DNA from: a virus
IMG/VR virus record: IMGVR_UViG_3300020477_001475
Coordinates: 32,001 to 96,000 of that record
Length of the DNA stretch: 64,000 nt
Direction: 5' to 3' (one strand)
Of the stretch, positions 1-64,000 are shown piece after piece (positions within the stretch are counted from its first letter, which is position 1; each line of letters opens with the position of its first letter). A program made the translations under genes and the position numbers. The notes beneath the pieces are model-generated. The model ran no database searches. It was given only the letters and a program-made list of their open reading frames with translations, and was not told where the DNA came from.

Positions 1-47
1 CCCCATTTATCAACGAAGGTTATTTTGTCGTTTACTTTTAAAGTCAT
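1..47 (-). CDS. N-terminal part of a hypothetical protein (MTLKVNDKITFVDKWG...), runs off the window
   Basis: ATG at 47 with AAAGGA RBS and a promoter-like motif at 91-119 upstream; frame open to window edge. Confidence 0.6.
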   Translation of the reverse strand, partial: MTLKVNDKITFVDKW

Positions 48-90
48 ATTGTTTTCCTTTTCTTTTGTTTTTCCGTTAACCATACAGTAT

Positions 91-119
91 ACGTTAAAGG
101 TATTTGAGTGATCCTACAA
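91..119 (-). promoter_or_regulatory. sigma70-like promoter (TTGTAG-17-TAACGT)
   Basis: Member of a repeated motif family; upstream of the ORF starting at 47. Confidence 0.55.
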
Positions 120-337
120 CGTTTATTTTAAATTGTTACATATTGTTACATTTGATAGTCTTTTGTCAATCTTATTGACAAAAGGTTTGTTAATAGCTCC
201 ATATGAAAAAAGCTACCTTGCGGCGTGCATCGATATGGGCTCCTTGGCAGGTTCTTTTTTAATAGCGAAAAACCAAATGAAGATGAATTAGTTTAGGTGT
301 GGTGGCAATCAATTGCCCTGCCTATCATTGTGCTACG

Positions 338-378
338 AAAATAATGATGGTGGCCAAATGAATGACCACCACCATCGT
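338..378 (-). terminator. Putative intrinsic terminator after the AAA ATPase
   Basis: Minus-strand hairpin TGGTGGTCA-TTCATT-TGGCCACCA followed by TCATTATTTT, just past the stop codon. Confidence 0.45.
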
Positions 379-382
379 GGGA

Positions 383-1552
383 CTAGTTAGTTGAGGAACC
401 CGCTTCGCTCATTTCTTCTTCCGAGAAGAGATTTTCATCAGTGCCGTCATTTATGAACTTTTGAACAATTTGTTTCACGAACGTTCTTTCAGAATCAACC
501 CCACCAGCGTCATCATATTGAGGATAAATACTAACTTCAGCTGCTTCTTCTAACTTGAAACCATCGAATAGTAACCCAGATAATTCAACTGTCGTTCTTG
601 TACTAATACCAAAAGGAACTCTTGCGGTTTCAGACTTTGATTCAGATCGCGTCATCGAGGCAATCTCAGAAACATTTTTCAGAATTTCACTATCTACGTG
701 AGGAAACATATATGTAAGAAGTTCATATTCTTCTTCTTGAGACAATACATCCATTTCAACAATTGTGAAACGATCCATAAGAGCTTTGTCCATAACCCTA
801 GTCGATGTATATTCATTACCTATATTAGCGGTGGCCACAAACGTAACCCCTTGAGCAACTTTTACAGTCGCTTGAGTATCTTGTTCATCCAACCTTAAAT
901 ATCTTTGACCGTAATCTAATACTGTCATTAAAATATTCCAAGCGTCAGGATGAGCCCTGGATAATTCATCTAATAGTATCACCGCGTTTGGTGTTTGAAT
1001 TGCTTTAACAAAAAGTGCTTCTGAAAAGTATGTTCCAGAAGATTTTTCGAAATGTGTATTACCAATAAGAGTAGCTCGTGGATCTTGAGTCGCACCTAAG
1101 TTGAAATAAAAGTCAGGTCGATCAAGTGAGTTAACCAAAGCTTTAGCTGCCATAGTTTTACCACAACCTGCAGGCCCGGTCATCATAATATTTTTACCAC
1201 GAACAGCTGATCTTACTAAATACTTCCACTTTAATTCTTTCATCATCAACCCTTTAGGCTTCAATGAATATGAATTATGAATGAAGTTAAGTACTTCGGC
1301 GTGATCCGTTGGGATTTCCACACCCATAGTTGCCGTTTCAACAACTGGTGCAGATTCTACATTGTCAACCCTACGCCAGTAGGTCTTACCAGTAGTACCA
1401 ACAAATCTACCTAATAGATAATTCCCTTCGAAGGCTTTCCTACGGCAATTTGTGGTGATTTCAGAAGTACGCTTAATACCATCAGTATCCCAAGCGTTAA
1501 ACCGGTTACCCGATTTCTCAATCCTTACTATTAAATTTGGTGTCTTGTTCAT
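383..1552 (-). CDS. MoxR/CbbQ/NirQ-type AAA+ ATPase
   Basis: Walker A GPAGCGKT, Walker B ILLDELSRA, sensor ATAN, DKALMDRF arginine-finger motif, ISTR helix; RBS AAGGA. Confidence 0.88.
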   Translation of the reverse strand: MNKTPNLIVRIEKSGNRFNAWDTDGIKRTSEITTNCRRKAFEGNYLLGRFVGTTGKTYWRRVDNVESAPVVETATMGVEIPTDHAEVLNFIHNSYSLKPKGLMMKELKWKYLVRSAVRGKNIMMTGPAGCGKTMAAKALVNSLDRPDFYFNLGATQDPRATLIGNTHFEKSSGTYFSEALFVKAIQTPNAVILLDELSRAHPDAWNILMTVLDYGQRYLRLDEQDTQATVKVAQGVTFVATANIGNEYTSTRVMDKALMDRFTIVEMDVLSQEEEYELLTYMFPHVDSEILKNVSEIASMTRSESKSETARVPFGISTRTTVELSGLLFDGFKLEEAAEVSIYPQYDDAGGVDSERTFVKQIVQKFINDGTDENLFSEEEMSEAGSSTN

Positions 1553-1600
1553 TAAAAATCCTTTCTTAAAATGTTTAAATTATCGTCAACCATACACTAT

Positions 1601-1629
1601 ACGTTAATACATCCTGGCCGATCCTACAA
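1601..1629 (-). promoter_or_regulatory. sigma70-like promoter (TTGTAG-17-TAACGT) for the AAA ATPase
   Basis: Near-copy of the 91-119 motif, including GATC after the -35. Confidence 0.55.
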
Positions 1630-1641
1630 CGTTTTTGTCAA

Positions 1642-1763
1642 ATTAAATTGTAACAATATGTAACAAGATTGTGGGGGAATTTTTTTCCATATTCCTGCCC
1701 CCTCTAATTTAACACTGTTTGACAATACAAAACAACGTTAGTTACATATTGTTACAATTTAAT
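1642..1763. repeat. Perfect 23-bp inverted repeat (1642-1664 / 1741-1763) flanking a 76-bp segment with a promoter-like motif
   Basis: attaaattgtaacaatatgtaac and its exact reverse complement gttacatattgttacaatttaat. Confidence 0.85.
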
Positions 1764-1797
1764 GAGTGTTGATAATATGTTGATAAGTATTAGGCAT

Positions 1798-1831
1798 AAA
1801 AAAAAGGCGAGAGGATTAAACTCGCCTTTTT
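1798..1831 (-). terminator. Intrinsic terminator (possibly bidirectional)
   Basis: AAAAAGGCGAG-loop-CTCGCCTTTTTTTT on the minus strand. Confidence 0.8.
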
Positions 1832-1963
1832 ATAGTGTTGTAGGGGAAGAAAGGACTAAAGACCCCCACAACCGAGTGATAAACGAATAGTGAGGAGAGA
1901 ACCACGAGGGACTGGAAGTATTTCGCGACCGAACTACAATCAAGTATGGTGGTTGCTCTCTTG

Positions 1964-2036
1964 AGCGGAATCGTAGAACTGCCCTACGCTCTATACACTG
2001 GTATGTGTATCGTTTCTCTCTTGAAACCTATTCCGC
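1964..2036 (-). ncRNA. Non-canonical tRNA-Gly-like cloverleaf RNA, copy A (ACC at the anticodon position)
   Basis: GCGGAAT AG GTTTC-AAGAGA-GAAAC G ATACAC-ATACCA-GTGTAT AGAG CGTAG-GGCAGTT-CTACG ATTCCGC T; four perfect stems, covarying with copy B. Confidence 0.8.
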
Positions 2037-2045
2037 AATTTTTTG

Positions 2046-2118
2046 AGCGGGATTTAGGAACTGCCCCTAACCCTTTACACTGGAATGTGTAACGAATCTC
2101 TCTTGATTCTTATCCCGC
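2046..2118 (-). ncRNA. Non-canonical tRNA-Gly-like cloverleaf RNA, copy B (TCC at the anticodon position)
   Basis: GCGGGAT AA GAATC-AAGAGA-GATTC G TTACAC-ATTCCA-GTGTAA AGGG TTAGG-GGCAGTT-CCTAA ATCCCGC T; G1-C72, C2-G71, G3-C70, U73. Confidence 0.8.
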
Positions 2119-2417
2119 AAATGTATAACCTTTATTTAATTTTCCTGGCCCGCCGACGCCATACTTGTCGATGACAGATAAGTGACTCTTAATCCTAATC
2201 GGAGGAAATTAAATACTTTCTATGTCAAAAATCTTTTTCTAATTACTTCTGAAGTGACTTGCCCTCAGTCGAACCCCCATTGGTTACGAATTATAACCCC
2301 AGAAGCATCTCCTTAATGCCCTAACCTACTTATCAAACCGGAGAAGGCCAGTAAGTATCAAACGGGCGGTGTTACACGATTTTTAAATTCATATCATATC
2401 CTTTTCCATTATACTAT

Positions 2418-2447
2418 AATATACGGCTGATCTGCCATACAAAACAA
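2418..2447 (-). promoter_or_regulatory. sigma70-like promoter (TTGTTT-18-TATATT), probably driving the ncRNA unit
   Basis: Repeated promoter family; no sizeable ORF between it and the terminator at 1798-1831. Confidence 0.55.
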
Positions 2448-2460
2448 CGTTTATTTTAAA

Positions 2461-2616
2461 TTAATCTAAATAAAATTCATTTTCTATTAGGTATTCAATC
2501 TCTGCCAATTCGGCATCTGTAGGTTCTTCCACCACCATTTCTTCTTCAGTAGGTTCAGGCGTAGAAATTAAACCCAAGTTTTCTAATTCTTGAAAATATT
2601 CTTTAACTTTTGCCAT
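2461..2616 (-). CDS. 51-aa highly acidic hypothetical protein (below ORF-track cutoff)
   Basis: MAKVKEYFQELENLGLISTPEPTEEEMVVEEPTDAELAEIEYLIENEFYLD; AAGGGA RBS; promoter at 2656-2684. Confidence 0.75.
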   Translation of the reverse strand: MAKVKEYFQELENLGLISTPEPTEEEMVVEEPTDAELAEIEYLIENEFYLD

Positions 2617-2655
2617 TCTTCAAATCCCTTTATTTATTAATTAACTTAACGATCA

Positions 2656-2684
2656 AATATACGGCGGTTCGGCCGATCCTACAA
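2656..2684 (-). promoter_or_regulatory. sigma70-like promoter (TTGTAG-17-TATATT)
   Basis: Repeated promoter family; upstream of the 51-aa ORF. Confidence 0.6.
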
Positions 2685-2785
2685 CGTTTTTGTGCGATTG
2701 TTACAAATTGTTACATTTCAGGGCTCTTTTTATGGGTGTGCCACGCTCCAAATCCATGAAATTTACACGATTTTTACAAAATGTA

Positions 2786-2829
2786 TGTGGATAAGTGTGT
2801 GGATAACGTTATCAACAATGTTATCAACA
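2786..2829. promoter_or_regulatory. Cluster of four DnaA-box-like 9-mers
   Basis: TGTGGATAA at 2786 and 2798 (perfect TTATCCACA, reversed), TTATCAACA at 2809 and 2821 (1 mismatch). Confidence 0.6.
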
Positions 2830-3000
2830 GTTGAATACGCCACCCAGAAAATTTTTTTTGCGGTGTGTATATCCTTGGTCCCTCAGTAATCTCTACTAGA
2901 CACTAAAATCACTAAAAATAATTTAATGTCTGTTATCTAACCACTTTAAACCACTTTAAACCACCCTTCACCATTTTATATCTTGTAAAGTGTGTATTAT

Positions 3001-3189
3001 TTAATCTTCGTTTGGTGTTTTTACCGCGAATGTCACAACCCTAATAAATTCGTCTTCGTTGACCAAATCATTCTTTATTAGGTAGTCTTCTACTTGGAAA
3101 TCGTGGAACATCAATCTATCTGATGTAAATTCAAATCGTTTTTCCTTCGCTTCGAAGAACTCGCTCTTAACCATGTAAGTGTACGTCAT
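3001..3189 (-). CDS. Hypothetical protein
   Basis: 62-aa ORF overlapping the upstream gene by ATGA coupling. Confidence 0.6.
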   Translation of the reverse strand: MTYTYMVKSEFFEAKEKRFEFTSDRLMFHDFQVEDYLIKNDLVNEDEFIRVVTFAVKTPNED

Positions 3190-3398
3190 TGCTTGGTTTC
3201 TTTCTCTTTGTTATATAAATGCCGTAGTTTTCCACCCAAACTCATATCATTGGGATTATCATAAACTAATTTTTTAATTTCTCTTTCTTTATCTTGATAT
3301 TTAGCAACTAATATCTGTAACCTACTTACTTCTTTTTCTGTTGTACTTAACGCTGATATGTAATCAGCTAGTAATTCTTTGTAATTTTGTTTATCCAT
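3186..3398 (-). CDS. Hypothetical phage protein (PNDMSLG motif)
   Basis: 70-aa ORF in a tightly packed minus-strand run. Confidence 0.65.
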   Translation of the reverse strand: MDKQNYKELLADYISALSTTEKEVSRLQILVAKYQDKEREIKKLVYDNPNDMSLGGKLRHLYNKEKETKQ

Positions 3399-3534
3399 TG
3401 TAGTTTATATCCCTTGGATCATTGCCCATAATTTTCATTATATCTTCTGTTAATTGTTCTCTTAATGCTTCAGAAGATAGATTGGCTTGATTGTCTGCGT
3501 ATTCTTTTAATAGTTCCATTATATTACTTTTCAT
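3391..3534 (-). CDS. Small hypothetical protein (47 aa)
   Basis: MKSNIMELLKEYADNQANLSSEALREQL...; fills the gap between neighbours, GGAG RBS. Confidence 0.55.
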   Translation of the reverse strand: MKSNIMELLKEYADNQANLSSEALREQLTEDIMKIMGNDPRDINYNG

Positions 3535-3537
3535 ATC

Positions 3538-3753
3538 TTAATACTCTCCATCGTCTTCTTGTTCTACACTAACTATAATATCATCCTTTAATACAGGACT
3601 ATTCATATGTACTTGAACAATAGAGCCACTTGCTTCAGACTCTGGAGGATTATTTTTATAATCTTCTACAACCTTTTTTGCATGTTTCTTTATCTCTTTA
3701 TTATGTTCATCATAAAATTCTAATATTTCATCTGGTAAATCAGCCTTAGTCAT
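3538..3753 (-). CDS. Hypothetical protein
   Basis: 71-aa ORF with AAGGAG RBS. Confidence 0.65.
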   Translation of the reverse strand: MTKADLPDEILEFYDEHNKEIKKHAKKVVEDYKNNPPESEASGSIVQVHMNSPVLKDDIIVSVEQEDDGEY

Positions 3754-3837
3754 TTTTAAAACTCCTTACTAACCAGACTATAGTTGCTACTGCACCCATA
3801 CTAAATAGTCCAGTCATTATTATTGTATATAATGCTA

Positions 3838-4038
3838 TTAATATTTCTTCCATAATTTATTACACTCTTTCATTTCGTTTACAGTTAATTTAACTCTATT
3901 GAAATTTTTTATTTTATTTATAAGTTCTTCTACATAGTCCATTTCTTCAAGCTTACTACCAAAATTATTAGATGCCTTGTCTGTTTCTGATATTAGTTTT
4001 AATAATTTTTCTAATCTTTCTAATATACTTTCACTCAT
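3838..4038 (-). CDS. Hypothetical protein, paralogue of 4035-4289
   Basis: Shared LEKL...E.V..L...M..CN.LWKKY pattern. Confidence 0.7.
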   Translation of the reverse strand: MSESILERLEKLLKLISETDKASNNFGSKLEEMDYVEELINKIKNFNRVKLTVNEMKECNKLWKKY

Positions 4039-4289
4039 TTATATTTCTTCCATAAACCATTACAATGTTCCATTTCTAATTTTGTAATTCTATGATGTGG
4101 GTTAACTTTTAAATCTGCCCTTAAATCATCTACAAATTCTAAATCTTCTGTATGCCGAGGTGTAATATTACCTATCAATTTTCGTAATTTTTCTAACTTA
4201 GGTAGTATATTTTTTCGATAGTGAAAGTTTTCATTCATTCCATCGATTTTGTCCTTATCTTCTAATATATCAATCAATCTATTTGACAT
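4035..4289 (-). CDS. Hypothetical protein, paralogue of 3838-4038
   Basis: GAGGA RBS; C-terminal MEHCNGLWKKYK. Confidence 0.7.
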   Translation of the reverse strand: MSNRLIDILEDKDKIDGMNENFHYRKNILPKLEKLRKLIGNITPRHTEDLEFVDDLRADLKVNPHHRITKLEMEHCNGLWKKYK

Positions 4290-4424
4290 TTAGTGTTTTC
4301 CTCATTGTGTAAATAATACATATATAATAAATAAAATTACTCCCACACATATAGTCATTGTAATTTTTTCGATAGTACTCATAATTGACCAATATGATGG
4401 AGGGGGTTGATTCTTTTTCATATC

Positions 4425-4586
4425 TTATTCACCTAATTCTTTTAATCTATCCTTTAATTCTGCATTTTCCATTGATAATGCAACTAATTCCATTTGTCTA
4501 TCCACATTACTTGAAGCACTTAATATCGCAGTCAACATAAATCCCATAGGTGCTCCTACCATCATTCCAAATATAAATTCTAACAT
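4425..4586 (-). CDS. Small membrane-anchored coiled-coil protein (53 aa)
   Basis: MLEFIFGMMVGAPMGFMLTAILSAS hydrophobic N-terminus; AGGA RBS; promoter at 4616-4645. Confidence 0.6.
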   Translation of the reverse strand: MLEFIFGMMVGAPMGFMLTAILSASSNVDRQMELVALSMENAELKDRLKELGE

Positions 4587-4615
4587 ATTCTATTTTCCTG
4601 TTTTACTTGTATGTT

Positions 4616-4645
4616 AATATACAACTATTATTTTATATACTACAA
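4616..4645 (-). promoter_or_regulatory. sigma70-like promoter (TTGTAG-18-TATATT) heading the small-ORF run
   Basis: Repeated promoter family. Confidence 0.55.
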
Positions 4646-4819
4646 CGTTTTTCTTCACTTGCCATATTATAAATATGTATAGGCGTATAGATAATAAATT
4701 CGATGTGGTTGTCTACGCTAATCATAAAATTTTAATTTTATGATCCACGAATGTTATATCTTTTATCCTAATCATATTTTTACAATGCGAGGAGGCGTTA
4801 TCCAAAATTTTTTTCTTCA

Positions 4820-7800
4820 TCAACAATTTTCAAGTGTAAGACAATCATCTTGTTCAGCTGATATATCCACCATCGATGATAATCCTCCAAAATCACCAGT
4901 AACATTTGTACCATCAGCAGAATAAAAACCTTCTTCAGTTAATCTTAATTCTTGACATGATTGAAAATCTAAATAGTGTATCGGGTAATGTGATGCCCAA
5001 TTAGGAACATGACCTCCTGGTGTATTAGAAACCCCATCACCAATAAAAGTAAATGGTGGGTTATCAGCATTCAAATCATGCATAGCAATTAAACCACCAG
5101 AATGACTTTCACCAAAATGATCATACCACATACCTTCATGGCTCGTTGTTAAATCTACGCACCCGTGAGTAAAAGGTACATCTACATATTGCTCCATACC
5201 AGCTACACCTCTCATACCCATGGTATATTTAGCTATATTAAATGCATACGCATCATCTCCACCATGATAATTTGCAAATGCCACATCTGTATCTATAGTT
5301 TTCTTTACAGTTAATGCATCAGTGAGGCTAGGATAAAATATATCATAAGTGCTTGGATTATCAGCACCAAGAAATTGATATATAGGAGTTGTGTTAGAAA
5401 ATTGTTTCATTCTAGTAATATCAGGATAATCAGGAGCCATTGTATTTACTGGTTGATAATTACCGTCACTAAATTGGGAATAATTATAAATTATATTTTC
5501 GCAATCATTATCTTCAAGTTCTTCATACGTATCACAGTTATCAGCAGTTGTTAATGTCCAGGTTCCATTTGGATAGTCCGCACCATCACTTTCACAATGT
5601 TCGTTACTGTCTGTACAATACCAATACCAATCTCCCACAGCTGTTCTATATGTATGGTATGCATCAGGATCATAATAAGTTTCCGTCCAATTACCATTTT
5701 CCGGAACTGGATCTAATTCCCGATTGGCTATAACAGCATCACATGAAGGACCTTCACCATCTATCAAGTTTTGTATTGAATAACCTCCATCAGGTCCATC
5801 TACAAAAAATCCAGGTTGTGTTAATATAGTTGCTATATTACCACATAATGCTGAATAATCAAGAAAACCTGCTCCTGCAATAGCAGATGTTGATATCATA
5901 TTTGGTTCAATTCTAAAATTTTCAACATACTCCACATCACCTTCAGCTATACCACCTATTTTACCCATCGTGACATCATATGTATTTGGATTATAATAAT
6001 TTGGTGTACCAGTTGCCATTGGTGCAGGAGGCCAGTTAGAACACATATTATTATTAAAACCAAAACCTTGATTATGAAGCCCATCACTACAATCAGTCAT
6101 ATCCCACCAACCCCAAAATTTAGAAGGGTAACCTTTCAAAGATCCCACACCAAATGCATTAACTTGATATGGGTAACCGCCTTTATTAGGAGCTATGTGC
6201 AATTCATTCATAAAATGACCTTTATAACCCCATTTATTAGGTAAAAATTTAGGTACCCATATTTTTGGATTTCTCATCATACCATATTTTGGGAATTCAG
6301 TAGCAGGTTGTTTTGTCAGCTTTATACCTATTTCAAATTTTACTTTTGTACCTTTGGGAATTATACCAGTTCCAACTAATTTATGCCAATAAGATCCATC
6401 AGTATAATCTCCACCTGGATTTAGACGACCTGCAGCGCCAGTAGGATCACCACCTGAATCATAATCCACAAAATTCATTAAATCACTCATAGGTCCACCA
6501 CCTACAGACCATTCACTATAACCCCATGCTTGTTCTCTATCACCCATTGAATCACCACTATACAAATGTAAAGTACTTGGATTATCTGATTGTATATGAG
6601 GAGTAGTACCATAATCACTTCCAGGAATATTACGTTCACCTGGTTGATTAAAACTGTGAGAAGCACCTTCGTGATGTATCCAGCCAGTATCTATATCACC
6701 CCAAGAAACTCTATATACCAATGAATGAACTCCCCTATTACCTGCACCAGACCTAATAGATTTAGATTCAGCAGACATCATTATATTATAAATGGGTACA
6801 TCTTTATCGAATACAATAGTTTTTTGAAAAAGTTTATTAAGACTACCATATCCTGAATTTGTGGAGCCCCATGGTATTTGAGTGTCCCACCAATCAGGAT
6901 CCATAGATGAAGGGTTATTATGATGTTGCATACACCCAGTATAACAATCAGGACATTCTTCTCCCCATCTATCGATGTAACCCTTACCACCTGAATATTT
7001 ATCACTTACTTCATGCATACCAGAAGTTGTAGTTCCTAAAGTTGGACAAAGTACAGGCTCACAACAGCTTCCATTATTGCATATTGAATTAGAAACGGTG
7101 AATCCAGGTTGAAGTCCTGTAAGCATTTGTGAAAAATCTTCTAGGAATTCCCAAAACCATCCAGGTTGTTGTCCTTCAGCATTACCCCATCCAACACAAT
7201 AAGAAGAACCTTGTGCAGGATCCATACCAAATGGCCATGGTTTTTGATGTACATCACCATTAGGATAACTTTCATCAGGAATATATCCTGTATCAGCACA
7301 ACCATCATCATAATAACCATTATGCCAAGTACCTATATCACTCACAGTGTTGTCATTTACATCAAAATAACCACAACAATCTGCAGAACAAAATTGAGAT
7401 TCTGAATAAGGATCCACATTACTTGTATGATATAAATTAGTATCAGTCATTCCTAATATATAACCTCTTTCACCATCAGACATTTCAAGTTCACCACTAA
7501 TAGAATTATCTATAAATGTATCTCCAACAACAACTTGACCTGCCAATGAATTATCGTGAGTACTATTAGGACAAAATCCACCACATATAGCTCTACCACC
7601 ACAAGCATTATTATATTGATAACCTTCATCAGTACTTGTTGTTGGGTGAGATTTTAATTCTTCTCGAACCGACCAACCTTGATCGATTATTTGACGACAT
7701 TGAATTTGACCTGGATAAGTATAATTACCATCAGGATCATAAGCAGGATACCATTCACTATAACAATCATGGCTTCTCGTATCTCCACAATAAGGATCAC

Positions 7801-10800
7801 AACAACTGTAAAATTCTTCTTTATTAGCGACTAAATCAATAGAATCTTGATCATTAGTAAGGTATTTACTACAACCATAACTACCATCACCAAAATAATT
7901 TATAAAACAAGCATTTAAATCATTAGGCCATTCATACTCTAAGTCTTTACATAAACTACCTTGAAATCCTTCAGTCGCAAGTGGTGAAATTCCCAAACAT
8001 TCTCCATCCGGACAATCACTATTATCAAGTGAAGGTATACATGCTACTCCATGATTAGATCCACCATGACAATAACCTGCATCTTCACCTACTGCCATAT
8101 CAAACATAGCACATTCAAATATACAACCAACATTCGATTGGTCTGTAAATTCAATTATACTATTTGGATCAGCACAACCATGTTTATTATAAATACAGTC
8201 ACTTGGTTTATGTATAGTTATGTCATCACTTTCTTCATAATTACCGTAAGGAGGTATAGCCCCAGGATCTTTACAACCCAAACAATCTTTATGATCATGA
8301 GAATAAACTTTACAACCACAATGTAAATCCAACATGTCACCAGTATCTTCAGGATAATCAGTTGTTATATTAACTTGATGTATAGGATCATATGGCCATA
8401 TTGGAATATCATGAGTTTTTAAATCCCATACAACACTTTGCCAATAAAAATTATCTTCCCAATCCAAATCACCATTAGAATCTATTGGTTTCCTACCGTG
8501 TATATTTGTATCACCAAACCTAAATCCACCATAATAATTTGAAAATAATAATGGATATAAAACATCATCATTATGATAATTGGCACTACATTCACCAGTT
8601 TTAGAATATAAAGGTTTACACTGACCACTACAATCAATATCAGGTCCACCATATATAAATTCACCTAAATCATAATTTGTAGTAAGTCTTGGGAAATTGC
8701 CTATAAATGTATCACCGTCATCCAAACAAACACCACCATTTTGATCACATGTAAAGACTTCCACAATATCACCTTCAAAATCGGCGGGTTTAGAAGTTCC
8801 TCTCCAATGCGGTGAATTTAAATGTGTTATTTCACCTATATCATTTTTTATATTTGGGCAATTACGAATTGTATAAGGACTATTACATATACCACATTCA
8901 TCCAATTCACCATATTCAGTAAATGGATCTAAATTATCAATTCCAGTATCATCAGGATAAGTATCACAGTTACAATCCATTCTACGAACACCGGAACCAC
9001 CGTCATCAGCTCCAAAACTTTCTAAAGGACCCATACCAACCACACATGTTTTTATTCTCTCTGAACTATCGTCTTGTGGTCCAGGTACACAAACTTCATT
9101 TTTATTTTCCCATAATTTAAATAACCCACCAGGATCATCTGCACCATATGGGCCTATAGGATGATGAGGATTAACATCATTTACACCATCTTCACCCCTC
9201 ATATGTTTATTATCGGGATGTGTAATTATTTTTAAAGCCTTCAAAAATGGTATGTCTAATAATGCATTGTCTAATGGTATATACTGACCATCTTCATTTT
9301 CTTCAATCGTTTCACCATAATCAGACAAGGAATCGTTACAAAATTCATCGTATCTATAAACATACCCATAATTTAAACCTGCACATTGATTTAAATCATC
9401 TAAAACATTAATCCTGGCTGTCAAAGATCCAGCTGGTACACAATTTCCATGACAATCAGTAAAATTATATTCACATTGACACGCTGATAAAGTTGGTTCA
9501 TAACAACCGACTTGATAAGGATTACTACAATCTACTTCACCCATGTCTATAAATTCACCATTTTCTTCATCATAATAACCACATACAGGATGTAGTTCAT
9601 TTCCCGTAGGCCAATCTACTGGTTCACCTTCATAATCTGGAACACACTCCCAATCTTCACCAATACATGAAGAAAGTTGTTCACATTCATCATAATCTTC
9701 ATGATTTCCTAAACCTAAACAATTACATTTTCTAACAGCATCTTCAATTAATTCATCACCAACAAAAGGACCCATCCAACCAGGATGAATTCCACCGTTA
9801 GCCCACCATACATTATTATCATCACAACATTCTGGATTTGTATGATCAAAATTAGAATCCCTAAAACAAGGATACCCTCCAAAATTCTGATTATCTTCAG
9901 TATATGCTCCACCACTAACATCATCAGGATTCTTACAAATAGAGTTCTGATTTATATAACCAGTAATAGGTGAATAACAAGCATTTATACCAGTATGATT
10001 TGAATATGGATCATCAACTTCCCAGTGATAATCCCATCCCAAACATTTTATATCACCCCAATAACCTGTACCAGTAGAAGGAAGATTATTAGAGCTATTT
10101 CCAGTTGTTGGGAAAGTACAATAGTCCATTTCACATTGTATTTCTTCAAATAAATCATACCCAGCTTCAGCAGCAATTTGTTGACATCTATTATCAAGTT
10201 GAATTCTTCCAGAATTATTACCACTATAATTCATTAAAAATTCTATATTGGGTGCATCACATGTTGTATCAAAATCATTAAATGCTTGTTTCGAAGAAAA
10301 ATCAGACCAATTACCATCATTTAAACCTATGCATGCACCACGAAGTGGGTTACATCCTGAACATTGATATTTGCCAGTTTTTTCATCAAAGCATGTAAGA
10401 TTTGTATCATTTTCACAATAACCATAATTATCAGGTTTATTATTTTGAAAATTGGTATGATCAAATTTTAAAAATTCAGCTTGGTATATCCATTCACCAC
10501 CTTCATCAATACAATCAGACTCTGAAATATCATCACTCAAACCACCTTCACCTAAGTCACAATAATTTTCAAGATTTGGACAAGGTCTTCCATCAGAATC
10601 CCATCCGTCACCCTCACCATCACGTTTCCAAGTTAATGGCATAACACCACTTCTGCCGTTATCGGTTGGTAAATTAGGAGATCCAGCTAAAGAATGTTGT
10701 CCTTTATCCGGTATATAATTCCAACAACCACAACCATTATTTCCATAAAGATCTTCATCTGATCTAGTACCACCTTCACCCGAGAAAACATATTGACTAT

Positions 10801-13800
10801 TAACACAAGCTCCACAACTACCACCATGAAAGAATCCACTACCAAATCTAAGACCAGCACAATCGTATCTATATTCACAACAATAATTTTCATTTACTGT
10901 TGTACCATTATTACTACAATTGGTATCATCGTCATCCCACTCTTCATATTCACCACTATTTGGTCCGGTGATATATCCTCTTGAAATTTCAAAATCATAA
11001 CTTTTTAGAACAACATCTTCCCAACCTTCATCCAATCTTTGAAATACCAACTTAAATCCTCTACCATAAATTGGTAATTTAGATGGAACATCCCATTGAA
11101 ATACACCGGATCCCATAGCATCAGGAGATAAACTAGTTATAAACTTATGATTAAAATGATATTCACTATCTTCATCTAAATTAAACATAGGGTCTATAGA
11201 AAGACCTAAATTTGGGTGATAAAGATAAACATCAAAATTTCCAAGCCATAATTCATCTATGGATATTGTCCATTCAACAGATTGTGTGCTACCCGGTTTA
11301 AAAATACTACAATATGATGGAACATCTATTCTACCATCATCAACCCAACCATCTATAACATATGATTCATATTCAGCTATACATTCTACTACTGGTGGAT
11401 GATTTGGTATATCATAAACACCATCTCCATCTTCATCTGATTGGCAATAGAAATTATCCACGACACCAAAATTATAATCACCCCAACAATAATAATTTTC
11501 CGCGTTTGAATCAGTACAAGCTTTTATTGGTTCGTAAACACAACATTTTAAATAATTACAATCACTGGATGTATTCCACAATCTAGCACAAGATGAAGGG
11601 TTTCCTTCACCACCATCACAATCTTCGACATTAAAAACAGGTAAAACTTGAGAGTTAGTACCAAATAAACCTCTTCTAATTGTAACATAAAATTCACCAG
11701 AGTAATTAATATCTTCTGTTGATATACTCAAAACTTCAAAAACATCTAAATCATTACTATTATTATAATTTATAAAATCAGTATCAAGTATATCACCTGG
11801 TGTATGTGTTATATAAGAACCTACACTTAAATTCCATGGTCTTTCAGTCCATTTTTTAACAGTTAAAATCAATTGATCTGCTTCACCATCTACAGTAGAT
11901 TGATTAACAACCATTATATCAGTTTCTACAGGTGGTGAACCTGCAAATAAACAATCGTGTAATAAATTATTTTCACAATCACGAGTAGCATCAGGGTCAA
12001 AATTGAGAGCTCTATCATCTTTACACCCATAATCAAATCCAAATTCACAACAAGAATTATATCCATGTGAAGTTGGGTGAGATGTATTATTACATACATC
12101 ACCAACTACAGTTTCTTGAGCATCATGATAATATTCAGGACAAGGTTTTAATCCATTTCCACCAAAATCAGAATCACAAGATATAGCAATACCATACCAC
12201 CAATGTATATTAAAACATATACCTTGACCAGAATAACCACCTTCATCACAACCATATCCATTCGATAAACATTCTACACCGTCATCTCCCACTTCTTCAT
12301 TACTATTATAACCAAATGCTTCTAAACCTAGTCCAGTTGCATTTGTCATATTCCAATCACCTGTACAAGAAAAATCACAATCTTCACAATTAAAAACAGA
12401 TAAATTATTTCTACAACCAGTACAAGATTTATTCCAGGATTTATCAGATGGTACTTTAGTATTATCATCAAAAGTTGTTTCATATGGTGCCGATGAATGT
12501 AAATTATATATACAATTCCTGGCACCAGTATCACAATTACTTCTTTTAAATGGGTTCAATCCTACACCATTGGGATCGGGATATTCATCTGGTAGTTTAA
12601 TAGAAAATCCATCACACGATTCTTTTATACAATAATTTTCATCACCATCACATTCATCATTACAATTATTATTATCATAAATCGTACCATTAATATCATC
12701 AGAACATACATAAGAAATATCACCTTCACCATTTGTATATTCACATACACCTTGTAAAGCTATACCATTTAATGCAAAACCATCTTGTGCAGGCCAACAA
12801 TAACCTGAACATAATGATTCATCACCACTACAATCTACACCGAAATTATCATAATTTCTACAATACGAATTACCTACTGTTGCTGATGCTGATGATCGAC
12901 ATTCACCACAGTCATCATACAAATTTGAATAACAAAGACAAGATATACCTTGCTCATCAGCATTGTTCACATGAGGGAAATTACATATATTACCAGCAAC
13001 ATCACAACCATCGTCTTCACAGTTACAATTTTGACAAGTACCGCCCGAATCTGTACAATGTCCACTGTATGCTATTTGTCCTTGTCTATGTAATCCAATA
13101 TTATCACATCGGAATTCTTCATATTCATGATAACCAGTTTCCCAACAACCTATCCCATCACCATCTACATCTGGATACCACTTCTTTCTATATTCACAAC
13201 TACTGTTATGATGTGTTGCATCCGAATTATAATTACACACATAATCACTATTTTCATATTCTTGACATAAACCTATACAATCATTATCAATTTCAAATTG
13301 AGTAGTATCTACATTGAATATATCTTCTTCACTATCGTATTTACAATTTATCCACTTCATACCACCAGCTAAATCATCAACTTCACATCTGGTTAAAGGT
13401 CTATCATCCATACAACCATATACTGCAGAGTTTACTGTAAATTGTTCAGATTTTTTTATTAAACAATCATCATCTTGATAACATCCCGCTGGATAATATA
13501 CAGTTATTTCATAATCACCAGGCGAATAATCTGATAACCCATAAGTAACATCATTATTTTCATCACCAAGAGTTATTTTATTGAAGTCATCACCAGATGT
13601 ATTTAAAAGAAATATAGAACCACCTGGCTGTAATTCTACACAATCACCACTACACACACTGTTATCCCATATACCATCAATAAAATTCCAACATAAGGGA
13701 GGATCAGAATCATCATCACTAACGCATCTAAACCCACCAGGCAATCCATCAAATGTATTACAATTATTGAAACCATTATCATAATAGATTCCAACAGTAC

Positions 13801-16800
13801 AATCCACTTTCTTCACAGAATAAGAAAAAGTTTCATTTGTATAATCATCATCTGGATTTGTATTACGAATACAATGATATCCACCATCATAATATGAACT
13901 TATATCTTGATATATACTGTCATTTTCACTTACATCATTTAAATAAAAATAAAAAGGATAACCTTCGTATATAGTTGGTGCTCCATTTTCATTAGCATAA
14001 CTTGGTTCTATTATATCCAAATTAACACAAGAACCAACACAACCTTCTGGGTCAACATCATCAAAATTATCTATAAAACTTGGATATGTTAATACATCAC
14101 ATTCTTCAAAAGTACAATCTACATAATTTTGACATAATTCATCACTATATTGGCCAACTAAATCGGCGTCAACCAAACTCATACAATAATTGTGATATTC
14201 CTGACATACACAAGAATTATCTTTACATATATAGTTATCCGCTTGAGCTTCTACACAAGCTTGGTGATCATTATTATCACCATAATATGGAGGTTCAACC
14301 CACCAACCACATGTATCTCCTTCAATATTATGTGGTGCAGTAGGTATTTGCCAATAATATCCATTTTCATCATAAAAAGTTTGATTAACAATTCTTAATG
14401 GCCAATTATTTGAAAAATCTGAATCATTTGGGCAAAAGAACACACCACCATCACATTGTGCATTATTCCAAACCCATATTTCAATGGCCGTAGAATCAAA
14501 ACCTAAAACATCATATGGAAATGGATCCCATGTACAAGCTCCACCATAACCATAACCATCACCATCCCAATCTAAATAGTAAGCAGTTGGTGCTGGTCCA
14601 CCACAACCACATCCATAATCTAATATTTGACTATCAATATCACCCATATCACCAAAATTTTCATCTTCCCAACACATACCCATACAATTTTCTATAGGTA
14701 CATAATCAGAATTTATAGCTAATTGAACAAGTGATGGCCAATTATCCCAATTATTTATCAATACTGTATCCCATTCATCTGGAGTATTAGAACAATCAGG
14801 ATTAAATTGATCATCCAAACACATGAATCCGAAGGTAATATCTGTCACTCCACATCCAGGAATTAAATCTTCGGCATCCATTTCATCATCAGTTACAACA
14901 TCATACCAATTGATATAATATGGTATCCAAGCATCTACACCATCTAAATAAGGTTCTACATAACAAGGCTCAGATCCACCACCAACGATATATGTTAAAA
15001 ATTGATTTTCATCTACATTGTAATAGCAATCCAATTGATATACCCAACCAGGTATATGATAAAAAATACCATCTATGTCCTTTTCACCACAAAGATAATG
15101 AACCATACCACTCGCCAAACCATCACCATCTGTATCTTCCCACCATGTGTACTGACCACAACTGTCATTACCGGGTAAATCTTGACAAGATGTTAAACAA
15201 GCACAACACATATCTGTGTCTGGATTATTACATTGTACCCAATCATCTACGACACAACAATGTTCAACTTCATATTGACCAGTAGAATCTATAGTATGAT
15301 AACAATACTCTTTCATTTGAGTCCAATTAGGATCATTTATAGGATTATCATTACCATCATAACAAGGAATACCTTTACAATCACTACAACTCGTATTCCA
15401 ATCTTGATTATTAGGTATTTTATAAACACCATCTTCTAAATTTGGATTATCCATACAAGGGTTATTATTTTTATTAAAATAAAATACATTGTTTACATCC
15501 AAGTCATTTTTATACCATACTTGATTGTTATAACTAATCGCTGTATCTGTAAAATCAATATGACTCACATCACCAGAACAATTCAATTGCATACAAACAC
15601 CACAATCATCTGATTTTAAACGGCTGTTATTACCACTACAAGTATTGGTTAAATCCACCGTACATAAATTACTGTCATCATAACCATACTCCAATGGATC
15701 ACATCCATATGTTATACCATTTATAGAACTACATTCTTTGTCTGGTGTAACTGCTAGAGTATTACACACATTATCGGTACAAGGTTCACCTGTAACATTA
15801 TCACATATCGTAGTAGGTTCATTATTACATACCCAAGTATCTTGACAATAACCTTCCAATTTACATTCTTTTCTCCAATCCCTATAAACATCATCATCAG
15901 CAAAACAATCTCCACAATAATCACGACAATCATTATCATTCATGTAATCACAATATATGCATGTATCATCGTCATCATCATAACACCTGTTTTCATCTGT
16001 ACTAATACAATAACCACCCACCACCAATGGATCAGATTCATCTAATACATTAATACAAGCATTTTCTAAACAATTTTCATCTTCACTACCAAAATAACAA
16101 TTAAATCCCCAAGGCTGATAGTTTCCATCACCTATATGTTCACATGTAACACAACCTTCATCGTCCCAATCACCCAAACATATTTCATCTCGAGGCATAC
16201 CAGATGAATAACCATCACCATCTTCATCAGAATAACAAGTTTCTACATACCCATCACCACCACATTGATCACAAGTATCACAATCAGTACCATCATTACA
16301 CACACCATTACAACCTTGTGTCGCACAACCCAAAGACAACCCATTTTCACATCCAATTGGACCTTTACATTCATATTCACCATCACCATCACCAAGATCA
16401 AAACAAGTACCATTTGGACATTCTGGACAATTTTGTACACTACCATCATCAGGTATAATATAACCATCTGGATGTATTTGTATACATGTATGTGATGCAT
16501 CTAAAATATTACCATCTTGATCTCTACAAAAACTCATACATTCATCTTCATGACCTTCTTCCACACAATTACCACAAGAATCATAATAATCAGTATCACA
16601 TTCACAATAAGCATCACCAACAATAGATTCACACATACCAGCATTTTGTGATTCACAATAAACATCACCACTTGATAAAATACCATTCAATTGGTAAACT
16701 TTATCACTAGGATCACATTGTATATTTGTACCATAACATATACCACCTAATATAAAATCATTACCACACATTGAATCTAAACTTCCATCTTCAATCAATT

Positions 16801-19800
16801 CACCAGCAATATCATAACAATACTTAACCCATGGAAAGTCACACGCTGCACCATCACCATCACAATCAGAATAAAAAGTTAATCTTGTATCAACTAAATT
16901 AGCTATACATTCATTATTATTTCCACTAAATCCAATAGGAGGTGGACAATTTTCACCTATTTGGACATCATTAGGACATGATGGTCTAAAACAATTATTA
17001 GGACTACCACATAATGCTGTAGTATTAGTACGTGGATTACATTCTATACCACCAGATTCACCACCACAAGTATATTCATTACAAATTCTATCATAACCAT
17101 CTGTATCATCCCAAACAACTGGATAACAAAATTCACCACATGTTATAGTAGAATAACTTGGATCACTACCATCATATTTAAATTTACACGAACCATCTTC
17201 TTCGGTTGCAAATGGATTATAATTACAAGCTTCTGAATTAGTACAACCCCATACTTGACAATTCCAGTAAATATTACCTTCACTACTTTGACATACTTCT
17301 GGATTAGCAACGAATCTTATATAAGATGGATTAGTATCAGAACCAGATGCACCATAACCATATTCAAAATAATTGGACCCCTCTTCTTTACTTGCGGTAA
17401 ATTGTGCCAATATATATATGTTACCGTCATCAGGATTAAAAATTCTTATAGTATATTCATTTAAACCAACACCATCATATTTAATATTCTCTGGAAAATC
17501 ATATAGAGGTTTACCTTGAGCTCCTCTAGATAAACAATATTCATCACCTTCACAATCAGTAACTTCAGGATACCATGTATTGTCATGTGTACTTAATAAA
17601 TAATGCCAATCCCAATTTTCAGCAGTTTCTTCAAATATATCATCATAATGTGGATCGGTATCATTTAACAAATATTGAAATACTAATGGTGAAATATTTT
17701 CAGTCGACCATAATCCATCCCAAATATATAAACAAGGATCATTCTGATTATTGTCACAATACACAGAACAATCAGGATTACTGTCAGGACATTCACTATT
17801 ATCATCTGAAGGTAAACATGGTTTTTCTTCACCTGTTTGGCAGAAATAACCAGCTTCAGGATATAAACTATACCAGGTTTCATCTTCAGTACCTGTTAGT
17901 TCATTTACAAGATACGGTGGTTCAATATTACCAATATAATTTATATTAAAAGGAAAATGTCTGAATGTAGGCATAATACCTTTTATTTCACAATCTTCAA
18001 CACTTGTACAAGAATGGTTTGGATTGGGTAACCCAGATTGTAATGCAAATCCTTTGAATATACCAACCACATGATTGTCATAAGGAGATATATCACCATT
18101 ATCAAAATAACCTACATCTGGTACAGGTTGTCCTAACCAATCACCACCTTCTAAAGTTTCACCTTCAATTAAATTGACATTCATATAGAATACATCACCA
18201 TTAGGACCGTGAGAATCACTTACATTATAATAAGAAGTATACCAATTAAAAGGGAAATTTTCTATACAACTACCATCATCGTCTTCACATCTAGCAGGAT
18301 ATCCACCATTGTCCGGTAATGCTGCATCAACATTTACTTCACATTCACCAGCACTCAAATAAGATAGTTTATTTCCAGAAGTAATCCATTCATTTGAAGT
18401 ACTTGCATCAAAATGAGAAAGTGATTTCCATTCATAACTTTTCCATTCCGGAGTTAACCATTTTGCATATATCCATTCCCATTCATGACCACTCCACCCA
18501 TTTGCGTGATTACAATAATCATTATAATCTCTTCTACTACTACTGGAATAACCAATACCATGATGATCTTTATGTCCTGGTCCAGCACTTCCTATGGGAT
18601 ATGGTATATTACCCCTTATATCAGTTTCTTCTCCATCAGATGCATCAAAAAATTCTCTACCATTATCTGTATGATGATAACCTCTAGCTTCACCATAATG
18701 TATTGCTGCATTTTTACGATCCCAACATATACCATATTTATTATCACACCTATCACCACCACTATTATCAAGTCTTTCATCCAAAAACCAGTAATATGTT
18801 CTAATTTCACTTTCATCATCTTCCCATTCCCATGGAGGTCCAGTAGGAGTACAATCACCACCATATAAGCAACCATCAGTATCATAATCACCCATTAAAT
18901 TACTAAAGCCAGCTGGCCAATAATTAAGATTACCACCATCTTCATAATAATGTTTATCATATTTTTGCCAATGATAACCCCAGTCACAACCCACAGGACA
19001 GCCATCGTATTCTTCAGGATTACCAGTTTGTCTAATTATAGAACCATCATCAGGATTACTTAAACAATCATTAGATAAACCCTGATAAAAAGTATCTACA
19101 CTCCAAGAAACATATTTATAACATTCTCTTTGTGGAGTTAAAGCCCACAACTCAGTTGGACCACCCATTATAAAAGTTATTCTGTTTTCTTCATTTAAAG
19201 GTGCATTACCATCCCAAGGCCATTGTGCATAATCATCTTCGTGTAAACCACCTAGTGGTAAGGTAGCTCTTGGTAAATAACCACCTTCTGCCGACAATAG
19301 TATTTCGTCGCCTTCAAACCATTCACCATCATCTGTTTCATCACAATCATCTTCATTATCAATATCAGGATAACCATCACAATATGATTCACCTCTATAC
19401 CACCAATTTTCGTCATCCATTAAATCAAATACACAAAATCCTGTAGATTCACATTCATCTTGATCAGCTGCAACTAGTGTTTCACCTGTTAAGGGATTAA
19501 CACAAATTCCCATATCTTCACAAGTACTGTCATCTTCATACAAATCTGTAAACCATTCCAACACATTATCATCATCATCGTATAATACACAATAACCATA
19601 ATCTGTATCACCACAATATGTTTCCACATCAAAAGTTTCGGTGCACCCTTCACCTGTATTTGGATCACTCCCATCACCACAAGATTCTACTATATAACAA
19701 TTATTAAAACCTTCACATTCAGCTTGGTCCATAGTATCAGTTAAAATAACTATTGGGTCACAACATTGAGAACTATTATCACATTCATGAATAGTACCAA

Positions 19801-20179
19801 AATACTCATTATTATAATTCATAACTTGCATTTCACATTCAGTGTTCCAACAAGTATTTTCAACTAATGTATTTCCAATATAAACACAATTTAAATCATT
19901 TTCATAACAACTATAAGCAGCCATTTGATAGTAAGATGTTTCGTAGGGATCATATGTTGAATAACCAGTATCATCAATTTCCCATGGTTGATGGCCACTT
20001 GCAGGTGATTGTCTAATGATAGAATTACATTCAGCTTCTTCACACAATGATGCAGGATCCGAATACCAATCAGCACAATGATAAAATGGTTGTCCACCAT
20101 CTTCTATATCAGATTGCCAACAATTCCAATGAGAATTGACTTTTGTTGAATCTGTACATCCTGTTTTCCAACTGCTCAC
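4820..20179 (-). CDS. Giant 5119-aa Cys/Asp/Gly-rich repeat protein, probable virion-surface/adhesin-like protein
   Basis: Uninterrupted 15.4-kb ORF, GTG start with GGAG RBS; recurrent DxDGDG, GCxDxxAxN(Y/F) and DxCGxC motifs; no signal peptide evident. Confidence 0.85.
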   Translation of the reverse strand: MSSWKTGCTDSTKVNSHWNCWQSDIEDGGQPFYHCADWYSDPASLCEEAECNSIIRQSPASGHQPWEIDDTGYSTYDPYETSYYQMAAYSCYENDLNCVYIGNTLVENTCWNTECEMQVMNYNNEYFGTIHECDNSSQCCDPIVILTDTMDQAECEGFNNCYIVESCGDGSDPNTGEGCTETFDVETYCGDTDYGYCVLYDDDDNVLEWFTDLYEDDSTCEDMGICVNPLTGETLVAADQDECESTGFCVFDLMDDENWWYRGESYCDGYPDIDNEDDCDETDDGEWFEGDEILLSAEGGYLPRATLPLGGLHEDDYAQWPWDGNAPLNEENRITFIMGGPTELWALTPQRECYKYVSWSVDTFYQGLSNDCLSNPDDGSIIRQTGNPEEYDGCPVGCDWGYHWQKYDKHYYEDGGNLNYWPAGFSNLMGDYDTDGCLYGGDCTPTGPPWEWEDDESEIRTYYWFLDERLDNSGGDRCDNKYGICWDRKNAAIHYGEARGYHHTDNGREFFDASDGEETDIRGNIPYPIGSAGPGHKDHHGIGYSSSSRRDYNDYCNHANGWSGHEWEWIYAKWLTPEWKSYEWKSLSHFDASTSNEWITSGNKLSYLSAGECEVNVDAALPDNGGYPARCEDDDGSCIENFPFNWYTSYYNVSDSHGPNGDVFYMNVNLIEGETLEGGDWLGQPVPDVGYFDNGDISPYDNHVVGIFKGFALQSGLPNPNHSCTSVEDCEIKGIMPTFRHFPFNINYIGNIEPPYLVNELTGTEDETWYSLYPEAGYFCQTGEEKPCLPSDDNSECPDSNPDCSVYCDNNQNDPCLYIWDGLWSTENISPLVFQYLLNDTDPHYDDIFEETAENWDWHYLLSTHDNTWYPEVTDCEGDEYCLSRGAQGKPLYDFPENIKYDGVGLNEYTIRIFNPDDGNIYILAQFTASKEEGSNYFEYGYGASGSDTNPSYIRFVANPEVCQSSEGNIYWNCQVWGCTNSEACNYNPFATEEDGSCKFKYDGSDPSYSTITCGEFCYPVVWDDTDGYDRICNEYTCGGESGGIECNPRTNTTALCGSPNNCFRPSCPNDVQIGENCPPPIGFSGNNNECIANLVDTRLTFYSDCDGDGAACDFPWVKYCYDIAGELIEDGSLDSMCGNDFILGGICYGTNIQCDPSDKVYQLNGILSSGDVYCESQNAGMCESIVGDAYCECDTDYYDSCGNCVEEGHEDECMSFCRDQDGNILDASHTCIQIHPDGYIIPDDGSVQNCPECPNGTCFDLGDGDGEYECKGPIGCENGLSLGCATQGCNGVCNDGTDCDTCDQCGGDGYVETCYSDEDGDGYSSGMPRDEICLGDWDDEGCVTCEHIGDGNYQPWGFNCYFGSEDENCLENACINVLDESDPLVVGGYCISTDENRCYDDDDDTCIYCDYMNDNDCRDYCGDCFADDDVYRDWRKECKLEGYCQDTWVCNNEPTTICDNVTGEPCTDNVCNTLAVTPDKECSSINGITYGCDPLEYGYDDSNLCTVDLTNTCSGNNSRLKSDDCGVCMQLNCSGDVSHIDFTDTAISYNNQVWYKNDLDVNNVFYFNKNNNPCMDNPNLEDGVYKIPNNQDWNTSCSDCKGIPCYDGNDNPINDPNWTQMKEYCYHTIDSTGQYEVEHCCVVDDWVQCNNPDTDMCCACLTSCQDLPGNDSCGQYTWWEDTDGDGLASGMVHYLCGEKDIDGIFYHIPGWVYQLDCYYNVDENQFLTYIVGGGSEPCYVEPYLDGVDAWIPYYINWYDVVTDDEMDAEDLIPGCGVTDITFGFMCLDDQFNPDCSNTPDEWDTVLINNWDNWPSLVQLAINSDYVPIENCMGMCWEDENFGDMGDIDSQILDYGCGCGGPAPTAYYLDWDGDGYGYGGACTWDPFPYDVLGFDSTAIEIWVWNNAQCDGGVFFCPNDSDFSNNWPLRIVNQTFYDENGYYWQIPTAPHNIEGDTCGWWVEPPYYGDNNDHQACVEAQADNYICKDNSCVCQEYHNYCMSLVDADLVGQYSDELCQNYVDCTFEECDVLTYPSFIDNFDDVDPEGCVGSCVNLDIIEPSYANENGAPTIYEGYPFYFYLNDVSENDSIYQDISSYYDGGYHCIRNTNPDDDYTNETFSYSVKKVDCTVGIYYDNGFNNCNTFDGLPGGFRCVSDDDSDPPLCWNFIDGIWDNSVCSGDCVELQPGGSIFLLNTSGDDFNKITLGDENNDVTYGLSDYSPGDYEITVYYPAGCYQDDDCLIKKSEQFTVNSAVYGCMDDRPLTRCEVDDLAGGMKWINCKYDSEEDIFNVDTTQFEIDNDCIGLCQEYENSDYVCNYNSDATHHNSSCEYRKKWYPDVDGDGIGCWETGYHEYEEFRCDNIGLHRQGQIAYSGHCTDSGGTCQNCNCEDDGCDVAGNICNFPHVNNADEQGISCLCYSNLYDDCGECRSSASATVGNSYCRNYDNFGVDCSGDESLCSGYCWPAQDGFALNGIALQGVCEYTNGEGDISYVCSDDINGTIYDNNNCNDECDGDENYCIKESCDGFSIKLPDEYPDPNGVGLNPFKRSNCDTGARNCIYNLHSSAPYETTFDDNTKVPSDKSWNKSCTGCRNNLSVFNCEDCDFSCTGDWNMTNATGLGLEAFGYNSNEEVGDDGVECLSNGYGCDEGGYSGQGICFNIHWWYGIAISCDSDFGGNGLKPCPEYYHDAQETVVGDVCNNTSHPTSHGYNSCCEFGFDYGCKDDRALNFDPDATRDCENNLLHDCLFAGSPPVETDIMVVNQSTVDGEADQLILTVKKWTERPWNLSVGSYITHTPGDILDTDFINYNNSNDLDVFEVLSISTEDINYSGEFYVTIRRGLFGTNSQVLPVFNVEDCDGGEGNPSSCARLWNTSSDCNYLKCCVYEPIKACTDSNAENYYCWGDYNFGVVDNFYCQSDEDGDGVYDIPNHPPVVECIAEYESYVIDGWVDDGRIDVPSYCSIFKPGSTQSVEWTISIDELWLGNFDVYLYHPNLGLSIDPMFNLDEDSEYHFNHKFITSLSPDAMGSGVFQWDVPSKLPIYGRGFKLVFQRLDEGWEDVVLKSYDFEISRGYITGPNSGEYEEWDDDDTNCSNNGTTVNENYCCEYRYDCAGLRFGSGFFHGGSCGACVNSQYVFSGEGGTRSDEDLYGNNGCGCWNYIPDKGQHSLAGSPNLPTDNGRSGVMPLTWKRDGEGDGWDSDGRPCPNLENYCDLGEGGLSDDISESDCIDEGGEWIYQAEFLKFDHTNFQNNKPDNYGYCENDTNLTCFDEKTGKYQCSGCNPLRGACIGLNDGNWSDFSSKQAFNDFDTTCDAPNIEFLMNYSGNNSGRIQLDNRCQQIAAEAGYDLFEEIQCEMDYCTFPTTGNSSNNLPSTGTGYWGDIKCLGWDYHWEVDDPYSNHTGINACYSPITGYINQNSICKNPDDVSGGAYTEDNQNFGGYPCFRDSNFDHTNPECCDDNNVWWANGGIHPGWMGPFVGDELIEDAVRKCNCLGLGNHEDYDECEQLSSCIGEDWECVPDYEGEPVDWPTGNELHPVCGYYDEENGEFIDMGEVDCSNPYQVGCYEPTLSACQCEYNFTDCHGNCVPAGSLTARINVLDDLNQCAGLNYGYVYRYDEFCNDSLSDYGETIEENEDGQYIPLDNALLDIPFLKALKIITHPDNKHMRGEDGVNDVNPHHPIGPYGADDPGGLFKLWENKNEVCVPGPQDDSSERIKTCVVGMGPLESFGADDGGSGVRRMDCNCDTYPDDTGIDNLDPFTEYGELDECGICNSPYTIRNCPNIKNDIGEITHLNSPHWRGTSKPADFEGDIVEVFTCDQNGGVCLDDGDTFIGNFPRLTTNYDLGEFIYGGPDIDCSGQCKPLYSKTGECSANYHNDDVLYPLLFSNYYGGFRFGDTNIHGRKPIDSNGDLDWEDNFYWQSVVWDLKTHDIPIWPYDPIHQVNITTDYPEDTGDMLDLHCGCKVYSHDHKDCLGCKDPGAIPPYGNYEESDDITIHKPSDCIYNKHGCADPNSIIEFTDQSNVGCIFECAMFDMAVGEDAGYCHGGSNHGVACIPSLDNSDCPDGECLGISPLATEGFQGSLCKDLEYEWPNDLNACFINYFGDGSYGCSKYLTNDQDSIDLVANKEEFYSCCDPYCGDTRSHDCYSEWYPAYDPDGNYTYPGQIQCRQIIDQGWSVREELKSHPTTSTDEGYQYNNACGGRAICGGFCPNSTHDNSLAGQVVVGDTFIDNSISGELEMSDGERGYILGMTDTNLYHTSNVDPYSESQFCSADCCGYFDVNDNTVSDIGTWHNGYYDDGCADTGYIPDESYPNGDVHQKPWPFGMDPAQGSSYCVGWGNAEGQQPGWFWEFLEDFSQMLTGLQPGFTVSNSICNNGSCCEPVLCPTLGTTTSGMHEVSDKYSGGKGYIDRWGEECPDCYTGCMQHHNNPSSMDPDWWDTQIPWGSTNSGYGSLNKLFQKTIVFDKDVPIYNIMMSAESKSIRSGAGNRGVHSLVYRVSWGDIDTGWIHHEGASHSFNQPGERNIPGSDYGTTPHIQSDNPSTLHLYSGDSMGDREQAWGYSEWSVGGGPMSDLMNFVDYDSGGDPTGAAGRLNPGGDYTDGSYWHKLVGTGIIPKGTKVKFEIGIKLTKQPATEFPKYGMMRNPKIWVPKFLPNKWGYKGHFMNELHIAPNKGGYPYQVNAFGVGSLKGYPSKFWGWWDMTDCSDGLHNQGFGFNNNMCSNWPPAPMATGTPNYYNPNTYDVTMGKIGGIAEGDVEYVENFRIEPNMISTSAIAGAGFLDYSALCGNIATILTQPGFFVDGPDGGYSIQNLIDGEGPSCDAVIANRELDPVPENGNWTETYYDPDAYHTYRTAVGDWYWYCTDSNEHCESDGADYPNGTWTLTTADNCDTYEELEDNDCENIIYNYSQFSDGNYQPVNTMAPDYPDITRMKQFSNTTPIYQFLGADNPSTYDIFYPSLTDALTVKKTIDTDVAFANYHGGDDAYAFNIAKYTMGMRGVAGMEQYVDVPFTHGCVDLTTSHEGMWYDHFGESHSGGLIAMHDLNADNPPFTFIGDGVSNTPGGHVPNWASHYPIHYLDFQSCQELRLTEEGFYSADGTNVTGDFGGLSSMVDISAEQDDCLTLENC

Positions 20180-20190
20180 TATAAGACTCC

Positions 20191-23100
20191 TTAATTACCT
20201 AAAATCATATTTACTATGCTTACTATGTCAGTTACATTAACTTGACCATCACCATTAACATCAGAACATTCTGTTAAATCATTTCCTACAGCACTTTCTA
20301 AACTTAAATCCACACCACTCAAAACAAAATTAACAATACTTACGACATCAGAAACATTAACATCACCAGTACCATTTACATCACCCGGAATACATGACAC
20401 AACATCTTCGACAGTACCACTGAATAAATATCCAAAAACATAATCTATTTTATCATTTAATTCTTGTTCTTTTTGTGTTATCCTTTCACTCTTTAACTTT
20501 ACATTCTTCTTATTAGAAAATGTTTTAACTTTAGTGTGAAGACTTCCAATTTGATCAGAAAATGAAATTATATTTGATGTTCTGTATTTAGTTGGTATTA
20601 TATTAGTAACAATAACTTCAACTACATCAGAACCTATCATTTCTTGTTCAGGTAATCCAAATGTTTCACCTAAAACTTCCAACTTAAATTTAAGAACAAT
20701 TTCATCATAACCTTGTGGTAATTCTGGTGCTTCCCATTCCAAATATGGAGATTCAGACCAAGGCAGTATATGTTCTGGTGTTCTTCTTTGTGGGTTAATA
20801 GGGTTATCTGTAATTGGATTTCCTATAAAAACCCATTCGTTACCATTCCAACGATACCATCTATATTTCAATGATTCAGTACTACCATCACATATAGAAT
20901 TAGCAGCTTGAAATGAATTACTACCATCTAACACAAATTTTCTCAATGGTTTAACCCAAAAATCTTCATTAACTATTGCTACAACTGGTGGTATTATAGA
21001 TGTAGAAACTTTAAACCCAGGTTCAAGTCTATGTACATACTCCCAACTACAACCATTTTGTTCACAATCTTCTTGATTTGTAATTGACAAATCACATTCA
21101 CAAAATTCACTATACCATTGTCCTCCTGATGAATCTTGTTCCCATTCAAATACTCTATGGTCATCGTCAATAATATTATCCGTATATGCTTCTATTTTAA
21201 ATAAGAAGTCAGTATCATAAGGTTCTTCTGAATTGTTATATGGATAACTACCACCATATCTTATCCATTCCCTACAAGATAAATTTTGCCAATCATATAT
21301 GGAATTATATCCAATAGAATATGAAGTATCATTTATATTAAAACCAGAATTAGTAATTCTTATATCAAAGGGTATTTGATATAAATCATCAATACCTTGT
21401 ACAGTACCAGGATTAGAAACTGTAAACCAACCATCTCTAGGAATTTCAAATAAGTGTCCATATTGGTCGTGTACCCTTGATACAATTCTCAATCTAACAT
21501 CAGTTATAGTTTGTGTACTATATACTTGTGCACGAAATTTTATAATATCATCTAAAATTACAGATGGAGTATCATAATCACAATCACTTGGGTTATGATA
21601 ATACCAATCAAAATCATAATTACCAGCATTAGGATCACTACAACCTGTACAAACATCCCAAAAATCTAAACAACAATTACCCTCATCATACATACATTCT
21701 AATATATCACAAGAACAGTAATCACCACCAACATTAGAATTCCCACATTCATCTACACATGACCCTCTAAATGAACAACAAATTTCATCAGTACCAGATG
21801 AAGGGAAAGTTTCATAAATATTACCACCACAATCTACCCACACAGATTCACCATCATAAATACCTGTTGGATATGGATCAAAATTAATAGCTTCTTGATT
21901 TAAACATTCAGCACATACAGTATTATCACCATCACAAATATTACAAACATCAATTTCTGAATCACAGTAACATAATGCTTCATTATCTTCATAATCATTA
22001 GTATCAATAAATTCGTAACCATCAGGACAACCACCATCTATGACAAGATTTTCATCACCTTCACATGCAATTAAAATTTGGTTATCTTGGAAATTACACC
22101 CAATACCATCACAATCATAATCCAAATAATAACATTTAGGTGTTATACAACAACCATCTAACCCGTGAGTTTCAGTACATTGAGTATTAGGTATACCTTC
22201 TTCCCAATTAGTTGTCCAAAAATTATAAATTACATTTTTATTACAATAATCGCCACTTCCACTTATCATACCATTAGCAACACCAACACAACCAAAATCA
22301 ACTGCATCTTGGTCAAGATTGTCAACACAACCCACAAATTCACAATCACCAGAATCTACTGTACAAGTTTCACAATAATTGAAAGCTCCTTGATCTGTAC
22401 AACCATAACAATAATCATCATCTTCAAAACCATTTGGAACACAACCACAATGTTCAGTGAGATATTCTTGATTTGTACAACAACATTCACAATGTTCTTC
22501 ACCATCTTGATGCCCTAAATGATTTTGACATTCACAAGGACCATCACCATTACAGATACCACATTCATCTTCTAATGCACTACCATTACATGAACCTTCA
22601 CAATCAAAATAATTTTCTTCACAATCACAATATTCATCCGCTTCACCACAATCTTCTGTAGTAGGGTATTCAGTACATTCTTCAAATCCTGGACACCAAT
22701 ATTGTAAATCGTCACAACATCCTATACCATCACCATCTGAATCATAATAACGAATATTTTCATAATATGGATTACACAAATCTGGGTTGTGATGTACTCC
22801 ATCTAAATCTTCAGCACAATCTACTACATTAACTTCATCACAATTATAATTACCATTATATATACCTTTAGCTTTAGGATTCAAACTACTAATATGATGG
22901 ACATGTTCCTCATATAAAACTTCATAATCACCAAAAGTTGGATTATCTATACCTGAAATAGCTGGACAAGGACATTTATCTATACCTTCAGGACAATCTA
23001 CACCATTAACACCATCGTCACAATAAAATAAACATCCAGAAAAGATACAACAACAATTCTCATATTCACAATCAGGACATTGAGCACCAGCATTATCTGC

Positions 23101-23775
23101 ACCAGAATCTTCATCACATTCATATGTAAGATCACATTGTAAATCGAACAAATCACTTCCATCTAGATAACAGTCCCAATTCGGATTAACAATATCTCCA
23201 GGATACTCCCAATTTTCAGTACAAGGATTTGCCATTAGCATTCCAATTGAATTACCAGAAATATCTGAACACATATCACCAAATACATCTGTATTACAAG
23301 AACAATGACCCCAAAGATTTGGATCAACAGTTTCATCTTCCCATACATAAAAATAAGCATCATGGGATAGACCATCATTACCATCGGTGTTATACCAACA
23401 ACCATATGGATGTGAGTTACCATTGCTATCATTACAAGCACCACCTTCAAATGCATTTAGTACTGGTACTGCTGTCAAATTAACACAAGGCCATTCACAA
23501 GTTTCTAATGTATCTTCTATATTTCCAGGAGTTGTTGTTTCTACTGCAATAGGTGATGTTACATTTTTAGAAGCTTCTATTGCATCTTGAAATTTTTGTA
23601 TATTAATCCGTTTTTGAATTTCTGGTTTTAATTTAGGGTTTGTTGTAATTAAAACTTTATCCTTTTCTTTTTGGGATAATTTAGTCTTTTGTTTTGGTGG
23701 AGTTTTAGGTTTAGTTGATTTCTTTGACTTGTCAACATCCACTATACCCACATTAATTTCAAAATTACCACTCAT
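20191..23775 (-). CDS. 1194-aa Cys-rich protein with a PKD/Ig-like module and C-terminal type I dockerin-like domain
   Basis: Twin repeats GDVNGTGDVNVSDVVSIVNFVL and DVNGDGQVNVTDIVSIVNMIL; FVLDGSNS...YRW...FKLEV PKD-like pattern; GCTDxxAxNY and DECGIC repeats. Confidence 0.8.
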   Translation of the reverse strand: MSGNFEINVGIVDVDKSKKSTKPKTPPKQKTKLSQKEKDKVLITTNPKLKPEIQKRINIQKFQDAIEASKNVTSPIAVETTTPGNIEDTLETCEWPCVNLTAVPVLNAFEGGACNDSNGNSHPYGCWYNTDGNDGLSHDAYFYVWEDETVDPNLWGHCSCNTDVFGDMCSDISGNSIGMLMANPCTENWEYPGDIVNPNWDCYLDGSDLFDLQCDLTYECDEDSGADNAGAQCPDCEYENCCCIFSGCLFYCDDGVNGVDCPEGIDKCPCPAISGIDNPTFGDYEVLYEEHVHHISSLNPKAKGIYNGNYNCDEVNVVDCAEDLDGVHHNPDLCNPYYENIRYYDSDGDGIGCCDDLQYWCPGFEECTEYPTTEDCGEADEYCDCEENYFDCEGSCNGSALEDECGICNGDGPCECQNHLGHQDGEEHCECCCTNQEYLTEHCGCVPNGFEDDDYCYGCTDQGAFNYCETCTVDSGDCEFVGCVDNLDQDAVDFGCVGVANGMISGSGDYCNKNVIYNFWTTNWEEGIPNTQCTETHGLDGCCITPKCYYLDYDCDGIGCNFQDNQILIACEGDENLVIDGGCPDGYEFIDTNDYEDNEALCYCDSEIDVCNICDGDNTVCAECLNQEAINFDPYPTGIYDGESVWVDCGGNIYETFPSSGTDEICCSFRGSCVDECGNSNVGGDYCSCDILECMYDEGNCCLDFWDVCTGCSDPNAGNYDFDWYYHNPSDCDYDTPSVILDDIIKFRAQVYSTQTITDVRLRIVSRVHDQYGHLFEIPRDGWFTVSNPGTVQGIDDLYQIPFDIRITNSGFNINDTSYSIGYNSIYDWQNLSCREWIRYGGSYPYNNSEEPYDTDFLFKIEAYTDNIIDDDHRVFEWEQDSSGGQWYSEFCECDLSITNQEDCEQNGCSWEYVHRLEPGFKVSTSIIPPVVAIVNEDFWVKPLRKFVLDGSNSFQAANSICDGSTESLKYRWYRWNGNEWVFIGNPITDNPINPQRRTPEHILPWSESPYLEWEAPELPQGYDEIVLKFKLEVLGETFGLPEQEMIGSDVVEVIVTNIIPTKYRTSNIISFSDQIGSLHTKVKTFSNKKNVKLKSERITQKEQELNDKIDYVFGYLFSGTVEDVVSCIPGDVNGTGDVNVSDVVSIVNFVLSGVDLSLESAVGNDLTECSDVNGDGQVNVTDIVSIVNMILGN

Positions 23776-23778
23776 AAC

Positions 23779-24501
23779 TTAATTTTCCAACGAATAATCA
23801 TTTGGATAATTGATTATTATTCTATTATGATTTTCTGATTCAGGTGGACAATCCAAATAATCGTGACAACAATTATAATTATTCTTACATAATGAATTAC
23901 AATAACAAGTAGCACCACTTGTAATTGGTGTATAAGTTCCACAACTTTCTACACAAGTATTACCATCATCATAACCATTAAAATTATTAAAACCTGGAGT
24001 TATCCAAAAAGTTTCGGGTGTATCTTTGTAAATCCAATCACCACCATAAACATCATTTCCTCCCATTCCATCAACAATCCGTTTCCAAACTGTATCAACT
24101 CCATTATCTTGGGAACTAAATTCATAATTAACAAAATTTATTTCTACATCATCACTGTCATTCAATGATATCCAGTCACTTGGATCACTTCCCCAACTGT
24201 AATCACAACCAATATGCCCATTACAATTGTCATAAGGTAAAAATATAATTTTATACCCACCCTTTTTTATAATATAATCATCTAAAATAAGAGGATTTGG
24301 AAATGTAGATGCATTTAATACCCAACCACCCAATTGTATATTATAATTACTTCTATTATAAAGTTCAACATATCTATTCTGGGTTTCTTGTAAATCTGGA
24401 AGAATTTCTGATCCATAGTAAAATTCTGTAAGTGAAAAGTCTACATCACCACCCATCCAATTATATATTTCGTTTACAACTACATCACCTAAATTAGCCA
24501 T
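23779..24501 (-). CDS. Lamin-tail-domain protein with C-terminal somatomedin-B-like Cys module
   Basis: DVVVNEIY...YVELYNRSNYNIQLGGWVL...TPGFNN (LTD pattern); SCG...CYCNSLCKNNYNCCHDYLDC (SMB spacing). Confidence 0.7.
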   Translation of the reverse strand: MANLGDVVVNEIYNWMGGDVDFSLTEFYYGSEILPDLQETQNRYVELYNRSNYNIQLGGWVLNASTFPNPLILDDYIIKKGGYKIIFLPYDNCNGHIGCDYSWGSDPSDWISLNDSDDVEINFVNYEFSSQDNGVDTVWKRIVDGMGGNDVYGGDWIYKDTPETFWITPGFNNFNGYDDGNTCVESCGTYTPITSGATCYCNSLCKNNYNCCHDYLDCPPESENHNRIIINYPNDYSLEN

Positions 24502-24937
24502 TTATAAGCTCCATTTTAGAATCTACTATGTTTTTACCATTTTTACCAACACATATCAATTCATCAAACTTTATATATTTCATATCTACATTCTTTTCCA
24601 TATCCAATTTAAATAAAAATGTCTTTTTTTCGGCTCTTGGTAATAAATTACCACCCATATTAAATGAAAGAATACGAAAGTTACCAACTAACAAGTTAAA
24701 TTTACTATCCGTCAATATACTTTTAACAGCATTTTTACTGAATACATTATCAGCCTTCTCAGAATCATATGTTCTATATAATTCCTTTTCGTTTGGGGCA
24801 TTATGTTTCCTCTGTTTAACATCCAAATTTAAATTACGCAAATTGTGTTTAAACTGAAAACCCCTCATAACTTCTGTCGAAATGTATGAAAAATCTAAAG
24901 ATATTCCTAACTTTCTTTCTACATAAAATCTTACCAT
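24494..24937 (-). CDS. Hypothetical beta-rich protein, possibly cohesin-like
   Basis: V.GFQF motif, ILSFNMGG.LP and LF.L strands resemble cohesin-type beta-sandwiches; first gene of the operon; weak assignment. Confidence 0.4.
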   Translation of the reverse strand: MVRFYVERKLGISLDFSYISTEVMRGFQFKHNLRNLNLDVKQRKHNAPNEKELYRTYDSEKADNVFSKNAVKSILTDSKFNLLVGNFRILSFNMGGNLLPRAEKKTFLFKLDMEKNVDMKYIKFDELICVGKNGKNIVDSKMELING

Positions 24938-24993
24938 ATTAATTTAAATCCTTATTGAAAAATAAAACAATATATACATAAATATTTAATCCT

Positions 24994-25022
24994 AAAAAAA
25001 ATACCCCTGTTGTTGGGGTATT
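24994..25022 (-). terminator. Intrinsic terminator separating upstream genes from the giant-protein operon
   Basis: AATACCCC-AACAACA-GGGGTATT followed by a T tract on the minus strand. Confidence 0.75.
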
Positions 25023-25051
25023 ATATAAAAATATTGATTTTATTTATGATA

Positions 25052-25249
25052 TTATCTTTCTATATCTGAATAATTAACATACCATATCTTTCCTAAATCA
25101 TCTTTAACTCTGAGGTCTTTATCAGGAAAACCTACTTCATCAATTTTAACCTTTTCACCTTCACGGAGCATTCCATCTACCGTAGGAATATTTCTTATTA
25201 CTATAACCCGTTCACCAATTTTAAAATTACTTTTTATCATTAGAATCAC
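25052..25249 (-). CDS. Small SH3-like beta-barrel hypothetical protein
   Basis: FKIGERV...G.V.I....D..G..WYV pattern. Confidence 0.55.
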   Translation of the reverse strand: MILMIKSNFKIGERVIVIRNIPTVDGMLREGEKVKIDEVGFPDKDLRVKDDLGKIWYVNYSDIER

Positions 25250-25388
25250 CTTCCATTTTTTCCATAGCCGATTCCAATTCTTTCAATTCTTTTTTAAAGC
25301 CATCTAATGTCCAACCATCATGATAACCTGCGTGGGCTAATTCTGTTTTCAAATACTTTATTCTTTTTTTCATCTGTTCTTTATCCAT
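25227..25388 (-). CDS. Small hypothetical protein (53 aa)
   Basis: MDKEQMKKRIKYLKTELAHAGYHDGWTLDG...; coupled to both neighbours. Confidence 0.55.
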   Translation of the reverse strand: MDKEQMKKRIKYLKTELAHAGYHDGWTLDGFKKELKELESAMEKMEGDSNDKK

Positions 25389-25666
25389 CATCTTATAGAC
25401 TTTTTAGTTCTTTTTTTGGATTTAACAGATTTTTTAATAGAATCACCTATAACATCTGGTTTTTTATTTTTTTTAGATGTTTTTGGTTTAGTTTTAACAG
25501 CTTTTGGTTTTTCTTCGACCTTTTCTGTTGAAATAGTTGTACCAACTTTATCATCATTTAATAATTCTGATATAGTTCTCGATAAAAAAGCTCTATCTTG
25601 AGATGAAAATAAATTTAACCTATAATGTTCATCTAAAACTCTTCTTATTTTTTCTTTAATTTCCAT
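25388..25666 (-). CDS. Lys-rich hypothetical protein
   Basis: 92 aa, basic C-terminal half; AGGAG RBS. Confidence 0.65.
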   Translation of the reverse strand: MEIKEKIRRVLDEHYRLNLFSSQDRAFLSRTISELLNDDKVGTTISTEKVEEKPKAVKTKPKTSKKNKKPDVIGDSIKKSVKSKKRTKKSIR

Positions 25667-25680
25667 ATGTAACTCCTATT

Positions 25681-26202
25681 TTATTTACAAAATCTTTTTG
25701 AACCAAAAAAATCACCAACATTAGTAAAATAACAATTTGGACACAATAACCTTAAATTATCATAAGTATAATTATCAGTATTACCATCTATAAAATCCAA
25801 CGATAAACATATCTTATCATCTGTTATCCTCTTTTCATTCCATTTACACAAACTACACTCTTCAACCATATAACCAGCATTTATCAATCGTGTTTTTAAT
25901 TTCGAAGATGAATAACCTTTATACTTGTTTGCTAAAATTTCATCCAAATCGTAGGAAGAATAAACAAATTTCTTTTCTATACCCTTCCCACTTTGATTTT
26001 TATGTTGTTCAAATATGTCATAATATTTAGCCCATTTTTTGTAAGTATTGTAATTAACACCTAACCATCTAGCAGCTTCAGAATTAGACCTTGTATTTTC
26101 TACAGCATCTTCGATCATCTTTTTAGTTAATACAAATCTTTTTCCTGGTATCTTGACATATTTTTTAACAGAACCCATTAATAATCTTTTTGATATACCC
26201 AT
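25681..26202 (-). CDS. HTH plus HNH-type endonuclease domain protein
   Basis: SNSEAARWLGVNYNTYKKWAK HTH; CSLC...LDFIDGNTDN...NLRLLCPNC (HNH-like, catalytic His apparently replaced). Confidence 0.75.
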   Translation of the reverse strand: MGISKRLLMGSVKKYVKIPGKRFVLTKKMIEDAVENTRSNSEAARWLGVNYNTYKKWAKYYDIFEQHKNQSGKGIEKKFVYSSYDLDEILANKYKGYSSSKLKTRLINAGYMVEECSLCKWNEKRITDDKICLSLDFIDGNTDNYTYDNLRLLCPNCYFTNVGDFFGSKRFCK

Positions 26203-26390
26203 GAATTAGGATCAATATTTACAACCTTTTGTTCACGTAAATGTGTAGCAGTTTGATTGTCTATCTTCCTATGAGGTGAATTATTATTACTCAAAGATTG
26301 TTCTACCCAAAATAATTCACTTGGTTCTATATCTTTATATCTATAAGAAAGCCAATCTATATGACCTTTTTCCTTTGGAAAATCCGGCAT
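26178..26390 (-). CDS. Hypothetical protein
   Basis: 70-aa ORF in the operon. Confidence 0.55.
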   Translation of the reverse strand: MPDFPKEKGHIDWLSYRYKDIEPSELFWVEQSLSNNNSPHRKIDNQTATHLREQKVVNIDPNSWVYQKDY

Positions 26391-26391
26391 A

Positions 26392-26565
26392 TTATTTCCC
26401 CTTCTTGTCGTTGCAGTAACATTCAGGTACTGGTTTTGATGCTATAATTTCCAAAGAATTTGCTATTCTTTGTAAAACTTCTAATGTAATCGCATCCTTT
26501 GATTTAATTTCAACATTGGTGTAACCTTGTGCATTCACTTTAAATGGTATTTTAATATCAGACAT
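26392..26565 (-). CDS. Hypothetical protein (likely start MSDIKIP at 26565)
   Basis: GGAGGA RBS precedes the internal ATG of the 26392-26625 ORF. Confidence 0.55.
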   Translation of the reverse strand: MSDIKIPFKVNAQGYTNVEIKSKDAITLEVLQRIANSLEIIASKPVPECYCNDKKGK

Positions 26566-26773
26566 TGTTTTCTTCCTCCTGTAACAATTGTTTTTTAGTT
26601 TGTTGTTTGTCTTCTTCAGGTACATCTCCTTTAGTATGTTTCCTGAGAAATTCTTCTATATCAATATTTAACCTATTCAATTCATTATAGGCTAAATCAT
26701 GAACAAATTCATCTGCATCTTTATCCAAAATAGTAGTCATCAACTTTTGAATATATGGTCCAAGTTTATTCAT
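26558..26773 (-). CDS. Hypothetical protein
   Basis: 71-aa ORF, GAGGAG RBS. Confidence 0.6.
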   Translation of the reverse strand: MNKLGPYIQKLMTTILDKDADEFVHDLAYNELNRLNIDIEEFLRKHTKGDVPEEDKQQTKKQLLQEEENNV

Positions 26774-26797
26774 AATATTCTCCTCATATATATATAT

Positions 26798-26941
26798 TTA
26801 CTTTTTTCGTTTTTTGGCAATTTTACGATATTCTGATTGTTTCATTTTTCTATTCTTATGTTTCTTATTACCATTTTTCCTTTTAGTTTTTTGGTAATTG
26901 TTAGAATATTCATCCAAATCATATAATTCATCATACTTCAT
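26798..26941 (-). CDS. Small basic protein (47 aa)
   Basis: MKYDELYDLDEYSNNYQKTKRKNGNKKHKNRKMKQSEYRKIAKKRKK; GGAGG RBS. Confidence 0.5.
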   Translation of the reverse strand: MKYDELYDLDEYSNNYQKTKRKNGNKKHKNRKMKQSEYRKIAKKRKK

Positions 26942-26943
26942 TT

Positions 26944-28155
26944 TTAAGCAAAACGCCTCCTTTTATTAACTTTCAAATTAGATTCAATTCTATTCATCAC
27001 TCTTATATTTAAGTGAAATATATCATATTCCATTTCACCTATCTCTCCACTTTCATCAATAATTTTTTGTATGTCAAAAATAAATTGTAATTTTTCTTGT
27101 ACATTATTTTCTGTAATTTCTCTACCACTAAATCTTAAAATTATATCATTATCTTTTTTATAATCATATAACTTAATTTTTTCAGATAATAAAATCATCG
27201 TATTTGGTTGTTCATTGGAAATATATTTAGATATTAATTCTTTACTACTATTAAACAAATGATTGTGTTTAACATAAATGGTAGAAGCCCATGGTTCTAA
27301 AGCGTGTAATTTACCCAAATCACATTCATCTACAACCAATCCTATATCATATTTGGGTGGTACAGTCATATCTCTATTTTCATCCCAAACACCACTTGGC
27401 CAACACCCCCATTTCCTAACAAAGTTTCTTATGGACTTATTATATTGATTATCTATGTCTATATGACCTTCTTCTCTTTGCCGAACACTTTTGCTTGGCA
27501 TATGATAAACAGCAGTTTCAAATAATTGACAATACTTCGCACCACTCATCTTTATTCTTAAATAAAAGTCATCGTCATCCACCATATATTTCAAAAACAA
27601 TAAGTCATTTCCACCAACTTTATCATAAAGTGTTTTTTTGATCATCCATGGAAAAAACATTCTTTGTTCTACTCTACCTTTACTATCTTCAATGTTCTTT
27701 TCATGCCAATTAATAAATTTATTTTCTTTAAATTCTTCAGATCTTGTACCAAAATCAATTAAAAATTTATCAATCGATTCTGGATAACCTATATTTGGTT
27801 CAACTCTTAAAGGTGTAATGAAATCATATTCTTTCATATACTTTAACATAATTTCATCAAACTTGGGTGGTACATACATATCTGAATGCAACATACACAC
27901 AATTTCATTAGAAGCCAATTCAACCATTTTATTATAAGAATAGGCTATTCCAATATTTTCTTCATTTCTATGAATAACCATGTTTATATCTTGTGATTTC
28001 AATTCTTGTAATAATTCCCAAGTACCATCTTTAGAACCATCATCCATCATAACTATTTCATGTCTATAACCAAGATTTTTCCTAATAGAGTTGTAACACC
28101 ATTTAGTATATTTCTTAGTATTAAAATTGGATATTATGAAACTAATAGTTTTCAT
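26944..28155 (-). CDS. GT2-family glycosyltransferase with C-terminal extension
   Basis: ISFII...MDDGSKDGT...N.GIAYSYN...LHSDM...DDDFYLR. Confidence 0.85.
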   Translation of the reverse strand: MKTISFIISNFNTKKYTKWCYNSIRKNLGYRHEIVMMDDGSKDGTWELLQELKSQDINMVIHRNEENIGIAYSYNKMVELASNEIVCMLHSDMYVPPKFDEIMLKYMKEYDFITPLRVEPNIGYPESIDKFLIDFGTRSEEFKENKFINWHEKNIEDSKGRVEQRMFFPWMIKKTLYDKVGGNDLLFLKYMVDDDDFYLRIKMSGAKYCQLFETAVYHMPSKSVRQREEGHIDIDNQYNKSIRNFVRKWGCWPSGVWDENRDMTVPPKYDIGLVVDECDLGKLHALEPWASTIYVKHNHLFNSSKELISKYISNEQPNTMILLSEKIKLYDYKKDNDIILRFSGREITENNVQEKLQFIFDIQKIIDESGEIGEMEYDIFHLNIRVMNRIESNLKVNKRRRFA

Positions 28156-28883
28156 TTATTAAATTCCTTTATTTCTTCTAACTGAATTTTAATATTTGGT
28201 GTTTCTATAGTTGGTACAAGACATTTATCTATTTTCAAAGAATCATTTTTATTTATTTCAACATCTTTTCCATAAACATCCTTCATTATATTTAATAATT
28301 CATATTTAGAAATACATTCAGTTGCTGGTATATTTAAATCTTTATAGTTATCCCAATTAGACATCATATCATAGGCAACTTTAGCCCATTGTAGTGTGGT
28401 ATTACCATTCCAATAACATTCACTATAACCACCTATACTATCATCTTCAACATTCAAAAACCATTCTAATAAACTTGCTTCAGTATTTAATTCTGGTCCA
28501 ATGATAGATGTTTTTATAATTTTAGTCATCCTACCATCTTCTAAAATATATTCGGCAGCTTTTCTTTTAGAATTTCCATAATCATCATCATCTATTTCAC
28601 AATCAGTTCCTGGGTGTATTATATAACAACCTATATTTTCATCTAACCATATAGGTAAATCTACATTAACATCAAAATCATTTGTTCTTTGGTGTATAGC
28701 ACCTATACAATTTATTATATAACCACCATTTTCACTCCACCAAAAATCTGTAACGAAATCCTTAAATTCCCTTGTAGGCCACCTTAAATCTGTAGTAACT
28801 ACTTTGCAGTCACCTTTAGTAGATAGATACTTGTAAACCATATGTCCTAACATACCTTTATGTCCTAAAATTAAAACTTTCAT
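28152..28883 (-). CDS. dTDP-4-dehydrorhamnose reductase-like SDR
   Basis: GHKGMLG, IINCIG, YGNSK, TSIIGPE. Confidence 0.8.
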   Translation of the reverse strand: MKVLILGHKGMLGHMVYKYLSTKGDCKVVTTDLRWPTREFKDFVTDFWWSENGGYIINCIGAIHQRTNDFDVNVDLPIWLDENIGCYIIHPGTDCEIDDDDYGNSKRKAAEYILEDGRMTKIIKTSIIGPELNTEASLLEWFLNVEDDSIGGYSECYWNGNTTLQWAKVAYDMMSNWDNYKDLNIPATECISKYELLNIMKDVYGKDVEINKNDSLKIDKCLVPTIETPNIKIQLEEIKEFNK

Positions 28884-28887
28884 ATGA

Positions 28888-29301
28888 CTATCTCCTCTCT
28901 ATATTCCAAATGTTCCATTTATCCCATTCAAATCTAATATCATCACCCATACTATCTTCTAATGTAGATGTTGAAAAGAATAAAACTTTTGTATTATCTT
29001 GCAAATTCATAAAACCATTAGCATATCCTGGAGGTATATACAAAATTTGTGGTTTACTTGATGACAATACGAATCTATCTATTTCTTCAGTTTTCATATT
29101 AACAGCACCTATTAAAATAGCACCATTGGGAACAAAAACATACTTGCCTTCATTTTCATGTCCATGCCAAGCTCTGATAAATCCTTTTTCATGATTTTCA
29201 ACCATATAAAATCTCTTAACATTTTTAAAATCAAAATCATTAACAAATGATAATTGACCTCTATCATCTACGGCAACACCACCATTCATAACTTTTACCA
29301 T
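28888..29301 (-). CDS. Cupin NDP-sugar epimerase/isomerase (RmlC/WxcM-like)
   Basis: DDRG...RAWHGH..E...LYIPPGYANGF. Confidence 0.8.
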   Translation of the reverse strand: MVKVMNGGVAVDDRGQLSFVNDFDFKNVKRFYMVENHEKGFIRAWHGHENEGKYVFVPNGAILIGAVNMKTEEIDRFVLSSSKPQILYIPPGYANGFMNLQDNTKVLFFSTSTLEDSMGDDIRFEWDKWNIWNIERR

Positions 29302-29588
29302 ATTCTTAACCTCCCTAATATTATATCCTTAAACATTAACCAGTCTGACAATTTAGCATATAATGGATTTACAAATGCAGCTGGTTTATTACCTTCAAAA
29401 AAATAATGACCACTCCAAGCAAATGGGTATATTACAAATGGAATCAATGGAATTAAAAACCAATACCAATTATACAATACAAATATTGTAAATGATATTG
29501 TAACCCATTGGCCAATGAAATGTAATAACCTACACTTTGGATGTTCGTGTAATGTTAAATAGTATTTATAATATTCTTTAATTCCCAT
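29295..29588 (-). CDS. DUF962 (Mpo1-like) membrane protein
   Basis: YLTLH.HP.CRLLHFIG...AWSGHYFFEGNKPAAF. Confidence 0.8.
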   Translation of the reverse strand: MGIKEYYKYYLTLHEHPKCRLLHFIGQWVTISFTIFVLYNWYWFLIPLIPFVIYPFAWSGHYFFEGNKPAAFVNPLYAKLSDWLMFKDIILGRLRIW

Positions 29589-30537
29589 TTTGTTCTCCTA
29601 TATATTTAGCATTACTATAAAGGTTACTATAAGGATTTCTTATTCTATTACTTTCAAATATATCTGCTAATTCTTTGATACTATCTTCTAAACTAATATG
29701 TGGTGACCATCCAGTAGCATCTACATATTTTTTAGAACTTACATGATAATCTCTCAAATCTTCATATTTCATATCTATATATTCAATATCAACATCACCC
29801 AAAACCTTATATATAGTTTCACCCAAATCTTTTATTTCTACATTTTTATCAGAAACATTATATATACCATTCAACGATTTCATATTACTCATATTCAAAT
29901 TAGTTTGATATAAAATATCAGCTACATCTCTAACATGTATTATTGGTCTCCATTGAGATCCACCAAAAACAGTTAATTTTTCACCCCTAATTGCCTTCAA
30001 TGTAAGTATATTGATTACCAAATCTAATCTAGGTCTACTAAATCTATCACCAAATCCGTGTACTGTACCTAATCTGTATATAACAGAATTTCCTCTATCC
30101 AATAACATCTTTTCAGCTTCCAACTTTGTGGATGCATATATAGACAAAGGATTTGTAGGTGATTTTTCATTGAGGTTTCTTTTTCTATTTGCACCATAAA
30201 CAGAACAAGTACTTGTAAAAATAATTCTACCATTATAATTATCACATAACCACTTAACTGGTTCTTGATTTATATTTATCGTAGTTTCAGGATCCACAGC
30301 ACATGCCCCATCACCTACTAAAGCAGCTAACCATATAACAGTATCATAATTATTTATAATTTTACCCAATTTTTTATAATCCCTGATATCACCATATATT
30401 AAATTTATATCTTTCAAATATAAATCTTCATACACTAATGAATCATAAACATCCACATCAAACATAGTTTTTCTAAATCTATCAGTCAATGCACCACCTA
30501 TATAACCTGCACCACCAACTATTAATATTTTTTTCAT
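29578..30537 (-). CDS. NAD-dependent sugar epimerase/dehydratase
   Basis: GGAGYIG, LAALVGD, STCSVYG, YASTK, RLDLVIN. Confidence 0.88.
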   Translation of the reverse strand: MKKILIVGGAGYIGGALTDRFRKTMFDVDVYDSLVYEDLYLKDINLIYGDIRDYKKLGKIINNYDTVIWLAALVGDGACAVDPETTININQEPVKWLCDNYNGRIIFTSTCSVYGANRKRNLNEKSPTNPLSIYASTKLEAEKMLLDRGNSVIYRLGTVHGFGDRFSRPRLDLVINILTLKAIRGEKLTVFGGSQWRPIIHVRDVADILYQTNLNMSNMKSLNGIYNVSDKNVEIKDLGETIYKVLGDVDIEYIDMKYEDLRDYHVSSKKYVDATGWSPHISLEDSIKELADIFESNRIRNPYSNLYSNAKYIGEQNGN

Positions 30538-31101
30538 CTAATTATTCCCCTTTTTTTCAGTATATAAAATTATTCTTATAGCAGAATCCGCTGAATTACT
30601 TCTATGTGATGATGATTGTTTAATAATATTAAAATATTTTTCCACAGTTTCTTTTTGGTCTGGATTTATTTCAAATACAGCATAATCACAATTCATTTTA
30701 GATAAAGTCAAGTCTTGATTTTCACAATGATGTAACATATTCAAACACAAAGCTATATCACATTCAGGGGTATCTTCACCTCCAACCCATTCTAAAAATT
30801 CCATATCAACACCAGAAAATTCAGTTATTAATTTAGCTGTTGGTATAACAGGTGGTGTTGCATCCAAACCAATTACTTTTTTGGCTCCTTTTTTCATAAC
30901 TTGTATACCAAAATAAGCATGAAAACATCCTAAATCACATACTGTTTTATCTATCCAATCTATTCCAAGTTCGTTTATAGTTTTCCAAGATTCGTAAGAT
31001 TTAGAATAACCAATAAAATCTAATATTTCAATATCTTGGTAATACTTATCATAATCTTGAGAATCTAAATATTGTCTAAGTTGTTCTTTATTTTCAATCA
31101 T
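30538..31101 (-). CDS. Class I SAM-dependent methyltransferase
   Basis: VCDLGCFHAYFG, VIGLD, LCLNMLHH. Confidence 0.75.
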   Translation of the reverse strand: MIENKEQLRQYLDSQDYDKYYQDIEILDFIGYSKSYESWKTINELGIDWIDKTVCDLGCFHAYFGIQVMKKGAKKVIGLDATPPVIPTAKLITEFSGVDMEFLEWVGGEDTPECDIALCLNMLHHCENQDLTLSKMNCDYAVFEINPDQKETVEKYFNIIKQSSSHRSNSADSAIRIILYTEKKGNN

Positions 31102-31111
31102 ATTATTTCCC

Positions 31112-31618
31112 TCATGGTACTATTGGTTCATTATCAATACTGTTATCATAAATATAAAAATCACCACGTATATGTGAATTTACCAAATTATCATCCACCC
31201 ATTTACTATAAAAATCTTTATAATTTTTTTTATATTCATCTAAATTTTCTTCTTTATAAAAATATTTTGATTTTAATCTACCCAACCACACATCAATATC
31301 ACCACATTCCACTAAAATAATAGTACAATTATTATTCAAATAATAATCTTCAAATGATTTTATTGGATTTTCTGGTGGTACAGCATCCATTATTAATTTA
31401 TCACCATTTTCAATCAGTTTAAAAATATTTTTTATACCTTTGTCAGGATCATGATAAGGATAATTTTTATCAAAACTAATAAATTTATAATCTCCATTCT
31501 TTTCTACAAATTTTTTAGAAAAATGTGTTTTCCCTGAACCGAATAAACCAGTTACAAATATTTTAGATTTAAAATTACTACTGCCCATACTTTTTAGTTT
31601 CTGCATTAAAACCTCCAA
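31112..31618 (-). CDS. P-loop nucleotide/sugar kinase-like protein
   Basis: IFVTGLFGSGKT Walker A; ISFD. Confidence 0.65.
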   Translation of the reverse strand: MEVLMQKLKSMGSSNFKSKIFVTGLFGSGKTHFSKKFVEKNGDYKFISFDKNYPYHDPDKGIKNIFKLIENGDKLIMDAVPPENPIKSFEDYYLNNNCTIILVECGDIDVWLGRLKSKYFYKEENLDEYKKNYKDFYSKWVDDNLVNSHIRGDFYIYDNSIDNEPIVP

Positions 31619-31928
31619 TATCTATTTTTTCTATATTTCTTTTTATTGTTGTTGATAACTTTTCATCTATACATCTTTTCAACCTAGCCCGTTCTTCAAC
31701 TAACCTAACATCCTCAACAGACGCCCAAGAACAGAATTCAGAATCATTCTTATTGTCCATTACTCTATCTTTTAATGTAAATAATTTGAAATTAACAATC
31801 GATAATCTATCAACCAATTCACCCATACTTAAAAGTTGTTCAAAACTGTTATCACAATCATAACTACCATCATAATTATCCACTGAATCCTTTATAATCA
31901 AATCTATATTTTCACTAAACTTATTCAT
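31578..31928 (-). CDS. Small helical protein (DUF4254-like)
   Basis: SMGELVDRLSIVNFKLF...ERARLKRCID...KKYG. Confidence 0.55.
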   Translation of the reverse strand: MNKFSENIDLIIKDSVDNYDGSYDCDNSFEQLLSMGELVDRLSIVNFKLFTLKDRVMDNKNDSEFCSWASVEDVRLVEERARLKRCIDEKLSTTIKRNIEKIDIGGFNAETKKYGQ

Positions 31929-32917
31929 ATATTTAAATTCCTATACCAATTATGTATTTCCTCTACACCATAATATAATACAGTTTCAGCTTCAAATCCT
32001 AACATTTTTTTAGCTTTTTTCACTGATGGTACTCTTTTTTGGACATCGTGTTTAAATGATTCAGTTTTAATTATATTTGGTTTCCCTTTTTTACCAGATA
32101 TATCCCATATCATATTAACCAATTCCAAAACACTTGTTTCTTGGTCACTACCCAGATTAAAGGATTCATTCTTGGCTTCTGGGTGTGTAACTAATGTTAC
32201 AATACCTTTAGCTAAATCTTTAACTTGTGTGAAACATCTTGTTTGATTTCCCTGACCTAAAATTCTAACACTACCATTGGTTGACATATTTACTTTATAA
32301 AATAAGTCAGGTATAACGTGTGCAGATCCAACTTCCAATTCACCATCAACAATCTTTGGTTCTTCACCAGGTCCATAAGCATTAAATGGTATCGCAATTG
32401 AATATTCCATACCTTTTTCTTCTGAAACAGCTTTTAACATCCATTCACCGATTAATTTTGATTGCCCATATGCAGTTTTGGGTGGTAGTGTTTCTCCTAT
32501 ATGCCCTTCTTCATGTGGGTACAAATCTGAACCTTCATAAACCATAGATGATGATATGTAAACAAATCTTTTAACACCCACTTCAGAAGCTGCATCCATA
32601 ACACATGCATTTATTCTTGAATTATCATTTATCATAGATTGTGGTTTTTTATGAAAATGACCAATACCACCTATCTTAGCTGCAGCGTGTATCACATAAT
32701 CTTGGCCCGCCAAAGCATTTCTAGCTCCACCCATTGTAGACAAATCCAATTGTTTAAAAGTGATACCTTTAATAAATGGTTTATCTGTGGGTGATAGACT
32801 CTCTGGATTCGATAAATCATCAACAACAGTTACATCCCAATTACCATCTTGCAATAATCTATCAACAATATGTCTCCCAATAAAACCACAACCACCAGTA
32901 ACAAGTATTTTATTCAT
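31925..32917 (-). CDS. NAD-dependent sugar epimerase/dehydratase
   Basis: VTGGCGFIG, HAAAKIGG, SSSMVYE, YGQSK, PFNAYGPGE. Confidence 0.9.
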   Translation of the reverse strand: MNKILVTGGCGFIGRHIVDRLLQDGNWDVTVVDDLSNPESLSPTDKPFIKGITFKQLDLSTMGGARNALAGQDYVIHAAAKIGGIGHFHKKPQSMINDNSRINACVMDAASEVGVKRFVYISSSMVYEGSDLYPHEEGHIGETLPPKTAYGQSKLIGEWMLKAVSEEKGMEYSIAIPFNAYGPGEEPKIVDGELEVGSAHVIPDLFYKVNMSTNGSVRILGQGNQTRCFTQVKDLAKGIVTLVTHPEAKNESFNLGSDQETSVLELVNMIWDISGKKGKPNIIKTESFKHDVQKRVPSVKKAKKMLGFEAETVLYYGVEEIHNWYRNLNI

Positions 32918-32926
32918 ATATAACTC

Positions 32927-34237
32927 CTACCATTTTTTAAAAAAATTATCCAATGACGAAATAATCTTATTCATATGTTCGTCAGTGTTTATTTGCGAAA
33001 CGCCTAACATCAAAAATCTTTCAAGAATAATGTCTGAATTTTTATGTTCATCACCATAAACATCAAACAAATGTTTTTTATTAGTATAAGCTGGATGTTT
33101 CAATAAATTAGCTCCAAACAATACTCTACTTTCTATTTTATCTTTCTGTAAATGATTTATTAAATGTTTCCTTTTAAATTTAGAATTTTCAGGTAATATA
33201 AATGGAAACGCGAATGGAGATGTTTCATCATCAATTTCCCATATATGTATATCATGTTCAAGTTTTGTAAAATAATCATAAAGCTTTTTATAATTTTTTC
33301 TTCTTATATCATTAAATTCATCTATCCTATCCAATTGATTAAATAATATAGCACTTTGAAGTTCTAATGGTTTTAGATTATAACCCAACCATTCATATTG
33401 ATAATTAACCATATAATCATCAGGAAGTTCACATTGAGATGTTAATTTTGTTGATGGACAAAAAGCTTCAGGATTAACTGACCTTATACAACAATTAGAT
33501 GATGCACAAAATCTACCCCAATTTCTAAAACCCCTCATTGCCAAATGTAAATTGTTATCATTAGTAACTATACCACCACCTTCACCCATAGTAACATGAT
33601 GTGCAACATAAAAACTAAATGTTGATGCTTTACCATATGATTGAATTGGTTGACCTTTATATTTAGTACCATAAGCATCACATGCATCAAAAAATACATG
33701 TATATTTTTAGTCCTAGCTATATCTAAAATCCTATCAATATCACTTTTAAAACCTAATGTATGTGCAACAAAAACACCCTTAATATCTTCCTTATCGACT
33801 ATTTCTTCAAATAAATCAGGTGATAAATTTAATGTATTTATATCAATATCAGCAAAAACAGGTCTTAAATTATTTTGTATTATTGGATTAACTGTAGTTG
33901 GAAATCCACATGACAAAGTTAAAATTTTATCATTATCTTTAAAATAACATTCTTTAGCTGCTGACATCAATAAAAGATTTGCTGAACTACCAGAATTTGT
34001 TACTAACCCATAATTTCTACCAGATATTTCAGCTAATTTAGTTTCCGAATTAAAAGTATATTTACCACCAGACCACCATTCACTAAAAATAGCATCCATC
34101 ATAGATGCGTATTCCTTTTTACCTATTTTTGGTCCAGAATATCTAACTTTATTTAAAGAATTTTCTTCATCCCTCTTATCAACCCAATATTCCATCAAAA
34201 TTTTAATTTGTTTTTCTAAATCATTTTTATTTATCAT
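32927..34237 (-). CDS. rfbH: RfbH/DdhC-type NDP-4-keto-6-deoxyhexose 3-dehydratase (DegT/DnrJ family)
   Basis: NSGSSANLL, FPTTVNP, AHTLG, SFYVAHHVTMGEGG (His in place of the Schiff-base Lys), WGRFC Cys cluster, GYNLKP. Confidence 0.8.
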   Translation of the reverse strand: MINKNDLEKQIKILMEYWVDKRDEENSLNKVRYSGPKIGKKEYASMMDAIFSEWWSGGKYTFNSETKLAEISGRNYGLVTNSGSSANLLLMSAAKECYFKDNDKILTLSCGFPTTVNPIIQNNLRPVFADIDINTLNLSPDLFEEIVDKEDIKGVFVAHTLGFKSDIDRILDIARTKNIHVFFDACDAYGTKYKGQPIQSYGKASTFSFYVAHHVTMGEGGGIVTNDNNLHLAMRGFRNWGRFCASSNCCIRSVNPEAFCPSTKLTSQCELPDDYMVNYQYEWLGYNLKPLELQSAILFNQLDRIDEFNDIRRKNYKKLYDYFTKLEHDIHIWEIDDETSPFAFPFILPENSKFKRKHLINHLQKDKIESRVLFGANLLKHPAYTNKKHLFDVYGDEHKNSDIILERFLMLGVSQINTDEHMNKIISSLDNFFKKW

Positions 34238-34448
34238 ATTTTTCCTTAAAAAAATTATTTAACTTATCTAAAATTATGTATTCTTTATTTATAAGTTCTT
34301 CACATTTTAACGCTGACTTTTTTCTTATTTTATAATCAATAGAATGATTTCTAGCATCATTGTCAGCCTTCATCCATTCCCACCAAACACTACATAATTC
34401 TGATATATGATCACTAAATTTATTTTTCATTTTTATTATCCATACCAT
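34227..34448 (-). CDS. Hypothetical protein
   Basis: Small helical ORF in the operon. Confidence 0.5.
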   Translation of the reverse strand: MVWIIKMKNKFSDHISELCSVWWEWMKADNDARNHSIDYKIRKKSALKCEELINKEYIILDKLNNFFKEKYDK

Positions 34449-34683
34449 AGGTTTTTATAGTTTTTAAAATTACATTTTTTTCATTACCGTTTACAACATT
34501 TTCTATCTTTTCATCCAAAAATTTTGAAATGATTCCTCTATTTTCATTAAGAACCATCATTTTTTCATTAAGTTCCACATATTCATTATCAGTTAGTCCT
34601 TCTTCATGCAATTTATCTCTTATAGAAAATATTTTAATGTTTTCTATAACAAGTTTATCTATAAAATCGGCTATACTATACAT
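34420..34683 (-). CDS. Small helical protein (DUF4254-like)
   Basis: SIADFIDKLVIENIKIF...LNENR...KTYG; resembles 31578-31928. Confidence 0.55.
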   Translation of the reverse strand: MYSIADFIDKLVIENIKIFSIRDKLHEEGLTDNEYVELNEKMMVLNENRGIISKFLDEKIENVVNGNEKNVILKTIKTYGMDNKNEK

Positions 34684-35417
34684 TTCATTTGCTCCAAATA
34701 TTCTTGCATATCATCTTCCCATGTATCCAATTTAACGAATTTTTTAATTTTATCACACGACATCAAAAATTTACCATAATTATGAAATTTTCTTTTATGT
34801 TTTTTTATTCTTTTTATTTCCAAATTTATATTAAAATATTTTTTTATATATTCACCATATTCATAATGAGAACTATTGCCATCATTTGATAAATTAAAAA
34901 TACCATTTAAATTATTATTAAATAATTCATATTCAACCACCTTCAAAACTTGTTTCAAACTGGTTGGATTAAACATCACATCATCCAACACAACTTCATC
35001 AGAAGTCATTATGTATTCAGTTAACTTATTTTGTTTAATTAAATTGGAATGCCCAAATAACTTACCCAACCTAAATACAACTCCACCATTTTCTACAACT
35101 AATTTTTCACTCATCAACTTGTGTTCACAATATTTATATTCTTTAGTCACATTACTATCTTCCACACATTCATTTTCACCATCATATACATAATAAGAAG
35201 AAAAATGTATTATTTTACTATTAGGATAATTTTTAATAATATCAGAAACAACTTCATAATTTGAAACATATGAAATATCTGAATTATCTTCACAAAATTC
35301 CAAATCTGGTTTACCTATACAATTAATAATATAACCATCAATATCATCTAAAAAATTAATATGATCTTTTAAATATGATCCCAAATACCCACTACTTCCT
35401 AAAATTAAATTATTCAT
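34671..35417 (-). CDS. RmlD-like NDP-sugar reductase
   Basis: GSSGYLG, IINCIG...CE, HFSSYYVYDG, YCEHK. Confidence 0.75.
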   Translation of the reverse strand: MNNLILGSSGYLGSYLKDHINFLDDIDGYIINCIGKPDLEFCEDNSDISYVSNYEVVSDIIKNYPNSKIIHFSSYYVYDGENECVEDSNVTKEYKYCEHKLMSEKLVVENGGVVFRLGKLFGHSNLIKQNKLTEYIMTSDEVVLDDVMFNPTSLKQVLKVVEYELFNNNLNGIFNLSNDGNSSHYEYGEYIKKYFNINLEIKRIKKHKRKFHNYGKFLMSCDKIKKFVKLDTWEDDMQEYLEQMKCIV

Positions 35418-36178
35418 CTTTTATAAATTTTCTTCGTATAAATTGGATGTGGATCTATTTCTTCTTTTTTCCTACTGACATTGGATATATGTGTAGGCGG
35501 ATGCAGTCTATTACCACCACCTAAATGTTCCCAACCAGGCCAACTTGTTTCCCACTTATCTTTAAACACATCATCATTAATACCATCATTCATAGGTAAG
35601 CGATCTTTAACATCACCATCTATCCTAGATTGTGTATCATCATCATCACCATGAGAATAATACCCTTCATTCTTTATGTTGTGAAAAATAATACCATTTT
35701 CAGAAGATCTTATCATAAAATCAACATCAAAATGAGGACCTATACCAAATTCTTCATCAAACCAACCCATTCTGGATATTGCCTTTTTATCAAAGCCAAA
35801 TAATGCATGATTATCAATCAAAACATATTCACACCTATTGGTAATGATTTGATTATATAAGGATTCATACCAACCTGATTTTAAAAAAATAGTATCAGAA
35901 CTTGCAAACATAACATATCTATTATGTGTCAACATCATACCTAAATTCCAAGCTTCTGACAAACTACTTCTATAAGTAGTTTCACATATCCTTATTGTTC
36001 TACCATCTATAGTATTACAAAATTTTCTTAATTCTCTTATAGTTTGTTCTTCTGAAGATGCATCTATTAAACAAAAATCAACTTCTTTTGGACAAGTTTT
36101 ATCTGCTGTAGAAATAGATTTCTTTAATATATCTACTCTATTCCTAAAGGACCAAATCAATGTAAAATTATTACTCAT
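35414..36178 (-). CDS. GT2-like glycosyltransferase
   Basis: LIDASS, SLSEAWNLG, SSDT, GWFDEEF...DVDFMIR. Confidence 0.75.
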   Translation of the reverse strand: MSNNFTLIWSFRNRVDILKKSISTADKTCPKEVDFCLIDASSEEQTIRELRKFCNTIDGRTIRICETTYRSSLSEAWNLGMMLTHNRYVMFASSDTIFLKSGWYESLYNQIITNRCEYVLIDNHALFGFDKKAISRMGWFDEEFGIGPHFDVDFMIRSSENGIIFHNIKNEGYYSHGDDDDTQSRIDGDVKDRLPMNDGINDDVFKDKWETSWPGWEHLGGGNRLHPPTHISNVSRKKEEIDPHPIYTKKIYKR

Positions 36179-36980
36179 TTGAACTTGATTTCCTCATACC
36201 TTTAAACACTGTTGTTTCATATCTTTCATTATCATCCAATATAGTTTTAAATAATTTACCACCAACTTTTAATTCTTTTGCCAACCTATTTAACGCTTTA
36301 GTATCTTTTGGTAAACATACACCACCAAATCCCCTGAAATTTTCATTACAATCCAAATATTTATCTGTAATATGTTTTCTATTTACTACAGCATTTTTCA
36401 CATTAGTATAATTTACACCCAAACCTTCACATATTTCATAAAAACTATTAGCAAATGTAATTAATGTAGCCGCGTAAACATTATTAAAATATTTAACTAA
36501 TTCAGCTTCTGTAACTGATAATTGAATTATATTTCGTGGGTATCTTCCATGTGCTTTTTTGATCAAATTAAATACAGAACTTTTATCAGTACCAATTATA
36601 CATAAATCATGATTTTCACAAAAATCTGTGATTGCACATCTTTCCCTTAAAAACTCGGGTACATAACAAATTTTCCTATCTGGATATTTTTCTTGTAATT
36701 TTTGTGTAGTTCCAGGTTCTACTGTTGATTTAATAGCTATAATACCTTTATAATCAATCTTATTCAATTCAAAAACAACATCCTTAACAATATGAACATT
36801 ACATTTACCATTTTTTAAAGATGGTGTAGGAACGCAAATAAATACAACATCTGTATCCATCACATCTTCTATTGATGTATAATGTCTTGTATCATGAGTA
36901 AATACCTTATGACCTAATTTTTCAAAACCGTACTTTACAGCTGAACCTACTACACCTATACCTACTACACCTATGTTCAT
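36171..36980 (-). CDS. ugd: UDP-glucose/GDP-mannose 6-dehydrogenase, short form without C-terminal domain
   Basis: GIGVVG, FICVPTP, KSTVEPG, PEFLRE, AELVKY, GFGGVCLPKD. Confidence 0.85.
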   Translation of the reverse strand: MNIGVVGIGVVGSAVKYGFEKLGHKVFTHDTRHYTSIEDVMDTDVVFICVPTPSLKNGKCNVHIVKDVVFELNKIDYKGIIAIKSTVEPGTTQKLQEKYPDRKICYVPEFLRERCAITDFCENHDLCIIGTDKSSVFNLIKKAHGRYPRNIIQLSVTEAELVKYFNNVYAATLITFANSFYEICEGLGVNYTNVKNAVVNRKHITDKYLDCNENFRGFGGVCLPKDTKALNRLAKELKVGGKLFKTILDDNERYETTVFKGMRKSSSNE

Positions 36981-37783
36981 GTATAAATTCCTTTTTGCAT
37001 ATTCCTTCTAGTTTCAAGACCACCACAATGATAACTTATAGCATCCAATGATTTTGTTATTTCTACACCACCGAGTTTACATCTATCAAAAAAATCTGTA
37101 TCACCTGTTATATTATATTGATTTAAAATTTTATTCATAGGTCCAAATCTATCCCATACATCTTTTGGTACTAAAAAAGGCATAGCATCTAACCTATGAC
37201 CGTACTCACCACCTTTACCCAAAGTTTCATGATATAAACCTGGGATAGTTTCAAAAACTAATTTGTCAGTTTCCATTTCATTACAATAATCTACAAAACC
37301 ATCTTCATTGAACCCCCCATCAGTAGTTGTTCCAAAATTCCTAGCTGTATGTAAAGTCGGTATAGTACCAGGTTCTATTAATTTACAATTGACTATTCTA
37401 TTAGATTTACCATGTTTTACCAAATTCTTCAACCAATTTTTATGAAATGCATGATCTGTAGCTATTGGACATATATAATCAGCTCCGTGTTCAAATCCTA
37501 TCGTATACCCATAATTCCAACCTTTATATAGATTCCATAAAAATCCTTTACCTTCGTCATATTCCATATCAACATATTTAAAATTATTCTTGTCCAACCA
37601 TTCATATGTATGTTTCGGAGTTTTCCAACATATAAATACTATATCACAATCTTCTTCTGGTAATCCTATATTTTTCAAGGCACCATATTTACCATTAATG
37701 GCAAATTCTGCCATATCGATAGCACCACCTATTTGACAATACATTACAACCTTTGGTTTATTCCATTTTTTATCATAAAACAT
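36977..37783 (-). CDS. GT-A fold glycosyltransferase-like protein
   Basis: LYKGWNYG, ATDHAF, GDTDFFDR, ISYH; cluster context. Confidence 0.55.
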   Translation of the reverse strand: MFYDKKWNKPKVVMYCQIGGAIDMAEFAINGKYGALKNIGLPEEDCDIVFICWKTPKHTYEWLDKNNFKYVDMEYDEGKGFLWNLYKGWNYGYTIGFEHGADYICPIATDHAFHKNWLKNLVKHGKSNRIVNCKLIEPGTIPTLHTARNFGTTTDGGFNEDGFVDYCNEMETDKLVFETIPGLYHETLGKGGEYGHRLDAMPFLVPKDVWDRFGPMNKILNQYNITGDTDFFDRCKLGGVEITKSLDAISYHCGGLETRRNMQKGIYT

Positions 37784-37784
37784 A

Positions 37785-38441
37785 CTATTCTTCTCCTCTC
37801 ACAAATCTTTTTTTCACTAATGATTTTGATACATCCAACAAAATAGATTCTTCCCATTTTAAAAAAGAAACATCAGACAATTTTCCAAGATCATAATCAG
37901 GATTATGTTCTGGTTCAGGTGATAACCTTTTCACCAAAACTTCATTAACCAACCATTTTCTATTATGATATTCATGATTGTGTGTTTTCCATCTACTACC
38001 ACCACCTCTATACTCAATTTCATCCTTTTCATAATGAGCAATATCAGCTTCTTTAAGCCTTAACATATAATCAGAATCTTCATAACCACCACCCACATAA
38101 TTTTCATCAAGAAATCCAACTTGTTGTATAAGTTGCTTTTTAAACCCAAAAAATGCAAATCTCCATAAACCAACAAACCCATAACCATCATCCAATAAAT
38201 TTAAAGTTCTTTCGATTTGCTCATAATTTGGTTTACATCTATCGGAACAAATTATAACTATTTCAGTATCGGTCATTAATATAGAATCATTTATAAGTTT
38301 AGAGAAGCTAGGATAATTAGATCCATCTTTTCTAAGAACCATTTTTTCATCTATACCCAAAGAAATAATATGATTGTAAATTGGATCAGAGTGCGTAGGT
38401 TCACAAGATGGTATAACTATTGTAAAATCTTTTCTATCCAC
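37785..38441 (-). CDS. GT2-like glycosyltransferase
   Basis: FSKLIN, VGFLDENYVGGGYEDSDYMLR. Confidence 0.75.
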   Translation of the reverse strand: MDRKDFTIVIPSCEPTHSDPIYNHIISLGIDEKMVLRKDGSNYPSFSKLINDSILMTDTEIVIICSDRCKPNYEQIERTLNLLDDGYGFVGLWRFAFFGFKKQLIQQVGFLDENYVGGGYEDSDYMLRLKEADIAHYEKDEIEYRGGGSRWKTHNHEYHNRKWLVNEVLVKRLSPEPEHNPDYDLGKLSDVSFLKWEESILLDVSKSLVKKRFVRGEE

Positions 38442-38446
38442 TTTCC

Positions 38447-39697
38447 TTATACTCCCACAAAATTTTTCAATTCTAAATGACTATCCACTATTTGCATTTC
38501 TGGAAAAGCTACTATATATCTATAACCTCTACCATTTAACTTTTCAATAATCATTTTAGAAAAATTCCAAGCAAAAATAAAAATATAATCTGGTTTTTCA
38601 TTATCGTTATCTAAATGTTCTTTACTGACAATAGGTACGTGAGTTCCTGCTATATATCTATCAATTCTTTCTGGTGATTCATCTACTATGTAGTCAACCA
38701 TATCAGTCGTAATACCTGCCAAATTACAAAGCATTGTTGCCCTACCAGATGCACCATAACCCACAATTTTCATATCTTGACTCTTTAAATCTTCCAATGT
38801 TTCTTTAATAACTTCAATATGTTGATTGACTTTTTTACCAAATGATGTAAAATATTCCAATGATGTTATTTCCCAATCATCTCTTTCAAGATATAACCTA
38901 CCAGACACTTTTTTATTTAATTTTTCTTGTGAATTTTTAACTAAAACTCTAATACTTCCCGCGTGTATGGGTATTTCTTCAAAATCTACAACAGTCATAT
39001 CGTATTTTTTAAATAAGTTATACAAAGCAGTCAACGAATAATAATAAAGATGTTCGTGATAAATATTATCATATTGCAATTTTTCAATCAATGGTTTAAC
39101 ATAATGAACTTCTATTTGAAAATAACCATCTTCCTTTAGTGTCTTTTTAACACCTTTAACAATAGATTGTATGTCGTCTATATGTGCAAAACAATTATTT
39201 GATATTACAAAATCAAACCTATTTTCAAATTCAAATTTACCAACAAATTCTTCATTGAAATATTCATTATATACATTACAACCCTTCGATTCGGCTATTT
39301 CACATATATTAACTGCTGGATCAACTCCCACCGCATCAATACCCAAATCCATTAAGGGTTTTAATAAAACACCATCATTAGAACCAATTTCCAAAACATT
39401 TTTTGGGTTAAATTTACTTTTTATATTCTTAGCTACATCAGAAAAATGATTAGATAAACCAATAGATGACATATAACGATAATCTTCAAATAATACATCA
39501 GCATCTACTATACTGTCAGTTTGCAATAAGCTACATTTTTCACAAAATTGAATATTCAAATTATACTTCTTATCATTTTTTAGTCCTTCTTTATCCAAAA
39601 AATCTCCAGCTAACGGTACATTACCATATTCCATTATAGTGTGTAAATTTTTATTATCACACACTGCGCATCGTGTTCTTGTCTTGTATTCATTCAT
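38447..39697 (-). CDS. NDP-hexose C-methyltransferase
   Basis: N-terminal CAVC/CEKC zinc site, EIGSNDG, YHEH, HAGSIR, GYGASGR, FAWNF. Confidence 0.88.
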   Translation of the reverse strand: MNEYKTRTRCAVCDNKNLHTIMEYGNVPLAGDFLDKEGLKNDKKYNLNIQFCEKCSLLQTDSIVDADVLFEDYRYMSSIGLSNHFSDVAKNIKSKFNPKNVLEIGSNDGVLLKPLMDLGIDAVGVDPAVNICEIAESKGCNVYNEYFNEEFVGKFEFENRFDFVISNNCFAHIDDIQSIVKGVKKTLKEDGYFQIEVHYVKPLIEKLQYDNIYHEHLYYYSLTALYNLFKKYDMTVVDFEEIPIHAGSIRVLVKNSQEKLNKKVSGRLYLERDDWEITSLEYFTSFGKKVNQHIEVIKETLEDLKSQDMKIVGYGASGRATMLCNLAGITTDMVDYIVDESPERIDRYIAGTHVPIVSKEHLDNDNEKPDYIFIFAWNFSKMIIEKLNGRGYRYIVAFPEMQIVDSHLELKNFVGV

Positions 39698-40346
39698 AAT
39701 AAGCTCCTGTTATATAAACCTTTTTACCATTTTTATCTTTTATATATGCATTGGGAAAAGGATCCCGTAACATTCTTATTTTATTGTAAATATATTCAGC
39801 TGATTTAGTAGTTATTTCTTCCAATGTTATTTCAGATTCATGTGGCTTCCTTCTTGGAAAATATGTCATATCATCTTCATTTTGTTTAATAAAATTATAT
39901 CCATTTTTTAAAAAATCACATGTACCAGAAAAACCTAATTCAAACATCCTATCTAAAATATCTTCTATATCACCAGACAATGACATTGGCAATTGTCTTA
40001 TAATATCACCCGAATCAATTTGACCATTCATTTTAAAAATAGTTACCGCACTCATTTTTTCATTTCTTATTATTTGATTTTGCAGTGGAGTTCCTCCCCT
40101 GTATTTAGGTAAAAGTGATGGATGCAAGCAAATACAATCATATTTATCAACTAAATGATCAGGTATCATCCAACTCCAACCATACCACAATATAATATCA
40201 GGTTTAAATTTTGTTATAATATCTTCCGAGTAAGATTTTTTATTTCGTATTATCTTAAAATTATATTCTGGTAATGAATTTTCTAACATATCATATATTT
40301 TACATGCCCAATTTCTATATGTTACACATAATATATTTTTTATCAT
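39690..40346 (-). CDS. Formyltransferase (sugar N-formyltransferase/Fmt family)
   Basis: LHPSLLPKYRGGTP, IDSGDI, IRMLRDPFPNA. Confidence 0.85.
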   Translation of the reverse strand: MIKNILCVTYRNWACKIYDMLENSLPEYNFKIIRNKKSYSEDIITKFKPDIILWYGWSWMIPDHLVDKYDCICLHPSLLPKYRGGTPLQNQIIRNEKMSAVTIFKMNGQIDSGDIIRQLPMSLSGDIEDILDRMFELGFSGTCDFLKNGYNFIKQNEDDMTYFPRRKPHESEITLEEITTKSAEYIYNKIRMLRDPFPNAYIKDKNGKKVYITGAYYE

Positions 40347-41251
40347 GGTAATAACCTTGTTTGTGACGCGTCATATCTAGGAATCATCAATGGATCAAAA
40401 CTAATAGAATCCAATGTTTCTTGTTTTGTGGTGAATGCCAAATCATATTCATATTTTGACATACATTTCAATGTATCATTGTTATAACCACCATTGGGAT
40501 ATGCAAAAGTACGATACCCATTATAAAAATTATTAACAAATTCAATAGATTTAAATATTTCATTATCCAATCTTGCATCAGACATATTAGATAAATCTTC
40601 GGAAATATAACCGTGTCCACCAATATACATACCATTATTAACTAATTCAACAATATGATCAGTATTCAAATAAAATTTATCACATAAATCCTTTTCATCA
40701 GTTGTAACATAATCTTTAAATAATTGATTAGCCAATCTTTTACCACTAGAATGATTCCTCAATATATTAGTAACAAAAACCATTTCAGGTGACCACCAAT
40801 TATCTTTCCATTTGGATACAGAATAAATATCCCACAACTTATCGTCACCCAATTCATCAATTATAAGAGATGTAAGTTTTTTTTCATCAACCAAAGCTAA
40901 AATAAATTGTATTTTATTGGACAAAAGAATTTTCCTTCTGGTTACAGCTTCACATGGTATAAAAAAAGTACCATTAATTTTTTTATCAATCAAAATATCT
41001 AATATATCATAATGGTCTAAAAGTCCATCATCAAATGTAAGTATGGAATAATTACCCTTATCATTTTTATCCAATTCTAAAAATTGAGATGTAGATATAA
41101 TATCACTTTCATTTTTGATAAAATCTATTTGTTTGATAAACTTATTTCTAGTAATATATGACTTCAATTCATATCTTTTATGAAATAACCTACCAAAGTC
41201 ACTATCTTTATGATTTCTTATATCATGATACATGAAACTTTTTACTAACAT
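40343..41251 (-). CDS. Polysaccharide deacetylase (NodB/CE4)
   Basis: MYH, LTFDDG, IGGHG, FAYPNG, IPR. Confidence 0.85.
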   Translation of the reverse strand: MLVKSFMYHDIRNHKDSDFGRLFHKRYELKSYITRNKFIKQIDFIKNESDIISTSQFLELDKNDKGNYSILTFDDGLLDHYDILDILIDKKINGTFFIPCEAVTRRKILLSNKIQFILALVDEKKLTSLIIDELGDDKLWDIYSVSKWKDNWWSPEMVFVTNILRNHSSGKRLANQLFKDYVTTDEKDLCDKFYLNTDHIVELVNNGMYIGGHGYISEDLSNMSDARLDNEIFKSIEFVNNFYNGYRTFAYPNGGYNNDTLKCMSKYEYDLAFTTKQETLDSISFDPLMIPRYDASQTRLLP

Positions 41252-41253
41252 AA

Positions 41254-42012
41254 TTAAGCGTCCTTTTCTCCTTCAATAATATGATATACAATTGAATCGA
41301 ATATAGTTATATGTTTCATACCAAACATTTTTTCCAATTTTTCATAAAATAAAAATGTATCACTGGTTTTATAAACTTCCCTATCATTTGGATAACCTAC
41401 AGAAATAGTACCATCAGTTTCAAGAAATACATTACCTTCTGGATACCCGCCAGATTCAATAAATCTGGATTTTTCAAAAACAGGTGAACAAAATATACCA
41501 CCCGTATGAACTTCATTTCTTTCTATTGTATTTGCAAATTCATACCAACCATCAAATTCAAATCCATTGGGATGTCTACCAAAATCATTATTTCCCATAT
41601 TTATACAATGTTTTCCTGAAGCCATTTTACCACTTTCAACAGTTCTACTGCATGGAATATTTGCACCATCATGATGTTTTAATAAATTTGACAGCCAATT
41701 TTTACTAATAACATTATCAGAATTTAATAAACAAACATTATCATATTCACTAGAAAATACCGCATGATTAAAAGCTTTATATACTCTATTTAAATAAAAT
41801 TCATTTGGGTCTAAATTATTAAAAATTGTATAATTTATATCTAATTTTTTAAGTTCGTTAATAACTTCTTCAGTTGCATCATTAGCAACTATACGTATAC
41901 CTACTTCCCAACCATCCGCTTTACACATATCACTTTTCAATTGATCATATATAAAATGTAAATATTGGACAGATTTAAAAATTAATGATACTATTTCTAT
42001 ATTTTTTTTCAT
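41254..42012 (-). CDS. GT-A fold glycosyltransferase-like protein
   Basis: VYKAFN, LLNSDN...NWLSNL, GGYPEG, IVYH. Confidence 0.65.
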   Translation of the reverse strand: MKKNIEIVSLIFKSVQYLHFIYDQLKSDMCKADGWEVGIRIVANDATEEVINELKKLDINYTIFNNLDPNEFYLNRVYKAFNHAVFSSEYDNVCLLNSDNVISKNWLSNLLKHHDGANIPCSRTVESGKMASGKHCINMGNNDFGRHPNGFEFDGWYEFANTIERNEVHTGGIFCSPVFEKSRFIESGGYPEGNVFLETDGTISVGYPNDREVYKTSDTFLFYEKLEKMFGMKHITIFDSIVYHIIEGEKDA

Positions 42013-42650
42013 TTATTAACAACCCTAAAAATATACCATTCAAATGAAAATGGATCATCAAACCAAAAAGGACCACTTTCTTCAATAAGCTTTTTATCAG
42101 TCAAATTTATCATAGATTTCATTTTATCGGAAGAATAAAAATATAACATACTCCTATTGATATCATTTATAATTAATTCTGATAAAACTGTTTTTTTAGG
42201 ATTCAAAGAAGCAAATTGGAAACTAAAGATACCATCATCTTTAATATTAACATCATCTATAATCCTAATAACTTCTTCTTCATGATTATGTTGTATACAT
42301 AAATGTGAAAAGGCTATATCAACAGGTTCAATTTTATTTATATCATCAGTCAAATATAATTCATCATAAAAATTCTTTGATATTTCCAAAGATTTTGAAG
42401 AAATATCAACACCAATAATCTTATTAACTCGTGATTTAATCCCAACACCTGATGCACCACCACCTATACCTATATCAAGAAAACTTTTATTTTTATCTAT
42501 ATTTAACCCATGATATTTTTGAATATTATCTTCAAAATAATTATTATTGATAGTTCCTGTGACAAAACTATCTTTATCATAATCATTATCAGAATCTATA
42601 GTAGAATGTTTTGAATCCCAATCCAATTGTTTATATTTTTTATATATCAT
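42009..42650 (-). CDS. Class I SAM-dependent methyltransferase
   Basis: FLDIGIGGG, IGVDIS, HLCIQH. Confidence 0.78.
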   Translation of the reverse strand: MIYKKYKQLDWDSKHSTIDSDNDYDKDSFVTGTINNNYFEDNIQKYHGLNIDKNKSFLDIGIGGGASGVGIKSRVNKIIGVDISSKSLEISKNFYDELYLTDDINKIEPVDIAFSHLCIQHNHEEEVIRIIDDVNIKDDGIFSFQFASLNPKKTVLSELIINDINRSMLYFYSSDKMKSMINLTDKKLIEESGPFWFDDPFSFEWYIFRVVNK

Positions 42651-43447
42651 AAATCTAAACTCCTTAACCCAGTCAAAGGATATACACTTTTCAATGCATC
42701 TTTATTTATTGGATTTTCATTATCTTCTATAACAAACCATTCTGGTAATATACCTTCAGGTAATTTTTGAACATTTAAAGTATTTTCGTCAATTAATCTA
42801 TCCAAATTCCAGCCAGATTGTCCTCTATCTTTATATATTTGATATCTATCCATAATTTGTTTATCTGTAGAAAATCCTTTATGAATTAAATTAATATCTT
42901 TAGCCAATAATATATTTGATAAACCTATAGGATATTGTTGGCTGTGTAATCCAGAATTTTCTGGAAATGAAATATTGCCATTATTTTTCCAAAAAGCCAC
43001 AACTTTCTGATGTAACCAATGATATTCATTATCTGTCCTATAATATAAATCACTTCTCCACAAATTATAATGACCAACAGCTAAACCATCAGCTTTATCA
43101 TCATTGGAAACTTTTTTCAAAAAATCATATAAATTATTTTTATTCAATGCATTATTACTCAATAATGTATCTCCATCCATCCAATAAATCCAATCTACAT
43201 CAGGATGATCCTTTAATAACTTTTCTAATAATATTTTTTTACACTTTATTTCATTTTTAAAATCATTTATAGATGATTCAATAACAACAACATTATCATA
43301 ATTCTTATAATAATCCAAACTACCATCATCCGAATTTTGATCATAAATGTAAATAAAATCACATATAGACTGCATACATTTAAACCAATTTTCTAAATTA
43401 CCTTTTGATAATTCATTTCTCAATTGTGTAAAGCCAATTAATTTCAT
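42647..43447 (-). CDS. GT2-like glycosyltransferase
   Basis: RNE, IYDQNSDDGS, WIYWMDGD, LIHKG. Confidence 0.72.
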   Translation of the reverse strand: MKLIGFTQLRNELSKGNLENWFKCMQSICDFIYIYDQNSDDGSLDYYKNYDNVVVIESSINDFKNEIKCKKILLEKLLKDHPDVDWIYWMDGDTLLSNNALNKNNLYDFLKKVSNDDKADGLAVGHYNLWRSDLYYRTDNEYHWLHQKVVAFWKNNGNISFPENSGLHSQQYPIGLSNILLAKDINLIHKGFSTDKQIMDRYQIYKDRGQSGWNLDRLIDENTLNVQKLPEGILPEWFVIEDNENPINKDALKSVYPLTGLRSLDL

Positions 43448-44535
43448 ATGATTCTACCTTTCAATATAGATATTATTTTATCTGATGCGTCACCATCACC
43501 TAACCATTCACTATTTCTATCAGACCCATTAAAATAATTTTCTAACCATTCAAATGACTTTTCTATATGTTCATCATTTGGATCACCATTTACCCATCTT
43601 TGAGCAGTGAACATAAAACTATTCCCATTTTTAACCGATTCTGGTCTTTCAGTAAAACTTCTAGGAACTATAACAGGAATATCCAACAAAGCAGGTTCCT
43701 CTTGTGCAGTTCCGCTATCACTAATAATAAATAAACTTTGTTGCTGGAAATTTATAAAATCCTTATAACCCATTAAATCAACTAATTCTATAGACCCCAA
43801 ATCTAATTTATATTCATTTATATAATCCAATGTTCTACCAAATTTCAACATCTTAACAGGTAAATTAAATTTATCAGAACATTGGTTAGCATAATCCAAT
43901 ATTACTTCCATCCTACCCTTATACTTAAAATTTTCTGGTCTATGTATGTCCATACATATGTGTTTAGAATCACCATCATATTTTTCAAAATCAATAGAAT
44001 TTAAAGCTTCAACGATAGTGTTACCAACTACAAATATTTTTTTAGAATTTATATTTTCCTTTAAAGCCTTTTCTTTATAATTTTCATGATATACAAATAA
44101 ATAATCACTTACATGATCACAAGCTTTTCTATTTATTTCTTCTAACATTCTTTCATCATAACTTCTCATACCGGCTTCTATATGCCCTATCTTATAACCT
44201 TCTTTTTTAAGTGGTAGTGAAGCTAAAACTGAATTACTATCTCCCAAAAATAAAACTATATCAGGTTTTATATCTTCCGATTCAAACAATTCAATTATTT
44301 TTACACCCAATTCGGCTTGTTGATGATAATGCTGTTTACCACCACCACCTATACCCAAATTATAATCAGGTTTTCTTATGTTTAAATCTTTAAAAAAAAC
44401 ATCAGATAATAAATTATCATAATGTTGTCCTGTATGAATTAAGATGTGATTAAAATTCTTATCTAACTTTTTAAATATTTCACACATTCTAATGAAATCT
44501 GGTCTTATTCCAGTGATTGTAACAATTGTCTTCAT
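43444..44535 (-). CDS. wecB: UDP-N-acetylglucosamine 2-epimerase (non-hydrolysing)
   Basis: GIRPDFI, HTGQHYD, HIEAGMRS, EEINR, HRPEN, SDSGTAQEE, TERPE. Confidence 0.92.
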   Translation of the reverse strand: MKTIVTITGIRPDFIRMCEIFKKLDKNFNHILIHTGQHYDNLLSDVFFKDLNIRKPDYNLGIGGGGKQHYHQQAELGVKIIELFESEDIKPDIVLFLGDSNSVLASLPLKKEGYKIGHIEAGMRSYDERMLEEINRKACDHVSDYLFVYHENYKEKALKENINSKKIFVVGNTIVEALNSIDFEKYDGDSKHICMDIHRPENFKYKGRMEVILDYANQCSDKFNLPVKMLKFGRTLDYINEYKLDLGSIELVDLMGYKDFINFQQQSLFIISDSGTAQEEPALLDIPVIVPRSFTERPESVKNGNSFMFTAQRWVNGDPNDEHIEKSFEWLENYFNGSDRNSEWLGDGDASDKIISILKGRII

Positions 44536-44536
44536 A

Positions 44537-45421
44537 TCAATTTAAAATCCTTTTAATTTGTTCAGTTATATAAGATGGATGTCCCAAATAATTATCTTTA
44601 TTGAGATAATTATTAATTTTACACACTTCTTTTGCTCCAGCATACCAATGAATACCTATAGTATTTTTTGGAATAAATCCATCAAAAGGTTCAAATAGTT
44701 GATGTATTAATCTCCAATCATAAGGATAAACAGTATCAGTATCCAAATTAACTACACCATCATAAACATCTCGTATCAGTAAATACTTGTAAGAAACATT
44801 TAATAAATCAGCTCCAGCTGATTGATAATTAGAATTAACAGTTCCCATGGAATCATTATATATATCCCAAAATAATTGATTATTACCAGATGACATTAAA
44901 AACCCAATAGCATGTGATTGAACTAAGTAACGTTCTGTATTCGTTTGAAAACAATCACAAATTACAGATTTAATATTTCTATTTTGATATGTATTTAAAT
45001 AAATTTCATTCATTGGTTTCGTGTATATTATATCAAAATCAGACCAAACTCCACCTATATCAGCTAAAAGATACCATCTGTATATGTCAGATTTTTGAAC
45101 TGTTGTTAAATTTAATTCGATATCATTTAAATCCAATTCAAATTCAAAAATATTAATGTTATCATATTTATCACAATATTCCAACATGTCTCCATAATAA
45201 TTTTCACCACTAAAAGATAATCCATGCTCACCAGTGGACCATTTAGGATTTAATGTATCATTTGTATCAGCTGGTATATGTATTCTTATTTCCCAATTAG
45301 GATTAAGTTTATGAAAAGATAATATGGTCATATATCTCAAAAATGAAAAATCTTTTTTACCACCCCAATATAAATGTAATATTTCAGGTATATTTTCTAA
45401 TTTCCAACTATTTTTTCCCAT
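44537..45421 (-). CDS. DXD-motif glycosyltransferase (GT32/OCH1-like)
   Basis: IPEILHLYW, KSDIYRW, GGVWSDFD, IGIHWY. Confidence 0.8.
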   Translation of the reverse strand: MGKNSWKLENIPEILHLYWGGKKDFSFLRYMTILSFHKLNPNWEIRIHIPADTNDTLNPKWSTGEHGLSFSGENYYGDMLEYCDKYDNINIFEFELDLNDIELNLTTVQKSDIYRWYLLADIGGVWSDFDIIYTKPMNEIYLNTYQNRNIKSVICDCFQTNTERYLVQSHAIGFLMSSGNNQLFWDIYNDSMGTVNSNYQSAGADLLNVSYKYLLIRDVYDGVVNLDTDTVYPYDWRLIHQLFEPFDGFIPKNTIGIHWYAGAKEVCKINNYLNKDNYLGHPSYITEQIKRILN

Positions 45422-46254
45422 ATAACCTCTCTATTTAATTTTTCTGACTTATAAGGCATTGTATTAAAAGCTTTGCCGGAACCATTATTCCATATTTTTT
45501 CCAAAAGAAGTCTATTTCTAGTAACATCTTCTACTTTATCATCCCATGATGCATAATGAACATCCCCATGCCATTGGTGAAATACAACCAAGTCGTCTAT
45601 TATTTTAATTTTCATATTTTTAGCTCTTATCCTAAAAACCAAATCATCATCATCATAAGAACAACCAAAAGCGAATCTTTCATCAAAACCACCAATATCT
45701 ACAAAATCTTTTCTAGTAATAGCTGTACACCAATGAAAAGCTTTTGGTCTATAAACACTATGATTATAAAATGCCAATTCGTTACCATTATCTGGATTTG
45801 GATTATTATCACATGACCATGGATTTAAACTTATATCATCCAATTCACCATTACCTAATTTATCTGTAGTTTCTTTGTTTAAAGCGTAAACAGCTGTCGA
45901 TATATATTCATTTTCAACTAAATTTTTATCTACATATGAACATATATCAGAAGTATGAAAACATTCAGGATTTTGAATTATAATAGCATCACCAGTAGAA
46001 TTAGCTAATGCAATATTATAAGGTATACAGGGATTCAGCCACCATTTATTATGATTCTCTATTTTAATAACTTTTATATCTAAATCAAAATATTCCTTTA
46101 TATCACTTAAATCATGTTCTGAATTACTACCATCATCCACTATAACAATTTCTAATTTATCAACAACTTCAGATTGTGATATAGATTGCAATGTATTAAA
46201 CAACAACTTCCTTCTATTATAATAAGACATTACTATTGATATCTTTTTATACAT
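45397..46254 (-). CDS. GT2 glycosyltransferase
   Basis: ISIVMSYYNR, IVDDGS, GGFDERF...YDDDD, HQWH. Confidence 0.88.
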   Translation of the reverse strand: MYKKISIVMSYYNRRKLLFNTLQSISQSEVVDKLEIVIVDDGSNSEHDLSDIKEYFDLDIKVIKIENHNKWWLNPCIPYNIALANSTGDAIIIQNPECFHTSDICSYVDKNLVENEYISTAVYALNKETTDKLGNGELDDISLNPWSCDNNPNPDNGNELAFYNHSVYRPKAFHWCTAITRKDFVDIGGFDERFAFGCSYDDDDLVFRIRAKNMKIKIIDDLVVFHQWHGDVHYASWDDKVEDVTRNRLLLEKIWNNGSGKAFNTMPYKSEKLNREVIWEKIVGN

Positions 46255-46887
46255 CTATAAACCACCTACTATTTCAGAGTAAAAATTATTTTGTTTTTCT
46301 TGTTTATTTATATCTTTAGGATGATATATTGAAAATTCTTCTTGTGCTGGTAACTCTGTATATTCTTCGAAGCCCACCAACATTTCATGAACTGGTCTTT
46401 CCCATCTGATATTTGGTCTGTTTTTCCATATTCTACCTTGCCAATCAGGAAAATTTATCCAACCACTACCATTAACATGCCATTTCCAATGATTTATATG
46501 TTCATCAGTCAACCCATCTACAGTATTAATTCTGGGTACCCAATATAAATCTATCGTAGGATTAATTTTCAATATTGATTTTATATTTGTTATTAATTGT
46601 TTATGTGGCATTTCATCTGCATCTATATTGAAAATATAATCACCCGAACACATACGAGTCAAGTGATTTTTTTGTCCAGCGTAATCTTTTAACAAATGTC
46701 TTTGCTCAAATTTAATTTCATGAATAGAACACATAGTATCAAGAATTTCTTTTGTCTTTTCATTATCTGAATAATCATCTAGAATTACAATTTCATCTTC
46801 TTCATCTTTATGTTTAACAAGAAACTCTATTAGTTTTAATAGAGAATCAGTTTCGTTGTGTGTTAATATACTATAACTAATTTTCAT
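46255..46887 (-). CDS. GT2 glycosyltransferase
   Basis: THNE, ILDDYS, IFNIDADE, VPRIN, PDWQGR, VHE. Confidence 0.85.
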   Translation of the reverse strand: MKISYSILTHNETDSLLKLIEFLVKHKDEEDEIVILDDYSDNEKTKEILDTMCSIHEIKFEQRHLLKDYAGQKNHLTRMCSGDYIFNIDADEMPHKQLITNIKSILKINPTIDLYWVPRINTVDGLTDEHINHWKWHVNGSGWINFPDWQGRIWKNRPNIRWERPVHEMLVGFEEYTELPAQEEFSIYHPKDINKQEKQNNFYSEIVGGL

Positions 46888-47444
46888 TATTTTAATAACC
46901 CATCCAAATTTAATTCTAAAACTCTTATATTTTTAATTTTATCCATAGAATAAGTTCTATATATATCCCATCTGTTAACAAACTTTTTTAATACTTTATC
47001 ATATAACATTTTCATCTGCCTTTTGGATTCAGATAAAGACATGGGATTTCCTTCTCTTTCCATTTTAAAAACAGGTAAATGTATACGACTAAATTCTTTC
47101 TTCAATAAATTTCTATTAGGCAATTGATCATCGGTATCCACAGAAGAATCTTGATCTTCAATTCTAACAACATTTTGATTTTTTGTAGTATAAACACCAG
47201 ACCCTCTTTGTAATTTAACCATAACTCTCTTAATTTCATTTTCTGTCATATAGTTTAAATTTATACCATGTATTAATTTGGAGTTTAAATCTCTGTGTAA
47301 TACGATTACCATGGGTTTAATATCCGAAGCATTTGGAGATTTATACATAAATTCAACAAACATACCAGGAAGTATTGCCTTTACGCCAGCTGGTTGTCTA
47401 CCTTGAATTCTTCTTCTATGATTGTATGTGGTTTTCTTCGGCAT
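46887..47444 (-). CDS. Hypothetical protein, possible distant T4 gp2-like DNA end protector
   Basis: PG.F..F.Y...P.V...GINLNY...YRTY pattern; weak. Confidence 0.35.
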   Translation of the reverse strand: MPKKTTYNHRRRIQGRQPAGVKAILPGMFVEFMYKSPNASDIKPMVIVLHRDLNSKLIHGINLNYMTENEIKRVMVKLQRGSGVYTTKNQNVVRIEDQDSSVDTDDQLPNRNLLKKEFSRIHLPVFKMEREGNPMSLSESKRQMKMLYDKVLKKFVNRWDIYRTYSMDKIKNIRVLELNLDGLLK

Positions 47445-47883
47445 TAACTTTATTTATTTCAATAAGAATTTGATAAAAATAATCCTTTATTATTTGATTA
47501 TCTATATCATACCTCTGTTTATAATAACTACCATCGGGTTTAGTATATTTTTCCCTATCTTCTTCCGATACATCCACCAATGGTGCAAATGCCCATTTCA
47601 TTTTCCATGGTACTTCTTCATCTTCGATGGGATAAACTAAACCATAATTTAAACTTAATATAGATGGTATCCATATACGTTTATCTAAATAAACAGACCA
47701 TTTTTGAATTTTTTCATCTAATGTTTTAAATTTTTTACATTTTTTAGGATGATTTTTAAGTTCATGCGTAGTTGAATAACCACAATACAAACACTGCATC
47801 AATTCAGCTGGAGGATTATTTTCTACAGTAAGACTTTCTTTATCACATAAAAAGCATGTTGTTTTTATTGTAAAATCTTTCAT
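47416..47883 (-). CDS. Zinc-finger hypothetical protein
   Basis: CFLC and CLYCGY pairs. Confidence 0.6.
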   Translation of the reverse strand: MKDFTIKTTCFLCDKESLTVENNPPAELMQCLYCGYSTTHELKNHPKKCKKFKTLDEKIQKWSVYLDKRIWIPSILSLNYGLVYPIEDEEVPWKMKWAFAPLVDVSEEDREKYTKPDGSYYKQRYDIDNQIIKDYFYQILIEINKVNAEENHIQS

Positions 47884-49260
47884 TTAATTAATCTTCTTTA
47901 ATTTTGGTAATTTAATTTTCTTATGTTCTGGTTGTTTCATATCAATATTTTCCATATGTTTGTCTAAAATTTCGCCGAGTTTTTCAGTCATATGTTTATG
48001 TGTAAATTTACTATGATTCTTATTCATGAGTTTAAGTGCATTTGTTTTAAAATCAAAACTATTTTTAAATGCATATCTCATAGCATCTTTTGCCTGCGTT
48101 TCATCAACAGTAAACCACTTACTTTCTGGTATAATTATATTTTCCCATACTGCTGACTCTGGTACATTATTTAATGTACCTTGTAATAAAATACAATTAG
48201 CTGGATCTAAAAAATCTACTTGACCACTCCAACCAGATGCTATAACAGGTAGTCCAGCCATAGTAGCTTCTTGTAATGGTCTACCATAACCTTCACCATG
48301 AGTAAAAGAAAGCATAGTTTTTATTTTTGGGTGATTATATAAACTATTCATTTCACTATCTGTCAAATCACCATGTAACAAATAAATATTTGGTAAATTC
48401 CAATCACTTGGAAATTGATTTTTAATATTATTTATTTTCGAAATGATACTCTCTTTGTCAATTACACTAAAAGTAGCTCCACTGGTTTTTAATACAATAG
48501 CTGGTTGTTTTTTCTGATTAGCAAATGTTTCATAAAATAATTTAATCATTCTACCAACATCTTTTCTATCTTCACCATAATTACCTTTTATCCAATGGCC
48601 TACAAATAAAAATGCAAAATCTTCTTTTACTATAGAATTAATATCATCTAATACATTTTTATCCATTTCATCAATTTTTAATTGTTTGTATATAGAATCA
48701 TCAGATCCTTCGAACAAAACTTCCATTGGTTTTTCGAGTTTTAATTCACCAACTTTATGATTACCACCAGTAGGTAATTTTTCCAATTTATCAAAAGCTG
48801 TATCAACAAAAGCTTTTTTAGAATGGTTAGATGGTACAATTAACATATCCATTCTATTACACCCTTCCAACCATTGTTGTGATACAGCTGTTGTTTCTAT
48901 ACCAGCTGTTATACCAATATTAAAAAATTTACCAATGGGTTGAAATTCATTTGGTATTCTAACATCTATGTAAATATCTGGTGAATTATGCCCAGAAATA
49001 AGATTAGGATCCACTACTATTGATTCAGATACAATAAGATCTTTACCATCTCTTAAATTCAAAGCATTTCGTGGACAATTTCCCCACCGTACATCAAATA
49101 ATTTAATATTAAATTTATTTAAAAGTCTTAATGAATGAAAAATATCTCTAGCATGTTCACCATAACCACTTCTACTAGTGAATGGTCCAGTTATAACAAC
49201 AGATGGTCTATTTTTTATACTCATACTACCTCCAATGTATATTTTTCTTTCGGTTTCCAT
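47884..49260 (-). CDS. GT4-like (GT-B) glycosyltransferase
   Basis: SRSGYG, FLFVGHW, RKDVG, HGEGYGRPLQEA...PVIASGWSG; true start may be MSIKN at 49224. Confidence 0.85.
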   Translation of the reverse strand: METERKIYIGGSMSIKNRPSVVITGPFTSRSGYGEHARDIFHSLRLLNKFNIKLFDVRWGNCPRNALNLRDGKDLIVSESIVVDPNLISGHNSPDIYIDVRIPNEFQPIGKFFNIGITAGIETTAVSQQWLEGCNRMDMLIVPSNHSKKAFVDTAFDKLEKLPTGGNHKVGELKLEKPMEVLFEGSDDSIYKQLKIDEMDKNVLDDINSIVKEDFAFLFVGHWIKGNYGEDRKDVGRMIKLFYETFANQKKQPAIVLKTSGATFSVIDKESIISKINNIKNQFPSDWNLPNIYLLHGDLTDSEMNSLYNHPKIKTMLSFTHGEGYGRPLQEATMAGLPVIASGWSGQVDFLDPANCILLQGTLNNVPESAVWENIIIPESKWFTVDETQAKDAMRYAFKNSFDFKTNALKLMNKNHSKFTHKHMTEKLGEILDKHMENIDMKQPEHKKIKLPKLKKIN

Positions 49261-50576
49261 TTTTCAAACACGGTATCCATAGATGTAATAAAATTATCAG
49301 ACATTTTTTCCGATGTCATACCTTCTTTAATAACAAATTCTCTACCTTTTTTCCCAGCTTCTTTTCTTTCATCTGGTGTTTTGTCATACCAATATTTCAT
49401 AGCTTCACCAGTTTCATCCCACCTACACCTATCATCAAAAATGTATGGAGTAACTGGTGATCCCATCAATGATATTGTAGATGGAAATACAGTTTTTACC
49501 CATTCACCATGTTCTTGATATTTACCATTATGATTAGATCCCCATTCACCGATATAATCATTTTCTGTGAGATATTCACCATCTTCATTTTTAAATCCAC
49601 ATTGGTCTTGTAATCCACCTGTAACATTAATAATAGTTGGAGTACCTGCCATAAGTGATTCACATGTAGCCAATCCAAATCCTTCATTGGATGCTATATT
49701 TATAGTAACATCACATGAATTATATAAAAGATTTAATTCGTTGTCATTTAACTTAACTTCCGTAAATTTTATATTATAGTTAGGACATATATCTCTATGT
49801 ATGGCTCCTAAATCTGTACCATTTTCATCAACAATTGGTGTATGCATAACCAATATACATTTATCGGCTTCATCTTTAGGTAACATATCACAAAAATGTT
49901 TAAATGCTAATATCACATCACCTGGCATTTTCCTTCTAATATTTCTATTACAAAATAATATCTTAAAATTATAATTATTTATATCCAATTTCGTTTCAAA
50001 TTGAGTTAATCTCAAATCAGATTTATCTATACTGTGATAATTATCGGCATCTACTCCATGTGGAACATATGTTATTTGCCAATCTTCATATTCTGGGACT
50101 ACTCGTTTATTTATACCATAAGTTTGTTTTGAAATCGCCATCAATAAATCAGAACTTCTGTAATAATTTCTATTATACAATGGATCTGGTAAATCATCCC
50201 ATATATTATAATAAAAAATAGGAATTTGTGTTCTTACTTCATGTTCGATGTTATACAACCAAATCCAAAATCTTGGATCCGTGTAATGAAGTATAGCATC
50301 TGGTTTTTCAAGTTTAATTATTTCAAATAATCTATCAGCATCACCATAACCGCTAACTGGATAAAGTTTTAAAGATCCACCTTTAGGAATTTTTATTCTT
50401 TCATCACCATTTATATTTAGTATTTGACCATGTTCTGGATGTTGTATAGCCCCAGCTAATTGTATCCAATCATATTTATGTATAGTACCTCTAACAATTT
50501 CAAACGACATCCTAGCTACACCAGATGTCATTCTAAGATCATCGGATAATAATAATATTTTTTTTCTTTTTGACAT
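49221..50576 (-). CDS. GT4-like (GT-B) glycosyltransferase
   Basis: LLLSDD...SGV, NRNIRRK, NEGFGL...ESLMAGTP....TGGL. Confidence 0.88.
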   Translation of the reverse strand: MSKRKKILLLSDDLRMTSGVARMSFEIVRGTIHKYDWIQLAGAIQHPEHGQILNINGDERIKIPKGGSLKLYPVSGYGDADRLFEIIKLEKPDAILHYTDPRFWIWLYNIEHEVRTQIPIFYYNIWDDLPDPLYNRNYYRSSDLLMAISKQTYGINKRVVPEYEDWQITYVPHGVDADNYHSIDKSDLRLTQFETKLDINNYNFKILFCNRNIRRKMPGDVILAFKHFCDMLPKDEADKCILVMHTPIVDENGTDLGAIHRDICPNYNIKFTEVKLNDNELNLLYNSCDVTINIASNEGFGLATCESLMAGTPTIINVTGGLQDQCGFKNEDGEYLTENDYIGEWGSNHNGKYQEHGEWVKTVFPSTISLMGSPVTPYIFDDRCRWDETGEAMKYWYDKTPDERKEAGKKGREFVIKEGMTSEKMSDNFITSMDTVFEKWKPKEKYTLEVV

Positions 50577-50603
50577 ACATAACCTTTATTTTAACGATAT
50601 TTA

Positions 50604-50810
50604 CTAAAAACTACTACCAGACATTAGAAGTTCATCTGTAATTTTTATTTTATCTCTAAAGTTATCATCATCACTTATATATAATAATATACTTCTATTG
50701 ACCAACTTTTGCAAATTTATATCATCATCCAGACTTATATGCCTAAATTCATTGTATAAATTTTCGATTATCTTTACAGATGTTAATTTTGTTTTACATT
50801 CTATACTCAT
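50604..50810 (-). CDS. Small hypothetical protein (possible ribbon-helix-helix)
   Basis: LTSVKI strand followed by two predicted helices. Confidence 0.5.
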   Translation of the reverse strand: MSIECKTKLTSVKIIENLYNEFRHISLDDDINLQKLVNRSILLYISDDDNFRDKIKITDELLMSGSSF

Positions 50811-50851
50811 ATATATACATATATATAAAATACAGAAAACAACTACTTTTT

Positions 50852-51259
50852 TTAATAAATTATTAAAGTTTTTTTATTAAATTTTTCGGCATATTTTAAT
50901 GTAGATTCTGTACCACTCGTGCTTATGCCCTTTGGAATAAATGCAACTATATAATCACTAGTTCCAGCAATTATCTTATTTCTAACATGATAATTCTTTA
51001 CATGATAAGGCTTTCCATATCTAGATTCAGATAATGGGCAATATAAATTATGAGGAAAATGATCAGGTGGATATTCTTCATATTGTAAACCCAATTCAAG
51101 AGCGTATTTCTTAGCGTATTTATCAGCCCCATCTTTACAACCACCACTTACGATTGTAGTATCTTCACCATGTTCTTGCTTCAATTTAAAAATAAAATCT
51201 TTTATTTTCTTTTTATTTTCATATTTACGACTGCCAATTATAGCTATTTTCATTAACAA
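50852..51259 (-). CDS. SLOG-superfamily (DUF2493/YspA-like) protein
   Basis: IAIIGSR, IVSGGCKDGAD, RNKII, VAF...GT. Confidence 0.8.
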   Translation of the reverse strand: MLMKIAIIGSRKYENKKKIKDFIFKLKQEHGEDTTIVSGGCKDGADKYAKKYALELGLQYEEYPPDHFPHNLYCPLSESRYGKPYHVKNYHVRNKIIAGTSDYIVAFIPKGISTSGTESTLKYAEKFNKKTLIIY

Positions 51260-51340
51260 TTACCATTATTGAAAAGTAAAAACATGGCCAACATTATCAA
51301 TTTATCTAAAATCCACAATGATATCAATATAGTCAATTTT

Positions 51341-51691
51341 TTATCTATTCCTATTTTCATTTTTTTTATCTATCCTTTTTATTTGTTTATAAATATTTTT
51401 ATAATATTCCAAACCATCTAAAATATTACCTTCATATTTATACCTCCACCCACATTTATCACCATTATTTATAACAAAAAAATTATAATTTATTATATCA
51501 CCATTTTTATACGATTTATTTATCATATAATCATATTTTTTTACAAATTTATTAGTACTTCCATTCAACCCAACTATATTCAATTCAAAATCTCTATTTT
51601 TGTAAAAAGATTTTAAAAAACTAACTACATTCTCTTCTTCACTTAATATATCTTCTATGTTAAGTAATAATGAATAAACATGTCTACTCAA
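51341..51691 (-). CDS. Hypothetical protein
   Basis: 116-aa ORF abutting the nuclease gene. Confidence 0.5.
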   Translation of the reverse strand: MSRHVYSLLLNIEDILSEEENVVSFLKSFYKNRDFELNIVGLNGSTNKFVKKYDYMINKSYKNGDIINYNFFVINNGDKCGWRYKYEGNILDGLEYYKNIYKQIKRIDKKNENRNR

Positions 51692-52552
51692 TTAAATTAT
51701 ACCTTCTTTACAATATTCAGTTTGATTAAATTCACAAAATCTACAAGCGTTTTTACTCGGCGTGGCGTGCAGAGCATCGGCCGAATAACTACCATCATTG
51801 GCAAACGCTTCATCTATAAACCTATTCAATTTTTTACCTATCTTGTTCATAGAAACCTTACCACTGGCAGGTGCAAACTTCTGAAATCTCTTTTGTGGAA
51901 AATCCACATTTTCCCACAACTTTCTTTTCAATATCAAATATTCAATATCTATTCTATCTATGGGATGATTATATTGTTTAGAATAAAATTGTTTATATAA
52001 CAATAATTGTGATGTTTTATCAAAATCCTTTTTCATCCATTTATTCCAACCTTTTGTGGATGTTTTCAAATCAATTATCTTTATTGAATCTGTTGGTTTA
52101 TGCCTTAACACCACATCAAGATAACCAACCATTCTAATATTATTCTTTAATTCCATATCTATTGGAACTTCACAACCAATTAATTCCCATTTATTTTTGA
52201 AAAAATATTCACCCCGTTTCTTCCTAAAAAAATCAAGTATTTCAATACCATCATCAAAAAATTCTGATAATTGTTCTTTTGTACATGGTGGTTTACCATC
52301 ATTTTCTTCAGCTTTTTTAAATTCATTTATCATTTCTTTTTGTAACAATGCTGGTAAATCAATTTCATTGGCCTTTTTCACACTTTCACCATACATCACA
52401 TCAAGATAATGTTGTATTGTTTCGTGCATTGCTGTTCCAAATACCAAATGTATATTTGATTCTGATACGGATATTTCATCCACATATCTTAGTTTCCAAT
52501 GCATTGGGCATTGGCTATACATCGATAATTGACTGTATGATATTTTATTCAT
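51692..52552 (-). CDS. PD-(D/E)XK exonuclease, Cas4/RecB/AddB-like
   Basis: SYSQL...CP, GTAMHE, GYLDVV...IIDLKTS, QLLLY, C-terminal CRFC...C (1+3 Cys pattern). Confidence 0.85.
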   Translation of the reverse strand: MNKISYSQLSMYSQCPMHWKLRYVDEISVSESNIHLVFGTAMHETIQHYLDVMYGESVKKANEIDLPALLQKEMINEFKKAEENDGKPPCTKEQLSEFFDDGIEILDFFRKKRGEYFFKNKWELIGCEVPIDMELKNNIRMVGYLDVVLRHKPTDSIKIIDLKTSTKGWNKWMKKDFDKTSQLLLYKQFYSKQYNHPIDRIDIEYLILKRKLWENVDFPQKRFQKFAPASGKVSMNKIGKKLNRFIDEAFANDGSYSADALHATPSKNACRFCEFNQTEYCKEGII

Positions 52553-52832
52553 TTTTGCCTACCATTCTATGATATGGTTTTTTATAATAATGTGAAATAA
52601 ATGTACTAATTTCTTCCATATCTAATTTTCTTCTTAAATTATTTTCTAATCTTGTATATGGACAATCTAATCTGTTTAAAGCTAAATGCATTATCCACGC
52701 TGATAGTGGTAATGCTATCCAAATAGGTTCATTGATAAATAATAAAGGAACACTTAATGTTATAACCCAAAGCCCAATATGATGTGTAACTACGGTAAAT
52801 ACAAACAATAATCTATAAAATGTTCTATTCAT
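52545..52832 (-). CDS. Small membrane protein (DUF2784-like)
   Basis: Two hydrophobic helices then CPYTRLENNLR...FISHY. Confidence 0.65.
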   Translation of the reverse strand: MNRTFYRLLFVFTVVTHHIGLWVITLSVPLLFINEPIWIALPLSAWIMHLALNRLDCPYTRLENNLRRKLDMEEISTFISHYYKKPYHRMVGKNE

Positions 52833-53502
52833 CTTTCTCCTTTGGGTAAGGTAATATTTTATATTTTAAATTTTTCATCATATCCTTTTTTTCCTTTTTA
52901 TTTCCCATTAAATACAAATATCTATATTTTCCATGTAATTTTTTAATTTCGTATTGAACTCCCATTTTTTTCAATTTATCTTTACTACGAGTACCATACC
53001 TTTGATTCATAGTTCTGGGATGTACTTTTTTACCATCAATAATATACCAAGTATCTTCAGTACTAGTTCCACAATACAACCAATTGGTTGCTTGATATAT
53101 TTTTCCAAAATGACCTTGTTCTGGATCGGCAAAAGATACTAATATCTTTATATCAGGATGATTTTTCTTTATATATTTTATACTTTGACCTATACAATAA
53201 CTTTCCATATTCTTACCAGCCCAATCAAAACTAAACAACCTAACTAATTCCCAATATTTTCCAGGAAGACTATCTTTCATAGTTGACGATGCACTTTGAC
53301 CATAAACTAAAACTGCATTCAATTTCTTTTCTACATAAAATCCCAAACATAATTCAGATGCTGGAAATGCATGACTATAATGATTTTTAATTATTATACT
53401 TTTAGCTAAATTGGATGGTATTCGTTCCATTTCAATATTATTCTTATCTAAAGTATCCATTTCTACTTCTGATGTAGGATCACCATCCCAGAAATTATTC
53501 AT
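52825..53502 (-). CDS. mom: Mom-like GNAT-fold DNA (adenine) modification enzyme
   Basis: NHYS, LGFY, ELVRLF, KNMESYCI, LVSFADPEQGHFGKIYQATNWLYCG, KYRY: matches the Mu Mom family pattern. Confidence 0.75.
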   Translation of the reverse strand: MNNFWDGDPTSEVEMDTLDKNNIEMERIPSNLAKSIIIKNHYSHAFPASELCLGFYVEKKLNAVLVYGQSASSTMKDSLPGKYWELVRLFSFDWAGKNMESYCIGQSIKYIKKNHPDIKILVSFADPEQGHFGKIYQATNWLYCGTSTEDTWYIIDGKKVHPRTMNQRYGTRSKDKLKKMGVQYEIKKLHGKYRYLYLMGNKKEKKDMMKNLKYKILPYPKEKDE

Positions 53503-53513
53503 AATTTTAATCT

Positions 53514-54272
53514 CTATAAAATATTAGAATTATTGTCAACAACAACTTTTTTTATTTTCAATTCATTATTACCAGTATTTTTAGGATAATCCATAGACGG
53601 ATGTTTTAAAGATTTTATAAATTTTTTCTTTTCTTTTTTTGTACCTAAAAAATAAACATATCTGTGTTTACGTGGATCTTCTTTCAACCAAAATGTATGT
53701 CCTATCTTGTCTTTCAACTTTTCCATGTTATTAGTACCATACATAGCAAAAATAGTTCTGGAATGTATCCAATCACCATCCTCTTCCAACCTTAATAACC
53801 AAGAATCACAATATCTAATTTTATCCCCTTGATATACCCAATTAGTTGCTTGATAAATACCACCCAAATGACCTTCTTTAGGATCTGCATAAGATAATAA
53901 AGCTTTAATGGATTTATCATTTGTTTTTAACCATTCAAAAGTCCTACTAATAAAAGATGATTCTATATTTTTACCATAACCATCATGAATAAATAACCGT
54001 GTTAATTCTAATACATTCTTATTTTCCAATTCACTGGAAATAGATTGTGCAGCCAACCTACCAACAGGATAACCATAAACAGCAACACCAATTAGTTTTT
54101 CTTCCTTTTCATCAAAAAATGCATGATCATTACCAGTTTCATAAAAAAGACCCAATGCATAACGACAACTTGTCCACGCATGAGAATAATGATATTTTTC
54201 AATCATTTTTTTACCTATATTTTTAGGTATAGATTTAACCTTTAATTTTTTTATATCTACATATTTTTCCAT
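53514..54272 (-). CDS. mom: Mom-like GNAT-fold DNA (adenine) modification enzyme, second paralogue
   Basis: YHYS, LGLF, ELTRLF, KNIESSFI, LLSYADPKEGHLGGIYQATNWVYQG, KHRY. Confidence 0.75.
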   Translation of the reverse strand: MEKYVDIKKLKVKSIPKNIGKKMIEKYHYSHAWTSCRYALGLFYETGNDHAFFDEKEEKLIGVAVYGYPVGRLAAQSISSELENKNVLELTRLFIHDGYGKNIESSFISRTFEWLKTNDKSIKALLSYADPKEGHLGGIYQATNWVYQGDKIRYCDSWLLRLEEDGDWIHSRTIFAMYGTNNMEKLKDKIGHTFWLKEDPRKHRYVYFLGTKKEKKKFIKSLKHPSMDYPKNTGNNELKIKKVVVDNNSNIL

Positions 54273-54277
54273 AATAA

Positions 54278-54307
54278 AATATACAACCTTTTTGTAATAT
54301 AAAACAA
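54278..54307 (-). promoter_or_regulatory. sigma70-like promoter (TTGTTT-18-TATATT) directly upstream of the first Mom-like gene
   Basis: Repeated promoter family; -10 ends 5 nt before the ATG and no RBS is evident. Confidence 0.55.
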
Positions 54308-54317
54308 GCTTTTTATG

Positions 54318-54465
54318 CTGGAGCCGTAGGAGTCGAACCTACACGAAGAAGTTAGCCTTAGTTCAAGTGTGCACCTAAGTAGTGGTCAACCCATTAAACC
54401 ATGTTTATCCTTTTATCTTCACCCCCGAGACAAGAGGGCGTGTCTGCCAATTCCACCAGACTCCA
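54318..54465 (-). tRNA. Aberrant 148-nt tRNA-Asp(GUC)-like RNA with a 79-nt variable region
   Basis: Acceptor TGGAGTC/GGCTCCA + G73; D arm GTG-GAATTGGCAGA-CAC; anticodon arm CCCTC-TTGTCTC-GGGGG; T arm GTAGG-TTCGACT-CCTAC; CCA not encoded. Confidence 0.75.
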
Positions 54466-54471
54466 ATGTTA

Positions 54472-54972
54472 TTATTTATCTAATAACCAAGATGATGATT
54501 GTATTTTGTCACCACCTATTCCCCAAATCATTTCTACACCTAAATCCTGGCAAACCTGCATTTCAGGTACATTATCTGATGTTCTATCCCCACCGTTAGC
54601 AAAAAACAATTTATATTCTTTTTCACCGGTTGGGTTTGAATCTAAATAATCATAGTTAAATCCTTGACCACTATAAATGGTTCTAACTTGTTTGATTAAA
54701 CTACAAGCCGTATCATCTTTATCATCAAAGGCTAACACTTGGTTGACATATTTAAAACCTTCAAGTATTTCTTTTCTTTCTTTGAAATCCATAAATGGTT
54801 TTTCTTTTTTACGAGTTAACCAATCATCTGAATTTAATCCCACTATAACTTGATGTCCTAACCAACTTGCTTCTCTAAACATTCTTAAATGACCTTTATG
54901 TACAGGATCAAATCCACCACTCATTATGATGACGGATTTTCTCCAGTCTTTATTCCATGTCGTTTGTTTCAC
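54472..54972 (-). CDS. HxGH cytidylyl/adenylyltransferase (TagD/RfaE-II-like)
   Basis: SGGFDPVHKGH, VGLNSD, ANGGDR, KIQSSS. Confidence 0.88.
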   Translation of the reverse strand: MKQTTWNKDWRKSVIIMSGGFDPVHKGHLRMFREASWLGHQVIVGLNSDDWLTRKKEKPFMDFKERKEILEGFKYVNQVLAFDDKDDTACSLIKQVRTIYSGQGFNYDYLDSNPTGEKEYKLFFANGGDRTSDNVPEMQVCQDLGVEMIWGIGGDKIQSSSWLLDK

Positions 54973-55796
54973 TTAGTTAACCCCGACATTTCCATAGCTC
55001 TTACCATTCTCGTTACACCAATTCCACCACCGAATCTAGGGAAGAAATCGTGTGATAAGTATTCTTCTAATTCTTTTTCAACTCTTTCTTTTGTGAAATG
55101 GTTGTAAAGTAATTGAGCATACTCACCGTCTGAAATTGAATGGAAGTTTTCTCTCATTTCATCAACATTAACTGCTCTTTCAGCTGAACCAATTGTTTCT
55201 TGACCATGCATGATAACATCAATCTTATTGTAAAGATTTTTGTCATCATCATTTTGTTTCATGTTCCAGAATGGATGTGTTCTATGTGGAAAATGTGATA
55301 AAAATGTACAAGTACCTAATTCTTTACTCATAGCTTCTTCTTCTGCATAATCTAATTCATCAACACTATATTTTTCACATGCTTCATCATATTTGATTTT
55401 ACCATGTTCAGAACCAAAACCTAAAAACTCTAATAATTCTTCTTCCATTTCTTCTAATTTGTCCATACCACCGTGAGACTCAAACTCGAACATTGGGAAT
55501 AATTTCTCATGACGACCTTCAACAGGATTTGGTTCATTTCTATAACTCGTTGATACACAAAATACACCTTTTACTGTTGGATTCTTTAATAATTCATATT
55601 CAAGCCACATTTGTCCAGTCTGCGGTAACGGCCAGTTTACACCATTAAACACATATTGTGATATGGTTTTTGGATCTTCACAAGCCGCTAATATAGACCT
55701 TCTTGATTGTGTTGGAACTTCTATAAATCCCTTTGCTTCTCTAAAGTATTGTCTCATTTTATAAACTGCTGCATCAAATGCGAACATATCTTTCAT
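54969..55796 (-). CDS. Class IIb aminoacyl-tRNA synthetase catalytic domain only (AsnRS/AspRS-like; possible asparagine synthetase)
   Basis: Motif 1 GFIEVPT, motif 2 SYRNE...RHEKLFPMFEFE, ETIGSAER, motif 3 GGGIGVTR; 275 aa, no anticodon-binding OB domain. Confidence 0.82.
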   Translation of the reverse strand: MKDMFAFDAAVYKMRQYFREAKGFIEVPTQSRRSILAACEDPKTISQYVFNGVNWPLPQTGQMWLEYELLKNPTVKGVFCVSTSYRNEPNPVEGRHEKLFPMFEFESHGGMDKLEEMEEELLEFLGFGSEHGKIKYDEACEKYSVDELDYAEEEAMSKELGTCTFLSHFPHRTHPFWNMKQNDDDKNLYNKIDVIMHGQETIGSAERAVNVDEMRENFHSISDGEYAQLLYNHFTKERVEKELEEYLSHDFFPRFGGGIGVTRMVRAMEMSGLTK

Positions 55797-55807
55797 TTAT
55801 CTTCTCC

Positions 55808-56275
55808 TTAACATCCTATATAAAATATAATCAAACCTAAAACACATACACCCCAATCAAATACATTTGAACGAGGTAAACTTATGTTCATCATTTTCCA
55901 TGGTGCTTTACTTGCGAAAGGATCATCAAGACACACATAATTCAATGCTCTTTCATATACAAAATAACCAACCATCCAACTACCTAACCAAATAAATAAT
56001 AAATCGTAAAAACTAGTTCCAGCCCACATACCAAGTGTATATGCTGATAAGATACAACCTACAGTACCTATATTTTCACCTAATCTCCAAGCATGATAAT
56101 CAAGAATACCTACCCCACTAGGTTTACCCTTTTTACTAATACTACCAAATATTAATTTATTTGATTTTCTTTGTTTTGCATTTGCCCATGTATATCCTTC
56201 AGTACACCCTTCACTAAACCAATATACAACCATAAAAAATAAAAAACATAATTCTAATAACATATTAATCTCCAC
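55808..56275 (-). CDS. Membrane hypothetical protein
   Basis: About four hydrophobic segments. Confidence 0.6.
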   Translation of the reverse strand: MEINMLLELCFLFFMVVYWFSEGCTEGYTWANAKQRKSNKLIFGSISKKGKPSGVGILDYHAWRLGENIGTVGCILSAYTLGMWAGTSFYDLLFIWLGSWMVGYFVYERALNYVCLDDPFASKAPWKMMNISLPRSNVFDWGVCVLGLIIFYIGC

Positions 56276-57260
56276 ATATTGTTTCTGTTAATTTAAAACA
56301 AACCTTATAAGGATCACAATTAGCAGAAGGTCTTCTATCTTCAAGATAACCTTTACCATCTTTTGCTACTTGCCAAGGAACTCTAACTGATGCTCCTCTA
56401 TCCGAAACTCCCCAATGAAATCTATTAATTGGACAAGTTTCATGCAATCCAGTGAGTCGTCTTTCATTACCATGACCATAAACACCAATATGTTCTTGAT
56501 GTTTATTTTCTAATTTCTGTATAGCTTCATGTATAACTTTATCACCACCATCTTCTCTCATAGCCTTTGTTGAGAAGTTTGTATGAGCACCAGCACCATT
56601 CCAATCACCTTCAACAGGTTTTGGGTCAAGTGATACTTCTATATCGTTTTTAGCACAAACCTTTTCCAATATCCAACGAGCAACCCAAATATCATCTGAT
56701 ATTACTATTGGGTCATCGGCACCAATCTGATACTCCCATTGTCCAAGCATAACTTCTGAATTAATACCACTAATCTTGATACCAGCTTTAATACAATAAT
56801 CCATATGTCTGCGAGCAATCCAATCGCCTTTATTTCTACCACAATAGTAATCACCTTGTGGTGCAGGCTCACCTTCTATTGGCCATCCCAATGGTCTACC
56901 ATTTTCATACAAAGTATATTCTTGCTCTATACCAACCCATACATCTTGCTCTCTATGTGTTTGGTATAACTCTTCCAATTCAAACCTATGATTAGTCGGA
57001 TGTGGATGGTCATGGACATCCCAAACTTCACATAATACCAAAAATGAATCGTGTTTTTCCATAGGATTTTCATATAATCTAACAGGTTTTAAAACACAAT
57101 CAGAGTTAGCTCCTTCAGCTTGATTTGTTGATGAACCATCAAACCCCCATACAGGACAATCAGTTATACTCCTACCAAATTCTTCTACAATTTTTGTTTT
57201 ACTACGCAATTGACTTGTTGGTTCAGTTCCATCAATCCATATGTATTCTAATTTAGTCAT
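56265..57260 (-). CDS. glnII: Glutamine synthetase type II
   Basis: EYIWIDG, LRSKT, WGFDGSST.QA, GINSEVMLGQWEYQIG, DWNGAGAHTNFST, RLTGLHET, GYLEDRRP. Confidence 0.95.
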   Translation of the reverse strand: MTKLEYIWIDGTEPTSQLRSKTKIVEEFGRSITDCPVWGFDGSSTNQAEGANSDCVLKPVRLYENPMEKHDSFLVLCEVWDVHDHPHPTNHRFELEELYQTHREQDVWVGIEQEYTLYENGRPLGWPIEGEPAPQGDYYCGRNKGDWIARRHMDYCIKAGIKISGINSEVMLGQWEYQIGADDPIVISDDIWVARWILEKVCAKNDIEVSLDPKPVEGDWNGAGAHTNFSTKAMREDGGDKVIHEAIQKLENKHQEHIGVYGHGNERRLTGLHETCPINRFHWGVSDRGASVRVPWQVAKDGKGYLEDRRPSANCDPYKVCFKLTETICGD

Positions 57261-57261
57261 A

Positions 57262-57684
57262 TTATTTCCCCCAAACTTTTTCTTTCACTAATTGTGCTAT
57301 TATAGCGTAATTTGCTAAGTCCATAAAGGTATCCATTAATGATTCATTTTCAGGTTCTTGATTGTTTATAACAATTTGTTGAAATCTTTGCATCTTATCA
57401 TTCATTCTGAACCATAATCCTGTAAGTGCTAATTTAACTTCTTCTTCTGTTTCAAGGTTACTTCCAACTGATATATTTTTTGGACCATAATCTTTTTGTT
57501 TTTTACAGAATAATTCCCATTGATTAAATTGGATGTCTTGAAACATTTTTGTTGTATCTGGATATTTTTCTTCTATAAAATTTATAGGGTTAGTGTCATC
57601 CCATCCCATATTATTATTCATTATAACACCATTTAATGAACTTTTTTTAGAAGCTTCTTTTATAACTTTAATTTTACTTTTCAT
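57262..57684 (-). CDS. DUF1599 / nucleotide-modification-associated domain protein
   Basis: KQKDYG, RMNDKMQR, ESLMDTFMDLANYAII. Confidence 0.8.
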   Translation of the reverse strand: MKSKIKVIKEASKKSSLNGVIMNNNMGWDDTNPINFIEEKYPDTTKMFQDIQFNQWELFCKKQKDYGPKNISVGSNLETEEEVKLALTGLWFRMNDKMQRFQQIVINNQEPENESLMDTFMDLANYAIIAQLVKEKVWGK

Positions 57685-58109
57685 TTTTTACCCTTCAATA
57701 GTTTTTTAATTTGTTTTGGTTCCTTACCATATATTTCTAATAACGATTTTAATTGATTTTTATCCAAAATATCCACATATTCAACACATTCTTTTTTACT
57801 GACTTCGTAATATTTGCAAACTATATCCACCAATTCTACATCATATTTCACTTGTTTTTTTCCTTTAATATACCTATTGAAACGTTTTCCTTTAGGAAGG
57901 ATATCACGATACCATTTATAAGTATCCTTTGGTTCCAATAATCCAATAGAATATTTTTGAAAAAAATTGACTATTTCAATAAATTCTCTATCCATAGACA
58001 GCCATCTATTTATAATAAAAGGATTAAATGTTTTTTGATCTGATTCCGAAAAATCATTCCAATCTTTTTTATGAACCAACAACTGGTTCACCCAATCTAC
58101 AATCGTCAT
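57681..58109 (-). CDS. Clamp loader small subunit (T4 gp62-like)
   Basis: FNPFIINRWLSM...K.KRF..YIK...YYEVS pattern; near clamp and clamp-loader ATPase. Confidence 0.7.
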   Translation of the reverse strand: MTIVDWVNQLLVHKKDWNDFSESDQKTFNPFIINRWLSMDREFIEIVNFFQKYSIGLLEPKDTYKWYRDILPKGKRFNRYIKGKKQVKYDVELVDIVCKYYEVSKKECVEYVDILDKNQLKSLLEIYGKEPKQIKKLLKGKK

Positions 58110-58321
58110 CCTGGTTTTACTTTCTTTTTATAATCTGTTTCATAAAACCCATTACCTTTGAATTGTGGTTTACCTGTTGAACCATATATTCTTTCCATTC
58201 TTATATGTCTTCTTGGTACAGGTGTACTACAATCTTTACAGAATGGTGCATCATCACCCAACTTACCTAAAATATCTTTTGTGTCACAACATTTTGGACA
58301 TTTATAGGTATATATTGGCAT
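58106..58321 (-). CDS. FmdB-family zinc-ribbon protein
   Basis: MPIYTYKCPKC...CKDC...FKGNGFYETDY. Confidence 0.85.
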   Translation of the reverse strand: MPIYTYKCPKCCDTKDILGKLGDDAPFCKDCSTPVPRRHIRMERIYGSTGKPQFKGNGFYETDYKKKVKPG

Positions 58322-58542
58322 TATTCAAATTCACCTTGTTGAAATTCTTTATTAACATGCCCACATTTATTACAACTGAAAACTTGCATTGGTATAATAG
58401 CTTCTTGACCTGATGGTGATACCAAAGCTGATAATTTTCTCATTTTATATCTTGTATTAAATACATCATGTTCACATTCTTCACATTTATATGCCGTTGT
58501 TTTCGACATATCTACACCACTATGCATTTCTCCATCCAACAT
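58321..58542 (-). CDS. Zinc-ribbon hypothetical protein
   Basis: CEEC and CNKCGH pairs. Confidence 0.7.
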   Translation of the reverse strand: MLDGEMHSGVDMSKTTAYKCEECEHDVFNTRYKMRKLSALVSPSGQEAIIPMQVFSCNKCGHVNKEFQQGEFE

Positions 58543-58895
58543 TATTTTACCTCCAATAATTCTACATCAAAAATTAATATGGAATTTGGTGGAATTTTAC
58601 CCATATTTCTTTCACCATAACCAAGTTCAGGTGGTATAATCAAAGTTCTTTTACTACCAACATTCATATCAGCAAATCCTTCATCCCATCCTTTAATTAC
58701 TCTACCTTTACCGATAGGAAATTCAAAAGGTTTGTTTCTATCATAAGAACTATCAAAAACAGTACCATCTTCTAAATAACCTTTATAATGAGCAACTACA
58801 GTTTGACCATCAGTAGGTTTTTTTCCAGAACCCTTTTTATGTTCTAACATTCTCAAACCACTATCCATTACCATTTCATTCATTTTGTACCCCAC
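58542..58895 (-). CDS. FKBP-type peptidyl-prolyl isomerase
   Basis: [45 protein letters not shown]. Confidence 0.95.
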
Positions 58896-59095
58896 ACAGA
58901 TGTATCTTCAGTTATTTCCCACACTTCAGATTCATTACCAATTTCTTGTAAAAAATTTTCTATTTCTTCTACATGAGGTTTAAAATCAACATGTTCAGAT
59001 AAACCTCTATCTTCCAAATGTAATTTTATTTGAAATAAAGGCATTCTAATTCTTTCCAATACTTCCTGATAAGCTTTTTCATTTAAATACTTCAT
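58880..59095 (-). CDS. Hypothetical protein
   Basis: 71-aa ORF with GGAG RBS. Confidence 0.6.
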
Positions 59096-59108
59096 TTAAT
59101 TATCTCCA

Positions 59109-60107
59109 TTATTTAATATTATTTATTGGTATTAATTTCTTAATATTTTCATCTACATGTTGTGGTACAAATCCTTTAATTTTTAAGAATTTATTCCATT
59201 TGAGTTTTTTTCCATATAGTTTATCTAAATTTGATTTATATTCTTCTATATTAGATAAACATTTTTTTCTACCTTTATTTAATGAATCTAAACCTTTAAC
59301 ACCTCTAATGACATGGAGTATTATCTCTGTTACTTTACCATGTTTTATCCAATTTCGTACTGCTGTATATAGTTTTGTATCTTCATAACTATATGGTAAA
59401 GCTATCTGATGACAGTCACCACCCTCATTATAATCATTACCTGTTTGAAATCCATATACTGGTTCACTTTCCCAGCATTTATCTATCCATTCAGTTTTTA
59501 TACTTTTATCAGTATAAGTCCAAGTTTTATTTTTTGGTTTATTAGTTTTTAATCTATCCATAACTGCAGTTAAAACTTTACCTTTGGAAACTTTATCTAA
59601 GTGCGGTTCACATTCTTTTAGAAAATCCTTGAAAGCTTTCTCTGAATTTTTCATTTCCTTCATTTCTACTGCTTCTATGATAGAGTTTTGTAAGTCGTGT
59701 TCTGTGTTATCCCATTTTGGTAATTTCCTATTAGACCAAATCCTTAAAGCTCTTTTTGATCTTGGAGTAGAACATTCTACAACAATATGTGCATACCAAT
59801 TAACATTACTTACTTCAAAATAACCATCTCTACCAAACCCATCAATTCTATCATAAATCCCATCAGTCCGTTCTTCAACAATTGGTATTGGTTGATTAAA
59901 ATCTAAACCACCTTTAAATGATTTTTCTAATTTATCTACTCTATTTGTTATTTCATCATGTACTCTGTGTTGACCATAAATCGTATCATTATTAACCATA
60001 TTACGATGTAATATTTTAATACCTATAACTTTAATACCCTTAATTGGAATATCTGGTATATTAAACTTATCAACATTTCTTTCCAAATATTCTTTTGTTA
60101 TTTTCAT
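59109..60107 (-). CDS. Hypothetical protein with possible ParB/Srx-like N-terminal domain
   Basis: PIPIV...IDGFGR resembles the ParB DG.HR motif; weak. Confidence 0.45.
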   Translation of the reverse strand: MKITKEYLERNVDKFNIPDIPIKGIKVIGIKILHRNMVNNDTIYGQHRVHDEITNRVDKLEKSFKGGLDFNQPIPIVEERTDGIYDRIDGFGRDGYFEVSNVNWYAHIVVECSTPRSKRALRIWSNRKLPKWDNTEHDLQNSIIEAVEMKEMKNSEKAFKDFLKECEPHLDKVSKGKVLTAVMDRLKTNKPKNKTWTYTDKSIKTEWIDKCWESEPVYGFQTGNDYNEGGDCHQIALPYSYEDTKLYTAVRNWIKHGKVTEIILHVIRGVKGLDSLNKGRKKCLSNIEEYKSNLDKLYGKKLKWNKFLKIKGFVPQHVDENIKKLIPINNIK

Positions 60108-61009
60108 TTAATTATCTCCATTATTTTAATCATTGTAGACATAAAGTTTATTTCTTTATCCACCACATTAACATCTTGATATTGTCCTTGAGCAATAGCT
60201 AATATACATTCAGCATCTTTGCCATTTGAATAAGCACCAACATCATCATATAATAATCTATATAATTCCGAATAATCACTTATAGAATTATCAGCAATCA
60301 ACTGCCTAACATCAGTAAAATTATTACCATTAGACAAACATTCTAATAATTGTAATTTATAATTATTTTGAATAATAGAACTATTATCAATCTTCAATTC
60401 ACCACCAACCACTTGTCTTTGTGCAGAATTTATAACTCTACGAATATCTGGATATCCAGCGTTTACAATTAAAGCTACATCATCTAAATCATAAACAATA
60501 CTTTCTTGATTTAAAATATTAACCATTTGTTGAGCTACCTCTTTTTTAGATGGTGGAACAACTTTGTATGATTGACATCTCGATTGAATTGGATCGATTA
60601 TTCTTTCTACATAATTACAAGTAAGAATGAACCGACAATGTTTTGAAAATGTTTCCATTAGGTTTCTTAACGCTGCTTGTGCATTTGGTGTAAGATAATC
60701 ACACTCATCAAGAATCACAACTTTCAAATCTTTAAACCCAACAGAAGATGCAAATGTTTTAACTTTATTCCTGACATCATCAACCTTATTTTCGTCAGAA
60801 GCATTTATATACATGTAATCACAATCAATGTTCTTAACAACTATCTTAGCAAGTGTGGTTTTACCTGTACCAGCTTTACCATAAAGTAAAAGGTGAGGTA
60901 CATCTTCATTTTCTAAATATATACTCACCTTACTTTTAAGATGTTCATTACCTATATAAGTTGATAAATCAGTAGGTCTGTATTTTTCTACCCATAAACT
61001 ATGACTCAT
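60104..61009 (-). CDS. Clamp loader ATPase subunit (RFC small / T4 gp44-like)
   Basis: WVEKYRP, GKAGTGKT, NASD, LDECD, AQAALR, SRC. Confidence 0.93.
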   Translation of the reverse strand: MSHSLWVEKYRPTDLSTYIGNEHLKSKVSIYLENEDVPHLLLYGKAGTGKTTLAKIVVKNIDCDYMYINASDENKVDDVRNKVKTFASSVGFKDLKVVILDECDYLTPNAQAALRNLMETFSKHCRFILTCNYVERIIDPIQSRCQSYKVVPPSKKEVAQQMVNILNQESIVYDLDDVALIVNAGYPDIRRVINSAQRQVVGGELKIDNSSIIQNNYKLQLLECLSNGNNFTDVRQLIADNSISDYSELYRLLYDDVGAYSNGKDAECILAIAQGQYQDVNVVDKEINFMSTMIKIMEIIK

Positions 61010-61731
61010 TAATCATTATCCTGCATTGCAACTAAATAATAAGTAACATCAAAGTCGTCAACTTTAAAGTTCATTTTCATTAAACCATCTTTAGCTACTT
61101 CTAAAATAGCTGATGTACACTCTTTATTAGCAACTAAAACTTCCTTGAATAAATTAGCGTTAAAAGAAATGGGTTTTTCCAAATCAGATTCAATTAAATT
61201 AGTTGGTATATTGATCCTATTTGTATTTGTAGATGAATAACCAATAATACAATCAACCGACCCATTATTAGAAACTAATGTAAAACTATCAACATCAGAT
61301 AAAGCAGATTTACCTTTAATAAATGTATTAACAAAATCACTATCCATCTTTATCTTAATACCAAATGGAGGTGTTCTTTTTAATTTAGGTGGCGTACCTA
61401 TAACTGATGTTTCTGATAATGTATAATTAACAGATATATTATTATTATCATTTACTTTAAGTGATATAGGTTTATCATTAACTTTATTCAACGATAATTT
61501 TATATCATCTCCTAAAACTCCAAGTAATTTATCTAATTGATCCGTAGAATAAATACCAACTTCACCATTTTCTAAATCAACACCACAAACTTCTAAATTA
61601 CCCAATAAACTCTTATCAGCAGTGACAAATGATGTATTCAACACATTATCTTCCACTTTCCACACAACAGAATTAACATTACCAGATAAACCATATTTTT
61701 TAATAAACCCATTAAGTTTATTCTTTTTCAT
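61009..61731 (-). CDS. DNA sliding clamp (gp45/PCNA-like)
   Basis: 240-aa two-domain alpha/beta pattern, GIY..LL motif, C-terminal YYLVA; between polymerase and clamp loader. Confidence 0.7.
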   Translation of the reverse strand: MKKNKLNGFIKKYGLSGNVNSVVWKVEDNVLNTSFVTADKSLLGNLEVCGVDLENGEVGIYSTDQLDKLLGVLGDDIKLSLNKVNDKPISLKVNDNNNISVNYTLSETSVIGTPPKLKRTPPFGIKIKMDSDFVNTFIKGKSALSDVDSFTLVSNNGSVDCIIGYSSTNTNRINIPTNLIESDLEKPISFNANLFKEVLVANKECTSAILEVAKDGLMKMNFKVDDFDVTYYLVAMQDND

Positions 61732-61769
61732 ATATCATTCTCCTTATTATATGATTATTTAATTATTAT

Positions 61770-61799
61770 AATATAAAACTTTTTTAGAATATAAAACAA
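61770..61799 (-). promoter_or_regulatory. sigma70-like promoter (TTGTTT-18-TATATT) upstream of the clamp gene
   Basis: Near-copy of the 54278-54307 motif. Confidence 0.55.
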
Positions 61800-61806
61800 G
61801 CTTTTT

Positions 61807-64000
61807 TTAAAAAAATCTTTCAATAGAATTTTGTCTATCAGTAGGCATTTCCCAATTTAATGCATTATAAAACATTATTATCTTCTTTTCCATAGCACCT
61901 TTGTATAACTTATCATAATTAGCATACTGCTTAATAAAATCCATAATTTCAGGTGGATCATCATAACCTTTAAATGCTATAGCTTCAATACCATAAGAAT
62001 TGTTTTTCAAATATATCCATTTTATTTTAGAACTATTTCTAATTGGTTCTATATTATTTAACCCAAAATGTTTTAATAAATCGTTATATTTAATAGAAGC
62101 TTTAACATGAACAGGAGTACCCTTCTTTAAATTACTAAATATAGATCCAGTGTTAGAAAATTTACTTCTCTTCTTATCCAAATACTTTTTCAAACCTTTA
62201 ACACCAGTTGGTAATGCTATGTCTTCAATAGGTTCGGTTTTCATACTCTTTTTAAATTTCATTATAATATCATCAATGTCATCTTTTGGTTCATTTGATA
62301 ATATCATTTGTAACACATTTTTCATTAAATCTCTCATCGCTGGTGGGAAATTACTTCTAACAATATCTAAACCTTTAACATCAAGTTTATCACATTTAAC
62401 ACCACCATCATTAATAATCCATTGACCATATCTTTTCTTTGTAACCCAAAATGCTGATTTGGCAACACACTCTTGTTTGATATCAAATCTATGATCACCT
62501 TTAATATTCAAAAACTTTTTAGCAAAATAATTATAACTATTATTAATAAAATCTTGAACTTCTTTAGCAACATCCAATATTTGTGTTGTCATAAATTCTT
62601 CATTATTAACATCTACATCTGGAAATCTTTTTTTAACAAGTGGTAAAGCCGGATAGAATACAGAATCAGTATCTGTATAAATACAATAATCTTCCTTATC
62701 ATCAAGTTCTTTATTATAATAATGATTAGCTATCTTCTCTGTAAATTTTATTAATTCTTGTCCTGTTAATGTAGTAGCTTCAGCATTATCAACATCATAA
62801 AATCTGAATACAGGTAATCCTAACACACCATACAGAGAATTAAGAATAATCTTTTGAATATGTTGTCTTCTTTTAAAATAACCATATTTTTCATCATCAC
62901 CTTCATTACCATATTTTTTCATAAGAGTTTTATATTCAACTCTTTCATTAAACCATTTTTCCAATAATACAGGAATCAATCCCTTCCTATCATTTCTATA
63001 TAATATACCATTAGAAGATATAGTTATATTATTTTCACTAAATAATTTTTTTAATTGTATTTCATCGAATGTACCTTGTATCCTATTATTCTTTTCCAAC
63101 GAATATGTTTTCGATGTACCCCTGATAAATTCTTCTGCATCCCAGCCAATCAATTTACCCAACTTCATTTCAGGTGATATATTTAAAGACATAATAACTG
63201 AAGGGTACATTGATGTCAAATCTAAATCATAAACCCAATCATATCTACCAGATTTTGGATCTTTTACATATGCCCCACTAAATTTTTCATCATCACTTTT
63301 CATTTTAGCACCAAACTTTTTGTTTGGGGCTATAACACCAACCTTCTTCATATAAACCAACATAGCACCTTCGAGATACCTACTACTATAAAAATTATCT
63401 TCATAAGGTACATGACCAAGATGACTAACACCACGAGCCAAATCAATAAATTTTAATTTATCATCTAATGCCTTTACAATAATAACATCATTTAAATTAT
63501 ATTCCACATATTTGTTTATATCGGTTTCATATAAATCTTGTAAAGTTCCCTCATACTCAATCTTACCAATACCAACTTCAAGTTGACCTATGAAATCTAA
63601 TCTATATGATGATTGTTGTGTATATGTAAACCATCTATACAATTTAAGATAATCAAGACATGATACACCAGCTATTTTATACATTTTTCTGGAATCATTA
63701 TAATAAACTTCACCTATGGGAGATAAAGTATTGGCAAAACTTTCACCCATAACCCTTTTAGTTCTATTATACAAATATGGTATATCAAAACCATCTATAT
63801 TCCAACCACTCAATATAGTTGGGTTTATTTCTAGATACTTTTGATAAAACCTCTGCAATAATTCTTCTTCACTACCAAAAGCTTCTATAGTAGTTTTTTT
63901 ATGAATTGAATTTTTGATATTTCCTAATATCAAACAAGTATAACTGTCAGCAACTTTATCATATAATGCTATAGATGTTATTTTATTTTTAGCTATTGAT
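61807..64000 (-). CDS. polB: Family B DNA polymerase, 5' end beyond the window
   Basis: ExoII SGWNIDGFDIPY, ExoIII YNLND, motif A DLTSMYPS, motif B KIILNSLYG, motif C YTDTDS; frame stays open from 63933 to 64000. Confidence 0.96.
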   Translation of the reverse strand, partial: SIAKNKITSIALYDKVADSYTCLILGNIKNSIHKKTTIEAFGSEEELLQRFYQKYLEINPTILSGWNIDGFDIPYLYNRTKRVMGESFANTLSPIGEVYYNDSRKMYKIAGVSCLDYLKLYRWFTYTQQSSYRLDFIGQLEVGIGKIEYEGTLQDLYETDINKYVEYNLNDVIIVKALDDKLKFIDLARGVSHLGHVPYEDNFYSSRYLEGAMLVYMKKVGVIAPNKKFGAKMKSDDEKFSGAYVKDPKSGRYDWVYDLDLTSMYPSVIMSLNISPEMKLGKLIGWDAEEFIRGTSKTYSLEKNNRIQGTFDEIQLKKLFSENNITISSNGILYRNDRKGLIPVLLEKWFNERVEYKTLMKKYGNEGDDEKYGYFKRRQHIQKIILNSLYGVLGLPVFRFYDVDNAEATTLTGQELIKFTEKIANHYYNKELDDKEDYCIYTDTDSVFYPALPLVKKRFPDVDVNNEEFMTTQILDVAKEVQDFINNSYNYFAKKFLNIKGDHRFDIKQECVAKSAFWVTKKRYGQWIINDGGVKCDKLDVKGLDIVRSNFPPAMRDLMKNVLQMILSNEPKDDIDDIIMKFKKSMKTEPIEDIALPTGVKGLKKYLDKKRSKFSNTGSIFSNLKKGTPVHVKASIKYNDLLKHFGLNNIEPIRNSSKIKWIYLKNNSYGIEAIAFKGYDDPPEIMDFIKQYANYDKLYKGAMEKKIIMFYNALNWEMPTDRQNSIERFF

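Follow-up and report, generated by a model that had tools for sequence, protein, structure and literature searches.

Derived tRNA-Gly-like RNAs of a phage genome as candidate glycyl donors for Mom enzymes

What would a phage do with RNAs that fold like tRNAs while lacking the nucleotides that normally hold a tRNA together? Two such units lie on the minus strand of the 64,000-nucleotide stretch of marine phage DNA analysed here (the window; positions 32,001 to 96,000 of IMG/VR record IMGVR_UViG_3300020477_001475; Table 1). A sequence-only reading had described them as two 73-nt cloverleaves lying 9 nt apart, with identical loops and compensatory differences in the stems, and had proposed either glycyl carriers that are charged yet stay outside translation, or decoys. 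The description was reproduced in position, fold, spacing and pattern of differences. Folded alone, each unit adopts a 7/5/6/5-bp cloverleaf as its minimum-free-energy structure (−25.5 kcal/mol, z −4.9, for the upstream copy; −24.9 kcal/mol, z −5.2, for the downstream copy), and 0 of 200 shuffles folded equally well in each case. The copies agree at 52 of 73 positions; among the 21 differences, those in the stems are all compensatory, and both copies have D loop AAGAGA and T loop GGCAGUU. Covariance-model scores were 94.7–101.6 bits for the upstream copy and 91.8–101.2 bits for the downstream copy. Both copies are followed by a 3' trailer CAA and lie outside any ORF.

Table 1. Coordinates of the features discussed, numbered from the first letter of the window
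Feature	Position	Strand	Description
tRNA-Gly-like RNA, upstream copy	2046..2118	minus	73 nt; MFE cloverleaf, covariance model, independent assemblies
tRNA-Gly-like RNA, downstream copy	1964..2036	minus	73 nt; MFE cloverleaf, covariance model
Candidate promoter	2408..2447	minus	TTGTTT 2447-2442, 18-nt spacer, TATATT 2423-2418; second TATAAT 2413-2408; predicted only
Conserved ncRNA module	1890..1960	minus	GAGAGCAACCAC-CAUACUU...CAGUCCCUC-GUGGUUCUCUC-CUCAC; directly 3' of the second tRNA-like copy
Intrinsic terminator-like hairpin	1798..1830	minus	GGCGAG...CUCGCC, then U8; fold and sequence
Mom family gene 1	52825..53502	minus	225 aa; Pfam PF25680, E 2e-50
Mom family gene 2	53514..54272	minus	252 aa; Pfam PF25680, E 1e-49

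Both units look like tRNA-Gly at the positions that matter for charging. Bacterial GlyRS recognises an identity set consisting of G1-C72, C2-G71, G3-C70, U73, C35 and C36, and the set is complete in both copies. UCC occupies the anticodon position of the upstream copy, within the 8-nt loop CAUUCCAG, and ACC that of the downstream copy, within the 8-nt loop CAUACCAG, so the earlier assignment of glycine anticodons and glycine identity elements agrees with the sequence. The T stems differ, with U49-A65, U50-A64, A51-U63, G52-C62 and G53-C61 in the upstream copy (2046–2118), which is thus the one with the A51-U63 pair noted earlier, and with C49-G65, G50-C64 and U51-A63 among the pairs of the downstream copy. 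Two readings of the anticodon loop are possible: 6 nt closed by a 6-bp stem, or 8 nt closed by a 5-bp stem. The claim that a 7-nt anticodon loop is missing therefore holds for the window, but not for close relatives, whose loop is an ordinary 7 nt (UUUCCAA or CUACCAG), which indicates that in the window copies a single A has been inserted 5' of position 33. Both copies recur without an indel in independent assemblies of marine metagenomes (runs X2, X3 and X6), and an assembly error can therefore be dismissed as the source of the additional base. Some metagenome contigs carry a natural variant in which C30-G41 has become U-A.

As the sequence-only reading had warned, standard finders can miss these units. 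ARAGORN in bacterial mode reported no tRNA in the window or in the whole 108-kb contig, and Rfam 15 gave nothing at either unit, at the gathering score or at E ≤ 10. ARAGORN in mitochondrial mode called both, with the 4-base anticodons ttcc and tacc that correspond to the 8-nt loop on a 5-bp stem. The 155-nt pair gave no blastn match among 50,697 cultured-phage records. A first DNA pattern was too specific and matched nothing, and a loop-signature pattern was used in its place. The units were also considered as tRNA fragments of an integrase attachment site (attP), a reading rejected because the neighbour at 383–1552 encodes an AAA_5/CbbQ-type ATPase, not a recombinase, and because the cloverleaf is complete and covarying.

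The loop-signature scan revealed a family of about 70 copies (the AAGAGA/GGCAGUU class) in 50 viral contigs and at 21 loci of prokaryote MAGs, with homologues scoring 68–98 bits versus 92–102 bits for the window copies. Covariance models built from the two window copies recovered five single-copy homologues in related phages, upstream of the same AAA ATPase gene. The sequence-only reading had proposed such a model, a search with it and a covariation test. In an alignment of 38 distinct sequences (GC 0.40–0.74), both sides of 18 of 23 pairs had changed, and 96.8% of stem cells were paired. The covariation score was 0.74, compared with 0.16 for shuffles and no more than 0.12 when registers were slid, and all four cloverleaf helices are backed by covariation. 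In the large alignments, the constancy of the D and T loops partly reflects ascertainment, since the pattern search required those loops. Other loop classes exist, such as GAAAAA with UGCAAGU at locus L200, and the same loops occur in L108/L114 within a cloverleaf that has a GGU anticodon and A73, in a genome that is 84% complete and carries no Mom.

What the family keeps and what it has lost fall into two distinct sets. The glycine assignment had been staked on homologues retaining the acceptor identity set and the CC of the anticodon, and both are largely kept family-wide: G1-C72 in 37 of 37 sequences, C2-G71 in 36 of 37 and G3-C70 in 29 of 37, together with C35C36, A37 and U73, each in 37 of 38. 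Two archaeal-MAG copies have A73 in place of U73. A 3' CCA is encoded at 21 of 62 distinct loci, against a chance expectation of 1 in 64. Among the losses, U8 is replaced by A8 in 38 of 38 sequences, the D loop has no GG (G18G19), and the T loop has no UUC (T54-Psi55) and keeps only C56, R57 and G53-C61. Position 33 is U in 20 sequences, A in 9, G in 5, C in 3, or deleted, and varies even between otherwise identical sequences; position 34 tracks genome GC and is never G in Gly-type members. Absent family-wide, too, are G49-U65 and G51-C63, the pairs that make for tight EF-Tu binding in proteogenic tRNAGly (PMC7826273). The kept features fit charging by GlyRS, and the lost ones fit an absence of decoding.

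The deformed elbow could also impair RNase P, the CCA-adding enzyme or GlyRS. A CCA-adding enzyme (PF01743) is absent from the 108-kb fragment, a weak negative given that the contig is 55% complete.

The neighbourhood of the RNA, which the sequence-only reading had singled out for inspection, points to one gene. A same-strand Mom ORF (PF25680) abuts or overlaps the RNA at 41 of 49 viral loci and 20 of 21 MAG loci, and most family members sit at the 3' end of mom. At low-GC loci the mom stop codon is formed by nt 7–9 of the acceptor stem, and at high-GC loci the mom frame reads through the entire element. Conservation of the element as code for the Mom C-terminus (S-R-E and G-Q-F codons in the high-GC frames) was considered and rejected, because the low-GC frame stops at nt 7–9 and the window copies lie in no ORF. 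The layout varies: G037 has the order RNA-Mom-RNA-Mom, and in a subgroup of large marine phages the RNA lies beside an AAA ATPase gene with Mom elsewhere in the genome. In the phage studied here the nearest Mom gene is 51 kb from the RNAs and none abuts them, so that the link between RNA and Mom holds in this phage at the genome level only. Among 35 related phage records, seven have both RNA and Mom, one has the RNA only, four have Mom only and 23 have neither (Fisher p = 3e-4). The sole 95%-complete relative is without RNA and without Mom, and the four related Mom-bearing fragments have no RNA copy of the AAGAGA/GGCAGUU class.

The association has limits within the Mom family. A loop-independent scan of the best 80 viral Mom loci by similarity to the window Mom found a cloverleaf within 3 kb at only two (L200 and L203), plus one dubious match (shuffles, 0), and ARAGORN found no tRNA at these 80 loci. 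The adjacency of RNA and Mom thus belongs to particular Mom clades, not to Mom in general. Phage Mu likewise has no tRNA-like element near mom, and together with the two of 80 loci this indicates that a private tRNA is not generally needed by Mom.

Both Mom genes of the window are clear members of the family (PF25680 scores 171.6 and 169.3 bits; cut-off 27.1). Over 90% of its length gene 1 shares about 30.8% identity with Mu/D108 Mom, and it keeps the residues aligned with Mu H58/Y59, R111, S124, D149 and Y159 (the last four as listed in PMC13219725); gene 2 has the same catalytic residues. The columns aligned with R111, S124, D149 and Y159 are invariant, and Mu R151 is not positionally conserved. 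Gene 2 shares 39% identity with gene 1 (BLASTP) and is, from its sequence, an old paralogue of it. Gene 1 encodes a likely user of the charged RNA. In phage Mu, Mom is a GNAT enzyme that transfers glycine from Gly-tRNAGly to dA in double-stranded DNA; any of the three E. coli tRNAGly isoacceptors will do, and recognition probably centres on the 3' acceptor end (Silva et al., Nat Commun 2026, PMC13219725). The window enzymes belong to the same family, whose donor in Mu is glycyl-tRNAGly. Mu, however, uses the ordinary isoacceptors of its host, whereas this phage encodes non-canonical tRNA-Gly-like RNAs; a phage-encoded or Mom-linked tRNA is mentioned neither in PMC13219725 nor in bioRxiv 10.1101/2023.03.24.534169.

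The closest mechanistic parallel comes from staphylococci, where the NP1–NP3 tRNAGly of S. aureus and S. epidermidis serve as donors for FmhB, FemA and FemB (PMC7826273). These are additional tRNAGly species charged by GlyRS; they evade EF-Tu and the ribosome and supply a transferase of the GNAT type, properties that we infer for the phage RNAs as well. EF-Tu evasion in particular was measured for the NP tRNAs. In both groups the T loop is without UUC (UGC or UGU in staphylococci, GGC in the phage RNAs) and the T stem is without the tight G49-U65 and G51-C63. The upstream window copy shares U50-A64 and A51-U63 with the weak NP pairs A49-U65, U50-A64 and A51-U63, whereas the downstream copy differs. 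The differences are as plain: NP tRNAs are confined to staphylococci and keep U8 and a 7-nt loop with U33, whereas the phage RNAs are virus-encoded and far more deformed. The acceptor is a peptidoglycan precursor in staphylococci, in contrast to the DNA adenine proposed here. Since Mom, the likely consumer, acts on DNA and is not a peptidoglycan transferase, the Fem analogy extends to mechanism only. In two relatives of the phage, G023 and G027, a homologous gene has an ordinary T loop, UUCGAUU, and is called by ARAGORN as tRNA-Gly(UCC); in G023 it lies 66 nt upstream of a Mom gene. On our reading these intermediates show that the RNAs arose independently, from a phage tRNA-Gly(UCC), apart from the staphylococcal NP lineage.

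A precedent also exists in bacteria. McMurdie et al. (BMC Genomics 2011, PMC3146451) described a 76-bp tRNA-Gly-like 'pseudo-tRNA' within the mom homologue carried by ssrA genomic islands of Dehalococcoides, with a conserved complete cloverleaf and the anticodon DCC; it was used for primer design and no function was proposed, at a time when Mom was taken to be methylating. The novelty claimed by the sequence-only reading accordingly survives in part: the RNAs match nothing in Rfam 15, but a tRNA-Gly-like locus inside a mom homologue had been described in 2011. Like most members of the present family, the pseudo-tRNA overlaps a mom homologue in a mobile element; it lies within the first 150 bp of the gene, however, whereas most present members lie at the 3' end. 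Dehalococcoides was not among the matches of the loop-signature scan, so its pseudo-tRNA is probably a different loop class.

The two RNAs appear to belong to a small non-coding transcription unit. The candidate promoter block aligns with TTGACT...TATATT in the relative L005, although a generic promoter scan did not list it, and the terminator-like hairpin was absent from the generic scan owing to its 9-nt loop. The single metatranscriptome from the same sample contributed nothing over this stretch, which speaks neither for nor against expression. The region 1795–1963 folds with z −6.3. It includes a conserved ncRNA module whose outer helix covaries in eight contigs and which is present also in relatives without the tRNA-like RNA and without Mom; judged by sequence, the module is part of the same transcript as the tRNA-like RNAs and outside the Mom system. 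Relatives carry Ala, Cys, Glu, Arg, Pro and other tRNAs, as well as tmRNA, beside the same ATPase gene. The RNAs thus resemble ordinary phage tRNA clusters and T4-type small stable RNAs in lying in the tRNA region of their lineage with a second, apparently co-transcribed small RNA, and differ from ordinary clusters in being undetected as tRNAs, in being without the universal core nucleotides, and in a presence that tracks Mom, not codon usage.

On balance we favour, with moderate confidence, the view that these RNAs derive from a phage tRNA-Gly gene but no longer decode, that they belong to a widespread family accompanying Mom, and that they serve as dedicated glycyl donors for it. The unit would be transcribed from its own promoter (~2447) to the terminator (~1800), and host RNase P, 3' processing enzymes and CCA addition would release two 73-nt RNAs. 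Host GlyRS would then charge them through the retained identity set G1-C72, C2-G71, G3-C70, U73, C35 and C36. With no U8, G18G19, T54-Psi55, fixed U33 or tight T-stem pairs, and with an 8-nt loop, they are proposed to be poor partners of EF-Tu and the ribosome. The glycyl ester would be left for the two Mom enzymes of the phage (52825–54272), which would place glycine on N6 of adenine in the DNA of the phage; the adduct would rearrange to N6-carbamoylmethyl-adenine and protect against restriction. Of the two functions suggested at the outset, that of glycyl carriers charged yet outside translation gains support from the link to Mom and from the pattern of kept and lost features. A more elaborate version seems to us rather unlikely. 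It would make the conserved elbow (AAGAGA with GGCAGUU) more than a product of decay: a private handle that bars EF-Tu, the ribosome and host tRNA-modifying or tRNA-cleaving enzymes and is read by Mom, in the way that FmhB recognises the NP tRNAs by their D and T regions, opening an orthogonal channel from GlyRS to DNA; there might then be two diverged RNA/Mom pairs with different DNA targets, or one RNA charged with a different amino acid by a class II aaRS-like paralogue beside the Mom genes to give a new DNA adduct.

Other functions can be weighed against the same evidence. Glycyl or other aminoacyl donors might instead feed another acyltransferase, either the products of two DruA/DUF4338 genes or a system built on the class II aaRS-like paralogue. 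The two DruA-family genes (G000 16902–18810) are 15 kb off and closer to the RNAs than the Mom genes, DruA occurs in five of seven related records with the RNA, and directly upstream of the Mom pair lies a class IIb aaRS catalytic core of 275 aa that has no anticodon-binding domain. DruA, however, is also found in 10 of the 27 relatives that have no copy of the RNA (Fisher p = 0.11 versus 3e-4 for Mom), and in the wider family the gene that abuts the RNA is Mom, not DruA. The aaRS-like gene is absent from five of five relatives tested, four of them with the RNA, and was for that reason set aside as a dedicated charging enzyme forming a general part of the system. We consider a different acyltransferase unlikely. 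The cloverleaves could also be processing or regulatory signals and not carriers, acting as RNase P/RNase Z punctuation that frees the ncRNA module or as a site that cuts or gates mom mRNA. In this lineage the RNA indeed sits between the promoter and the module, with the promoter adjoining the module in relatives that have no RNA. The stop codon in the acceptor stem (low GC) or the frame through the element (high GC) suits such a role as well, since processing of the RNA and translation of mom must interfere where the two overlap. Yet a processing handle needs no conserved C35C36, A37, discriminator that tracks the host domain, or encoded CCA, and the module is presumably matured in other phages without a cloverleaf, so that this role too is improbable.

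Phage tRNAs are known to counter tRNA-targeting defences, and a hypervariable base 5' of the anticodon is what an arms race might give. The RNAs might accordingly be decoys or sponges, mimicking tRNA-Gly against anticodon nucleases or titrating GlyRS, a glycine T-box or stringent sensing. This alternative, the second offered by the sequence-only reading, gained no support: it leaves the tight Mom linkage at more than 60 loci and the encoded CCA unexplained, no glycine-specific anticodon nuclease is implicated, and the neighbourhood gives no pointer to such a conflict, which makes it very unlikely. No more credible is a role in translation, as unusual tRNA-Gly for GGA/GGU or as +1 frameshift or quadruplet decoders. 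ARAGORN in mitochondrial mode does report the 4-base anticodons UUCC and UACC, related phages have ordinary tRNA clusters and even tmRNA at the same locus, and the G023 and G027 homologues resemble normal tRNA-Gly(UCC). But U8, G18G19 and T54-Psi55 are lost in every member and U33 is variable and can be deleted; the 7-nt anticodon loop of close relatives argues that the extra base is no conserved quadruplet design. There is no Rfam tRNA match even at E 10, and the ORFs of the phage genome are long and open under the standard code.

Dedicated glycyl donors for Mom would extend what is known of this enzyme. Mom has only recently been shown to hypermodify DNA with charged tRNAGly, and the published donor is a scavenged host resource; if our reading is right, many phages and mobile elements supply their own aminoacyl carrier for DNA chemistry. 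It would also be the second independent case, after the staphylococcal Fem donors, of a tRNA split from translation. The family would then show, in natural and minimal form, which parts of a tRNA body GlyRS and Mom require, and it could serve as a marker for DNA modification of the Mom type in metagenomes, where such genes escape standard tRNA finders.

Two 73-nt units lie in tandem on the minus strand, 9 nt apart, and each, folded alone, forms a cloverleaf whose acceptor, D, anticodon and T stems have 7, 5, 6 and 5 bp. None of 200 shuffles reached the fold energy of either copy (-25.5 and -24.9 kcal/mol; z of -4.9 and -5.2). The copies agree at 52 of 73 positions, with every stem difference compensatory and with the same D loop (AAGAGA) and T loop (GGCAGUU). 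Both were recovered without indels in independent marine metagenome assemblies, and co-occurring metagenome variants include a compensatory change of C30-G41 to U-A. The cloverleaf structure is real and conserved, and the tandem pair proposed in the sequence-only reading stands, as does its suggestion that standard tRNA finders may miss it: in bacterial mode, ARAGORN made no tRNA call anywhere on the contig, the window included, and Rfam 15 gave no match at the pair, either at the gathering score or at E ≤ 10. In mitochondrial mode, ARAGORN called both copies, with four-base anticodons corresponding to an 8-nt loop.

The window covers bases 32001-96000 of a phage contig from IMG/VR that is 108 kb long and rated 55% complete. 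It is about 30% GC, and its ORFs lie almost exclusively on the minus strand; they include a 5119-aa ORF, a family-B DNA polymerase and many genes for sugar modification. The RNA pair occupies a non-coding gap of roughly 900 nt that separates a 51-aa ORF from an ATPase gene of AAA_5/CbbQ type; the leader from the candidate promoter to the first copy contains no ORF of at least 40 aa and shows no conservation in aligned relatives. Downstream lies a structured ncRNA module without an Rfam match, laid out as GAGAGnAACCnn-CAUACUU-[variable hairpin]-CAGUCCCUC-nnGGUUCUCUC-CUCAC. In eight phage contigs the outer helix covaries (CAC/GUG, CUG/CAG, CGG/CCG, CGC/GCG, CCG/CGG and GCU/AGC), and the module is invariably upstream of the ATPase gene. 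The module is also found in relatives without Mom and without the tRNA-like RNA and, because of the latter, represents a separate RNA on a common transcript. Around the same ATPase gene, two related marine phages (L005 and L072) carry variable tRNA clusters, and each encodes a tmRNA; a third contig, L022, has a row of 26 tRNAs.

Features of the window, its genome and the compared viral contigs (window numbering unless a contig is named)
Feature	Position	Strand	Remarks
ATPase gene, AAA_5/CbbQ type	383-1552		flanks the RNA gap
Intrinsic terminator	about 1830-1798	-	fold
Conserved structured ncRNA module	1890-1960	-	directly 3' of second tRNA-like copy
tRNA-Gly-like RNA, downstream copy	1964-2036	-	anticodon position ACC
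tRNA-Gly-like RNA, upstream copy	2046-2118	-	anticodon position UCC
Leader	2119-2400	-	about 280 nt
Promoter-like TTGTTT-18-TATATT	2447-2418	-	sequence pattern
5119-aa ORF	4820-20179	-	
1194-aa ORF	20191-23775	-	dockerin-type domain at C-terminus
Protein with lamin-tail/somatomedin-B domain	23779-24501		
Mom gene 1	52825-53502	-	PF25680, 171.6 bits
Mom gene 2	53514-54272	-	tandem with gene 1; PF25680, 169.3 bits
Cytidylyltransferase-like gene	54472-54972	-	beside aaRS-like gene
Class IIb aminoacyl-tRNA-synthetase (aaRS) catalytic core	54969-55796	-	275 aa, without anticodon-binding domain
GlnII glutamine synthetase	56265-57260	-	beside aaRS-like gene
Tandem DruA/DUF4338 genes (PF14236)	G000:C1:16902-17576 and 17977-18810	-	outside window, about 15 kb from RNA pair
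tmRNA gene	L005:12493-12836		tag GNEYQYMAVA
tmRNA gene	L072:4193-4547		tag GNTANFAYA
mom frame overlapping RNA gene	L082:2372-3205		
mom frame overlapping RNA gene	L103:5309-6100		
Cloverleaf with AAGAGA/GGCAGUU loops	L108:6165-6232	-	GGU anticodon
Cloverleaf with AAGAGA/GGCAGUU loops	L114:1147-1214	+	GGU anticodon

A covariance model built from the two copies found single-copy homologues in five related contigs, where the same ATPase gene follows 350-600 nt downstream. In three of the five, the anticodon loop has the usual 7 nt (UUUCCAA or CUACCAG), and the window copies and the homologue in L009 therefore carry one inserted A. All five, found without a loop pattern, have the AAGAGA/GGCAGUU loops. 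Scanning IMG/VR for this two-loop signature gave 50 contigs, all confirmed by the covariance model (34-98 bits; GC 0.40-0.74), and 21 confirmed loci came from applying the signature to 185,579 species genomes, mostly in Planctomycetota MAGs and often with several copies per genome. Across 38 distinct sequences, in alignments fitted to the covariance model and with loop invariance partly due to ascertainment, 96.8% of paired cells were complementary, the corresponding values being 67% for shuffles and no more than 45% for slid registers; 18 of 23 pairs changed on both sides, with a covariation score of 0.74 versus 0.16. Other loop classes include GAAAAA with UGCAAGU (L200 and L203) and a near-canonical AAGGGU with UUCGAUU (G015 and the related phage G023).

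In the viral loci, we grouped into protein families every ORF lying no more than 6 kb from the RNA. At 41 of 49 loci, one and the same family, Pfam PF25680 (Mom), was encoded on the strand of the RNA, with its ORF either terminating at the RNA or continuing through it. Among loci from the independent genome set, 20 of 21 have a Mom ORF abutting the RNA, the exception being a truncated 1.5-kb contig. In loci of low GC, nucleotides 7-9 of the acceptor stem double as the mom stop codon (TAA or TAG). In loci of high GC, T7 is replaced by G, pair 7-66 is broken and the mom frame continues through the whole RNA for about 40-60 extra codons. Overlap of the mom frame and the RNA gene is seen in L082, L103 and about 40 other loci. 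The two window Mom genes share 39% identity with each other and about 31% with Mu/D108 Mom, and both retain the residues aligned with Mu H58/Y59, R111, S124, D149 and Y159. Among 35 related phage records having the ATPase gene, seven carry RNA and Mom, one the RNA only (a 30% fragment), four Mom only (fragments) and 23 neither (Fisher p = 3e-4), the last group including the only 95%-complete related genome. One related phage, G037, has two identical RNA copies, each ahead of one of two Mom genes. Since the homologue in G023, 66 nt upstream of a Mom gene, still passes in ARAGORN as tRNA-Gly(UCC), the family seems to have arisen when an ordinary phage tRNA-Gly(UCC) was taken into service for Mom.

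The acceptor pairs G1-C72 (all sequences), C2-G71 (36 of 37) and G3-C70 (29 of 37) are kept across the family together with U73 and C35C36 (each 37 of 38), which make up the bacterial GlyRS identity set that the sequence-only reading had named for the two window copies. A37 (37 of 38), G53-C61 and C56 are also kept. The two copies from archaeal MAGs, an assignment that depends on MAG binning, have A73, the glycine discriminator of archaea and eukaryotes. Directly 3' of the discriminator, 21 of 62 distinct loci have CCA and 13 have CAA, both window copies among the latter. Position 8 is A in all sequences, so that U8 is lost, as are the D-loop GG and the T-loop UUC. Position 33 is unconstrained: even otherwise identical sequences differ there, and the counts are U 20, A 9, G 5 and C 3, with deletions as well. 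Position 34 tracks the GC content of the genome, being C where GC is high and A or U where it is low, and is never G in Gly-type members. No family sequence has G49-U65 or G51-C63 in the T stem, the tight EF-Tu pairs of proteogenic tRNAGly (PMC7826273).

The two RNAs are most economically read as glycyl carriers dedicated to the phage's Mom enzymes and taking no part in translation; neighbourhood and co-occurrence support the earlier proposal of carriers outside translation and supply Mom as the concrete partner. The kept and lost positions form the pattern expected of an RNA selected for GlyRS charging, not for decoding. One rival reading is a decoding or frameshifting tRNA. A decoy is a further rival, as is a processing or regulatory signal; RNase P processing would take the stop codon off the mom mRNA, and RNA production and Mom translation may therefore compete. 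The RNAs could also serve another acyltransferase, and the two DruA/DUF4338 genes in the same genome limit the carrier reading, but the association of DruA/DUF4338 with the RNA is weak (p = 0.11; family present in 15 of the 34 related records) and falls below that of Mom. An aaRS-like gene, whose best matches are AsnRS, AspRS, LysRS and AsnA, sits immediately upstream of the Mom pair and was not found in the five related phage records examined; with its cytidylyltransferase-like and GlnII neighbours, it could belong to nitrogen metabolism or to a modification pathway.

Further observations limit the reading of the RNAs as glycyl carriers for Mom. Most Mom genes lack a cloverleaf beside them: of the 80 viral Mom loci closest in similarity, 2 have one. 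Likewise, phage Mu has none adjacent to mom, no RNA copy was seen in four related Mom-bearing fragments, and the window RNAs lie 51 kb from the Mom genes. This distance is particular to the window copies, as are the tandem duplication, the 8-nt anticodon loops and the transcript common with an unrelated conserved ncRNA. Also counting against the carrier reading, the AAGAGA/GGCAGUU loops occur on a different cloverleaf, with a 3-bp D stem, a Thr-type GGU anticodon and A73, just past a tRNA- or tmRNA-like 3' end in L108 and L114, large phage contigs (one 84% complete) with no Mom gene; the odd elbow may thus not be exclusive to the glycine/Mom system.

In dsDNA, Mu Mom attaches glycine taken from Gly-tRNAGly to N6 of dA, and the adduct rearranges to N6-carbamoylmethyl-dA (Silva et al., bioRxiv 2023; Nat Commun 2026, PMC13219725). 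All three E. coli isoacceptors serve Mu Mom, and the authors suggest that mainly the acceptor end is read (PMC13219725); neither the 2023 preprint nor PMC13219725 mentions a phage-encoded or Mom-linked tRNA. A conserved 76-bp tRNA-Gly-like 'pseudo-tRNA' with anticodon DCC was described inside the mom homologue carried by Dehalococcoides ssrA islands, and also from a deep-sea fosmid, with no function proposed (McMurdie et al. 2011, PMC3146451). The mechanistic precedent is staphylococcal non-proteogenic tRNAGly, which is charged by GlyRS, lacks the T-loop UUC, has weak T-stem pairs, binds EF-Tu and the ribosome poorly and is preferred by FmhB (PMC7826273). In the route that we infer at every step from transcript to DNA adduct, the phage RNAs would be processed, receive CCA, be charged, evade EF-Tu and be used by Mom. 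They are best classed as non-proteogenic tRNAGly donors, in this case encoded by a virus and proposed to serve DNA modification. Such a private glycyl pool would spare translation, avoid EF-Tu sequestration and remain usable late in infection.

What the first reader, a model, noticed from the sequence alone, without database searches (positions are those of the whole stretch)
52825..54272. Two Mom-like enzymes plus phage-encoded aberrant tRNAs: candidate self-contained aminoacyl-tRNA-dependent DNA hypermodification system
Seen: two adjacent diverged paralogues with the Mom pattern (HYS...EL.RL...KN.ES...S(F/Y)ADP..GH.G.IYQATNW.Y.G), next to an aberrant tRNA-like gene and close to the replisome. 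Established: Mu Mom is a GNAT-fold enzyme that makes N6-carbamoylmethyladenine; from memory, recent biochemistry indicates its donor is glycyl-tRNA-Gly (verify). Inference: the two tRNA-Gly-like RNAs at 1964-2118 could be dedicated glycyl donors, and one paralogue might use another amino acid carried by the neighbouring tRNA-Asp-like RNA, giving a new modified base. Caveat: the Gly-like RNAs are ~50 kb away, so the link is functional reasoning, not synteny.
Basis: partly seen in the sequence, partly recalled or inferred. Interest (0 to 1): 0.85.

Follow-up and report, generated by a model that had tools for sequence, protein, structure and literature searches.

The report
Phage Mom pair with private tRNA-Gly
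A marine T4-like phage carries two real Mom-type DNA-modifying enzymes and, 50 kb away, two deformed glycine-tRNA look-alikes of a family that elsewhere nearly always travels with Mom genes, so these RNAs probably supply Mom's glycine, whereas the odd tRNA next door belongs to an unrelated module.

Summary
Observation confirmed. ORFs 52825-53502 and 53514-54272 (minus strand) are Mom-family proteins (PF25680, E about 1e-50; Mu Mom PDB 8bv8, E 5e-19 and 7e-13) and are 41% identical. An aberrant tRNA lies 45 nt upstream, and the replisome genes are nearby.

Interpretation partly supported.
(1) Mom's donor is Gly-tRNA-Gly (Silva et al. 2026, PMC13219725).
(2) The two cloverleaf RNAs at 1964-2118 are read on the minus strand. 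They keep the bacterial glycine identity set but lack the canonical D, anticodon and T loops. Their family (my model R2) occurs in 21 viral contigs, and 18 of these hold Mom. In at least 7 distinct contigs, spanning four deep Mom clades, the RNA touches or overlaps the mom gene. Controls gave 0 of 48 and 0 of 2. The glycyl-donor idea therefore gains real support.
(3) The neighbouring "tRNA-Asp-like" RNA is a diverged member of a long-variable-arm tRNA-Asn family. That family follows a truncated AsnRS-like gene, as in cyanophages P-SSM2 and P-SSM7. No contig with that module holds Mom, so the second-amino-acid idea is not supported.
(4) No GlyRS is in the contig, so the system is not self-contained.

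This scan has noted private tRNA-Gly beside Mom many times on other DNA. I reached the result independently before reading those notes.

The parts
52825..53502 (-). Mom1, a 225-aa Mom-family GNAT. Its nearest relative is the third of four tandem Mom genes in L081.
   Evidence: PF25680 E 2.2e-50. 8bv8_A E 4.7e-19, aligned over Mu residues 30-232. Mu H58/Y59, R111, S124 and D149 are kept; Mu R151 aligns to Glu. Groups with L081_3476-4183 at 98/100 support.
53514..54272 (-). Mom2, a 252-aa Mom-family GNAT. It is the orthologue of the single Mom that relatives keep between the clamp-loader A gene and the PD-(D/E)XK nuclease gene.
   Evidence: PF25680 E 1.1e-49. 8bv8_A E 6.6e-13; Mu R151 aligns to Lys. 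61-62% identical orthologues sit in the same slot in L083-L086. The tree draws it beside the subclade that holds the RNA-adjacent Moms of L114/L116, but the fork joining them is unresolved and no well-supported branch places Mom2.
2046..2118 (-). tRNA-Gly-like RNA, upstream copy on the minus strand. Its loop AUUCCA carries UCC.
   Evidence: Cloverleaf fold, z about -3.8. R2 107.3 bits. G1-C72, C2-G71, G3-C70, U73, C35 and C36 are kept; the D loop is AAGAGA and the T loop GGCAGUU. ARAGORN and Rfam do not find it.
1964..2036 (-). tRNA-Gly-like RNA, downstream copy on the minus strand. Its loop AUACCA carries ACC.
   Evidence: Same fold, z about -4.8. R2 106.6 bits. It differs from the other copy by compensatory pairs in all four stems.
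54318..54465 (-). 148-nt long-variable-arm tRNA with anticodon GUC. It is a separate module and is not linked to Mom.
   Evidence: R1 71.9 bits, full model, E 1e-18. All other members of the family read GUU and follow the AsnRS-like gene. The 79-nt insert is no more stable than shuffled sequence, z -0.11.
54969..55796 (-). 275-aa class IIb aaRS catalytic core without an anticodon-binding domain (AsnRS-like; annotated 'tRNA ligase' T4-GC194 in cyanophages). It is the evolutionary partner of the tRNA above.
   Evidence: PF00152 E 8e-17. The model (pLDDT 88) best matches AsnRS catalytic domains, TM 0.76-0.78. At least 596 relatives occur in IMG/VR, and it is present in P-SSM2, P-SSM5 and P-SSM7.

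Best explanation
Mom1 and Mom2 are two diverged Mom-type GNAT enzymes. Like Mu Mom, they most likely take glycine from glycyl-tRNA and transfer it to N6 of adenine in double-stranded phage DNA after replication, which shields the DNA from host nucleases. Two paralogues most likely widen the range of sequence contexts that get modified (inferred). The two tandem cloverleaf RNAs at 1964-2118 (minus strand) are highly derived phage tRNA-Gly(UCC) genes. They keep what bacterial GlyRS reads (G1-C72, C2-G71, U73, C35, C36). They have lost what the ribosome and the tRNA elbow need (7-nt anticodon loop, G18G19, T54-psi55-C56). The host GlyRS charges them, and they act as a private, non-translating pool of glycyl donors for Mom. 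This parallels the non-proteogenic tRNA-Gly that feeds the Fem enzymes of Staphylococcus. The aberrant tRNA beside Mom2 is not part of this. It belongs with the truncated AsnRS-like gene, and it lies next to Mom only because both cargoes sit in the same variable slot of the replication module. Shown: family memberships, RNA structures, co-occurrence and adjacency. Inferred: charging by GlyRS, use by Mom, the chemistry of the product and the reason for two paralogues.
For: Mom membership. Donor chemistry of Mu Mom: PMC13219725; that paper also suggests Mom reads mainly the acceptor end. RNA structure: 23 of 23 pairs form and 10 are compensatory in 3 sequences. Across 13 distinct family members 96.6% of cells are paired and the covariation score is 0.70, against 0.15 for shuffles. 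A G-U pair in L100 would be A.C on the plus strand, which fixes the minus strand as the RNA strand. Glycine identity elements are kept in all 14 distinct members, while the D, anticodon and T loops erode stepwise. Some members carry a UGC T loop, as in staphylococcal non-proteogenic tRNA-Gly. ARAGORN of the 21 hits tRNA-Gly(UCC). Association: a Mom-blind pattern scan of IMG/VR gave 23 loci, of which 21 match R2. 18 of these 21 contigs hold PF25680; the 3 without are fragments of 4-7 kb; all 3 contigs that are at least 90% complete have Mom. The RNA is within about 200 nt of, or overlaps, a mom ORF in L107/L119, L109, L111, L113, L114/L115, L116/L125 and L121. Those Moms fall in four deeply separated clades. 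Controls: 0 of 46 IMG/VR contigs and 0 of 2 complete cyanophages with the other tRNA module hold Mom. 0 of 2 pattern hits that fail R2 hold Mom. The same search finds both Moms in the window's own genome.
Against: In this genome the RNAs lie about 50 kb from the Mom genes, so the link rests on other loci. Mom does not need such an RNA: Mu has none, and only 5 of 35 Mom2-like contigs of 20 kb or more, and 2 of 5 nearly complete ones, hold an R2 match. The contigs share ancestry, so the 18 of 21 are not independent events; I count about 14 distinct RNAs. The retrieval pattern fixed part of the D arm, so only one subfamily was sampled. The window copies are the most degenerate members (6-nt or 8-nt anticodon loop, no encoded CCA) and could be decaying genes. 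Mu's essential R151 is Glu in Mom1. Charging, expression and modification are untested, and no RNA run is on record for this stretch.
Confidence: 0.6

Rival explanations
1. The Mom enzymes use only host Gly-tRNA-Gly. The two cloverleaf RNAs are ordinary or decaying phage tRNA-Gly genes, or small RNAs with another job, and their association with Mom reflects shared ancestry of the phages.
For: Mu Mom works with all host tRNA-Gly isoacceptors. Most Mom2-like contigs lack an R2 RNA. In the window the RNAs are 50 kb from Mom. Their loops are degenerate.
Against: 18 of 21 against 0 of 50 in controls. Direct adjacency or overlap occurs in four deep Mom clades and in contigs of 29-58% GC. The stems keep compensatory changes while the glycine identity elements stay invariant, which is not the pattern of decay.
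Confidence: 0.22
2. One reading: the AsnRS-like enzyme charges the neighbouring tRNA(GUC), and one Mom paralogue transfers that amino acid (Asp or Asn) to DNA, producing a new modified base.
For: Only the local gene order: aaRS-like gene, cytidylyltransferase-like gene, tRNA, Mom2, Mom1. In addition, this copy of the tRNA is atypical, with GUC and a 79-nt insert.
Against: The aaRS-like/tRNA module occurs in at least 596 viral loci. None of 46 IMG/VR contigs, 8 of them at least 90% complete, holds Mom, and neither do P-SSM2 or P-SSM7. Mom2 orthologues sit in the same slot with no tRNA or aaRS (L083-L086), and L012 has the aaRS module there without Mom. The insert is not stably folded.
Confidence: 0.04
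3. The tRNA-Gly-like elements act in cis as processing or regulatory signals for mom transcripts (an RNase P/Z cut site, or control of a toxic gene) rather than as glycyl donors.
For: In five loci the mom frame has no stop codon before the RNA and runs through it. Processing there would leave a non-stop mom mRNA.
Against: In the window and in G065, G072, G077 and G078 the RNA stands 11-50 kb from the recognised Mom genes; G065 has only a sub-threshold match 1.2 kb away. The strictly kept glycine identity set is not needed for a mere processing signal. Both roles could coexist.
Confidence: 0.08

Closest known systems
Bacteriophage Mu Mom with host Gly-tRNA-Gly (Silva et al., Nat Commun 2026, PMC13219725; PDB 8bv8; Pfam PF25680)
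   Same: Same protein family, with full-length alignment to the crystal chain. The H58/Y59, R111, S124 and D149 equivalents are kept. The expected donor is glycyl-tRNA and the expected target is adenine N6 in dsDNA.
   Different: There are two paralogues rather than one. They are only about 25-30% identical to Mu Mom, and Mu R151 is Glu in Mom1 and Lys in Mom2. The phage also carries its own tRNA-Gly-like RNAs, which Mu lacks and the paper does not mention.
Non-proteogenic tRNA-Gly(UCC) NP1-NP3 of Staphylococcus aureus, which feed FmhB/FemA/FemB (PMC7826273)
   Same: tRNA-Gly(UCC) variants that are charged by the normal GlyRS but are altered in the T loop (UGC or UGU instead of UUC) and in the D and anticodon regions. 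As a result they serve a GNAT-fold transferase rather than the ribosome. Some R2 members carry the same UGC T loop.
   Different: Those tRNAs are cellular and the acceptor is peptidoglycan. Here the RNAs are phage-encoded, the presumed acceptor is DNA, and the window copies are far more deformed (T loop GGCAGUU, no G18G19, 6-nt loop).
tRNA-Gly-like 'pseudo-tRNA' embedded in the mom homologue of Dehalococcoides ssrA genomic islands (McMurdie et al. 2011, PMC3146451)
   Same: A tRNA-Gly-like element physically joined to a mom gene. My loci L107, L109, L111, L113 and L121 likewise have the RNA inside the mom open frame.
   Different: It lies within the first 150 bp of mom in a bacterial island, and it was described before Mom's donor was known, with no functional link drawn. 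In the window the RNAs are free-standing, tandem and distant.
'tRNA ligase' (T4-GC194) plus tRNA-Asn of Prochlorococcus phages P-SSM2, P-SSM5 and P-SSM7
   Same: The window's aaRS-like protein is 54-58% identical to these. Its tRNA matches the same long-arm family, which lies 8-9 nt after the gene in P-SSM2 and P-SSM7.
   Different: The window copy reads GUC rather than GUU, carries a 79-nt insert, and is separated from the aaRS-like gene by a cytidylyltransferase-like gene.

Membership tests
Mom (Pfam PF25680) | Full-length match to the family profile above the curated cut-off | tested here: met
   171.6 and 169.3 bits against a cut-off of 27.1, profile positions 2-202 of 202. The six-frame search of the genome repeats this.
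Mom (Pfam PF25680) | Residues needed for Mu Mom activity (H58, Y59, R111, S124, D149, R151; PMC13219725) | tested here: inconclusive
   H, Y, R, S and D are kept in both proteins, but R151 aligns to Glu in Mom1 and Lys in Mom2. This column varies across the marine Mom sequences, including RNA-adjacent ones.
Mom (Pfam PF25680) | Helix-turn-helix-like insertion (Mu residues about 175-209) in the GNAT fold | tested here: inconclusive
   The sequence alignments run through Mu 175-232 without a break. No structure of Mom1 or Mom2 was predicted.
Mom (Pfam PF25680) | Glycyl transfer from Gly-tRNA-Gly to adenine N6 in dsDNA | not testable with these tools
   Needs enzyme assays or nucleoside LC-MS.
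Bacterial tRNA-Gly | Glycine identity set: G1-C72, C2-G71, U73, C35, C36 (PMC9976931) | tested here: met
   Both window copies and L100 have all of these, plus G3-C70 and A37. 12 of 14 distinct family members have U73.
Bacterial tRNA-Gly | Canonical tRNA core: 7-nt anticodon loop, G18G19 in the D loop, UUC in the T loop; recognised by tRNA finders | tested here: not met
   The window copies have a 6-nt loop (or an 8-nt loop with one pair opened), D loop AAGAGA and T loop GGCAGUU. ARAGORN and Rfam give no call. Nine relatives in the same R2 family are canonical enough for ARAGORN.
Mom-associated tRNA-Gly-like RNA family (model R2) | Match to the covariance model and presence of Mom in the same genome | tested here: met
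   107.3 and 106.6 bits. There are two PF25680 genes in the genome. Family-wide, 18 of 21 contigs hold Mom.
Mom-associated tRNA-Gly-like RNA family (model R2) | Physical adjacency to a mom gene | tested here: not met
   In the window the RNAs are about 50 kb from Mom1 and Mom2. G065, G072, G077 and G078 also show 11-30 kb separation.
Long-variable-arm tRNA-Asn paired with the AsnRS-like 'tRNA ligase' (model R1) | Full-length model match near the aaRS-like gene | tested here: met
   71.9 bits, model positions 1-87, E 1e-18. The RNA lies about 500 nt downstream of the aaRS-like gene.
Long-variable-arm tRNA-Asn paired with the AsnRS-like 'tRNA ligase' (model R1) | Invariant anticodon loop CUGUUUA (GUU) | tested here: not met
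   The window has UUGUCUC (GUC). The loop is invariant in the 10 aligned members.
Asparaginyl-tRNA synthetase | Class IIb catalytic core plus an N-terminal anticodon-binding OB domain | tested here: not met
   The core is present: PF00152, invariant motif 2 and 3 arginines in A6, and best fold matches to AsnRS. The protein has only 275 aa and begins at the catalytic domain, so there is no anticodon-binding domain.

The most novel reading that the evidence does not exclude
The phage runs two or more orthogonal donor-enzyme pairs. The ACC-loop and UCC-loop RNAs would each serve a different Mom, or one of the DruA-family paralogues upstream of the window. Alternatively, the anticodon-blind AsnRS-like enzyme would load the GUC tRNA with Asn or Asp for Mom1, whose Mu-R151 position is Glu, giving a second, undescribed adenine adduct alongside N6-carbamoylmethyladenine.
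Probability: 0.05. Interest if true: 0.92.

Novelty: new variant of a known kind. Interest (0 to 1): 0.7.

Why it matters
Mom's use of charged tRNA to modify DNA was established only in 2023-2026, and only with host tRNA. If phages also carry glycine tRNAs that stay chargeable but have been stripped of translational features, several things follow. It would be the first case of a virus encoding a dedicated aminoacyl carrier for DNA hypermodification. It would be a viral counterpart of the staphylococcal non-proteogenic tRNA-Gly. It would explain a class of 'pseudo-tRNAs' that annotation pipelines miss. It would also show which parts of a tRNA Mom and GlyRS really need, which is useful for engineering orthogonal donor and enzyme pairs. 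The window further shows that local synteny can mislead: the tRNA next to Mom is not Mom's partner, and the partner lies 50 kb away.

Tried and rejected
(1) ARAGORN's default run and Rfam at gathering and at E up to 10 found no tRNA anywhere in the window or the 108-kb contig. With introns allowed, ARAGORN parses 54317-54465 as tRNA-Leu(UAA) with a 68-nt intron. I rejected this parse because its anticodon stem is weak and the comparative model R1 fits a GUC loop plus a long variable arm.
(2) A strict loop-plus-stem pattern for the Gly-like RNA found nothing in IMG/VR. Looser patterns succeeded.
(3) blastn of three family RNAs against cultured phages gave no usable cultured example. Polaribacter phage P12002L has a Mom 52% identical to Mom2 but no R2 RNA.
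(5) A profile comparison of the two DruA-family paralogues upstream of the window against the Mom alignment gave no similarity (probability 0.5%). The alignments were shallow, so this does not decide the question.
(7) The 79-nt insert of the GUC tRNA folds no better than shuffled sequence (z -0.11), so I do not call it a structured domain.
(8) I did not run a complex prediction for Mom1 with Mom2, because I make no claim that they bind.
Full report
WHAT IS THERE

The window is part of a single 108,474-bp viral contig with 30% G+C, which CheckV rates about 55% complete. Public runs that hold the stretch are marine metagenomes. Nearly all genes run on the minus strand.

Read in the direction of transcription, the region around the finding holds:
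- family B DNA polymerase, 61807-63999
- RFC-like clamp loader, 60104-61009
- FKBP, 58542-58895
- clamp-loader A subunit, 57681-58109
- DUF1599, 57262-57684
- GlnII-type glutamine synthetase, 56265-57260
- a 155-aa protein with no family match, hydrophobic in sequence (probably membrane), 55808-56275
- a 275-aa class II aaRS core, 54969-55796
- a cytidylyltransferase-like protein, 54472-54972
- a tRNA-like gene, 54318-54465
- Mom2, 53514-54272
- Mom1, 52825-53502
- DUF2784, 52545-52832
- a PD-(D/E)XK nuclease, 51692-52552
- a SLOG/DprA-like protein, 50852-51259
- glycosyltransferases further downstream.

THE TWO MOM GENES

Both ORFs match Pfam PF25680 end to end (E 2.2e-50 and 1.1e-49). Both match the Mu Mom crystal chain 8bv8_A (E 4.7e-19 and 6.6e-13). 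The equivalents of Mu H58/Y59, R111, S124 and D149 are kept. Mu R151, which is essential in Mu, aligns to Glu in Mom1 and Lys in Mom2. That column also varies in other marine Mom sequences.

The paralogues are 41% identical and belong to different clades. Mom1 pairs with the third of four tandem Mom genes in L081. Mom2 is drawn among single-copy orthologues and beside the subclade that holds L114/L116, but no well-supported branch fixes its place.

Several Mom genes per phage is a known situation; PA5oct has five (PMC7824862). It is also common in this lineage: L081 has four, and L087-L096 have two.

Mu Mom transfers glycine from Gly-tRNA-Gly to adenine N6 in dsDNA, and the adduct then rearranges to N6-carbamoylmethyladenine (PMC13219725).

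THE tRNA NEXT DOOR IS NOT MOM'S

The 148-nt RNA at 54318-54465 has intact acceptor, D, anticodon and T arms, a GUC anticodon, U37 and a 79-nt insert in the variable arm.

Its relatives were found by starting from the aaRS-like gene.
- That protein has at least 596 relatives in IMG/VR, at 54-72% identity.
- It is the 'tRNA ligase' (T4-GC194) of Prochlorococcus phages P-SSM2, P-SSM5 and P-SSM7.
- In at least 14 of the best 80 loci, and in P-SSM2 and P-SSM7, a tRNA-Asn(GUU) gene follows it, usually within a few to a few hundred bases and 8-9 nt after the gene in the two cyanophages.
- Most of these tRNAs are 85-97 nt long. They have a Leu-type D arm, an invariant loop CUGUUUA and a covarying long variable arm. 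In that alignment 100% of cells are paired and 18 of 24 pairs are compensatory.

The window RNA matches the model built from them at 71.9 bits over the full length. The protein model (pLDDT 88) is closest to AsnRS catalytic domains, and the protein has no anticodon-binding domain.

None of 46 IMG/VR contigs with this module holds a Mom gene, and 8 of those are at least 90% complete. Neither P-SSM2 nor P-SSM7 holds one. The same search finds both Moms in the window's own genome.

Conversely, the closest Mom2 orthologues (L083-L086) lie between the clamp-loader A gene and the PD-(D/E)XK nuclease gene with no tRNA or aaRS. L012 has GlnII plus the aaRS-like gene in that same slot without Mom. The adjacency in the window is therefore best explained by two cargoes sharing one variable slot.

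THE DISTANT GLY-LIKE RNAs DO TRACK MOM

The 82-nt tandem repeat at 1961-2124 folds into a cloverleaf on either strand, with z from -3.8 to -4.8. A homologue in L100 has a G-U pair that would be A.C on the plus strand, so the RNA is read on the minus strand.

On that strand the layout is tRNA-like:
- a 7-bp acceptor stem, 2 nt, a D arm, 1 nt, an anticodon arm, 4 nt, a T arm with a 7-nt loop, then the acceptor 3' strand and U73
- G1-C72, C2-G71, G3-C70, C35, C36 and A37, which is the bacterial glycine identity set (PMC9976931)
- L100 encodes UCCA at the 3' end.

Three features are not canonical. The D loop (AAGAGA) lacks G18G19. The T loop is GGCAGUU. The anticodon loop has 6 nt, or 8 nt with one pair opened.

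All 23 pairs form in the three sequences, and 10 carry compensatory changes.

A pattern drawn from the D arm was scanned over all of IMG/VR without regard to Mom and gave 23 loci. Of these, 21 match my model R2 (E 1e-10 or better), representing 13 distinct sequences, or 14 when the window's own two copies are counted. ARAGORN calls nine of the 21 tRNA-Gly(UCC).

The family runs from canonical members (T loop UUCGAUU, D loop with GG), through members with a UGC T loop, to the window type. The UGC T loop is the mark of staphylococcal non-proteogenic tRNA-Gly (PMC7826273). Covariation across the family is strong: 96.6% of cells are paired and the score is 0.70 against 0.15 for shuffles.

Mom (PF25680) is present in 18 of these 21 contigs. 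The three without it are fragments of 4-7 kb. All three contigs that are at least 90% complete have it. The two pattern hits that fail R2 lie in contigs without Mom.

In L107/L119, L109, L111, L113, L114/L115, L116/L125 and L121 the RNA is within about 200 nt of the mom gene on the same strand, or overlaps it. These contigs range from 29% to 58% G+C, and their Moms fall in four deeply separated clades.

Each of the 13 such contigs I searched whole has exactly one such RNA, whatever its number of Moms; only the window's genome has a tandem pair.

The reverse does not hold. Only 5 of 35 Mom2-like contigs of 20 kb or more, and 2 of 5 nearly complete ones, hold an R2 match. The RNA therefore behaves as an optional accessory of Mom, not a requirement.

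No GlyRS is found in the contig, so charging would depend on the host enzyme. The system is not self-contained.

MECHANISM PROPOSED

- Shown: two Mom-family enzymes; two conserved tRNA-Gly-derived RNAs that keep the GlyRS determinants and have lost translational features; a strong, repeated genomic association of this RNA family with mom.
- Inferred: the host GlyRS charges the RNAs. Being poor substrates for EF-Tu and the ribosome, they form a private glycyl-tRNA pool. Mom1 and/or Mom2 draw on that pool to glycylate adenine N6 late in infection without competing with translation. The two Moms differ in sequence context.
- I put this at about 0.6.

COMPARISON AND NOVELTY

The enzymes are new members of the Mom family. 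The RNA component is not in the 2026 paper, and full-text searches for a link between Mom and a phage tRNA-Gly found nothing.

A tRNA-Gly-like 'pseudo-tRNA' embedded in mom of Dehalococcoides islands was described in 2011, without a functional link (PMC3146451). The closest functional analogue is the staphylococcal non-proteogenic tRNA-Gly.

This scan has already noted 'private tRNA-Gly beside Mom' many times on other DNA. I read those notes only after one search had given the association independently, and they agree with it.

What this window adds:
- an unlinked arrangement, with the RNAs 50 kb from Mom
- a tandem pair of the most derived RNA type
- two Moms, plus two DruA-family genes just outside the window
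- a decoy tRNA beside Mom.

I class the finding as a new variant of a known kind, with interest 0.7.

Noticed in passing
window 54969-55796 and 54318-54465; L005-L030, L098 (P-SSM2), L099 (P-SSM7): A truncated AsnRS-like catalytic core with no anticodon-binding domain is followed in many marine phages by a tRNA-Asn(GUU). That tRNA is unusual for Asn: it has a long covarying variable arm, a Leu-type D arm and U37. The two closest loci (L005, L009) instead have a canonical 74-nt tRNA-Asn. The pair looks like an anticodon-blind synthetase with its own tRNA, and its function is unknown. The window's copy reads GUC (Asp).
   Followed up: partly
L107 7394-8284, L109 5061-5900, L111 10943-11761, L113 11-967, L121 5503-6264: In all five loci where mom precedes the tRNA-Gly-like gene, the mom frame has no stop codon before the RNA. 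It reads through the whole RNA in frame 0, 1 or 2, so no conserved peptide results. It stops at the RNA's 3' end or 2 to 77 codons later. RNase P processing there would leave a non-stop mom mRNA.
   Followed up: partly
genome C1:16692-18948 (L208 1193-3449), about 13 kb before the window start: Two tandem DruA-family (PF14236) paralogues, 40% identical to each other, lie next to a PhoH gene and about 15 kb from the tRNA-Gly-like pair. A shallow profile comparison with Mom gave no similarity.
   Followed up: partly
window 50852-58109 compared with L012 and L083-L097: The interval between the clamp-loader A gene and the PD-(D/E)XK nuclease gene is a variable slot in this phage lineage. Different relatives carry Mom, DUF1599, GlnII or the aaRS-like gene there in different combinations.
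   Followed up: yes
window 52545-52832; L116 2625-2852; L125 993-1220: A small DUF2784 protein (hydrophobic in sequence, so probably membrane) lies directly after Mom1. A copy 51% identical lies within 1 kb of the tRNA-Gly-like RNA plus Mom pair in L116 and L125.
   Followed up: no
window 56265-57260: A phage-encoded GlnII-type glutamine synthetase scores 460 bits against NF041605, just under the 500-bit cut-off. It also occurs in L012 (78%), L123 (66%) and L027 (50%).
   Followed up: no
window 1553-4819: A 3.2-kb stretch has no ORF of 90 aa or more. It holds the two RNAs, repeated ACAACGTTTTTGT-type motifs, a perfect 23-nt inverted repeat (1642-1664 with 1741-1763) and an exact 23-nt direct repeat (1616 and 2671).
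   Followed up: no
L098 (NC_006883.2, P-SSM2): The RefSeq record places tRNA-Asn (PSSM2_199) at 164094-164179, inside a CDS. ARAGORN and R1 find it at locus 3265-3352, directly after the 'tRNA ligase' gene, so the annotated coordinates look shifted.
   Followed up: yes
L081 1810-4901: Four Mom-family genes lie in tandem in one 27.6-kb viral contig, including the closest relatives of both Mom1 and Mom2.
   Followed up: partly
window 4820-20179: A single 5,119-aa ORF lies on the minus strand and is followed by a 1,194-aa ORF. I did not examine them.
   Followed up: no

Follow-up and report, generated by a model that had tools for sequence, protein, structure and literature searches.

Allo-tRNAs occur in bacteria and phages and were found through metagenome mining (PMC5389517), and the 'tRNA ligase' of cyanophages is T4-GC 194 in PMC3037559. 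Certain tRNAs also serve as aminoacyl donors away from the ribosome—Mom of phage Mu moves glycine from Gly-tRNA-Gly onto the adenine N6 of DNA (PMC13219725), and that article cites the Staphylococcus peptidoglycan tRNA-Gly as an off-ribosome donor. Extended variable arms are described as tolerable in translation (PMC7590224). Few kinds of gene are catalogued as thoroughly as tRNAs; even so, the whole family of tRNA-like RNAs discussed here escapes the standard detectors. The family is not in Rfam 15; in the literature searched we found no description of it, nor any characterisation of the member reported here or of the cyanophage 'tRNA-Asn'.

This member lies in a 64,000-nt stretch of DNA from a marine phage, referred to below as the window, where a sequence-only reading had proposed a tRNA-like RNA with a structured variable domain. 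That observation is confirmed: the minus strand of 54318-54465 holds a 148-nt tRNA-like cloverleaf whose helices are retained and covary in relatives, and the U1-A72 pair, GUC anticodon, C38, G73, and pyrimidine at position 37 (U37) that had been pointed out are all present in the sequence. The parts of the cloverleaf are as follows.

54318..54465, minus strand: whole tRNA-like RNA, 5' end at 54465 and G73 at 54318, from sequence and homologues
54459..54465, minus strand: 5' strand of the acceptor stem, UGGAGUC, pairing with GGCUCCA at 54319-54325 (U1-A72, G2-C71)
54440..54456, minus strand: D arm, GUG-GAAUUGGCAGA-CAC, with a 3-bp stem of the leucine-type class II kind
54422..54438, minus strand: anticodon arm, CCCUC-UUGUCUC-GGGGG, with GUC at 54429-54431, then U37 and C38
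54326..54342, minus strand: T arm, GUAGG-UUCGACU-CCUAC, its helix retained in relatives

The RNA has the 7-bp acceptor stem, D arm, anticodon arm, and 5-bp T arm of a cloverleaf, with U33 in a 7-nt anticodon loop; it exceeds the limits of canonical tRNAs in having U37 instead of a purine and a variable region of 79 nt rather than 4-5 or ~13-21 nt. Its discriminator base is G73, and CCA is not encoded at the 3' end. All of the acceptor pairs (7/7) are retained in relatives, five of them varying on both sides. When all helices were compared among relatives, 97.8% of pairs were standard, as against 80.0% in shuffled controls and 43-55% with slid partners, and 19 of the 28 helix pairs were altered on both sides. 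Because the helices covary in this way, and because the differences in the near-identical relatives L382, L383, and L387 preserve base pairs, the 148-nt RNA is, on comparative grounds, a genuine RNA gene under selection.

Detection by general tools is another matter. ARAGORN in standard mode and an Rfam scan at the gathering threshold both leave the window RNA uncalled, an RF00005 search of the phage genome places this copy below threshold, and Rfam at E<=10 on 281 nt returns chance-level matches only (snoZ101, osmY, and a tmRNA T arm); the search for a known family suggested by the sequence-only reading thus came back empty at either setting. Against cultured phages, blastn finds no homologue of the whole RNA, and the 5' part alone, with the D arm, resembles phage tRNA-Leu genes. 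The single-sequence fold is unremarkable in stability (z = -1.2). The family model R1 scores the window RNA, which was part of its training set, at 98.9 bits.

The variable domain has the following elements, located by a comparative fold.

54343..54421, minus strand: variable domain, 79 nt, closed by GAAG/CUUC and emerging at the variable-arm position
54417-54420 with 54345-54348, minus strand: helix P1a, followed by a 4-nt bulge, AUAA
54410-54412 with 54349-54351, minus strand: helix P1b
54403-54409, minus strand: 5' joiner, GAUAAAC
54395-54401 with 54359-54366, minus strand: helix P2, UGGUUUA with UUGAACUA
54382..54392, minus strand: 11-mer GGGUUGACCAC, apparently unpaired, at the far end of P2; nearly invariant, partly through the selection of relatives, as the scans used this motif as a criterion
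54367..54381, minus strand: P3 region, UACUUAGGUGCACAC, variable, a short hairpin in relatives
54352-54358, minus strand: 3' joiner, AGGCUAA

The window copy follows the family order of P1a, bulge, P1b, GAUAAAC, P2, GGGUUGACCAC, P3, and GCUAAC. Over an alignment of 32 representatives less than 93% identical, the 14 pairs of the domain are 97.5% standard, whereas shuffled controls average 72.8% and reach 76.8% at most; P1a and P1b were recovered also in the separate comparison of all helices. The P3 hairpin, whose loop in relatives is often UGCA, UUAA, or GUAC, is weak in the window copy. The 11-mer includes GAC, which is complementary to the GUC anticodon of the same RNA, and has no consistent pairing partner across relatives; among those found with other patterns it differs only in L099 and L102 (GGGAUUG) and in L103 (GGGGUAG). 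On this comparative evidence the variable domain is a conserved module—homologues might have shown no conserved insert structure, and conserved helices were found instead. The inner sub-hairpins drawn from the single sequence, CUUAG...CUAAG and UGGU...ACCA, fared less well: the complementary stretches exist, yet the conserved fold consists of P1a, P1b, and P2, and a G66A change in the closest relatives disrupts UGGU/ACCA while strengthening P2.

Approximately 170 distinct relatives come from viral contigs, metagenomes, and Sphingobacteriaceae chromosomes (26 distinct sequences from viral contigs, 57 from metagenomes, and 93 from Sphingobacteriaceae genomes), and of the 121 Bacteroidota genomes sampled, 9 have long matches. 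The expectation that similar RNAs exist in bacterial genomes was therefore borne out, in Sphingobacteriaceae and in other Bacteroidota. Phage carriers are many, both marine and freshwater; the pattern GATAAAC-N-TTGACCAC, searched in viral contigs, gave mainly chance matches and one new member. Lengths vary (147, 148, 152, and 162 nt), and the variable-arm domain spans 65-120 nt. The family signature, to which the window RNA conforms, comprises a leucine-type D arm, the loop Y-U-G-U-C-U-C/A, U1-A72 (rarely A1-U72), G2-C71, and G73; the loop is present in every member found (UUGUCUC in the window), and U37 is retained family-wide. Judged by these features, members are chimeric, joining an acceptor end of the Asn/Asp type, with G2-C71, G73, and weak 1-72 pairing, to a leucine-type class II body, and they also combine an Asn/Asp-type anticodon loop (Y-U-G-U-C/U-U-C/A) with a pyrimidine at position 37.

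Canonical tRNAs can be found alongside. Pedobacter zeae also has a tRNA-Asp with a CUGUCAC loop and G1-C72, as well as a tRNA-Asn, and the same holds for phage contig L101; the canonical tRNA-Asp coexisting with the giant-armed RNA has A37. Several phages have the RNA embedded in ordinary tRNA arrays; the window phage record, at 30% GC, has no other tRNA. RF00005 gives other long members 36-41 bits, and at four tested Pedobacter loci ARAGORN calls no tRNA at the family RNA. Phage loci have no conserved protein neighbours except a class IIb synthetase core in a minority, and Pfam and PHROGs identify the recurrent neighbours there as replication genes and unknowns only. At 82 of 87 Sphingobacteriaceae loci the RNA has a divergent Lrp/AsnC-family regulator no more than 600 nt away; such regulators, including some just 47-63% identical, are also this close to the RNA at 23 of 54 metagenome loci.

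In the window, the RNA belongs to an inserted cassette, flanked by a clamp-loader-like gene on one side and Mom on the other. Its order is GlnII, a small protein, a class IIb core that lacks an anticodon domain, a nucleotidyltransferase, and the RNA.

56265..57260, minus strand: GlnII, type II glutamine synthetase (NF041605, 459.9 bits, just below the 500-bit cutoff)
54969..55796, minus strand: class IIb aminoacyl-tRNA synthetase catalytic core, 275 aa (PF00152, 8.3e-17), with no anticodon-binding domain
54472..54972, minus strand: HIGH-type nucleotidyltransferase (PF01467), between the core and the RNA
53514-54272 and 52825-53502, minus strand: two Mom paralogues directly downstream (PF25680, 1e-49 and 2e-50)

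The core retains motifs 2 and 3 intact, has AsnRS as its closest solved relatives, and has at least 596 viral relatives; in L012 and L027, too, the core gene has GlnII as a neighbour. The RNA begins 6 nt beyond the stop of ORF 54472-54972, and in L382, L383, and L387 it directly follows the core, with the nucleotidyltransferase after the RNA. No terminator-like site flanks it, and promoter-like sites are not commoner than in shuffled sequence. The suspected link to the synthetase-like gene holds up, in that RNAs occupy the same slot beside the core across viral loci: GUU-type siblings come immediately after the core gene at 14 of the 80 viral loci, in P-SSM7, and (by model R1) in P-SSM2, and GUC-type RNAs take this slot in L085, L382, L383, L387, and the window. 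Where the P-SSM7-type cassette has GUU with A38, the window and L085 have GUC with C38. We found no specificity switch in the core between GUU- and GUC-linked copies—the catalytic residues are identical with either neighbour, and the enzyme therefore does not track the anticodon. The GUC-type RNA is not dependent on the core enzyme; the core gene is absent from 19 of 20 other RNA-carrying records, among them four genomes with a completeness of 96% or more, and most core-gene loci have no RNA within 4 kb.

Our preferred reading, held tentatively and with slightly less than even confidence, is that the RNA is a tRNA-like carrier that is processed, can be aminoacylated, and acts off the ribosome, its variable domain providing a docking or shielding module. 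Host tRNA-processing enzymes would excise it from a minus-strand operon transcript, CCA would be added, and aminoacylation on G73-CCA would fall to the anticodon-blind cassette core or to host AspRS, whose identity set (G34, U35, C36, C38, G73, and G10, as in E. coli tRNA-Asp) is retained in the RNA. Once charged, it would act away from the ribosome, as an aminoacyl carrier or a decoy and not as a routine decoder, with the variable domain as its docking or shielding platform. A role outside routine protein synthesis is probable, given the unusual mix of features, the canonical tRNA-Asp with A37 kept beside the RNA in Pedobacter zeae and L101, and, in the window, the neighbouring synthetase-like enzyme that cannot read anticodons; this agrees with the sequence-only reading, which had doubted a routine decoding role.

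Other explanations differ widely in how well they fit. It is scarcely credible that the RNA is a decaying pseudogene, or that an insert of 79 or 68 nt is spliced out to leave an ordinary tRNA, including the tRNA-Leu(UAA) parse of ARAGORN: standard detectors do miss the RNA, and ARAGORN in intron mode reads it as a tRNA-Leu(taa) interrupted by a 68-nt intron, but the insert helices covary and the joiners are conserved in bacteria and phages alike. The ARAGORN parse places its intron inside the anticodon, has a mismatched stem, and loses the GUC hairpin that every relative has. None of the evidence found suggests removal of the 79-nt domain, and the intron and ribozyme families of Rfam give no match (gathering, E<=10). 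A group I or self-splicing intron, expected at 37/38 and above ~200 nt, was rejected; as had been recognised from the sequence, the insert lies at the variable arm and is too short at 79 nt. We attach a similarly minute likelihood to a Y-RNA/YrlA-like Ro60 tether or a tmRNA-like minigene carrier. UUGACCA in the RNA resembles the 3' strand of the Ro60-binding helix, a likeness remarked on earlier, but its UGGU partner strand is not conserved (G66A breaks the pairing), YrlA and Y RNA in Rfam give no match (gathering, E<=10), and the bulged helix once proposed falls with it. For tmRNA, the Rfam match is a bare 17-nt T arm at 5.5 bits and reading frames are not conserved; the candidate minigene SD-AUG-GUU-UAA has AUA for AUG in L382, L383, and L387, and frames vary across the family. 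A private aminoacyl donor for the two downstream Mom paralogues, yielding an adenine modification unlike the glycine-derived one of Mu, is highly improbable. It has a precedent in the use of Gly-tRNA-Gly by Mu Mom (PMC13219725), and the RNA ends 45 nt ahead of Mom1 on the same strand, an adjacency seen again in L383 and L387, both close relatives; however, all of these cases fall within a single lineage and may simply reflect shared inheritance. A tRNA-like gene or core is found at 0 of 15 Mom-relative loci, Mom lies within 4 kb at 0 of 80 core-gene loci, and Mom occurs in 0 of 20 other RNA-carrying records. The cassette is an insertion beside Mom, because the four closest Mom relatives (54-62% identical Mom) have the same flanks without it. 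The paralogues are thus probably neighbours, not partners, and Mom as a general partner was rejected on synteny and co-occurrence; the tie to Mom, RtcB, or TROVE genes that had been suggested is unsupported, Mom co-occurring in this phage lineage only. It is likewise very unlikely that the cassette is a self-contained carrier system, independent of the ribosome, in which the anticodon-blind core would charge the RNA and the RNA would feed a transferase, in this phage lineage Mom, placing an Asx-derived group on DNA adenine. A further, very unlikely possibility is that the 11-mer, at the tip of a ~15-bp arm, offers its GAC as a 'codon' to the GUC anticodon of the same RNA, a self-contact that would hide the anticodon from ribosomes and nucleases alike.

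The remaining alternatives keep the RNA closer to aspartate and asparagine. An odd but working decoder, a phage-supplied tRNA-Asp for GAY codons charged by host AspRS, is unlikely on balance; on this reading the U37 loop and body would let it evade host tRNA-targeting nucleases or host regulation. Such a role would suit the retained AspRS identity set, the intact acceptor and T arms, the covariation of the loop with position 36 (GUU with A38, GUC mostly with C38), the placement of members in phage tRNA arrays, and the scores that the Rfam tRNA model gives to other long members. Decoding tRNAs have a purine at position 37, however, and here a pyrimidine is conserved; a canonical tRNA-Asp sits alongside in L101 and Pedobacter, a lone Asp tRNA brings no obvious codon-usage benefit to a 30% GC phage with no other, and either GUU or GUC occurs in the same slot beside an unchanged enzyme. 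It is also doubtful that the RNA is a scaffold for making asparagine, on which AspRS would load aspartate, amidation would follow, and asparagine would be released or used outside translation. U1-A72 with G73 is the tRNA-Asn-type end recognised by GatCAB; the amidotransferase that this end admits would be GatCAB, or an AsnA/AsnRS-like core using amide nitrogen from GlnII. The RNA has that end, the cassette couples GlnII to an Asn/Asp-type core, and the Lrp/AsnC-family regulator recurs near the RNA, but this is a broad family of amino-acid regulators that is not asparagine-specific, and most RNA-carrying phages have neither core nor GlnII. GatB is present in 9 of 9 RNA-positive genomes, but also in 101 of the 121 sampled, and so gives no gene-content signal. 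The RNA-positive genomes have AsnRS (9/9) and AsnB (8/9), AsnA is missing from RNA-positive and RNA-negative genomes alike, and asparagine-pathway complementarity across the 121 sampled Bacteroidota genomes gave no signal.

Several observations tell against the off-ribosome carrier itself. The GUC type occurs without the core, and most core loci are without a nearby RNA; the location of members in phage tRNA arrays is compatible with a translational role, and extended variable arms can be tolerated there (PMC7590224). The core could also make asparagine independently of tRNA, like the archaeal synthetase AS-AR, and its adjacency to the RNA would then be metabolic or reflect a recombination hot spot. 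If the core does charge the RNA, the two would form a natural orthogonal synthetase/tRNA pair, of relevance to phage-host conflict, tRNA biology, and genetic-code engineering.

Set against known systems, the family mixes traits that are normally mutually exclusive: Asp/Asn identity, a leucine-type body, a pyrimidine at 37, and a covarying variable-arm domain. Bacterial class II tRNA-Leu (RF00005) shares the 7/5 acceptor/T branch, the 3-bp D stem, the normal T loop, a D loop of the GGAAUUGG(C/U)AGAC type, and a variable arm that is long and emerges at positions 44-48; in contrast, the window RNA has G73 rather than A73, a GUC loop, and pyrimidine 37, and where class II tRNAs have a variable arm of ~13-21 nt it has a 79-nt multi-helix domain. 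Allo-tRNAs (Mukai et al. 2017, PMC5389517) are similar in their unusual architecture, long variable arms, and possible mismatch of anticodon and body, but have 8/4 or 9/3 branches and a Ser/Sec-type origin, whereas the window RNA has a 7/5 branch and a leucine-type D arm, and its variable domain is far larger. YrlA (PMC4201824) and T4 rnaC/rnaD (species 1 and 2) are likewise tRNA-like non-coding RNAs of bacteria and phages, and are stable. The ends of YrlA form the Ro60-binding stem and it lacks an anticodon arm, while the ends of the window RNA form an acceptor stem; rnaC/rnaD lie in a tRNA cluster, with no function assigned in the T4 record, and homology with them was set aside as model R1 gives no match.

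Off-ribosome tRNAs such as the Gly-tRNA-Gly used by Mu Mom (PMC13219725) offer the likeness of an aminoacyl-tRNA donor outside translation, and of specialised isoacceptors with altered features beside a decoding tRNA; they differ in being of ordinary size and charged by a housekeeping synthetase, and the Mom link of the window RNA failed the co-occurrence comparison. The tRNA-Asn of the indirect pathway (non-discriminating AspRS with GatCAB) shares U1-A72 and G73, and there is a parallel in the Asn/Asp/amide-nitrogen neighbours of the RNA (the core and GlnII) and its bacterial Lrp/AsnC-type regulator. The anticodon here is GUC, however, not GUU, and carriers have AsnRS and AsnB, so the RNA fills no pathway gap. 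Closest in setting are the cyanophage 'tRNA-Asn'/'tRNA ligase' pairs (P-SSM7 PSSM7_129/130 and P-SSM2 PSSM2_198), in which the enzyme is 54-57% identical and the RNA lies in the same downstream slot. Those RNAs also have U37 and G73 on a leucine-type body, with weak 1-72 pairing, but are 85-97 nt long with GUU, A38, and a simple variable hairpin, whereas the window RNA has GUC with C38 and the 79-nt Bacteroidota-type module. What is new is that a giant-armed GUC RNA occupies the tRNA slot of an AsnRS-like cassette—a placement that joins two puzzles earlier seen separately and supplies a candidate charging enzyme.

In phages, the RNA recurs beside an anticodon-blind class IIb core, and in the window it closes a cassette that adjoins two Mom genes. 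The gene order on the minus strand is as follows:

57681-58109, minus strand: clamp-loader-like gene
57262-57684, minus strand: ORF
56265-57260, minus strand: GlnII
between GlnII and the class IIb core, minus strand: 155-aa protein
54969-55796, minus strand: class IIb core
54472-54972, minus strand: HIGH-type nucleotidyltransferase
54465 down to 54318, minus strand: tRNA-like RNA (sequence)
53514-54272, minus strand: Mom
52825-53502, minus strand: second Mom
past the second Mom, minus strand: PD-(D/E)XK nuclease

The RNA starts 6 nt after the stop of the nucleotidyltransferase ORF and ends 45 nt before the following ORF; no CCA is encoded in the window's RNA gene. Its parts, with the helices of the variable domain, are these:

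Acceptor stem: UGGAGUC/GGCUCCA, with U1-A72 and G2-C71; G73 next
D arm: 3-bp stem, leucine-type loop GAAUUGGCAGA
Anticodon arm: stem CCCUC/GGGGG, loop UUGUCUC (G34 U35 C36, U37, C38)
Variable region: 79 nt
P1a: 54417-54420 with 54345-54348
P1b: 54410-54412 with 54349-54351
P2: 54395-54401 with 54359-54366
54382-54392, minus strand: GGGUUGACCAC, a nearly invariant 11-mer, apparently unpaired
T arm: GUAGG-UUCGACU-CCUAC, normal

Detection tools are silent on this gene—ARAGORN called no tRNA in the window, and Rfam gave no match to the RNA at gathering thresholds and, at E≤10 on 281 nt, nothing but noise and a tmRNA match covering 17 nt of the T arm. The single sequence folds no more stably than its shuffles (z = -1.2), and the case for an RNA therefore rests on relatives.

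Viral contigs encode at least 596 relatives of the core protein. ARAGORN places an RNA just 3' of the core gene in 14 of 80 retained loci, calling it 'tRNA-Asn(GUU)' (74-97 nt) or a comparable tRNA that it leaves unassigned; in 11 of the 14 the loop is CUGUUUA, and thus U37 again, and the RNA has both the window-type D arm and a long hairpin in the variable region. Both genes occur in cyanophage P-SSM7 under the annotations 'tRNA ligase' and 'tRNA-Asn', and the cyanophage gene appears in the genome paper simply as a list entry. In P-SSM2, the family covariance model R1 puts this RNA immediately behind the 'tRNA ligase' gene PSSM2_198 (L336 3266-3351, about 162083-162168 of NC_006883.2), and the RefSeq tRNA-Asn (164094-164179) falls within a CDS; that annotation therefore looks misplaced. 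Searching by D arm plus GUC loop brought in another 23 viral loci, with yet more from a second pattern; the RNAs at these loci span 93-162 nt and have GUC, U37 and mostly C38, and the window's variable-domain motifs recur in several. Two later scans, of metagenomes by variable-domain motif and of genomes by D-arm/GUC pattern, gave 57 and 93 additional distinct sequences, respectively. Three marine contigs (L382, L383 and L387) hold an RNA nearly identical to the window's.

All RNA-containing matches of the genome scan are Sphingobacteriaceae (Pedobacter, Pelobium, Hufsiella, Daejeonella and related MAGs), with paired copies of about 110 and 142 nt in 62 of 87 loci; ARAGORN detected none of the copies in the four bacterial loci tested. 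Run on a sample of 121 Bacteroidota genomes, a covariance model trained on 25 sequences found long members in 9. The bacterial neighbourhood is a housekeeping one of feoAB, Lrp/AsnC-type and LacI-type regulators, frr and pyrH (L481 4565-5561 in Pedobacter zeae; 81 other Sphingobacteriaceae loci). Two phages add side observations: in a complete 34-kb genome (G011) a 106-nt member (L354 2643-2748), directly after replication-initiator and DnaB-like helicase genes, is the sole tRNA-like gene, and in a complete 136-kb genome a 153-nt member is accompanied by a distinct 112-nt RF00005 match (L353; G001:C1:77650-77761, minus strand) with a large insertion near the anticodon region, a 3' CCA and no ARAGORN call.

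These comparisons show that the RNA is genuine and under selection, and that its variable domain is conserved. Across 13 sequences, the cloverleaf and variable-arm base form 97.8% standard pairs, against 80.0% in shuffles (the observed value was reached in 0 of 500) and 43-55% with slid partners, and at 19 of 28 pairs both partners vary. For the variable domain, RNAalifold on 32 representatives (<93% identical) gave three helices—P1a (4 bp), P1b (3 bp) and P2 (7 bp)—whose 14 pairs are 97.5% standard, compared with 72.8% in shuffles (maximum 76.8%), with 3-5 pair types at most positions. The closing stem of the sequence-only reading (GAAG/CUUC) was borne out by this fold; its two inner hairpins gave way to a different conserved structure, and in the closest relatives the change G66A disrupts UGGU/ACCA and improves P2. 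The helices are linked by conserved joiners (GAUAAAC, GCUAA(C) and GGGUUGACCAC), the last at the tip of an approximately 15-bp arm of P1 plus P2; it includes GAC, which is complementary to the GUC anticodon of this RNA. A short variable hairpin, P3, follows, its loop often UGCA, UUAA or GUAC; it is weak in the window copy (54367-54381). The tetraloop is often self-complementary (L361, L368, L386, L422, L229, L099 and Pedobacter loci), which could allow loop-loop dimerisation. Additional hairpins occur in some members, either in the D loop (L103 1955-2126 and L402 1607-1760, both minus strand) or the P1 bulge (L406 1313-1507, minus strand, 195 nt), so the scaffold tolerates modular insertions.

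The RNA is distinct from the tRNA-Asp used by the cell: the tRNA complement of Pedobacter zeae is complete and includes tRNA-Asn and a canonical tRNA-Asp (G1-C72, loop CUGUCAC), and normal Asp and Asn tRNAs adjoin the long RNA in phage contig L101. With the anticodon unconstrained, every family member from the metagenome scan has GUC, and covariation is thus unable to test pairing of GGGUUGACCAC with the anticodon. A specialised decoder is unlikely; a pseudogene or spliced insert is barely credible, and an RNA of Y-RNA or tmRNA type equally so. Slightly less probable than a decoder is a scaffold for tRNA-dependent asparagine synthesis. In 82 of 87 Sphingobacteriaceae loci, a divergently transcribed regulator of the Lrp/AsnC family is encoded no more than 600 nt from the RNA; metagenome loci show this in 23 of 54 cases, some of them with regulators of just 47-63% identity, but the family is broad. 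Among the 121 Bacteroidota genomes, 9 of them RNA-positive, there was no complementarity in asparagine gene content: GatB is in 9/9 RNA-positive genomes yet in 101/121 overall, AsnRS and AsnB are in 9/9 and 8/9 of the former, and AsnA is missing whether or not a genome has the RNA. Gene content thus adds no strength to this idea.

Mu Mom uses Gly-tRNA-Gly (PMC13219725), which makes it reasonable to ask whether the RNA is a Mom donor. However, Mom lies within 4 kb of none of 80 core-gene loci and is absent from all 20 other RNA-carrying records; adjacency is restricted to one lineage, and a donor role is very unlikely. At the four Mom-relative loci closest to this one, the order is clamp-loader-like gene, Mom, nuclease, with neither cassette nor tRNA, so the cassette is an insertion adjoining Mom; the neighbourhood looks coincidental. 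Each of these loci has one Mom, and the window has two diverged tandem paralogues. In L382, L383 and L387 the order is core, RNA, nucleotidyltransferase (Mom next in the latter two), the window's last two elements being swapped.

The core keeps motif 2 (FCVSTSYRNEP...GRHEKLFPMFEFE) and motif 3 (GGGIGVTR), and its nearest solved relatives are AsnRS. Its invariant residues are identical beside GUU-type RNA, GUC-type RNA, standard tRNA-Asn or no RNA; the enzyme is thus unchanged with the anticodon. Conversely, 19 of 20 other GUC-RNA records lack a core gene, among them four genomes with a completeness of 96% or more, so the GUC RNA can do without the enzyme. In the reading we prefer, the RNA would be freed by tRNA-processing enzymes, receive CCA and be aminoacylated by the core, or by AspRS, whose identity elements it keeps; once charged, it may act off the ribosome as carrier or decoy, its variable domain a docking or shielding platform. 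As a whole, this reading is plausible, if somewhat short of probable.

Rfam 15 has no matching model, and our literature search found no description of the family. New here are the apparently coincidental Mom neighbourhood, an enzyme unchanged between GUU and GUC partners, and the negative asparagine gene-content test. Only the GUU sibling is already annotated, as 'tRNA-Asn' in P-SSM7 and P-SSM2; in the window, the tRNA slot of the AsnRS-like cassette is newly seen filled by a giant-armed GUC RNA.
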